From a virus (taxonomy: Duplodnaviria > Caudoviricetes): a stretch of 34,197 nt of DNA. Both the position numbers and the translations under genes were made by a program. Below, piece after piece: positions 1-34,197 of this stretch. Location of the stretch: IMG/VR virus record IMGVR_UViG_3300012953_007610, positions 1 through 34,197 of that record; one strand, written 5' to 3'. A model generated the notes under the pieces. The model saw only the letters and a list, made by a program, of their open reading frames with translations. It ran no database searches and was not told the origin of the DNA. Within the stretch, counting starts at the first letter, position 1; each line of letters opens with the position of its first letter.

Positions 1-1625
1 ATGATTACAAATTCTGTAAGTACAGAAGTATTGAAAAGCATTTAAGTATAGAGCAAAAAGAATGTGACTGTCACGAGCAAATGCACGGAAAACTAATTTC
101 TGCATTTATGTACGGTTCTAAATCTCTTTGGTGGATGTCTGAAGCTCAACAAAAAATATATGAAGAAAGATTCCCTTTTCTAAATGAAAGAGAGAATACA
201 GTTTTATCTAGTGTCTTCAACGATACATTTTTTGTTGCTGTCAAAATGCTTAGAGAAAAATATAAAGACACTGAAAGAAAGGGCTGGTTAGTATTAGGTT
301 CTACTAGTTGGATCAAAGGATACCAGCAAGCTGAACAGTGGTGTAAAGATAACGACAAAGAATATGAAGTGCTTTGGGAAGTTCCTTATGAAGAAGTACT
401 TGAGAAAATGGCTCAAGCCGAAGGTTTTGTATACCTGCCTCAAGGCGGAGATACCTGCCCCAGAATGGTAATAGAAGCAAAACTCCTTGGATGTCAACTC
501 CACATCAATGATGATGTGCAACATGCTAAAGAAATCTGGTTTGATACTGAAGATCCATTTGATACTGAAGCATATCTTTATGCTGCTAGAGAAAGATTTT
601 GGTCGAGCATTCAATCTTCAATGAATTATGTCCCTAATATCTCTGGGTACACGACAACCCGTAATGCTAAGTCGCAAGGATATCCATATATCCAATCAAT
701 AAAATCTATGCTGGGCTTCTGTGGTGAAGTCGTAGTGGTCGATGGCGGTTCTGATGACGGAACATGGGAAGAACTTCAAACAATGGCAGCCATGCAAGGT
801 GATGGTAAACTAAAAGTATATCAAGTAGAGCGCGACTGGAATCATCCCCGACATGCTGTTTTTGATGGCGCTCAAAAAGCTGAAGCCAGAAGTCGGTGTA
901 CTGGAGATTATTGCTGGCAACAAGATGCCGATGAGGTTGTCCACGAAGATGATTATGATAAAATTGTTAATCTGTGTAGAAATTTCCCAAAGCATGCTGA
1001 TTTAGTATCACTCCCTGTTGTAGAATATTGGGGTAGTTTAGAAAAAGTTCGAATGGATGTTAACCCATGGAAGTGGCGTCTTAGCCGAAACAAACCAGAA
1101 ATTACTCACGGTATACCCAAGCAATTTCGTAGAGAAGACGATGATGGAAATCTTTATGCAGGATTAGGAACTGACGGGTGTGACTACATTAATTCAGAAA
1201 CTTTTGATAGAATTCCCCACGCTAGTTTTTATACAGAAGAAATCCATAATGCTAGGGTTGCCGGATTGCAGGGAAATAAAGAAGCCTGTGAAGCTTATGA
1301 AAAATGGTTCCAGAGAGTAGTAGAGCTTTATCCTGGAGTACATCATTATTCTTGGCTAGATATTTCTAGAAAAATTAAAACATATAAAAACTATTGGTCT
1401 AAGCATTGGCAAAGTCTGTACAATATAGAGCAAGAGGATACTATTGATAATAACATGTTTTTTGATAAAATGTGGAAAGACGTGACAGAAGAAGATATAG
1501 AAAATCTTTCTGTTGATTTGTCGGAGAAGATGGGCGGATGGGTTTTTCATTCTAAGGTAGATTTCGATAATCCCACTCCCCACATTTCATCTGGTAGGTC
1601 CGAGCCGAAAATAATGGAGAGCTAA
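1..1625 (+). CDS. Two-domain glycosyltransferase (GT-B/GT4-like N-part + GT2 C-part), 5'-truncated by window edge
   Basis: The frame of 81..1625 is open back to base 3 (DYKFCKYRSIEKHLSIEQKECDCHEQM), so the true start is probably upstream. The N-part has the GT-B motif GFVYLPQGGDTCPRMVIEAKLLGC. The C-part has GT-A motifs VVVVDGGSDDGTWE and DxD (QQDADEVV). Confidence 0.8.
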   Translation, partial: DYKFCKYRSIEKHLSIEQKECDCHEQMHGKLISAFMYGSKSLWWMSEAQQKIYEERFPFLNERENTVLSSVFNDTFFVAVKMLREKYKDTERKGWLVLGSTSWIKGYQQAEQWCKDNDKEYEVLWEVPYEEVLEKMAQAEGFVYLPQGGDTCPRMVIEAKLLGCQLHINDDVQHAKEIWFDTEDPFDTEAYLYAARERFWSSIQSSMNYVPNISGYTTTRNAKSQGYPYIQSIKSMLGFCGEVVVVDGGSDDGTWEELQTMAAMQGDGKLKVYQVERDWNHPRHAVFDGAQKAEARSRCTGDYCWQQDADEVVHEDDYDKIVNLCRNFPKHADLVSLPVVEYWGSLEKVRMDVNPWKWRLSRNKPEITHGIPKQFRREDDDGNLYAGLGTDGCDYINSETFDRIPHASFYTEEIHNARVAGLQGNKEACEAYEKWFQRVVELYPGVHHYSWLDISRKIKTYKNYWSKHWQSLYNIEQEDTIDNNMFFDKMWKDVTEEDIENLSVDLSEKMGGWVFHSKVDFDNPTPHISSGRSEPKIMES

Positions 1626-2569
1626 TGTTTTTTAAAAATGATAATCCATTTAGTAATGCTTCTCTTAGTTTAGAGAATTCTTTAGAAGATATAAAAATCC
1701 CCGTTGACTTGAGCTTATTCTCTGAAGAGGCCGAGATTTTAGAATATTGGCGTAATCTAAAAGGCGATGACAACTGGTCTCAAGCTCGTAGTAATGAAAA
1801 TTTTAGATTAATAGAAAAAGTATATCCATTTGGTACAAGAAGAGTCTACGAACCAATAGATCATAAGAATAATTTGGATTTACAATCATCTCGTGGATTA
1901 GGCTTCAATGGCGACGAAGACATTGAAAAAATGGTTAAATCCTATATTCGTAAAACAAGCCTATTTCACGAATCAGATAAACTTAGGTTTGATGAAGCTA
2001 GCTTGGTTGTAGAAAAAATAACTGAGCAGTTAGAGGATTTTCTTAGCCAAAATAATGATCCAGTGGCAGCTAAAGCAGTTAAGATAGCTGTTGCTCGAGG
2101 AAAAGATAAATTTGTAGAAATTGGAGCTAGGACTGCTAATTTTTTAAATCATTATAAAAATAATGGTTGGACTAAAGTAATAGGCTATGACATCAACCCA
2201 ATTTCTGTTGGAATAGCAAAAAAACTGGGGTGGGATTTAAGACTTGGAGATATTAAAGATGCATCAGGGTTTGATTTAAAAGATTCAGGCTTAGTAGTAC
2301 TTTATCATGTTTTAGAGCATGTTTCTGATCCTTTAAAGTCTTTAAAAACTTTAAATACGGCTGCTGGTATTGGTACTAAATTTCATATTGAAATTCCAAT
2401 TGAGCCAGGAATTCCTAGACTAAGATATGGTCACCTATTTCCTTTTGAGTCCGGAGATTTAGTAGAGATGCTTAAGTTGGCTGGTTTTATTCCAGTTAGT
2501 TTCTCTAATATTCCGCATCCTGGTGGTCCCGCAATTGAAAGAGTTGTGGCAGTTTCGACCGGAGTATAA
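1625..2569 (+). CDS. Class I SAM-dependent methyltransferase (Methyltransf_23-like) with unassigned N-terminal extension
   Basis: FVEIGA (degenerate motif I), VIGYDIN, LYHVLEHVSDPLKSL, IEIP. TAATG overlap with the upstream gene. Confidence 0.75.
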   Translation: MFFKNDNPFSNASLSLENSLEDIKIPVDLSLFSEEAEILEYWRNLKGDDNWSQARSNENFRLIEKVYPFGTRRVYEPIDHKNNLDLQSSRGLGFNGDEDIEKMVKSYIRKTSLFHESDKLRFDEASLVVEKITEQLEDFLSQNNDPVAAKAVKIAVARGKDKFVEIGARTANFLNHYKNNGWTKVIGYDINPISVGIAKKLGWDLRLGDIKDASGFDLKDSGLVVLYHVLEHVSDPLKSLKTLNTAAGIGTKFHIEIPIEPGIPRLRYGHLFPFESGDLVEMLKLAGFIPVSFSNIPHPGGPAIERVVAVSTGV

Positions 2570-2570
2570 A

Positions 2571-3293
2571 TTGAATAATCGTTTTGTTTTCATTGTTCCA
2601 GCATATAATGCAGAAAAAACAATCCAGCGTTGTATAACATCGGTTGCTTTTCAAACATATCCAAATTGGAAAATATTGATCAGAGATGACATGTCAACAG
2701 ATAGCACTGCAAAAATTATAGAGGCTATGCAAAATACAATTCCTGGTGGAAAAGAAAAAATTTCTTACAAATCTAACAAAACTAAAATGTGGGAAGTTGG
2801 AAATATACTTGATATGCTCAAAGAGTGTTATTCAAGCGATATAATCTGTAGGTTAGATGCAGACGATTGGCTTAGCGACTGCGACTCTTTGACAATAATC
2901 GACCATGCATATAAAACTGTTGGTTGTGATGTTTTGTGGACAGCTCACAGATGGTCATATACTCACCAAAATATTTCTGGTCCGCTTCCGAAAGATGCTG
3001 ATCCATACAAACACCCATGGGTTAGTTCTCATTTAAAAACTTTTAGAAAAAAAATGATTGAAAGCGTTTCAGATGAAAACTTTAGAGGAGAGGATGGCGA
3101 ATACTTTAAGAGAATAGGCGATCAAGCCATTTATCTTCCAGTTTTACATAACTCTAAAGGAAATTGGCATTTTGAACCTTTCGTTAGTTATCATTACTCT
3201 ATAGAATTAAAGAAAGAAACTTTTCATACTGATGATGCTCGCTTTCAAAAATCCGAAGCTGAGTTCTTAAGAAAAAGAGGTTATGTGAGTTGA
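2571..3293 (+). CDS. Glycosyltransferase family 2
   Basis: FIVPAYNAEKTI, IRDDMSTDST, DxD in RLDADDWL. Start moved from the track's 2523 to TTG 2571, which follows GGAG at 2561-2564. Confidence 0.85.
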   Translation: MNNRFVFIVPAYNAEKTIQRCITSVAFQTYPNWKILIRDDMSTDSTAKIIEAMQNTIPGGKEKISYKSNKTKMWEVGNILDMLKECYSSDIICRLDADDWLSDCDSLTIIDHAYKTVGCDVLWTAHRWSYTHQNISGPLPKDADPYKHPWVSSHLKTFRKKMIESVSDENFRGEDGEYFKRIGDQAIYLPVLHNSKGNWHFEPFVSYHYSIELKKETFHTDDARFQKSEAEFLRKRGYVS

Positions 3294-4189
3294 GAGTACT
3301 TTTAAATAGAAAACCAGTTGATGGCCCATGGGGTGGCGGAAACGCGTTTGTTAAAGCTTTTATCCAAGGTCTTGAAGAGAGAGGTCATGAAGTTGTCTTT
3401 AATTTAGAAGAAAACCATGACTGTTTTTTTATTATGGATCCTCGTCCCGATGCTAACTGCCCAGGATTAGGCAACTACTTGCAAAGATTTGGTACAGGCT
3501 ATCCAACTCCAATAATCCAGAGAATTAATGAGTGCGATGCCAGAAAAAATACTGAGCACATGGATTATCTACTTTTAGACTGCAGCCAGTATTTAACGAA
3601 AACCATTTTTGTTTCTGATTGGATGAAGAGTTATTTTCTGAAAAAGGGTTGGCGATGTGCTAATAACTTTGTTATTCATAATGGCGTAGACAAAAGCATA
3701 TTCAAACCAAGCGAAATGATAAGTTTTTCTAAAAAGAAATCTGTAGTAGCCCATCATTGGTCTAACAATATTTTAAAAGGCTTTGATGCTTATGAATTTC
3801 TAGATTATCTAGCTGGTAAAGGAATTATTGACTTTACATACATAGGAAGACACCGAAACTCATTTCAAAATGCTAAGTTAATAGAGCCTTGTTCCGGAGA
3901 AAAGTTAGCAAATAGCCTGGCTATCCACGATATATACGTTAGCGCTAGTAGATTCGATCCAGGACCTAATCATATTTTAGAGGCTTTAGCTGTTGGTTTA
4001 CCCACTTACGTTCATCGAGATGGTGGAGGAGCAGTTGAGTTTGCTGGTGGTTATCATGTTTTTAGCAATTTATGCGAGCTAGAAGAAATAATCTTAAAAA
4101 ACTCTCATGAAAAAAACCACTATAATCCAACTACTTGGGAGCAAAGTATAGAGCAATATATTAGAGTAGTAGAGTCATGCGAAAGCTAA
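3290..4189 (+). CDS. Glycosyltransferase, GT-B fold (GT4-like)
   Basis: GPWGGG loop, IFVSDW, VIHNGVD, SRFDPGPNHILEALAVGLP. TTG start in a TTGA overlap with GAGG upstream. Confidence 0.85.
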   Translation: MRVLLNRKPVDGPWGGGNAFVKAFIQGLEERGHEVVFNLEENHDCFFIMDPRPDANCPGLGNYLQRFGTGYPTPIIQRINECDARKNTEHMDYLLLDCSQYLTKTIFVSDWMKSYFLKKGWRCANNFVIHNGVDKSIFKPSEMISFSKKKSVVAHHWSNNILKGFDAYEFLDYLAGKGIIDFTYIGRHRNSFQNAKLIEPCSGEKLANSLAIHDIYVSASRFDPGPNHILEALAVGLPTYVHRDGGGAVEFAGGYHVFSNLCELEEIILKNSHEKNHYNPTTWEQSIEQYIRVVESCES

Positions 4190-5100
4190 AAATATATTTT
4201 GATAATGTAAATTTCAGCTCAAATTCAGGTCCCAACAGCTTTGGTTCAAGACTTGCACATGAGTTAGTGAAAAATTATCCGGTTGAGATCGTAAGCCATA
4301 AAGATCAATATGACATTTTTTTATGTTTTATAGAACCAACTCATCAACCAAAAACTGGAACTATTTTATGCCAAAGGCTAGATGGTATTTGGTTTAAGCC
4401 AGATCAATTTGAGTCTCATAATAAATTAATTAAATGGGCTTATGATAATTCCAGTGCAGTAATTTGGCAGTCTGAGTTTGATAAAAATATGACTCAACAC
4501 TGGTGGGGAAATAAATATGGAAAGACAATTCATAATGGAATAGATTTATCTCCAGCTGCAGTATCAAAAGAATTTTTAGAATGGAGAAAAAAGCATGATA
4601 TGTTATTCGTTTCTGCTGCTAGCTGGCATCGGCAAAAAAGACTAAAAGAGAATATAGAGTTTTTCAAAAATGTTTCATCCCCAAAAGATGCAATGGTAGT
4701 TCTTGGTGGAAATCCAGACCATGTAGTAAAAGATTCAAACATATTCTATTTAGGACAAAAATCGCATGAAGAGTGTTTAGCGATATATTCTTGCTCTGAT
4801 TGGATGATTCATTTAGCTTGGCTAGACCACTGCCCAAATGTAGTTGTTGAAGCATTATCCCAAAACTGTCCAGTTATCTGCACAGATTCTGGCGGAACAA
4901 AAGAAATAGTTCGTCAAAATGGTATAATTCTTAAGGAAAAACCCTACAATTATGAATTAGCGGATTATGATAATCCACCCTCACTAAACCTGAGAAATAT
5001 TTTATTGCAAGATATTGAAGTTTATAATTCTTATTTAGACATCAACCAAGTAGCTGAAAAGTATCATTCTTTATTTGAAGAATTATGGAGAAATAGATGA
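4177..5100 (+). CDS. Glycosyltransferase, GT-B fold (GT4-like)
   Basis: IHNGID, RQKRL, WLDHCPNVVVEALSQNCPVICTDSGGTKE. Motifs are colinear with the upstream GT. Confidence 0.85.
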   Translation: MRKLKIYFDNVNFSSNSGPNSFGSRLAHELVKNYPVEIVSHKDQYDIFLCFIEPTHQPKTGTILCQRLDGIWFKPDQFESHNKLIKWAYDNSSAVIWQSEFDKNMTQHWWGNKYGKTIHNGIDLSPAAVSKEFLEWRKKHDMLFVSAASWHRQKRLKENIEFFKNVSSPKDAMVVLGGNPDHVVKDSNIFYLGQKSHEECLAIYSCSDWMIHLAWLDHCPNVVVEALSQNCPVICTDSGGTKEIVRQNGIILKEKPYNYELADYDNPPSLNLRNILLQDIEVYNSYLDINQVAEKYHSLFEELWRNR

Positions 5101-6029
5101 GCTCAAACTATATAACGACTATTGGAATAACTTCTTTCAATAGGTTAAAGTATTTCAGATCTTTAATTAACAGTCTTTCAAGTTTATCTAGAGAGAAATT
5201 TTATTTTATCGTTGTCGATAATTGCTCTCAAGAAGAAGGTCTGCAGGACTATATTAAAGAACTACAAGAAAATGGATATATTCACTTATCTTTTTTGAGA
5301 GATCCAAACGATAGAAATTGGACAAATGATGAATATATTGCGAAGAATATCATTATAGAAAATTCGCCAACTGAAACAATACTCTTCTTGCAAGATGATC
5401 TTCAGTTTATTGGTGATGAAGGTTCTTTATCTACGATTGTTAGTGATTTTGAGACTTTACCAGGCTTTTGCTTAGAGCTAAATGGTGTAAGAAGAATTTC
5501 TAACTACAATAAATTTATCTCTAAAAGAGTTATAAATGGAGAGTCTGGGTGTAAATACTGGGCTCCAGACGATAATCATTTTCAAACAATGGGACTTTTC
5601 AAAAAGCAGGTATTTAATATGTTTGGAGATTATCCTGTAGAGTGGCCTCAAACTCAGGAATACTGGGGTAGATCTGAAGACGTTTATGACTCAATGATTA
5701 AAAGAAAGTTTCCGAATGTACAGCTGAATATAACTGCTCATGTCCCTTTATTTCTTCCTGTTTGGAATGACATTAGAGGAGGATACGCTTTTATTAGAGG
5801 AGACAGAAGATATGGGCAATATTCTGATCCACCAGATTCTTGTGGAATATATTACGAAAGAATTGATTTTGAAAAATTTCAACATTTAAATAATTCAACA
5901 GAATTACCTCTCTCATTTCCAGATGTAGCTAAACCGATCGGCTGGGATTATGCTAGAGATGATAAGGGAGACCAGAAAAAATATTCCCAAAAAGAAATAA
6001 TGGAACAAGAGTTTGGTTCATTTTTTTAG
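5097..6029 (+). CDS. Glycosyltransferase family 2-like (GT-A)
   Basis: IGITSFNRLKY, IVVDNCS, LFLQDD, WGRSED. ATGA overlap. Confidence 0.75.
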   Translation: MSSNYITTIGITSFNRLKYFRSLINSLSSLSREKFYFIVVDNCSQEEGLQDYIKELQENGYIHLSFLRDPNDRNWTNDEYIAKNIIIENSPTETILFLQDDLQFIGDEGSLSTIVSDFETLPGFCLELNGVRRISNYNKFISKRVINGESGCKYWAPDDNHFQTMGLFKKQVFNMFGDYPVEWPQTQEYWGRSEDVYDSMIKRKFPNVQLNITAHVPLFLPVWNDIRGGYAFIRGDRRYGQYSDPPDSCGIYYERIDFEKFQHLNNSTELPLSFPDVAKPIGWDYARDDKGDQKKYSQKEIMEQEFGSFF

Positions 6030-6037
6030 GAGATTCA

Positions 6038-6964
6038 ATGAAGATTTTTACTTTAGCATCATCAGAAAACTGGATATGCGATAGATTTACAGAAGAATGG
6101 AAAAATTCTCATTCAAACTTAAATGAAGAAAACCCTTTAGAAGCTGATGTAATCTGGCTTCTTGCTGATTGGTGTTGGAATCAACTTCCATCTAGTTTAT
6201 TAGAAGCAAAAAAGGTAGTAGCTTCAGTTCATCATATCACTCCATCTAAGTTTGATGCTCGCGCTCTTTATGAGTTTCAAGCAAGAGATAAGCTGGTAGA
6301 TGCTTATCATGTGCCGTGTATAAAAACAAGAGATCAAATATCTGGGCTTACTAATAAACCAATTTATACGTTTCCATTTTGGGTTAACCAAGAAATGTGG
6401 ACAAATAAAAGAAGCCAAAAATCAGCTTTAAGGAGAAAGTATAGCTTACCAGAACATAAGTTTTTGATTGGAAGTTTTCAGAGAGATACTGAGGGTAGTG
6501 ATTTAATTTCTCCTAAGCTGGAAAAAGGCCCTGATTTATTCTGTGATGCAGTTGAAAGATTTGAAAAAGTTTTAGGCAGCGTAGAAGTTGTTTTAGCAGG
6601 ATGGAGAAGGCAGTATGTTATGTCTAGATTAGATAGAGTTGGAATAAATTACCACTATACTGAGCTACCATCTTTTGAGGTTATTAACGATCTATATAAT
6701 TGCTTGGATCTATACATAGTGGCCGCAAGATTTGAGGGCGGGCCTCAAGCAATTGTTGAATGCGCTTCTAATAGAACACCTATAATATCTACCGATGTTG
6801 GATTAGCATCAGAGATATTACCACCAGAATCAATATTTGCTCCAGGTGAAGAGTTAAAAGCCACCCCAAATGTTGTTTCTGCTTATGAAAATGTAGAAAC
6901 ACTTTTTATGCCAAGCGGTTTTAAAAAATACGTAAAAATGTTTGAGGATATAATAAAACCATGA
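6038..6964 (+). CDS. Glycosyltransferase, GT-B fold (GT4-like)
   Basis: EKGPDLF, DLYIVAARFEGGPQAIVEC (E-x7-E), PIISTDVG. AGGAG SD. Confidence 0.85.
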   Translation: MKIFTLASSENWICDRFTEEWKNSHSNLNEENPLEADVIWLLADWCWNQLPSSLLEAKKVVASVHHITPSKFDARALYEFQARDKLVDAYHVPCIKTRDQISGLTNKPIYTFPFWVNQEMWTNKRSQKSALRRKYSLPEHKFLIGSFQRDTEGSDLISPKLEKGPDLFCDAVERFEKVLGSVEVVLAGWRRQYVMSRLDRVGINYHYTELPSFEVINDLYNCLDLYIVAARFEGGPQAIVECASNRTPIISTDVGLASEILPPESIFAPGEELKATPNVVSAYENVETLFMPSGFKKYVKMFEDIIKP

Positions 6965-7290
6965 TTAGAGTAGAAAAGCCATGGGGATTTGAGATAATCT
7001 GGGCTAAAACAGAAAACTATGTCGGCAAGCTTTTATACATTAAAGCTGGCCATAGACTTTCAAAACAGTTTCATAAAACTAAAGAAGAAACCGTTTATGT
7101 CACGAAGGGAACTCTGCTAAATTATGAAGATGATGGAACTGTTACGAGAATCCAGCCTGGCGAAGCATTTCACGTTAATGTAGGGCAAATCCACAGATTC
7201 GGTGCTCAAGAAGAAGATGTAGAAATAATGGAGGTATCTACTCCCCATTTAGATGATGTCGTACGTTTAGAAGACGATTATAATAGATGA
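6961..7290 (+). CDS. Cupin, mannose-6-phosphate-isomerase-like (type II C-terminal cupin)
   Basis: VEKPWG, LSKQFHKTKEET, GQIHRF, EVSTPHLDDVVRLEDDY. Confidence 0.8.
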   Translation: MIRVEKPWGFEIIWAKTENYVGKLLYIKAGHRLSKQFHKTKEETVYVTKGTLLNYEDDGTVTRIQPGEAFHVNVGQIHRFGAQEEDVEIMEVSTPHLDDVVRLEDDYNR

Positions 7291-7312
7291 AAATGATAAC
7301 TTGGAGTTTAAA

Positions 7313-8182
7313 ATGATAGTAGGTGTGATAGGCCAGGGTTTTGTAGGCTCGGCAATTAGAGAAGGATTAAAAAATTATTATGAAGTCTTGACTTTTGACA
7401 TTGATGCTTCTAAATGTAATAGCACTCATAGAGATGTCTGCACTAAATCAGATATAATTTTTATTTGTATACCAACTCCCATGAAAAAATCAGGAGAGTG
7501 TGATACTTCTATAGTAGAAAAAGTAGTCGCTGGAGTTGAATCTGAGTGGAGTCGAAATGCTGAAGATATTACAAATCCACCGACGCTTGTTTTAAAATCT
7601 ACGATACCCCCTGGAACTACAAAAAGAATAAATAAAGATTGCGTTTTAAATGTGTGCTTTAGTCCTGAATTTTTAACTGAAGCTAACTCTTTTAATGATT
7701 TTAAGAACCAAACAAGAATAATCATTGGTGGAAACCCAAATATAAAATGCGCTGACGCTAAAAAAGTTAAAACAATGTTTAGAAAACCGTTTCCAAGTAT
7801 TCCAATCGTTGTTACAAAATCAGAAACAGCAGAAATGGTCAAATATTTTATAAACTGCTTTTTAGCGACAAAGGTTTCGTTTGCAAATGAAATGTATCAA
7901 GTTTGCGAAGAAGCAAATCTAGATTTTAGTAAGGTGGTAGAATATGCACTATATGATCAACGTATCGGTCAATCCCATTTATCAGTACCTGGTCCAGACG
8001 GAAGCTTGGGTTTTGGTGGTCATTGCTTTCCTAAGGATTTAAACGCTGTGATGTTTATAGCAGAATCTTTAGGGGTTAAGCCAACGGTTTTATCTTCTGT
8101 GTGGGAAAAAAATATTGAAGTAAGACCTAGAGCTGAAAGAGACTGGGAGATGATGAAGGGCCGAGCTATATCGGAAGAATAA
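7313..8182 (+). CDS. UDP-glucose/GDP-mannose 6-dehydrogenase family, short form (Ugd-like)
   Basis: GVIGQGFVG Rossmann motif, ICIPTP, KSTIPPGTT, SPEFLTE, AEMVKY, catalytic GFGGHCFPKD. ATG 7313 follows GGAG (track start 7301). Confidence 0.9.
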   Translation: MIVGVIGQGFVGSAIREGLKNYYEVLTFDIDASKCNSTHRDVCTKSDIIFICIPTPMKKSGECDTSIVEKVVAGVESEWSRNAEDITNPPTLVLKSTIPPGTTKRINKDCVLNVCFSPEFLTEANSFNDFKNQTRIIIGGNPNIKCADAKKVKTMFRKPFPSIPIVVTKSETAEMVKYFINCFLATKVSFANEMYQVCEEANLDFSKVVEYALYDQRIGQSHLSVPGPDGSLGFGGHCFPKDLNAVMFIAESLGVKPTVLSSVWEKNIEVRPRAERDWEMMKGRAISEE

Positions 8183-8183
8183 T

Positions 8184-9107
8184 ATGAAAAACTATAAATT
8201 TGAAATGCCAAATTTTCCAATCCAGGATTTGGAAAAATGCGTAGACTTGCTGCATCGAGAGTATAAAAATAATTTAACTTTAGGCGACAGTTTCTACAAA
8301 GCTAATCTTTCAGTAGCTTACGCAAATGAGCTATCAACTACAACAACTGATTTACTTCTTGGTAATTTTAGAAACGAAGTATTATGGTATGTTTCTGAAA
8401 CTCGTGAAAATGAACACCCATATTACTTTCATCACATTCCAAGGTGCGGCGGCAATACCGTTAAAAATCTTATGAAAAGTGAAAATATTTATCACACACT
8501 TCCAGTAGATAAAGTAAATCCAGAAATAAATTATGCAGCTCATATATCAGCGTTGAAAGGTCTTAGCGATTCTTTTTCTTTTGGCGCTTTTAATAAAGCA
8601 GCAATTAATGCAGAAGAGCTAAAAGCTTCAAAAGTTAAAGTTTTTTCTACAGTAAGAAATCCGTTTTCTTGGCTAGTTAGCATGTATTTTTTTGGACCAA
8701 AAGAATCTGAAGCAAATAACATCTATGAGTCTATGCATGCAGTTTATGGTGTCGGAAATGTAAGAAGAATATTTTCAACATTTAGAGAGTTTTTTGATTT
8801 CTTTATTTCTGATGTATCAGAAGAAGACCCTCTATCATGGCTAAAACCTTTTCGGCAAAACCCATACTTTCAACTTTGGGATGAGCGAGGCAATCTAATA
8901 CCAGATAAGATCATAAAACTAGAAAATATGAGTGAATTAAAAGACTACCTCGGCCTGGAATGCGAAATTCCAGTTCAAAATGCTGGAAGCTCAAAACTTC
9001 CATACCAAAAATATTATACAGAAGACATGGTAGAACTTTTTAGAGAAAAATATGGAAAACTATTAAACTATTTTGATTACGATTTTGAAGAATTAGACGG
9101 AGAATAA
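8184..9107 (+). CDS. Carbohydrate sulfotransferase (Sulfotransfer_2-like)
   Basis: 5'-PSB-like FHHIPRCGGNTV, 3'-PB-like FSTVRNPFSWLVSMY, IIKLENM, and C-terminal YQKYYT...FDYDF, all typical of this family. Confidence 0.8.
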   Translation: MKNYKFEMPNFPIQDLEKCVDLLHREYKNNLTLGDSFYKANLSVAYANELSTTTTDLLLGNFRNEVLWYVSETRENEHPYYFHHIPRCGGNTVKNLMKSENIYHTLPVDKVNPEINYAAHISALKGLSDSFSFGAFNKAAINAEELKASKVKVFSTVRNPFSWLVSMYFFGPKESEANNIYESMHAVYGVGNVRRIFSTFREFFDFFISDVSEEDPLSWLKPFRQNPYFQLWDERGNLIPDKIIKLENMSELKDYLGLECEIPVQNAGSSKLPYQKYYTEDMVELFREKYGKLLNYFDYDFEELDGE

Positions 9108-9110
9108 ATC

Positions 9111-10550
9111 TTGAAAAACATTCTTTTAACAGCTGCTGGAAGTCCAGTGTTTATACCAACCTGTAAATCTTTAAGATCAAACCCTAATTTAAAAGATTTA
9201 ATAATCCATACTTGCGATATGAATTCTAATGCTATTGGTTTGAAAATAGCAGATAAATTCTTTATAGTTCCACCAGGAAACTCTGAAGAGTATATTGATG
9301 TTGTTCATTCATATTGCAAAGAAAATAAAATTGATTTGATAATTCCAGCTGCAGATGAAGAACTTTTGGTTCTCAGCGAGAATGCAAATCTATTCTTAGA
9401 TATAAACTGTAAGATATTGGTATCATCTCCTGACTCTCTTAAAAGAGTTCAGAATAAATCAAAGCTATATTTTGAATGCTCAAATAGTTTTGTTCTTCCA
9501 AGCTTAGTCCCCAACCATTTTGTTTGCAATGATTTAAACAGTTTTAAAAGTTCATTTAAAAAAATTAGATCTAAGCATGATAAAGTATGCGTAAAGCCAG
9601 CGTCTGGTCACGGTAGCAGAGGGTTCAGAATAATAGAAGATTTGCCAACTAAAAGTGATTTTTTTACCAAAAAACCAAATTCTAGATCAGCAACTTTTGA
9701 TTTCATGTGTAATATTCTTGGTCAAGATGAAAATAAAATTCCTGACTTATTAGTAATGGAATATCTTCCTGGAGAAGAATACAGCGTAGACATATTTTGC
9801 AGAGACAACAAGTTTTACTGCATAACTCGAAGACGAGATGAAATCAAAGAAGGAATATGCTCTGCTGGTGCTGCGATAGAAAAACTTGATCTAATAGAAA
9901 TCTCAAAATTTATATACAAGCAATTTGATTTAAAGTACAGCGTAAACATACAATTTAAGTACGATTCTAATGGACATCCAAAGATTTTAGAGATTAATCC
10001 AAGATTAGCTGGAACCATGGAGCTTTCCCGCGGTGCTGGAGTTGATTTTGTTAGGTTAGCAGTTGATGAAGCATTTGGGTTTGAGAACTCCCTAGATTAC
10101 AATCCAGCCTGGGGAACAAAAATGCAGAGAGTCTGGTTAGAAGTATTCAGCTCAAATGAATCGCTAAAGGTTTTAGATTCTTTTCAGTGTTTGTTAGAAG
10201 AAAAATTTTGCAGCTCTGGTAGATTTTCTGATTCTGGAAAGCAAAAAGTAGCCTTAATAGACATAGATGAAACAATTTGTTTTTATTCTAGCGATAGAAA
10301 ATATGATTTAGCTGAACCAAATTTTGAAAACATTGAAAAAGTAAATAGCCTTTATAATAGCGGCTGGAAAGTAGTGTATTGGACAGCTAGAGGATCGGTT
10401 TCAGGAAGAGATTATACAGAATTTACGAGATCTCAATTAAATAGCTGGGGATGCAAATATCATAATTTGGTTACTGGAACAACAAAAAATCCAAAACCTC
10501 ATTTCGATCTTGTTATAGACGATAAGTCAAAAAGAATAGAAGAATTATAG
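9111..10550 (+). CDS. ATP-grasp ligase (CarB/PylC-like) fused to C-terminal capless HAD phosphatase (EcbF/BcbF-like)
   Basis: ATP-grasp: NILLTAAG, VKPASGHGSRG, MEYLPGEEYSVD, NIQFK, LEINPRLAG. HAD: IDIDETIC, YWTARG, KPHFDLVIDDK. TTG start after GGAG. Confidence 0.85.
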   Translation: MKNILLTAAGSPVFIPTCKSLRSNPNLKDLIIHTCDMNSNAIGLKIADKFFIVPPGNSEEYIDVVHSYCKENKIDLIIPAADEELLVLSENANLFLDINCKILVSSPDSLKRVQNKSKLYFECSNSFVLPSLVPNHFVCNDLNSFKSSFKKIRSKHDKVCVKPASGHGSRGFRIIEDLPTKSDFFTKKPNSRSATFDFMCNILGQDENKIPDLLVMEYLPGEEYSVDIFCRDNKFYCITRRRDEIKEGICSAGAAIEKLDLIEISKFIYKQFDLKYSVNIQFKYDSNGHPKILEINPRLAGTMELSRGAGVDFVRLAVDEAFGFENSLDYNPAWGTKMQRVWLEVFSSNESLKVLDSFQCLLEEKFCSSGRFSDSGKQKVALIDIDETICFYSSDRKYDLAEPNFENIEKVNSLYNSGWKVVYWTARGSVSGRDYTEFTRSQLNSWGCKYHNLVTGTTKNPKPHFDLVIDDKSKRIEEL

Positions 10551-10574
10551 TCAAAACATTTTTGTTTTTCTTAT

Positions 10575-10580
10575 TATAAT
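10575..10580 (+). promoter_or_regulatory. Candidate -10 element (TATAAT) upstream of deacetylase gene
   Basis: Perfect TATAAT in a 56-bp intergenic gap, 26 nt before the start. No convincing -35. Confidence 0.35.
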
Positions 10581-10606
10581 TTTTAGAGAGTGTACGGAGT
10601 TTAGTC

Positions 10607-11227
10607 TTGAATTTCAGCTTTAAAAATATATTGGTTGTTTCGCCACACCCTGATGACAGTGAATATTCCTGTTATGGAATCATAAAAAAACTAAATTCCA
10701 AAACAACTATTTTAGTTTGCTCTTCTGGCGGTATGGGAGATGAAACAAACTATTCTGATAGGATTTTAGAAGTTAAGAATTTTTGGAAAACTTATGACCG
10801 CGAAGTTGAATTAATTCACGAAGATTTGTTAAGCTTACCATATCACGAGGCTGTAAAATATTTAGACTCTTTGCTGGAAAATTCAAGTTTTGATGCAGTT
10901 TTTATAACCCCAGAAGATGATACAAATCAAGAACATAGACATATGTCTGCGGTAATAAAGTCTAGCCTGAGAAACAAAAATTCAACTATTTTAGAATATT
11001 GGACCCCATCAACTAACCATGGTTGGGAACCAAACATATGGTTGTCTATAGAAGAATCTCTCTTTAGAGAAAAAAACAATCTTCTTTTATCTTCTTTTAA
11101 GAGCCAAAATTCTAAATCTTACTTTCAACAAAGCTATATAGATTCTTTTCATAGAGATTGGCAGGCTATAAAAAGAGGTATACCTCGGTGCGAAAAATTT
11201 AAACTAGTTTCATGGATGGGTTCATGA
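10607..11227 (+). CDS. PIG-L/LmbE family N-acetylsugar deacetylase
   Basis: ILVVSPHPDDSEY metal-binding motif, DTNQEH, C-terminal EKF. TTG start after GGAG. Confidence 0.85.
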   Translation: MNFSFKNILVVSPHPDDSEYSCYGIIKKLNSKTTILVCSSGGMGDETNYSDRILEVKNFWKTYDREVELIHEDLLSLPYHEAVKYLDSLLENSSFDAVFITPEDDTNQEHRHMSAVIKSSLRNKNSTILEYWTPSTNHGWEPNIWLSIEESLFREKNNLLLSSFKSQNSKSYFQQSYIDSFHRDWQAIKRGIPRCEKFKLVSWMGS

Positions 11228-12159
11228 GTTTCCACGTTGTTTTTAGAGAATCAGTAAGAAATTGCATGCCATTTTCTTTTGAGTACCAGCAACCTGCTTC
11301 ATATTTTGTTGAGAATCATGGAGCTATCATATCATATCAAGATGAATTTTTTGATGGAGTATGTCAAAGCTTAAATAAAGAAGATACTGTTGTGCTCTTT
11401 ATTGATATAGATAGCGAAGAAAAAGCTGAAATACTAGCTAGCACCACTGCTAGAAAAGTATTAAGAGTTGTAGATCCATCTAAGTCAGATAGGAAACTGT
11501 ATAAAAACGCTTTAGCTTTACACGAAAAGGTTAATTTTGATGCCTTCGCGATTTGTTATCCAAACAAAGATCATGTAGATTTCTTGAAAAATAAAGGTAT
11601 AGAAGTTATTGTTTGGCCGCACACACTCGATTTTTCAGATTCTAAAGACTCAGTTAAAAAATCAGGCATTTGGATTAGCAGTGGTCAGCAACACCAAGAA
11701 TACTATCCTAGTAGATGGAAACTTACTGATATTCTAATGAGAAACTTTGGCGAATATGGCACATTTTTACCACATCCTGGATATGAATTAGATAACTTAA
11801 GGCATCCATATATCGGTAAAAAATATCTAGATTTATTAGAGAATTATTGGTTTATGCCAATCGGTATCGGAATCAATGACGGACTTCACATGAAATTTGT
11901 AGAGGCAGCTTATTCTAATTCTCTTCCAATAGGCACAGTCCCATCGTATGTTCCTGACCATATAGCGGAGTTAGTGCCTTTTTCAAAAGTAGATCCAAAT
12001 GATTACAATGAGCAAACTATAATAAGAGAGCTGGTTAGATTGGTAAATAACCCTGAAGAACTAGCTAGAAGAATTTCGCTTTATAAACAATACTTTGTTG
12101 AAAATTATAATCTTCCAAATGTGTTAGAAAATCTAGCAGATAAAATTTTAAAAAGATAG
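11224..12159 (+). CDS. Putative glycosyltransferase (GT-B, CgeB/YkvP-like)
   Basis: YYPSRW, LPHPGY, GKKYLDLL, MKFVEAAYSNSLPIG resemble the C-terminal Glyco_trans_1_2 domain. ATG 11224 lies in an ATGA overlap (track start 11212). Confidence 0.6.
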   Translation: MSFHVVFRESVRNCMPFSFEYQQPASYFVENHGAIISYQDEFFDGVCQSLNKEDTVVLFIDIDSEEKAEILASTTARKVLRVVDPSKSDRKLYKNALALHEKVNFDAFAICYPNKDHVDFLKNKGIEVIVWPHTLDFSDSKDSVKKSGIWISSGQQHQEYYPSRWKLTDILMRNFGEYGTFLPHPGYELDNLRHPYIGKKYLDLLENYWFMPIGIGINDGLHMKFVEAAYSNSLPIGTVPSYVPDHIAELVPFSKVDPNDYNEQTIIRELVRLVNNPEELARRISLYKQYFVENYNLPNVLENLADKILKR

Positions 12160-12169
12160 TGGAAAAAAT

Positions 12170-13042
12170 ATGAATGAAAAAATATTAGTAACTGGTGGTC
12201 TAGGCTTTGTGGGATCTCATCTTGTTGATTCTTTAGCCGATTCTGGGAATGAAGTTACTGTAATTGATAATCTTTGCTCTGAGTCTAGTAGCCGCAAATA
12301 TATGAGAAGCGATGTAAGATATTGGATTGACGATGTTAGAAATATCAATTCTTACAAATACGAAAATGAAGAGTTTGATATTGTATATCACCTAGCGGCT
12401 TTAGCAAGGATTCAGCCTTCATTTAAAGACCCTCTGACTTACCTTTCAATAGATATAATGGGAACATCAAATGTTTTAGATTACGCCCGCAGAAAGGAAG
12501 CTCGGGTCGTCTATGCAGGCTCTTCTTCAGCTTATGCAGGTCCAATGCTTAATCCGTATGCTTTTGCAAAATTTACTGGTGAACAAGTTTGTGAAATGTA
12601 TAATAAGGTATATGGTATGAGCGTAGTAACAGCTCGATTTTTTAATGTTTATGGTGATAGACAGCCTACGTCTGGTGCTTATGCAACAGTTGTTGGAGTT
12701 TTTGAAGGGCAAAAATTAAATAATAGATGCCTTACTGTTACAGGGAATGGCGAACAAAGAAGAGATTTTACTCATATATCAGATATCGTTTCTGGTTTTG
12801 AAGCTCTTGGAAAAGGTCTACACTGTGCAGAAATATACCAATTGGGAACAGGAAAAAACCATTCTATTAATGAACTAGCTGAAATGTTTGGCGGAGAAAT
12901 AGAATATATTCCACCTCGCCCAGGCGAAGCGTGGACTACTTTGGCAGATCCAGCCAGTATGGAAAAAGAAACTGGATGGGCTGCAAAAATTGATATTAGC
13001 ACCTATGTGCAAAATTGGCTTAACAACAAGTGTTTAAGCTAG
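12170..13042 (+). CDS. NAD-dependent nucleotide-sugar epimerase/dehydratase (extended SDR)
   Basis: ILVTGGLGFVGSH, YHLAA, GSSS, YAFAK (YxxxK), RFFNVYG, GNGEQRRDFTHISDIV. Confidence 0.92.
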   Translation: MNEKILVTGGLGFVGSHLVDSLADSGNEVTVIDNLCSESSSRKYMRSDVRYWIDDVRNINSYKYENEEFDIVYHLAALARIQPSFKDPLTYLSIDIMGTSNVLDYARRKEARVVYAGSSSAYAGPMLNPYAFAKFTGEQVCEMYNKVYGMSVVTARFFNVYGDRQPTSGAYATVVGVFEGQKLNNRCLTVTGNGEQRRDFTHISDIVSGFEALGKGLHCAEIYQLGTGKNHSINELAEMFGGEIEYIPPRPGEAWTTLADPASMEKETGWAAKIDISTYVQNWLNNKCLS

Positions 13043-13058
13043 TATAAGGAGAAACAAA

Positions 13059-13295
13059 TTGGTTTCTAAGAAGAGGCACCTAGCCAAAGCTTTGAGCTGG
13101 CGTACCTTAGGAACTATCGATACAATGATGATCGGATGGCTAGTGTCAGGCGATCCAATGATTGGTGTGTCTATAGGATCTATTGAGGTAGTAACTAAAA
13201 TTTTTCTTTACTATGCTCATGAAAGAGCGTGGTACAAGTTTTCAAATTTTGGATTAAAAGAGAGAATAAAGGAAAATAATTTAAATGACAACTAA
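13059..13295 (+). CDS. DUF2061-like small membrane protein
   Basis: KALSWRTLGTIDT...KIFLYYAHERAW signature. TTG start after AAGGAG. Confidence 0.8.
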   Translation: MVSKKRHLAKALSWRTLGTIDTMMIGWLVSGDPMIGVSIGSIEVVTKIFLYYAHERAWYKFSNFGLKERIKENNLNDN

Positions 13296-14241
13296 TTTAC
13301 ACTTTCATGAACATAAAATACCGACAGAACTTAAGTCAAAAAGATATGGTCATAAACCAGCAGTAGTTTGGTTAACAGGTCTTTCTGGCTCTGGAAAATC
13401 AACTATTGCTAATTTGCTTGAAGCGAAACTTTTTGATTTGGGTTATAAGACTTACATTTTAGACGGAGATAATGTGAGGCTAGGGCTGAATAACGACCTG
13501 GGCTTTAGCCCTGAAGATAGAACTGAGAATATTAGAAGAATCGGAGAGGTAGCTGCGTTGTTTGCAGATTCTGGAACAATAGTAATATCAGCTTTTATTT
13601 CGCCGTATCAAGAAGATAGGCTGAGGGCCCGTAATGCTTGTTCTCATGATTTTATTGAAGTCCATGTTGACTGTGATCTCTCTTCTTGCGAAACTAGAGA
13701 CCCAAAAGGTCTTTATAAAAAAGCAAGAGCTGGAATAATAAAAGGGTTTACAGGAATTGACGCTCCATACGAAAAGCCTAGTAATCCAGAAGTTTTAGTA
13801 AAAACAGACGAATCTTCTGTTAGCGATTGTACTGATAAAATAATCTCTTATATGGTAGAATCTGGAATTATAAATTCTTCTCTTGGAAAAATCAGCACCC
13901 TAGATAAATCAAAGACAATTGCTATCGATTTTGATGGAGTTATTCATGCATACTCTAAGGGTTTTGATGGACTTGAAAATGCATATGATGATCCCCATCC
14001 TGGCGCTGTAGAAGCACTGGATAGATTAAAAAGTGCAGGTTTTAAGCTAGTAATAATGTCTAGCAGGCCCGCTTATGTAATTAGAGATTGGCTGTGTAAT
14101 TATGGTTTAGAAACATATTTTGACGATGTCACAAATGTCAAAAGGCCGGCCAGTTTTTATATTGATGATCACGCAATAGAGTTTAAAAAGGGAGATAAGA
14201 ACTCTTGGATCAGAGCTTTAAACAAAATTTTAGATGTTTAA
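13285..14241 (+). CDS. cysC: Adenylyl-sulfate (APS) kinase fused to C-terminal HAD-superfamily domain
   Basis: VWLTGLSGSGKSTIA, LDGDNVRLGL..DLGFS..DR.ENIRRIGEVA, ISAFISPY, RDPKGLYKKARAG..FTGIDAPYE. The C-terminal ~110 aa carry IAIDFDGVIH, IMSSR and FYIDD. Confidence 0.93.
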   Translation: MTTNLHFHEHKIPTELKSKRYGHKPAVVWLTGLSGSGKSTIANLLEAKLFDLGYKTYILDGDNVRLGLNNDLGFSPEDRTENIRRIGEVAALFADSGTIVISAFISPYQEDRLRARNACSHDFIEVHVDCDLSSCETRDPKGLYKKARAGIIKGFTGIDAPYEKPSNPEVLVKTDESSVSDCTDKIISYMVESGIINSSLGKISTLDKSKTIAIDFDGVIHAYSKGFDGLENAYDDPHPGAVEALDRLKSAGFKLVIMSSRPAYVIRDWLCNYGLETYFDDVTNVKRPASFYIDDHAIEFKKGDKNSWIRALNKILDV

Positions 14242-14653
14242 GAAAGGAATGAAATTGAAAAACAAAAGAGCTTTATTTATCGGAAGATGGCAACCATTTC
14301 ACAATGGACACAAATGGCTAATTAGCCAAAAACTAAAGCATGGTATACCCTGCACAATTGCTGTGCGAGATATTCCTCCTGACAGCAAAAATCCATTTAC
14401 CACAGAACAAACTGTTGAAATGCTTACTAAAGCGTATTGCGAAGATGATGTTGAAGTTATAACAATATCTGATATAGAGAGTGTAAACTATGGAAGAGGC
14501 GTCGGCTATGAAATTAACGAGCACGTTCCGCCAAAAGATATTGGGTTTATTTCTGCTACTGAAATTAGAAAAAAGATTGCTACAAACGATCATTCTTGGA
14601 AAGAATTAGTAGATCAAAAAATTCATGACTTAGTTGCAAAATACCTACTTTAA
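14234..14653 (+). CDS. Small HxGH (cytidylyltransferase-like) nucleotidyltransferase
   Basis: FIGRWQPFHNGH, NPFT, ISATEIRK. The start may be TTG 14255, 6 nt after AAGGA. Confidence 0.85.
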   Translation: MFKKGMKLKNKRALFIGRWQPFHNGHKWLISQKLKHGIPCTIAVRDIPPDSKNPFTTEQTVEMLTKAYCEDDVEVITISDIESVNYGRGVGYEINEHVPPKDIGFISATEIRKKIATNDHSWKELVDQKIHDLVAKYLL

Positions 14654-14683
14654 ATCACTGCTCGATCTGTAAAACCTAAGTTA

Positions 14684-14712
14684 TTGAACATTGCATGAAC
14701 TTTTGATATAAT
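14684..14712 (+). promoter_or_regulatory. Sigma70-type promoter for nuclease gene
   Basis: TTGAAC (14684-14689), 17-bp spacer, TATAAT (14707-14712), with extended -10 TG at 14704-14705. Confidence 0.7.
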
Positions 14713-14733
14713 TTTAATAGAAAAGGTTTATAT

Positions 14734-15582
14734 ATGAGTAATTTTCCGACGCAGAAAGCACATATCTCTTATTCTGAAGTTAAAACTTGGAAAGAGTGTC
14801 CCTTTAGACATAAGCTAGCATATATTGATAAAGTAGATCTAGGTGAAGATTCTCCGTATTTAGATTATGGAACTCTTCTCCACGACCAACTTGAGCGATA
14901 TCTCAATACAAGAACAATGGATTTGGATGAACTAGAAGAAAATCTCAGGAAAGCTTGGAAAGAAAAAGGCTTTGATTCTAAAGAATATATTGAGAAACAA
15001 GCAGCTTGGAGAAAATTTAATGGCTGGAAACCCAAGCCCCATGTCTATATTGATGAATGGGTAAATTGGGCTAGAAATTCTTTAGAGGATATTCCAGAGT
15101 TTTTAAATAAAAATTTTCCAAACTGGAAAGCAATTTCTGCAGAAGAAGAACTCTATGAAAACTTAGAAGATTATGATATAAATTTTAAGGGATTCATCGA
15201 TGCTGTTATTGAGTGTGATGGTCCAAGAGGAAAAAGAACCCGGTGGATTTTAGATTGGAAAACAGCAAATCCAGGTGGATGGTACAAGGATAAAAGAAGA
15301 GATTTTTTAACGCAAGCTCAAATTTCATCTTATAAATTATTTTGGCGTAAAAAAAATAATTTTGGGCCCAGAGAAGTTAAGTGCGGATTTGTTCTTCTTA
15401 AGAGAGGTGCTAAACCTGGAAAAACCTGCGAGCTACTCTCAGTCTCATCTGGTCCAAAAATGGAAGAGAGGGTAATGAAACTAGTAACGAGTATGGTATC
15501 TTCAGTACGCCGAGGAATCTATCTCAAAAATAGAAATTCCTGCATGTTTTGCGACTATAAAGATACGCCTCACTGTACATAA
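14734..15582 (+). CDS. PD-(D/E)XK nuclease, Cas4/AddB-like, probable 4Fe-4S cluster
   Basis: HISYSEVKTWKECP, GTLLH, FKGFIDAV, ILDWKT, QISSY, C-terminal CMFC-x7-C. Confidence 0.85.
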   Translation: MSNFPTQKAHISYSEVKTWKECPFRHKLAYIDKVDLGEDSPYLDYGTLLHDQLERYLNTRTMDLDELEENLRKAWKEKGFDSKEYIEKQAAWRKFNGWKPKPHVYIDEWVNWARNSLEDIPEFLNKNFPNWKAISAEEELYENLEDYDINFKGFIDAVIECDGPRGKRTRWILDWKTANPGGWYKDKRRDFLTQAQISSYKLFWRKKNNFGPREVKCGFVLLKRGAKPGKTCELLSVSSGPKMEERVMKLVTSMVSSVRRGIYLKNRNSCMFCDYKDTPHCT

Positions 15583-15605
15583 TTTTATTACTTTTAAACT
15601 GTTTT

Positions 15606-15639
15606 GAGGCGGTTATTTTAAGACTGTCTCTTTTTGTTT
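15606..15639 (+). terminator. Probable intrinsic terminator
   Basis: GAGGCGGTT / GACTGTCTC 9-bp stem (3 G-U pairs), 7-nt loop, then TTTTTGTTT. It starts 23 nt after the nuclease stop. Confidence 0.6.
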
Positions 15640-15644
15640 AAGAT

Positions 15645-15650
15645 TATAAT
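15645..15650 (+). promoter_or_regulatory. Candidate -10 element (TATAAT) upstream of GT4 pair
   Basis: Perfect TATAAT just after the terminator, 23 nt before ATG 15674. No clear -35. Confidence 0.35.
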
Positions 15651-15673
15651 GCGTTTTCAAATTCGGAGATTAA

Positions 15674-16921
15674 ATGAGAAAAAAGAAGATATTAATGTTA
15701 TCAGATCATGCTTTAAGCACTTCGGGAGTTGGAACCCAGAGCCGTCACTTAATTCATGGTCTTTTAAATCAATATCCGGGCCATTGGAGCTTTAGGCAGT
15801 TTGGCGGTGCTATTAAGCACGATGACTATTCAATCAAAGTAGTAAATCCAGATTTTATAATTAAACCAACAGATGGTTTTGGTACGCAAGAGTTATTGAG
15901 ACAAACTTTAGCTACTGAAAAACCAGATTTAGTGTTAATTTTTACTGATCCAAGATTTTTTGATTGGTTGTTTGCAATGGAAGATGAAATTCATCAAGTT
16001 TGTCCAATAGCGTGGTGGCATGTTTGGGACAATAAACCATATCCAAAATTCAATGAACATTACTATCAAGCCACTGATTTAATTAACTGTCACTCTCATC
16101 TAACATACTCCATGATAGTTGAACATTTTCCAAACAAAACCAATTTTGTGCCCCACGCATTGCCAGGAGATATATACTATCCGCTTCCACATTTGGCAAA
16201 AAGAGAAGCTAGAAAAAATATGCTTGGTCAAAATAATAAAAATGATTTTGTTTTATTTTGGATGAATAGAAATGCTCGCCGAAAAAGACCGAATGATTTG
16301 CTATTAGCCTGGAAATTATTTATGGACAAAATCCAGAGCGAAGGAAAGTCTGACGCTAAGCTGATAATGCACACCCAGCCAAATGATCCAGAAGGACCCA
16401 ATCTTTTTGCAACAGGAGAGCATTTCGGTTTAACAGAATCAGTTATATTTTCTGCAGAAAGAGTTGGGTTTGACAAAATTAATATTCTTCACAATATTGC
16501 AGACTGCTGCATTAATATTTCTTACGCAGAAGGCTTTGGATTAGCAACGTTAGAATCAATGCAAGCAGGCACGCCAATTATCGCTTTAAAGACTGGTGGC
16601 TTGACAAGACAAGTTGTTGATCATAGAGATGACAGCGAAAATGGAGTTGCTCTAGACGTAGAACTCAAGTCCCTAGTTGGTTCTCAGACTGTTCCATACA
16701 TTTATGAAGATTATTGTAGTCCAGAAAAAATTGCTGATGCAATTTATAAAATGTATAGTATGAATAGAGAACAAAAATTAGAAATGAGCGAAAAAGTTAA
16801 GTCTTATGTTCACTCTGAATTTTCTTACGATAATACTATAAAAATGTGGCACGATTCAATGATTGATACTATAGAAAACTGGAAATCAAATTATTCTCGA
16901 TGGACTTTGGAGGAAAAATAA
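15674..16921 (+). CDS. Glycosyltransferase family 4
   Basis: KILMLSD...SGVGTQ, NRNARRKR, ISYAEGFGLATLESMQAGTPII...GGL. Confidence 0.9.
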   Translation: MRKKKILMLSDHALSTSGVGTQSRHLIHGLLNQYPGHWSFRQFGGAIKHDDYSIKVVNPDFIIKPTDGFGTQELLRQTLATEKPDLVLIFTDPRFFDWLFAMEDEIHQVCPIAWWHVWDNKPYPKFNEHYYQATDLINCHSHLTYSMIVEHFPNKTNFVPHALPGDIYYPLPHLAKREARKNMLGQNNKNDFVLFWMNRNARRKRPNDLLLAWKLFMDKIQSEGKSDAKLIMHTQPNDPEGPNLFATGEHFGLTESVIFSAERVGFDKINILHNIADCCINISYAEGFGLATLESMQAGTPIIALKTGGLTRQVVDHRDDSENGVALDVELKSLVGSQTVPYIYEDYCSPEKIADAIYKMYSMNREQKLEMSEKVKSYVHSEFSYDNTIKMWHDSMIDTIENWKSNYSRWTLEEK

Positions 16922-18078
16922 TGAAAAATGTAGTAATTCGTGCACCATTACTAACAATGTCAGGGTATGGTGTCCACTCCAGACAAGTCTTTAGATGGTT
17001 AGAAACTAAGGATATAAAAATACACTCTCAATGTCTTCCCTGGGGTATCACTCCATGGTATGTTAATCCAGATAAATTAGACGGTTTGGTCGGTCGAATT
17101 ATGCAAACGGCCCAACCTCCGAATTCTAAACCAGATATTTCTTTTCAAGTTCAGCTTCCTAATGAATGGGATCCCAATATAGCAAATTATAATGTCGGTA
17201 TAACCGCCGCAGTTGAAGCAGACAAGTGTAATCCAGAGTGGATAAACTGCTGTAACAAGATGGATAAAATAATTGTACCTTCTACGTTTACCAAAGAGTG
17301 CTTAGAGAATTCTGGGAAATTATTAGTTCCAATAGAAGTCATTCCAGAAGCTTTTTTTGAGTGCTTAGCTGACGAAAATAATGAAAAACATTTAGATTTG
17401 AATCTATCTACAGATTTTAATCTATTAATATTTGGCCAAGTGACAGGGAACAATCCCTATTCGGATAGAAAAAATACATTTTTTATGATAAAGTGGCTAT
17501 GCGAAGAATTTGCTGATAACCCTGATGTTGGTATCATCATTAAAACTAACCAAGGTAGAAACTCCACTTCTGACAGGATCATGACGTCTAGGATGATAGA
17601 TAAACTTTTATCAGAAGTCCGTAAGGGAGAATATCCAAAAGTTTATATGTTGCACGGTGCTTTAGAGCCAGAAGAAATTCAAAGTGTATATCAAAACAAA
17701 AAAGTCAAAGCCTTAGTTTCTGCAACAAGAGGTGAGGGGTATGGTTTGCCTCTTCTAGAAGCCGCTACAGCTGGATTGCCTGTTATGGCTACTAATTTTT
17801 CTGGCCATCTAGATTTTTTGAATAACGGGAATTTTATAAAATTTGATTATGATTTATCTCCAGTTCACCAATCTAGAATTGATGGGCAGATATTTGTACC
17901 GGGCACGAAATGGGCCGAAGTAAAAGAAGAAGACTTTAAGAGTAAAGTCAAAAAGTTTTACAAATCGTCTCAAAAGCCAAAAGAATGGGCAAAAGAACTA
18001 TCATCGGTTTTAAAGTCGAAATACTCTCAAAGCTCCATTAATAACTTATATTCAAAATCTTTTAGTAAGGTATTATGA
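16921..18078 (+). CDS. Glycosyltransferase family 4
   Basis: SGYGVHSR, IIVPSTF, DRKN, TRGEGYGLPLLEAATAGLPVMATNFSGHLDF. ATG 16921 follows GGAGG in a TAATG overlap (track start 16900). Confidence 0.9.
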   Translation: MKNVVIRAPLLTMSGYGVHSRQVFRWLETKDIKIHSQCLPWGITPWYVNPDKLDGLVGRIMQTAQPPNSKPDISFQVQLPNEWDPNIANYNVGITAAVEADKCNPEWINCCNKMDKIIVPSTFTKECLENSGKLLVPIEVIPEAFFECLADENNEKHLDLNLSTDFNLLIFGQVTGNNPYSDRKNTFFMIKWLCEEFADNPDVGIIIKTNQGRNSTSDRIMTSRMIDKLLSEVRKGEYPKVYMLHGALEPEEIQSVYQNKKVKALVSATRGEGYGLPLLEAATAGLPVMATNFSGHLDFLNNGNFIKFDYDLSPVHQSRIDGQIFVPGTKWAEVKEEDFKSKVKKFYKSSQKPKEWAKELSSVLKSKYSQSSINNLYSKSFSKVL

Positions 18079-18389
18079 GTACTCTAACTATAATTCTTAT
18101 TTCTGTAATCGCAGTGCTGGTTTTTTTCTTATCAATATCTGTGTATTTCAACATCAAGCATGGAATAATAATATTGAAGTTTGTCGATTCTATCGAAGAA
18201 ACTTTAGATATTCTGGATCAAAGATATGATTCAATTTCTCAAGTATTAGAGATTCCTCTTTTTTATGACAGCCCTCAAGTGAGACAAGTTGTAGATGATG
18301 TCAGAATTTGCAGAGATTCCTTGCTGAAGTCAGCGAATATTTTATCCAAAGTCAGCCAGGAAGAAGATGAAGAAAAAACGAGTAATTAG
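18075..18389 (+). CDS. Hypothetical protein with single N-terminal transmembrane helix
   Basis: Hydrophobic LTIILISVIAVLVFFLSISVYF followed by a helical acidic region. ATGA overlap. Confidence 0.7.
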   Translation: MSTLTIILISVIAVLVFFLSISVYFNIKHGIIILKFVDSIEETLDILDQRYDSISQVLEIPLFYDSPQVRQVVDDVRICRDSLLKSANILSKVSQEEDEEKTSN

Positions 18390-19086
18390 AAGATCTAAGG
18401 GTAAAAAGAGAAATCTTTATTTCACCAACGAAACCCAAGCAGCAATAGTAAGATATCAGCAGTCAGCTTGTGAAGATGAAAAAAACAAAATCTACCACAA
18501 AGACATAATGCCAGCTTTTCATAAGCTGGTAGAAAATTTAATTCTTATTTATGGTTTTGCTAGATATGAAACGTTTGAAGTCTTGAAGACAGATTGCGTT
18601 TCTTTTTGTTACGAAACTCTTTATAAGTTTGATGAAAGTAAGGGAACAAAAGCTTTTTCTTACTTTAATGTTGTCGCTAAAAACTGGTTAATATTAAACT
18701 CAAGAAGAAGAAAAAGACAAGTAATAGGACACCTAAGCATGTCTAATCTCCAGTACATGAACTCTGAAGATAAACACGCTGTAGCAACCCATCAAGTAGC
18801 TCCATCTCCAGACGATGAAATGATTTCAAAAGAATATCGTGGAGAAATCATGAAAATACTATTTAGTATAAAGGAAAAGATTGAAAAAAAGAACGATGTA
18901 GCTTGCATTGATGCAATAATAAGGGTTTTTGAAATGGTGGATCAGTTAGACTTCTTAAATAAAAGAGCAATTTTTGTTTATGTGAGAGAGATCAGCGGAT
19001 TAAATTCAAAACAGCTTTCTTCATCGATGTCCACAATAAGGAAACATTATAGAGAAATAAAGAAAGATGACAAATTCTTTTTATAG
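18367..19086 (+). CDS. Divergent phage sigma-70-like factor (possible late sigma)
   Basis: Region-2-like ETLYKFDESKGTKAFSYFNVVAKNW, C-terminal HTH-like VREISGLNSKQLSSSMSTIRK, basic N-terminus. Confidence 0.6.
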   Translation: MKKKRVIRRSKGKKRNLYFTNETQAAIVRYQQSACEDEKNKIYHKDIMPAFHKLVENLILIYGFARYETFEVLKTDCVSFCYETLYKFDESKGTKAFSYFNVVAKNWLILNSRRRKRQVIGHLSMSNLQYMNSEDKHAVATHQVAPSPDDEMISKEYRGEIMKILFSIKEKIEKKNDVACIDAIIRVFEMVDQLDFLNKRAIFVYVREISGLNSKQLSSSMSTIRKHYREIKKDDKFFL

Positions 19087-19094
19087 GAAACAAA

Positions 19095-19448
19095 ATGGAA
19101 GATTTAATAGCCCGGATAGAAAAATCAAAACAAAAAGTAAAAGATTTTGCTGATTTGTTAGACTCTATAGATTCAGTAGAGGGAAAAAAGAAAGCCCTAT
19201 GGAAAGAAATTTATGAGAACGCTATCAACGACAGAGAAAACGCATATATTCTGTTTAATGAAGCATATTCAGCAATGACAAACACAGCGGCTGAACATAT
19301 TTCAGTTGGCCCAATACTTAACAAGTATCTAGAGAGAATGAATAAATCTAATGAACAGCTGCTTAAATTAGCTGATTTAATTGCCAAGGCTGAAGATCAA
19401 TCTTCAAAAATAGATCCGGATGATCTATTTTCTAAAATAACAGATTAA
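19095..19448 (+). CDS. Hypothetical helical/coiled-coil protein
   Basis: 117-aa ORF with AGGA SD, tightly packed in the operon. No recognised motif. Confidence 0.7.
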   Translation: MEDLIARIEKSKQKVKDFADLLDSIDSVEGKKKALWKEIYENAINDRENAYILFNEAYSAMTNTAAEHISVGPILNKYLERMNKSNEQLLKLADLIAKAEDQSSKIDPDDLFSKITD

Positions 19449-19462
19449 TAGAGGTATAAAAA

Positions 19463-21118
19463 ATGGGTGACGCTAGAGCTAAAATGTCTACACCTGGAAG
19501 TGGTGCACAAGGCGCCATGATGGGCGCCAATGGTGGCGGAGGTAGAGTATTATATAAAGCTGTGGTTGTTGCTTATTTTAATGATCCTTCGTTTTTTGAT
19601 TTTAATGAGCTAGATAAAAAATTCGGAACCGATGTTCAAGATAGAGAAGATGACTCTTATGCAGCGTTCCGCGTCAGTAACCCACAGTTTCTTCGAGATG
19701 CTCCCCGAAACGCATGTGTGGTTAGACCTATATCTCAAGGGTATGATAAACAGCAGCCCCCAATAGTGGCTTATCCATTTTTTCCACCTCATCTTTCTTT
19801 TCCGGTAAAACCTGGAGAACAAGTTTGGTTAATAACAGAATCTCCATCCAGTATTGGTGAGCTTCCGATGTGGATGTGCAGAGTTCCAGAAACAATGCAG
19901 GTTGATGATGTTAATTTTACCCATGGTGATAGAAAACTTGGAACTGTTACAAATTTAAGCACCAGCGAAAGAGCTGAGGGTGGTGAAGAAGACTCTGGAA
20001 ATAAAATACCTGGATTCCCAAACGGGACAGATAAGTCTGCTGCTGAAGCTAGCTTAAAACCAGAGTTAGGAAATAATGAAGAGACACCATTTGAAGAACA
20101 AGATAATTCTTATGATGTAATAGTAAAAGCCTCAAATAGTTATGTGAATGATTTCACCAGAGAAAATGTCCCGAGGTTTACTAAGAGACCAGGCGATTTT
20201 GTAATTCAAGGTTCTAATAATACTGCATTAATATTGGGCGAAGACAGAGGTTACACGCCAAAAGATATAATCTCAAATATGGAAAATAGTAATGCATTAA
20301 CAGACTATACAGAATTACCAGGCTTCAAAGGAACAATAGACATAGTCGCCGGCCGCGGCAGATTTTTTGGAGACCTGATTTCAGAAACGACAAAAACAGC
20401 TAAAGGAGCAGATCCAGAAAATACTCAACCAAGGCTAATTGCTAATGAAAGAAAGGATGGAGAAAGCTGGATAGAAACCGATAAAAATCCTGTGGCTAAT
20501 GAATTAGATGCTGTTATTCCAGAGGGCGATCCAGATTTTGTTCGAGACTGTTCCAGAGTTTATGTTTCTATGAAAACTAAAGGAGACTATAATTTTGGGG
20601 TAAGCAACGCTTCTGTAACAGATTCAATGCCGACCGGCTTTGAAGCAGAAATTGCAGATGTTGAGGATGTTCCTTTTGTTGTAGCTAAATCTGACGAAGT
20701 TAGAATTATAGCAAGAAAAGATAATGATAATGATATTAATGGTAGTGTAAGAATTATTAAGCAGGGAACTAAAGATGATGATTTAGCAGCAATAGTTCTT
20801 TTACCAGATGGTACAATTCAGATCAGTGGTAGTAAGATATATTTGGGCAGAACTACAGATGATGGCGGTGCTGGAAATGGTCCAGGAGAGGGTGAATCCC
20901 AACCGTATGTAAAATATCAAGAATTAGAAGACTTATGGAATTCATTTATGGATGAGCTTTCTAGTTTTTGTGATACAGTTTTAACTCACACGACCCCGGG
21001 GTATGGAGCCCCTTCACCGCAACTTAATAGCGCAGCAACAACGCTAAAATCTGCAATTAGCTCCACACATAAACCGAATATTTCTACTGTGCAGTCTGAA
21101 AGAATATTTGGAGAATAG
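19463..21118 (+). CDS. Putative baseplate central spike/hub protein (gp5/gpV-like)
   Basis: OB-fold-like AYPFFPPHLSFPVKPGEQVWLI, PGDFVIQGSNN, beta-rich IQISGSKIYLG and terminal THTTP. It lies upstream of the gp25- and gp6-like genes. Confidence 0.55.
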   Translation: MGDARAKMSTPGSGAQGAMMGANGGGGRVLYKAVVVAYFNDPSFFDFNELDKKFGTDVQDREDDSYAAFRVSNPQFLRDAPRNACVVRPISQGYDKQQPPIVAYPFFPPHLSFPVKPGEQVWLITESPSSIGELPMWMCRVPETMQVDDVNFTHGDRKLGTVTNLSTSERAEGGEEDSGNKIPGFPNGTDKSAAEASLKPELGNNEETPFEEQDNSYDVIVKASNSYVNDFTRENVPRFTKRPGDFVIQGSNNTALILGEDRGYTPKDIISNMENSNALTDYTELPGFKGTIDIVAGRGRFFGDLISETTKTAKGADPENTQPRLIANERKDGESWIETDKNPVANELDAVIPEGDPDFVRDCSRVYVSMKTKGDYNFGVSNASVTDSMPTGFEAEIADVEDVPFVVAKSDEVRIIARKDNDNDINGSVRIIKQGTKDDDLAAIVLLPDGTIQISGSKIYLGRTTDDGGAGNGPGEGESQPYVKYQELEDLWNSFMDELSSFCDTVLTHTTPGYGAPSPQLNSAATTLKSAISSTHKPNISTVQSERIFGE

Positions 21119-21127
21119 GAGAGAGAT

Positions 21128-21412
21128 ATGCCACTTTCAGTAGCAAAAAACCCGCTTCAGCAAATGATAGAAACTGCGTTTTTAAATGTTTTAGAAGCTG
21201 GAAAAGAAGATGGAGCAAATCCAGAACAAATAATTGCGGACTTAGCATCGGAATTAGCTAATGCTATAGACATGTATACTACTAGTGCATTAGTAATAAC
21301 AGACCCAGGTCAGCTAGTAAATACGGCGGTTCTTACTGCCGGCACTCCGGTAGCCCATGCAGGCACAGGTGTAGGAGCTACAACAGCTCCGGGAACAGGG
21401 AAGTTAACCTAA
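21128..21412 (+). CDS. Small hypothetical virion protein (spike-associated position)
   Basis: 94 aa with a helical N-half (LASELANAIDMY) and G/T/A/P-rich C-half. AGGAG SD. Confidence 0.6.
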   Translation: MPLSVAKNPLQQMIETAFLNVLEAGKEDGANPEQIIADLASELANAIDMYTTSALVITDPGQLVNTAVLTAGTPVAHAGTGVGATTAPGTGKLT

Positions 21413-21421
21413 TGTTTAAAC

Positions 21422-21450
21422 TTTCCACATAAACTCACGTGAAAGATAAT
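21422..21450 (+). promoter_or_regulatory. Candidate promoter upstream of baseplate wedge genes
   Basis: TTTCCA-17bp-GATAAT in a 62-bp gap that also contains the palindrome TCACGTGA (21435-21442). Confidence 0.3.
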
Positions 21451-21474
21451 TATTTACGGTAATGGATGGTTTAA

Positions 21475-21975
21475 ATGGCTGAGCAAAATCAAAATTTCAA
21501 AGTATACGATTTCCAATCTGTTGGAGAATCACTGGTTTCCTTTCAGAAAAATCGGAGACTAGGTGAAACTGTAAAGACTCCAATTGGAATAGCTACCCCA
21601 ATGGAGTTAGCCACCGGCGAGGGTGGATTATTTGTTATGCATAAGGATTTAGGATCTCAAGTCGCTGATAATTTGAGAAATTTAATCTTGACAAATCATG
21701 GAGAAAGATTGGGCCAATATGATTTTGGTGCGAACTTACAAGAACTTACGCTAGAATTGGGAAATGAAAATTTTGATACAGAAGCAATTAGAAGAATTAA
21801 AACTGCATGCGCTAAATACATGCCGTTCGTTAACTTGAGTACTTTTGAGCCATTTAAAGAGAACCAAGGTTCTAGCGGTGGAATAGCAAAAGTCGGAATA
21901 AGGGTAACATACTCAGTACCTTTAGCTCAATCAGGATTAAAACAAATAGAAGTGATTCTATATACGGCAGGATAA
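21475..21975 (+). CDS. Baseplate wedge protein, gp25/GpW family
   Basis: QVADNLRNLILTNHGERLGQYDFGANL...KYMPFVNL. Confidence 0.9.
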   Translation: MAEQNQNFKVYDFQSVGESLVSFQKNRRLGETVKTPIGIATPMELATGEGGLFVMHKDLGSQVADNLRNLILTNHGERLGQYDFGANLQELTLELGNENFDTEAIRRIKTACAKYMPFVNLSTFEPFKENQGSSGGIAKVGIRVTYSVPLAQSGLKQIEVILYTAG

Positions 21976-21976
21976 T

Positions 21977-23818
21977 ATGGCAGCACCAACAAAAACAAAA
22001 AAATTAACTAACAAAAGCTATCTTGGAAAAGACTTTAATTCTTTTAGACAAGACTTGGTTACATACTCTAGAAATTATTTTTCTAATCAAATCCAAGACT
22101 TTTCTGAAGCTGGTGTTGGAGGAATGTTTGTAGAGTTAGCTGCTTTCGTTGGCGATACAATGGCATTCTATTTAGATCACCAATTTAACGAGCTTAATCC
22201 AGAGACAGCTATAGAAGTTAGAAACGTTCAAATGCATGCTCGAAATGCTGGTGTTAAAATGACCGGAGCTGCACCTGCTGTAGCAGAAGTAACATTTTAT
22301 GTTGAAGTACCAGCTGCGGTTTTGAGTGATGGAACTTATTTTCCAGACATGAAAACTTTTCCAATTATTAAATCCACAACTCGCCTCATATCAAACTCAG
22401 GTATAAACTTTACTCTTACAGAGGACGTAAATTTTGGGGAATTAGATATTAATGGCCAGCTTTTAGCTGATTTTAATGTATCTACCACTGATTCTTCGGG
22501 AAATCCTGCAGCCTATATTCTAACTAGAAAATCAGCATGCATTTCAGGAAAAGTTAAAACAGATAGATTTAATATTCCGGATGTTTTAATTCCCTTTAGA
22601 AAAGTAACACTTACCCAAACTGATGTTACTGAAATTATTTCTGTAGTCGACGCTTCTGGAAACCAATATTATGAAGTAGAATCTTTATCTGAAGATACAG
22701 TATTTAAGAGGGTACAAAATTTAGGTTCTGACAGAGATGAAGTCGCTGCAACTTTAGAAGTTATTCCAGCTCCTTACCGCTACACAACTGCGATGGATTT
22801 TACAACTAGGCTAACTTCACTCCAATTTGGTTCTGGAGAAGCCCAAGCTACAGATGATGATATTATTCCAGACCCTAGCGATTTAGCTCTTCCACTATAT
22901 GGTAGGAAACAATTTTCTAAATTTTCTCTTGATCCAAACAGACTTTTAGGTACTCAGACACTGGGTATTTCTCCAAAAAACACTACTTTAATAGTAGATT
23001 ATCGATATGGAGGTGGGATAAATCACAATGTTAGTTCTGATTCAATAAGAAATATCTCTACGTTAGATATAATGTTTCCAATGGCGCCATCGACAGAAGC
23101 TCAAAATGCTGTTATCTCTTCTTTAGACGTTAAAAATAAATCCAACGCTTCTGGTGGATCTGCATCTTTAACGCTTCAGGAGTTGAGAAGCTTGGCAAAT
23201 CTTTCTAGAAATCAACAATCAAGAATTGTTACCCAACAAGATTTACTAGCTAGACTTTATACGTTGCCAGCAGTGTTCGGCAGAGTATACAGGGCTGGTC
23301 TTAGAAAAAATGAAGAAAATCCACTATCAACAGAACTTTATATAGCGTCACTAGATAAAAACAGTAATCTCACAATTTCGCCAGATTCTTTAAAGAAAAA
23401 CTTAAGAATTTATTTAAATGAGTTTAGATTAATTTCAGATGCAATCGATATTCTAGATGCTACAGTAATCAACTATAGAATTAATTTTAGTATAATCTGT
23501 ACTCCTTCTTCAAATAAGAGCTCTGTTTTGGCTAACGTTATTTCTGAAATTAAGAGAGTAAGCGACTTAAAATATTTTCAGATAGACCAACCAATTGTCG
23601 AAGCCGATGTTATTAATGCTATAATAAATACACCTGGAGTCTTATCTATGGTTTCTTTAGAGTTTTCTAATGTGTATGGAATTGTTGGAGGATACACTTA
23701 TTCAGATTTTCAATTTGATATGAACGCAAATCTCTATAAGGGATTAATCGTTGGACCTTATGGATCTATTTTCGAAATAAAGAATCCAGATTTTGATATT
23801 ACTGGAACGGCGGAGTAA
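21977..23818 (+). CDS. Baseplate wedge protein, T4 gp6/P2 J-like
   Basis: YLGKDFNSFRQDL, DFSEAGVGGMFVELAAFVGDTMAFYLD, LQFGSG, YRYGGG, ASGG, RIVTQQDL. Confidence 0.88.
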   Translation: MAAPTKTKKLTNKSYLGKDFNSFRQDLVTYSRNYFSNQIQDFSEAGVGGMFVELAAFVGDTMAFYLDHQFNELNPETAIEVRNVQMHARNAGVKMTGAAPAVAEVTFYVEVPAAVLSDGTYFPDMKTFPIIKSTTRLISNSGINFTLTEDVNFGELDINGQLLADFNVSTTDSSGNPAAYILTRKSACISGKVKTDRFNIPDVLIPFRKVTLTQTDVTEIISVVDASGNQYYEVESLSEDTVFKRVQNLGSDRDEVAATLEVIPAPYRYTTAMDFTTRLTSLQFGSGEAQATDDDIIPDPSDLALPLYGRKQFSKFSLDPNRLLGTQTLGISPKNTTLIVDYRYGGGINHNVSSDSIRNISTLDIMFPMAPSTEAQNAVISSLDVKNKSNASGGSASLTLQELRSLANLSRNQQSRIVTQQDLLARLYTLPAVFGRVYRAGLRKNEENPLSTELYIASLDKNSNLTISPDSLKKNLRIYLNEFRLISDAIDILDATVINYRINFSIICTPSSNKSSVLANVISEIKRVSDLKYFQIDQPIVEADVINAIINTPGVLSMVSLEFSNVYGIVGGYTYSDFQFDMNANLYKGLIVGPYGSIFEIKNPDFDITGTAE

Positions 23819-23821
23819 AGA

Positions 23822-25387
23822 ATGTATTATATCATAACAGCCAGTTTAGACACTTATATAACAGACAAAATTATTGATAATAGGTTCAGGGCTAGAGACG
23901 CCAATGTCGGTGAAGCTGGAACAGTAGATCTATTTAAACTGTATGATGAATCCGTTTGGGTATCCGGATCAACTAAGATCACGGGTTCAGTTACAGAAGA
24001 TTCAAAAGGTCTTATAAAGTTTGATTTAGGAGCTATTAATTCTTTAACAGCTTCTTCTTTAGATTTGAATTCATCAAATTTTCAAGCTAAATTAAAAATG
24101 TTTGATATCATGGCTGGTCAAGCTACTCCATCAAACTATAGTCTTATTTTATACCCCTTATCGCAATCATTTAGCGAGGGTATAGGAAGAGATGTCGCTT
24201 CTTTTAGCGATTTAGACGTTTCTAACTACATAACAGCTTCTATAAACAATGGTAGCCCTGTTTTGTGGCATCTTTCTGGTGCGAACAGTGGCGGAGAGCT
24301 TGGTGACGAAGAATTAGATTATATAGAGTATGCAACAGCAACCTCTCCTGGATTCCAGTCTTATGTTGATTTTGGATTTCCGCAGTATTTTAAAAATGGA
24401 AATGAAAACCTAGAAATTGATGTAACAACTTTTGTAAGTTCAGCTTTAGCAGAGCAAATTCCAAACCACGGATTTATATTATCTTTTTCGGGGTCTAACG
24501 CAACAGATAAAAAGAGTCGCTTTGTAAAGAGATTCGCTTCTCGCCATTCTTCAAACCCGTTTTTAGTTCCGCAACTTCATGTTTCTTGGGATGATAGTGT
24601 AACAGATAATCATAAAGATTTTGTTTTCGATCATAGTGGATCTTTGTTTTTAAGAAATTATGTAAGAGGCGTACCGGCAAATATCTTATCTGGAACCAGT
24701 GCTACAGAAATTACGGGTGATGAATGCATGACCCTAAAGATTCAGGTACAAGATTTTTCGAAAACATTTGACGTAGATCAACATTCGGCTGGAACAGATA
24801 ATAGCTCCATAGATGGTCTTTACTCTTCCTCTTTTGCAGTATCTACTTTTGATTCTACAGAAGTAAACGCTTCAGGAGAAGTCATAAGCGACCTGATACA
24901 AAAAAGTGGTTCTGTTACTTTTGACACTTATTGGATTTCTATAGATGAGACTATTGGGTTTCATACAGGTACGCTAGTTGTAGAACCCACAAGAAAATCT
25001 AGCTTTAAAAAGCAACCATCAGATTTAATCTTTAGGTTTATAAATTTAGAAACAGAATATAACAAAGAAGATGAAGTATACATAAGCGTTTTTGTCGAAG
25101 ACTTTTCTAAAGAAGATAAAGTCTACAAAATACCATACTCAAAAGAAAGCATTAGCTTAAGCCAAGTATACTATAGGGTTAGGGAGTTAAAATCGAATAG
25201 AGTAGTTATTCCTTTTGATGATAAGAAAGAATCTACTAAAATATCTTCGGACGATAACGGCCTATCATTTTATTTTAGAATGTCTAGTTTACCGAAAGGA
25301 TTTGTTTACGCTTTTGATCTTTTAGTAAAAGATTATGGAGAAAATAGGATTTATAACGAAGCTAGTGGTAGATTTAAGGTGGTATAA
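23822..25387 (+). CDS. Putative virion structural protein (beta-sandwich, DNRLRE/CBM96-like N-part)
   Basis: DTYI...LIKFDL...AKLKMF...EIDVT...PNHGFIL...FASR...PQLHV pattern, located in the baseplate operon. Confidence 0.55.
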   Translation: MYYIITASLDTYITDKIIDNRFRARDANVGEAGTVDLFKLYDESVWVSGSTKITGSVTEDSKGLIKFDLGAINSLTASSLDLNSSNFQAKLKMFDIMAGQATPSNYSLILYPLSQSFSEGIGRDVASFSDLDVSNYITASINNGSPVLWHLSGANSGGELGDEELDYIEYATATSPGFQSYVDFGFPQYFKNGNENLEIDVTTFVSSALAEQIPNHGFILSFSGSNATDKKSRFVKRFASRHSSNPFLVPQLHVSWDDSVTDNHKDFVFDHSGSLFLRNYVRGVPANILSGTSATEITGDECMTLKIQVQDFSKTFDVDQHSAGTDNSSIDGLYSSSFAVSTFDSTEVNASGEVISDLIQKSGSVTFDTYWISIDETIGFHTGTLVVEPTRKSSFKKQPSDLIFRFINLETEYNKEDEVYISVFVEDFSKEDKVYKIPYSKESISLSQVYYRVRELKSNRVVIPFDDKKESTKISSDDNGLSFYFRMSSLPKGFVYAFDLLVKDYGENRIYNEASGRFKVV

Positions 25388-28300
25388 TGGCCGGTAATAC
25401 TTTTTCAAAAGGAAATTTATTTTCCCCTACCATAATACAAAGAGCCTTAGAGGGCTCCGGTGCTGTGTATGATGTAAATCTACAAAATTACTCAGGATCT
25501 AATATTACTGGTAGTAATTCTTATATTTTCGATGACCCAGGTGGGCCTTTTAGATCAACACAACAGATTCCGATTGATTGGTCAAAGTTCGAAAATCACA
25601 CTTTTTTTAATTCTGCGGAATCTAAAGTTAATGTTTCTTTTGATTCTATCATAAACTATTTTCCGTTTGACGGATCAAACCAAGAAATTCAAGATTTTTT
25701 AGATGGATTAAGTGGATATGAAAAGTTTGTATATGATATGTTTCCAAAGCAGGTTGGGTATCTACTTTTTTCGGGAACTCAAGAAACTGAAACTCCAGAA
25801 AATGGTTGGCCTGAAAAGCTTGGAACTTATGTACAAGTAGATGATATAGCTGGATCACTATACCCTTCTTTATCTAGAAATACCAGTGGATTGAATATTT
25901 TAAATCCTAACAAAAAATCTATATCGTTTCAGTTTTGGATAAATTTTCCACCAGAAGAATCTATAGAACAAACAGTATTTCAAAAATTGGAAGAGGATAC
26001 GGGTTTATCTCTTTTTGTAGCTGAGTCTGACGCAAATAAAGCAGATTTAAGATTTGTCGTTTCTAGCGGATCCAACGTCATGTCAGCCAGTTATGTGATT
26101 CCAAAGAATGAATTTGTTCACTTGTCTACATATTTCGATAGAGAAGCTACGGGTCTTTCTAATTTAAAGATATTTCACACCGGAACTTTGGTTGCTTCTA
26201 GCTCTAATTCTGTCACTTTTGGAGAAATGAACTTCTCAAGCTCTCCACTTTTACTTGGATCAGGATCCGCTCATCCTCTTGGTAATCTAGATTCTGGAGA
26301 TTTTTCTCCCTTAGTTACTTTAAGCGCTTCTCTTGATGATTTTAGGTGTTATCATGGTAAAAGGTTGCCTAGAGACATAAGGGCAGACTATTTAAAAAAT
26401 GCTTATCCATCTTCAGATTTAAAGCTTTATTTTAAGTTTAATGAAGCATCCGGATCGTATGTCAACAACCAAGTTATTTTAGACAGCTCTGGAAATTCTC
26501 TTCATTCAAATATTTCTAACTTTAATTTTAAAAGTAGAGATCAGCGGATGGGTACTCCGCCTTTGCCGCTAGAAAGACATGATCGCAACCCTGTCCTTTT
26601 TCCTGGCCAACCAGACGTAATAACTCTAAATAAAAGACTCTTAGCAGAAGCGAGCCAGTATGATAATAACAACCCAAATTTAATAACGAGATTAATTCCG
26701 GAGCACTATCTTTTAGAGTCTGATGCAGCTCAAGGGTTTGAAGATACTTTTGCTGATACTGGCAAAGATTATTCTTATAGTATAGATTTCCCCGGCGGGG
26801 GAAAAATCGGACAACCCCAAATTATTGCTTCTTTACTTTTTACTTGGGCAAAGTTTTTTGATGAACTTAAAATATTTGTAGACCAGTTTGGTAATTTATT
26901 GAACATAGACTATAATGAAGATGGAACGATATCTGATTATATGCTTCCATTTTTGTCAAATTATTATGGCTTTACACTTCCAAACAACTTTTCTAACGCA
27001 GATTATGCGCAATATTTGCTAGGCGAAAACTTAAATGTAGACCCGGACATATCTTCAAGGGCTTTATTTAAAGTCCAGACCGAGATTTGGAGAAGAATAT
27101 TAGTAAACCTGAATTCAGTTATTAGGTCTAAAGGTACAGTTTCAGCAGTTAAGTCTATAATGAGGGCTTCTGGAATAAACCCAGATTCAATGTTTAGATT
27201 TAGAGAGTTTGGAGGGTCTAGAACAATAACAACAGAGGATGCTAGAAGAAACAGATCAGAAATTGCATCTCAACTTTATTTAAGTTCTTCTGATGCTAGT
27301 GTAACATCAATGCACTTAAGCGCTTCTAGGGTAGAGCCCGGATTTCCTTATGCTTCAGACCCTACATCCCCAAGAAGAAGTGATGGATTGTTAACAAGCG
27401 GATCTTGGTCTTTTGAGGGTCTATATCAATTTGATTTCCCATTCTCTAGAAAAGAACCTGTTACGCAGAGTTTAGCAAGATTTTATATAACTGGTAGCGA
27501 ATGGGAGACTACTCATAGCCATGGCGGATTAGTGTCAAACTTGGTAGCATTTGGAACTGGTAGCCAGCATGGAATGACTGGATCTCTTAGTTTATATGCC
27601 AGACCAAACTCTGATCCCGATGCACCGTCAATGAGATTAATATTGACTGGTGTAAATATTTTCGATAAAAATAAGTGGCATATAACGTTTGGAAGAAATA
27701 TAGGCACAGAAAATAATCAGTTGATCACTGCTTCTTATTTTGTTAGAGCTAATAGGTCTAACAATGGAGAGATAGTAGAGTCCTACAGTACCTCTTCAGT
27801 TGTTAATTTGGGCGCAAAAGAATTTGATTGTTTTTCACAGGCGACAGACCAATTTAATACTTCGGGTTCATTTTTTGAAGTAGGGGGTGGAGAATCTAAA
27901 TCTCAGATTTTGGAAGATGGATCTAGGTTTCTAAATTCCACAACCGCAGTTACAGATCCAGACGCAAGATTCAGTCAATTAAATGCAAAAGTTTCTGGAA
28001 TTAGGTTTTGGACTTTACCACTAAACATAAAAGAATCAAAAGAACACTCTAGAAACTTTAAGAGTGTTGGAGTTGAAAACCCACAAATAAACTACAACTT
28101 TGTTAATTCCGCATCTGGATCTTGGGAAAAATTAAGAGTCGATGCAAACGTAGATCAAGAAATAACTCAGTCAGACGACGACGGATCAATATCTATTTTT
28201 GACTTTTCGCAAAATAATTTCATTTTGTCTGGTAGCGGTTTTGAAAAATCTCATAGAGTTATAAATCCGTCGCTATTTACTTATTCTATATTGGATCCGA

Positions 28301-28854
28301 GTTTCGGCGAGCGAAGTGCAGAAAATAAAATTAGAGTAAGAGGTTTTCAGAATGAAGTGAATATCTCTGAATTTAATGCGCTTAAGTCTCCTGTTAGACA
28401 GATAGAGCCTGGCCAACCGACTCTTGATGATTCTAGATTCAGCATCGAAGTATCTGCTGTTGGAGCGCTCAATGAAGATATAGTAAACATTCTGGCCGGT
28501 TTAGACTGGCTAGATAACGCGATTGGAAATCCAGAATTACAATTTGCTTCTGATTATCCGTCGTTAAGAAGCCTTAGAGAGGTTTATTTTCATCGCTTAA
28601 CTAATAAAGTTAATTTTGATAATTTGTTTCTTTTTTATAAGTGGTTTGATGATTCTCTTTCAGTAATCATTGAGAGGTTAATACCGAGAACTACTAAATA
28701 CTTGGGGATAAATTTTGTTATTGAATCTCACTTTTTAGAAAGGCCAAAATTTAGGAATATGAATAACAACATATATTTATCAGCTTCTGACAGAAGAGAT
28801 ATTAATAACGAATTGTTAATTGCGGTCCTTTCGGGTATATTGTCGAGGTATTAA
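25387..28854 (+). CDS. Large baseplate wedge-like protein (P2 gpI/T4 gp7-like core) with LamG/ConA-like domains
   Basis: Core LPFLSNYYGF...IWRRILVNL..VIRSKGT.SAVK. LamG-like segments ISFQFWI...EFVHLS...LDDFRCY and WSFEG...KWHITF...VSGIRFW. Confidence 0.65.
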   Translation: MAGNTFSKGNLFSPTIIQRALEGSGAVYDVNLQNYSGSNITGSNSYIFDDPGGPFRSTQQIPIDWSKFENHTFFNSAESKVNVSFDSIINYFPFDGSNQEIQDFLDGLSGYEKFVYDMFPKQVGYLLFSGTQETETPENGWPEKLGTYVQVDDIAGSLYPSLSRNTSGLNILNPNKKSISFQFWINFPPEESIEQTVFQKLEEDTGLSLFVAESDANKADLRFVVSSGSNVMSASYVIPKNEFVHLSTYFDREATGLSNLKIFHTGTLVASSSNSVTFGEMNFSSSPLLLGSGSAHPLGNLDSGDFSPLVTLSASLDDFRCYHGKRLPRDIRADYLKNAYPSSDLKLYFKFNEASGSYVNNQVILDSSGNSLHSNISNFNFKSRDQRMGTPPLPLERHDRNPVLFPGQPDVITLNKRLLAEASQYDNNNPNLITRLIPEHYLLESDAAQGFEDTFADTGKDYSYSIDFPGGGKIGQPQIIASLLFTWAKFFDELKIFVDQFGNLLNIDYNEDGTISDYMLPFLSNYYGFTLPNNFSNADYAQYLLGENLNVDPDISSRALFKVQTEIWRRILVNLNSVIRSKGTVSAVKSIMRASGINPDSMFRFREFGGSRTITTEDARRNRSEIASQLYLSSSDASVTSMHLSASRVEPGFPYASDPTSPRRSDGLLTSGSWSFEGLYQFDFPFSRKEPVTQSLARFYITGSEWETTHSHGGLVSNLVAFGTGSQHGMTGSLSLYARPNSDPDAPSMRLILTGVNIFDKNKWHITFGRNIGTENNQLITASYFVRANRSNNGEIVESYSTSSVVNLGAKEFDCFSQATDQFNTSGSFFEVGGGESKSQILEDGSRFLNSTTAVTDPDARFSQLNAKVSGIRFWTLPLNIKESKEHSRNFKSVGVENPQINYNFVNSASGSWEKLRVDANVDQEITQSDDDGSISIFDFSQNNFILSGSGFEKSHRVINPSLFTYSILDPSFGERSAENKIRVRGFQNEVNISEFNALKSPVRQIEPGQPTLDDSRFSIEVSAVGALNEDIVNILAGLDWLDNAIGNPELQFASDYPSLRSLREVYFHRLTNKVNFDNLFLFYKWFDDSLSVIIERLIPRTTKYLGINFVIESHFLERPKFRNMNNNIYLSASDRRDINNELLIAVLSGILSRY

Positions 28855-29849
28855 TGTCAAGCGAATACAAACCAGATTTTCAGAAAAAGCGGATGAGAGT
28901 CTACCCAGCTCTTAGCGAGTCACAAGATACAGCCCAGGGCTATCAAGTAAAATCAACGTGGTTTGCTCAAAGAACTTTGCCTGTTCTTGGAAGAGGCGAA
29001 GACAAATTATTTTTCAGCTCTTCCGTTGGCGGTGGAATAACCAATATTACTGAGCAGCCATTTTTTAATGATTGTATCGTTGGAAAAGTAGAAGTAAGCT
29101 CAAACGAAATATTTTCAGGCTCAAGAGATGATAGTCTTCTAGCTAATTTTAGTGCTGGTGAAGGTGTTATCCAAACAAGGTTTTCATATGATTACACAGG
29201 CGCTACTTGGGGATTAACAGATACCGATCCATTTGCTGGTAAGCCATGGTGGGATAAACCAAAATATAACGCAGTAGAATACATGAAAGATTCTGGTTCT
29301 CTGCAATGGCCAATAGTTAATGATGATCCCTCCGCTGTAGACATACTAGATTATAATGGAGTTATTGAGCCCATAACAATTAGGTCGGTAATTGGAATGT
29401 CCAGTACTTTTATGGGCGATACTCTAGACCCCGAACCTCATTCAGTAAGAGCCGGCATCGGCGGCGGGTATATTGAAGAACAATATAACCGGTTTAATTT
29501 ATGTACGAATTACTATACTTTAAAAGATTCAAACAAAAATTATCCATTTTCTTATGTTGTTGATTGGCACATATACGAAAACTTTTCTTTTACTGTTCCA
29601 GACTCTGCATATACTTTCGACGATAATTTAAATGATGGTCCTAGATTTATTGAAAAGACTTTAGCAGAAATAATATACGGAAAAATTAGAGACCCTTTAA
29701 TAAAAGACTATTTGTCTCATCAATCAAGTAGCTCTTTAGGCGCTGATGATAAACCAACGCCAGACTCTATTTCAAAACCATGCGGGTTTACATATGAGAA
29801 TTGCTCTCATGGAACTGATTCATTATCTTTTGGAGGACTTTTAAAGTGA
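28854..29849 (+). CDS. Hypothetical virion-associated protein
   Basis: 331-aa ORF translationally coupled on both sides (TAATG, GTGA) within the structural operon. Confidence 0.7.
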   Translation: MSSEYKPDFQKKRMRVYPALSESQDTAQGYQVKSTWFAQRTLPVLGRGEDKLFFSSSVGGGITNITEQPFFNDCIVGKVEVSSNEIFSGSRDDSLLANFSAGEGVIQTRFSYDYTGATWGLTDTDPFAGKPWWDKPKYNAVEYMKDSGSLQWPIVNDDPSAVDILDYNGVIEPITIRSVIGMSSTFMGDTLDPEPHSVRAGIGGGYIEEQYNRFNLCTNYYTLKDSNKNYPFSYVVDWHIYENFSFTVPDSAYTFDDNLNDGPRFIEKTLAEIIYGKIRDPLIKDYLSHQSSSSLGADDKPTPDSISKPCGFTYENCSHGTDSLSFGGLLK

Positions 29850-32800
29850 GAAAAGATTTTAGAATTAGAAATTATCATAATCTCAATGTAGCAATTAAAT
29901 CATATAACCAGGTTGGCAACCTGACTCATTACTACAGGTTATTTTCAGCCGACGATGATAGCATAGATTCTGTCATTCCGAATATCCAGAACAGAGATGG
30001 CAAACCAGCTGTTGCTAACGAAGTAACCACTCTTTTATCTTCTCCTTATAAAGATATCTTGTATTCAAGTCACATATCTGAAGATCCAACTTCTTATTAT
30101 AGAGTTCCTTTTGGAGATGCTACTTTTAAGCCGTTTAGAAATAGAAAAACAGCAAAAACTGTAGCGCTGTGGTTTTCTCTTCCCAAGCTTTGGGAAACTA
30201 TTGGAGATCCAACAAGCGACGTTCAAATAATCTTTAATAAAATTGCAGCCGGAGAATCAAGCTGGATTGATGAAGGCGAGATCTCAATTTCTTATATTAA
30301 GAGCACCAATTCAATCAGGCTTAGTATAAATGGCACAAACCAAGACCCAGCTCAAGCAGTATATCCAGCTGGTATCAGAGAACAACACTTTGATCTAAAT
30401 ATAGAGAGCAAAAATTTAAATGATTTTGACAATCCAATCCGACCAGGAGACTGGATTCATTTTGCATTTACGCAAAAAAATCTTGATGATTATTCTAGTT
30501 CTGGGATTAATCAAATAGCAGATATATTCTCCATTTATATTAATGGGCAAGACGCTATGCTCGGTTCTAGTTTCTGTAATGGCGGAGACGGTGGAAGCTA
30601 TGGATCTAACGATGGATACATATCGGAATTCTGGCGACCATTTATGAATAAGGGAGATATGCTAATAGGAAGAGGTTTGCCAGACATAGATTCTGGCGCA
30701 GGAGCTCTTCCTGGATTATTAAGTGTTATTGATTTGGCAGTTTGGAATACAGATTTACCAATAGAGGCTGTTGAATCAATATACTCTACATCTCAATATT
30801 TTGAAGGCACCGGTTTTCTTAGCTTGGGCCCAAGAGTACAGCTTAGAGAAGAAATAGAGATTGGTGATGCTTATTTAACGACTACAGGTATTCCAAAGCA
30901 GAAAATTTCTAATCCATTTCCGGCAATACCGTATGCTTCGCAAAATCCTTTTAATGATGCTGACACGGTTATTTTTCACGATAATGAGCTGAAAGAGTTA
31001 CAGTACCCAACTGGTCTTCCAGTGCAGTCTTTATCTACAAATACCCGCGTGTCTTGTTCATTAGCGACTCCGAACTCTTTACCAACCATTCAAGCTCCGG
31101 GTTTCACCAATTCAGAATTACTTGGAAAATATTATACTACAGACCAGATAAAAAAGACAATAGAAAATTCTCCATTTAATGATGCGATTGTTGCTCCCAA
31201 TCAAGACACTTCTTTTTATGGACCAACAACAAGTATAAGTGGATTTTCTAGAAAAGTCAGAGATAAAATACAGTTGGTTGTAGAGCTTCCAGTGAATGAA
31301 GTCTCTAATGTAACTAGGCATTCTTCTCATTGGGATTCGTTTGCGACTACAAATAATTACATTTATCCAGATGATACTTTAACTACGAATAATATTAATC
31401 CTCACTATGATCCAGATGGAGAGTTCCACGGATTAGACTTAACAGGGTTTTTATATTATAATTTTGAGAAAGGGATTTGGGAGCAGAAAGGTCTCAATGA
31501 CGTTGTCACTGGCGAGATGTTGCCTGCTGAGGCTGTGGCACAGCAAACCAAAGCCCAAAATCTCTTTATTATAAATGGACCACCAAAACACTATATTGAT
31601 GGCAATCCTAAGCTGAACTCAGGAAGTTTTAATTTTCTTAGAATGTTTTATCCTGGCGGAAGTTATTACGGACATTCCCAGTATCCAGGTGGTGGATATG
31701 GACAAATGGAAGATGCTGACGGTAATCCAGTTCAAACAGAACTCAGTATAACAGACAAGCAGCTATCAGCTAACGTTGGTTCTCCAATTTGTTCTCATGG
31801 AGCTCCCAACGGAATTCAATATTTTGCTACTTCAAGCCAAACTATAAAAATGAGTGAGTACATTGAAGCGCCATTTTTATTAGAAAAAGTAGTGTTAGAA
31901 ATAGAAGATACTGTCGCTAGAAAAATATACGATTACTCTTCATACGGAAGTTCGCCTACTGCTGGTAGACCCCAAGACGATTATGTTTTCTTCTTGATGC
32001 GGCAAGAAAGAACTTTCCCCGGTTTTGATCCCCAAGAACCAGTTTCTAATATGGGAGAAGAATTAATTTCTATAGAAGCTTCATCAAGCCTCAGGTATTT
32101 GATATGTTCTGGAGTTGCATCTTTTTATAACAACGAAAGAAGAATTCCTGGAAAATTAGACTCAAGTACCCCTGCACGCTGGCAAACATATAATTCTCCT
32201 GCGTTCCAATACGATTTTAACCATGAAATTGACGGCTCAGATATTGATCCGATGATTAGAACCGGTTCGATTGTTTTGGAAATGGAGCCTGCAGTTGCTA
32301 GTAAGAAAATATATGGAAATATGTTTATCCCAACTTGGGATGGTAGTCATGCTCTATACATAACGCAGTCTTCTCCTCTTTTTAATCTATACCAGTCGCA
32401 ATCATGTACTGTTCCGGGTTTTTGGCCTGGTGGCACAACAACTCTTCCGTTGAACGGTATTTTTTCTGGTAGCCGAAGTGATGTATATTCAGTGCCATTT
32501 TCACTAGCTCAAACTGGGAGTACTGATGAAGCCTGGTGGGGAAGATCAACAGACAAATCTCAATATAATATAAGAACATTTTTCCAACTTAATCCTTATA
32601 GGTTTCCAATGGAATCTGATTTCTTTGGAAGAGAGATAGACCCCAGAACTTATAAACCTTTTGGTGGAGGTGGATCCGCAACTCCGCTAGCCGGATATTC
32701 TGATATAACTACACCATTGGCAGAAAAATTTGACCAATGGAATATGGGTTTTGCAGACAATTTATCAAAATTAAACGCTAAATCACCCTATCTCTTATTT

Positions 32801-34197
32801 CCAGATGATGAACTGGTTCTTGGTTTGGATGCTGCCTTGGGTTGGACTGCCACAATGGCTGCTGGAATAACAGACGATGCTAGAACAAATGACGGGGAAG
32901 ATGGGTGGAATCATAAAAGAGTTGTCGGCGCTAATAATTTAACAGGTTCTCTATTGAGATTAGAGGCTGGTCAAGTTATGAAGTTAAGACTTTATGGTTC
33001 TATGATCAAAGACCAAGTTCAAGCGCCGAAATATCCAGAAATAGATACGATGCAGAATAACATAACAGATCCTATTATAGGTTCTCATGTTCTGGATCAA
33101 TACGATATAACAGGATTACAAGCCAATTCTGGCTCTTATAGAGAGCGGCTCATTACTGGTTCTATGGTAAATGGAAGCGGACCTGGAAGAGTAGAAAATC
33201 CAGGTTCTGAAACTAGAGGCTCTGCTTTAAATAAGGGTGCGTTTAGATATAAAACAATTTATGGCCACACGTCCACCAAGTCCAACCATACTGGATGGCC
33301 TAACTTTTTAGGCGCCGGAGCTATTCAATCTACAGTCATAACATGCTCAATATCTTCTAGATTAACGAAACTAAAATATCCTGATGGTTGGGCTTCTAAC
33401 CCATATAATCCTGCTGCTCCAGGTCCAGATATGAATCATATTTATATTAGATTTTTATCTGGTTCTAGTGATTATGTTAGGGGGCACGGTCCCGAATACA
33501 ATTTAGATAGAATAATGTGGGGAAATCCGCCTGATCCAAGTGGCAACCCCCCAACATCAGGAGATGATTCAACGGGCGGAAATCCAGACGGAAAAATATA
33601 TCCTGCGCCCGATGAAATTTGGTGTCGGACTGGACAATCATTTGATTTTTGGGGCAATGACTCAAATATCATCATGAATTCGCTCCTCCGAGCATTCAAT
33701 GGAGAGTCAAACTATGGTGCAGACCCATCTCAACCCTGGGCTACATCGTCGCCTTATGATAACCCGCCCGGAAGTTATTATGTTATTTTTGGTGAAAGTT
33801 TTAACCCGTCTGTTGGTATTCCAGGAATCTCGGCAGAGTTCACTTCAAATGCTCCATACACGTCCCTTGGTCTAAAAGCAGAGGGCGGAACTTTTGGTAA
33901 CGGTGCTTTCTTCCTGCAGTCTTCATGTTCTCATGAGCCTGGATACCTTATTCCTGGAGATTCTTGGGCTTATGATATAGATGAGTCGTGGCTGTATGAT
34001 CCAGATAACACGAATGATCCTAATGAGCCGGTTATTCTTTACAGGTCTTCCGGTTGGTATAAAAATGTTGATGCCATTAATAGACCTTCAGATACCATGC
34101 TTCCATTCACTCTCTCTACTGGCGATTTTATCGCGATAAGAGGCACTGGGACGACACTAGACGATGCACCTGGGTTTTGGATAAAAAAAGACGAAGC
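29846..34197 (+). CDS. Giant structural protein (>1450 aa) with N-terminal LamG-like domain, 3'-truncated; absent from ORF track
   Basis: GTG 29846 in a GTGA overlap, GGAGG at 29832-29836. Manual translation is stop-free to the window end (MRKDFRIRNY...GFWIKKDE). LamG-like TVALWF...GDWIHFAFT...IYINGQ...IDLAVWNTDL. Confidence 0.88.
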   Translation, partial: MRKDFRIRNYHNLNVAIKSYNQVGNLTHYYRLFSADDDSIDSVIPNIQNRDGKPAVANEVTTLLSSPYKDILYSSHISEDPTSYYRVPFGDATFKPFRNRKTAKTVALWFSLPKLWETIGDPTSDVQIIFNKIAAGESSWIDEGEISISYIKSTNSIRLSINGTNQDPAQAVYPAGIREQHFDLNIESKNLNDFDNPIRPGDWIHFAFTQKNLDDYSSSGINQIADIFSIYINGQDAMLGSSFCNGGDGGSYGSNDGYISEFWRPFMNKGDMLIGRGLPDIDSGAGALPGLLSVIDLAVWNTDLPIEAVESIYSTSQYFEGTGFLSLGPRVQLREEIEIGDAYLTTTGIPKQKISNPFPAIPYASQNPFNDADTVIFHDNELKELQYPTGLPVQSLSTNTRVSCSLATPNSLPTIQAPGFTNSELLGKYYTTDQIKKTIENSPFNDAIVAPNQDTSFYGPTTSISGFSRKVRDKIQLVVELPVNEVSNVTRHSSHWDSFATTNNYIYPDDTLTTNNINPHYDPDGEFHGLDLTGFLYYNFEKGIWEQKGLNDVVTGEMLPAEAVAQQTKAQNLFIINGPPKHYIDGNPKLNSGSFNFLRMFYPGGSYYGHSQYPGGGYGQMEDADGNPVQTELSITDKQLSANVGSPICSHGAPNGIQYFATSSQTIKMSEYIEAPFLLEKVVLEIEDTVARKIYDYSSYGSSPTAGRPQDDYVFFLMRQERTFPGFDPQEPVSNMGEELISIEASSSLRYLICSGVASFYNNERRIPGKLDSSTPARWQTYNSPAFQYDFNHEIDGSDIDPMIRTGSIVLEMEPAVASKKIYGNMFIPTWDGSHALYITQSSPLFNLYQSQSCTVPGFWPGGTTTLPLNGIFSGSRSDVYSVPFSLAQTGSTDEAWWGRSTDKSQYNIRTFFQLNPYRFPMESDFFGREIDPRTYKPFGGGGSATPLAGYSDITTPLAEKFDQWNMGFADNLSKLNAKSPYLLFPDDELVLGLDAALGWTATMAAGITDDARTNDGEDGWNHKRVVGANNLTGSLLRLEAGQVMKLRLYGSMIKDQVQAPKYPEIDTMQNNITDPIIGSHVLDQYDITGLQANSGSYRERLITGSMVNGSGPGRVENPGSETRGSALNKGAFRYKTIYGHTSTKSNHTGWPNFLGAGAIQSTVITCSISSRLTKLKYPDGWASNPYNPAAPGPDMNHIYIRFLSGSSDYVRGHGPEYNLDRIMWGNPPDPSGNPPTSGDDSTGGNPDGKIYPAPDEIWCRTGQSFDFWGNDSNIIMNSLLRAFNGESNYGADPSQPWATSSPYDNPPGSYYVIFGESFNPSVGIPGISAEFTSNAPYTSLGLKAEGGTFGNGAFFLQSSCSHEPGYLIPGDSWAYDIDESWLYDPDNTNDPNEPVILYRSSGWYKNVDAINRPSDTMLPFTLSTGDFIAIRGTGTTLDDAPGFWIKKDE

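Follow-up and report, generated by a model that had tools for sequence, protein, structure and literature searches.

The tripeptide [S/T]-[G/A]-S (SGS, TGS, SAS or TAS) is probably, at roughly 60%, a sequon for phage-encoded O-glycosylation of the virion, read by a core pair of GT4 glycosyltransferases (GT4d and GT4e), in the phages to which the 34,197-nucleotide stretch analysed here (the window) belongs. Pooled over four tail-region proteins of the window, the motif exceeds chance about fourfold. Immutovirus, Mel-JY01 and RM378 are relatives of the large T4-like myophage from which the window, a fragment, derives. No capsid gene lies in the window; the one of a relative, G003, encodes a protein that matches those of immuto, Mel-JY01, LR756508, LR756511 and RM378 at E 3e-41 or better and those of cyanophages more weakly (~1e-28), these being pairwise matches and not a tree. 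Far-T4 phages (PMC4360716) are set apart by a major capsid protein that clusters with that of RM378 and away from those of T4 and the cyanophages.

Enrichment of the motif in tail-region proteins

The four proteins, all encoded on the plus strand, are a 521-aa protein located 3' of gp6 (23822..25387) with a CBM96-like beta-sandwich and an Ig-like C-terminal domain (model pLDDT 89.3; fold match 8wab, Z 17.7, rmsd 2.5, 172 aligned), an 1155-aa LamG-domain protein (25387..28854; LamG seen in the L001 orthologue and in LamG clusters), a 331-aa protein (28854..29849) and an ORF of 1450 aa or more, left open by the contig end (29846..34197). From their position after gp25 and gp6 and from their folds, we infer that they are peripheral virion proteins, the 521-aa and 1155-aa proteins probably belonging to the outer baseplate.

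Expected numbers of motifs were estimated by composition-controlled shuffling (3000 shuffles). The four proteins (3457 aa) contained 36 motifs versus 8.6 expected, the shuffle maximum being 20. Individually, 8 motifs were found in the 521-aa protein (1.56 expected, p = 0.0003), 18 in the 1155-aa protein (2.88 expected, p = 0.0003), 2 in the 331-aa protein (0.74 expected, p = 0.17, short of significance by itself) and 8 in the open ORF (3.36 expected, p = 0.022), where all of them lie past residue 590. These values reproduced exactly the hand counts of the original prediction, and the rarity of the motif outside the outer proteins was also borne out (2 versus 5.7 expected in 6313 aa of non-structural ORFs, 2 versus 2.5 in 1424 aa of hub-to-gp6 proteins). 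Since the excess persisted in the shuffling that had been proposed as a check, Ser/Gly composition is ruled out as its cause. A DNA repeat, already denied in the original prediction, is likewise ruled out, because the codons vary in the window and at aligned sites; at 29/29 well-filled aligned sites, both TCN and AGY codons were used for the third Ser. Among all tripeptides SGS ranked first in the four proteins (18 versus 3.4 expected, Bonferroni 2e-4), and TGS (9 versus 1.8), SAS (5 versus 2.2) and TAS (4 versus 1.2) stayed below Bonferroni significance in the window alone, becoming enriched once relatives were counted.

Grammar and placement of the motif in relatives

Orthologues of the 521-aa protein carried 385 motifs versus 65 expected (43 relatives) and those of the 1155-aa protein 372 versus 94 (31 relatives), in counts uncorrected for kinship among relatives that are not phylogenetically independent. 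In 74 dereplicated relatives, the observed/expected values were 328/56 for SGS, 198/34 for TGS, 117/43 for SAS and 114/27 for TAS, and those of near-variants were 77/34 for SGT, 19/17 for TAT, 23/32 for NGS and 41/32 for DGS. The order of the motif is asymmetric in these relatives, with a strict Ser at the third position and no enrichment of NGS or DGS; if the motif were an Asx/ST-turn, Asp and Asn should be favoured as well. At aligned sites all four forms interchange, with turnover across 58 and 94 distinct columns, and the three positions co-occur 1.5-fold over independent columns (about 0.4–1.5 for 15 control classes). Such a specific grammar, together with the swapping, turnover and co-occurrence at aligned sites, argues for a sequon. 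Other motifs considered as alternatives were not enriched: the N-glycosylation sequon N-x-[S/T] was at expectation (283/263 and 441/441, observed/expected), as was Ser-Gly when any residue but Ser came next (172/165 and 275/264), and the host Bacteroidota motif D-[S/T]-[LIVTASM] gave 137/154 and 161/179. In proteoglycans, GAG chains are attached to Ser-Gly with acidic neighbours and the next residue is irrelevant; the analogy to such sites drawn in the original prediction fails here, since Ser-Gly-nonSer is at expectation and Asp and Glu are depleted at position −1 (0.1x and 0.3x, respectively).

Exposure of the sites was judged by secondary structure and substitution proxies. Residues replacing lost motifs were hydrophobic in 11–15% of cases versus 33% in the background, and at most sites unrelated polar residues stand in orthologues. 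The baseplate wedge genes gp25 and gp6 (21475..23818, plus strand) served as an internal control of inner proteins, and both were depleted: gp6 had 55 motifs versus 144 expected (ratio 0.38, the lowest 0.9% among 1760 matched random classes) and gp25 had 5 versus 28 (ratio 0.18). GT4d itself had 0 versus 14.6 expected. The polar replacements and the depletion in these inner proteins also point to a sequon. Over the whole proteome of the isolate immuto, SGS ranks first among tripeptides, yet the portal, terminase, tube and gp6 of this phage are without SGS. Motifs of sheath and capsid proteins are mostly in regions inserted relative to T4 or in the N-terminal half, and the tail tube has no motif in immuto, Mel-JY01, G001 and G015 and one in G003.

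The alternative that survives best, which we nevertheless consider unlikely, is an inherited structural preference, in which the beta-rich outer proteins favour the tripeptide as a turn, as a cap or in exposed strands; the GT pair would then serve otherwise, for instance by modifying DNA or the host surface, and would accompany the motif because the two are core traits of the lineage. The hydrophobic flanks of the motif in relatives would fit this, as would window sites 223 and 362, which are helix caps in the model; in a low-motif clade that retains both GTs, site 362 is largely kept and site 223 becomes Asp. Phage glycosyltransferases are also known to glucosylate DNA, according to the available text of PMC12619734. 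However, the beta-rich fibres and baseplates of T4 (18 versus 32.5 expected) and Syn9 (36 versus 30.7) show no excess, the window sites fall on strands, loops and caps alike in the model, and neither the mostly unrelated polar residues in orthologues, the depletion in gp6 and gp25, nor the behaviour of NGS and DGS agrees with such a preference. Immuto also encodes a 7-deazaguanine DNA-modification set, so that there is less need to assign the pair a function on DNA.

The core GT4 pair and its co-occurrence with the motif

GT4d (15674..16921, plus strand, 415 aa; phrog_2170) and GT4e (16900..18078, plus strand, 392 aa as called) are GT4-type glycosyltransferases with predicted GT-B folds of two Rossmann domains: PF00534 (Glycos_transf_1) is above cut-off in both, both keep the E-x7-E catalytic motif (invariant E286/E294 in GT4d, conserved E279/E287 in GT4e), and the GT4e model (pLDDT 90) matches GT-B folds. 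The two genes are adjacent at 66/66 testable loci. Their products are predicted to form a heterodimer, with a complex score of 0.88 versus 0.00 for the best of three controls (the mark for this score is reached by 116/157 solved pairs and 2/215 mismatched pairs), and the complex model has a contact agreement of at least 96% and partner pLDDT of at least 90. GT4e-like proteins numbered 3838 among 7992 candidates scored, and the lineage spans at least 572 viral stretches.

All six of the tested whole genomes that carry both GTs are rich in the motif. One of them is the distant RM378, in which the shared outer orthologues are mildly enriched (6 versus 2.6 expected) and the catalytic motif of GT4e is degenerate. 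None of seven records without GT4e (four of them read in part) has a comparable excess, and the motif follows the presence of GT4e more closely than that of any other gene. LR756508 carries 24 of the 25 genes common to five motif-rich genomes, a profile limited to genes with BLAST matches in each of the five, and GT4e alone is missing. In this genome, the contrast between outer and inner proteins is lost (2.1/2.2 motifs per 1000 aa, versus 7.4–11.0/0–1.2 in the five motif-rich genomes). A diffuse, about twofold excess remains in LR756508 (observed/expected: 9/4.5 outer, 10/4.4 inner, 205/148 overall), and its composition is more acidic and poorer in Ser/Thr. This within-lineage test of GT4e loss comprises one genome; a dedicated search found no further GT4d-only phages, and among 80 loci obtained with LR756508 gp6 as seed, just 3 came from its own clade, all on short contigs. 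The six genomes, LR756508, the adjacency of the pair and its predicted complex support the sequon reading.

The expectation that enrichment follows GT presence across relatives held for the six genomes, but not for the low-motif subclade (L081 and its kin), which is poor in sites despite keeping both GTs with intact catalytic motifs (58 motifs versus 20.8 expected in 15 orthologues of the 521-aa protein, 40 versus 21.5 in 10 orthologues of the 1155-aa protein, about one motif per protein in L385). No substitute tripeptide was found in this clade, in which SGS still ranks second (57/19). The GT4e substitution R277H was present in 9/9 sequences of the clade versus 0/78 held-out sequences, most of which were recruited by a pattern containing that Arg; since it is also one evolutionary event and Lys occupies this position in the motif-rich immuto group, we regard it only as a lead. 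Overall GT substitution counts do not follow motif density. No GT4e match was obtained in G014, which is motif-rich and 70% complete, and L063 (a 461-kb contig), likewise motif-rich, has no GT pair within 10 kb. The low-motif subclade weakens the sequon reading, and so do the helix-cap sites, the single loss genome and the exceptions G014, L063 and RM378.

The original prediction had the motif read by the adjacent GTs; it tracks the core pair at 15674–18078, but not the variable sugar island (1..14653, plus strand). This island holds candidate glycan-extension genes, namely further GT2/GT4, methyltransferase, nucleotide-sugar dehydrogenase, epimerase, sulfotransferase-like, PIG-L-like deacetylase, ATP-grasp and APS kinase genes. 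For four island GTs, no homologue (E<0.01) was found in immuto, G003 or G001, all of them motif-rich, and these four were rejected as motif readers; most island genes are not needed for the motif.

A little less probable again than a structural preference is recognition by another enzyme or for another modification, the enzyme being either a host enzyme of the cytoplasm or a phage enzyme that is less conserved, such as the GT2 at 1–1625, a methyltransferase or a kinase. The sequon-like grammar and the avoidance leave the chemistry unnamed, the gene profile sees only what BLAST found in all five genomes, and the GT2 at 1–1625 matches homologues strongly in G003 and G001 and weakly in immuto and Mel-JY01. 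It has, however, no match in RM378, whereas GT4e, the sole one of the 25 shared genes missing from LR756508, is present there. The hosts on record within the lineage differ (Flavobacterium, Rhodothermus and Microcystis), which favours a phage enzyme, and the host Bacteroidota system, as the available text of PMC12871550 describes it, is periplasmic and uses D-[S/T]-hydrophobic, which is not enriched here. It is improbable that the motif, short, ordered, exposed and present in many copies in several virion proteins, is instead a binding site on which a lineage chaperone or decoration protein docks during assembly, as LR756508 retains every shared gene that is not a GT, and a Ser/Thr-centred tripeptide with small residues would make a poor stable docking site.

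Proposed mechanism and significance

In the O-glycosylation mechanism that we favour, the core GT4 pair would read the motif in the cytoplasm of the infected cell, the GT4d–GT4e heterodimer would place the first sugar or sugars on it, and enzymes of the variable island would afterwards lengthen and decorate the glycan, leading to a phage-specific sugar coat. The acceptor would be protein and not DNA, GT4e would be required for priming, and the modified hydroxyl would belong either to the first position, where Ser and Thr interchange, or to the third, which is strictly Ser. The notion of a selected recognition site stands in that the motif survives composition control, behaves as a unit and co-occurs with phage glycosyltransferases; glycosylation itself is what we infer from this. 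We see about even odds for a broader view, in which a widespread aquatic T4-like lineage has its own O-glycosylation system with a GT4 heterodimer, many sites per particle, selected outer sites and swappable islands; selection would add sites to outer surfaces and purge them from assembly interfaces, and islands with sulfation, uronic-acid and deacetylation genes would build strain-specific, possibly sulfated glycan coats.

If true, this would provide a defined sequon for phage virion glycosylation, extend such glycosylation to a large lineage through a two-gene phage enzyme, explain the core glycosyltransferases and variable sugar islands of these phages, make glycosylated phages predictable from sequence, and offer a short, portable three-residue cytoplasmic O-glycosylation tag for glycoengineering. 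The accessible literature on phage glycosylation and the motif gave no report of [S/T]-[G/A]-S, and 'glycosyl' had no match in the available text of PMC13282480 or PMC4360716. The sequon claim is directly testable, because cultured immuto and RM378 carry both the motif and the GT pair.

Comparison with known systems

Virion glycosylation in mycobacteriophages was reportedly described by Freeman et al. in 2023. As far as our searches and the available texts reach, phage virion glycosylation is established only in these phages, at few terminal sites; their glycosyltransferases are phage-encoded, as here, and the virion glycans are proposed to act as a shield (PMC12619734, PMC11256854, PMC10877033). 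Their glycans sit at capsid and tail-tube C-termini, whereas the candidate sites here are internal, a comparison that tests motif positions and not real glycans. The sites here lie on baseplate, fibre, sheath and capsid, with 0–1 in the tube, and are predicted from sequence.

Bacteroidota O-glycosylation, in which glycans are transferred en bloc, is the only known motif-driven bacterial O-glycosylation according to the available part of a review (PMC12871550). It shares with our proposal a three-residue motif, and the phylum is the host recorded for a relative, but the motif differs. Chlorovirus B736L/A546L is the best match of both partners (B736L, PDB 3OY2, for the GT4e fold, Z 29.4, rmsd 3.1, 340 aligned; B736L/A546L for the GT4d sequence profile, E 2.7e-11) and is likewise a virus-encoded soluble GT-B. 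B736L, however, comes from an algal virus, has ~15% identity and binds GDP-mannose, and since its acceptor is not known in the available text (PMC9614988), the match leaves the function of the GT4 pair unsettled.

The best functional analogue of GT4d/GT4e is GtfA/GtfB, a complex that primes serine-rich repeat adhesins with O-GlcNAc (PMC6973325, available text). The fold match of GtfA to GT4e is distant (Z 18.1 versus 29.4 for the best), there is no DUF1975 match, GT4d and GT4e are ~100 aa shorter than GtfA, and no accessory Sec family, the route by which the adhesins are exported, was found among the 30 window ORFs. Unlike GtfB, a chaperone, both GT4 partners keep the two catalytic-motif glutamates in the window clade, and the candidate sites are dispersed in folded beta proteins and not in repeats. 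In both systems, two adjacent GT-B genes encode a complex, predicted in our case, that would act on Ser/Thr in the cytoplasm, followed by variable extender GTs.

Results

The original prediction held that the tripeptide [S/T]-[G/A]-S (SGS, TGS, SAS or TAS) is enriched in four tail-region proteins of the window as a candidate O-glycosylation sequon, and this enrichment was borne out by composition-controlled shuffling (36 observed versus 8.6 expected, p = 0.0003). The 521-aa protein (23822–25387) is predicted to consist of a CBM96-like beta-sandwich and an Ig-like domain, and the 8 motif sites on its model lay on strands (2), in loops (3), at a strand start (1) and at helix caps (2); the 1155-aa protein (25387–28854) has a LamG domain. 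In its last third (32900–34197) the open giant ORF is rich in Gly, Pro, Asp and Asn, with orthologue lengths varying widely there, and GC rises up to 0.425 in the final kilobase.

Relatives were dereplicated at 80% identity; the counts, which are not phylogenetically independent, were 385 motifs versus 65 expected in 43 relatives of the 521-aa protein, 372 versus 94 in 31 relatives of the 1155-aa protein, and 19 versus 52 in 46 relatives of the inner baseplate protein gp6. Compared with matched random tripeptide classes, the motif ranked top in the first two and near the bottom in gp6, gp25 (also inner baseplate) and GT4d; the pooled non-structural proteins were not significantly depleted (58 observed/97 expected, 12.7th percentile of such classes). 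At aligned sites the four tripeptides interchange, position 1 being Ser or Thr and not Asp/Asn, position 2 Gly first, Ala next and Ser weakly, and position 3 Ser much more commonly than Thr. Lost sites had polar residues substituted and hydrophobic flanks retained, and both codon blocks encoded the third Ser at 29/29 well-filled aligned sites.

SGS was the top tripeptide in the proteome of Flavobacterium phage immuto, where it was concentrated in the fibres, the spikes, the sheath and the proteins that follow gp6; none was found in its portal, terminase, tube or gp6. SGS/TGS ranked 1 and 3 in the related genome G015, 5 and 6 in RM378, 4 in Mel-JY01 and 8 in G003; within the structural region of G001 the rank was first. 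In five genomes (RM378 left out), sheath motifs mapped to T4 gp18 positions 60–325, with none in the C-terminal half, and capsid motifs mostly to T4-relative positions 140–220, many inside insertions; we take these regions to be outward-facing. Observed/expected counts in controls were 28/40 for T4 (95 of 169 kb), 36/31 for Syn9 (50 kb), 20/21 for LIS04 (41 kb), 23/21.5 for RsoM2USA (41 kb), 27/21 for TJE1 and 163/142 for LR756511.

Several loci had features of their own. An annotated tail spike of immuto (97658–100816) carries 53 motifs versus 12 expected, in near-tandem units. Mel-JY01 has a 1016-aa ORF of Ser/Gly/Thr repeats (2–3049) and, near it, a 1227-aa multi-domain protein (4747–8427) bearing a second GT4e-like domain; the two possibly form a second, repeat-directed glycosylation module.

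All 30 main ORFs of the window lie on the + strand. The variable sugar island (1–14653) contains GT2 and GT4 genes, a methyltransferase, a nucleotide-sugar dehydrogenase, an epimerase, a sulfotransferase-like gene, a PIG-L-like deacetylase and an APS kinase, followed in order by a PD-(D/E)XK nuclease, the GT4 genes GT4d (15674–16921) and GT4e (16900–18078), a late-sigma-like gene, gp25, gp6 and the four motif-rich ORFs. The dehydrogenase, epimerase, deacetylase, sulfotransferase-like gene (below the Pfam cut-off) and an APS kinase-HAD fusion occur together at 7301–14653, a set that could in principle suffice for a sulfated, uronic-acid-containing glycan. Among 50,697 phage records, 6 matched the window gp6, at ~31%: Mel-JY01 (a Microcystis phage), LR756508 and four records of Flavobacterium phage immuto. 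The window is a piece of a large T4-like myophage, probably a Far-T4 phage judging from capsid matches of its relative G003 and an excerpt of PMC4360716.

Regarding the enzyme, the evidence on the expectation that adjacent glycosyltransferases read the motif points to the GT4d–GT4e pair as the probable reader and away from the island, four of whose glycosyltransferases lack homologues in immuto, G003 and G001. The pair is core to the lineage: GT4d lay immediately 5' of GT4e in all 66 loci (out of 80) having enough upstream DNA, gp6 lay within 10 kb 3' of the pair in 62/62, and RM378 also has the adjacent pair. GT4e was present in 11 of 31 records searched (among them 3/3 viral contigs at least 90% complete, immuto, Mel-JY01 and RM378); among these 31 it was not found in LR756508, LR756511, LIS04, RsoM2USA and Syn9, and the remaining 15 misses were fragments 3–70% complete. 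Structure prediction supports binding of GT4d to GT4e (complex score 0.88, best control 0.00, contact agreement between runs ≥96%, partner pLDDT ≥90), the predicted interface joining the GT4d C-terminus (residues 409–415) with GT4e residues 247–256. GT4e is predicted to have a GT-B fold, with its nearest match in chlorovirus B736L, whose acceptor is unknown according to an excerpt of PMC9614988.

GT4d of G001 (L131:4022–6685, − strand) is 888 aa long and carries an intein with a LAGLIDADG domain, which suggests that GT4d is a strongly conserved, important gene. In Mel-JY01 (83441–84929) GT4d is divided between two ORFs in succession, of 190 and 302 aa, owing perhaps to an intron, to splitting of the gene or to a sequencing error; the genome is nonetheless motif-rich. 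The unrelated Tetrasphaera phage TJE1 (49 kb) carries sugar genes and a GT4d-like gene (9460–10731) but neither GT4e nor a motif excess.

LR756508, sister of the immuto group in the midpoint-rooted gp6 tree, has 24 of the 25 genes common to five motif-rich genomes, the sole absentee being GT4e. Its outer orthologues contained 2.1 motifs per 1000 aa versus 7.4–11.0 in those five, a between-genome comparison that counts even though the immuto value does not, since the outer set was partly picked on immuto; its inner orthologues contained 2.2 versus 0–1.2. This is a single GT4e-loss event in a genome of more acidic composition, which still has a diffuse motif excess (205/148 overall).

The L081 subclade retains both enzymes (8 contigs with both), yet most of its sites are gone (15 orthologues of the 521-aa protein hold 58/20.8 and 10 of the 1155-aa protein 40/21.5), with about one motif per protein in L385. 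Most sites are thus dispensable for the fold; a structural preference behind the motif, which the two helix-cap sites of the window would favour, appears unlikely. The same subclade shows that presence of the pair does not force high motif density, and GT4e was not seen in the searchable parts of motif-rich G014 and L063; that the motif serves another enzyme or another modification seems improbable. That it is a binding site is very unlikely. In the low-motif subclade (L378, L381, L382, L392, L395, L400, L402, L406 and L412), GT4e carries R277H beside the catalytic motif and GT4d about ten changes at otherwise conserved positions.

Discussion

The reading that we favour from these sequences, with a probability of roughly 0.6, is that the motif is a sequon for phage-encoded virion O-glycosylation by a GT4 heterodimer. 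Most likely, GT4d/GT4e would act in the cytoplasm and use nucleotide sugars to prime the hydroxyls of the motif; as some motif sites lie on strands, this would happen while the proteins fold and assemble or earlier. Island enzymes would then extend and modify the glycan. Such a coat might shield against proteases or defences, change adsorption or add stability.

No prior report of the [S/T]-[G/A]-S motif was found in the open-access literature. In mycobacteriophages, enzymes of the phage are known to glycosylate the virion, as described in excerpts of PMC12619734, PMC11256854 and PMC10877033. Although the GT4d/GT4e system lacks the features that mark members of the GtfA/GtfB family, GtfA/GtfB with accessory glycosyltransferases, as outlined in part of PMC6973325, follows the same working principle as the proposed GT4 pair with its island.
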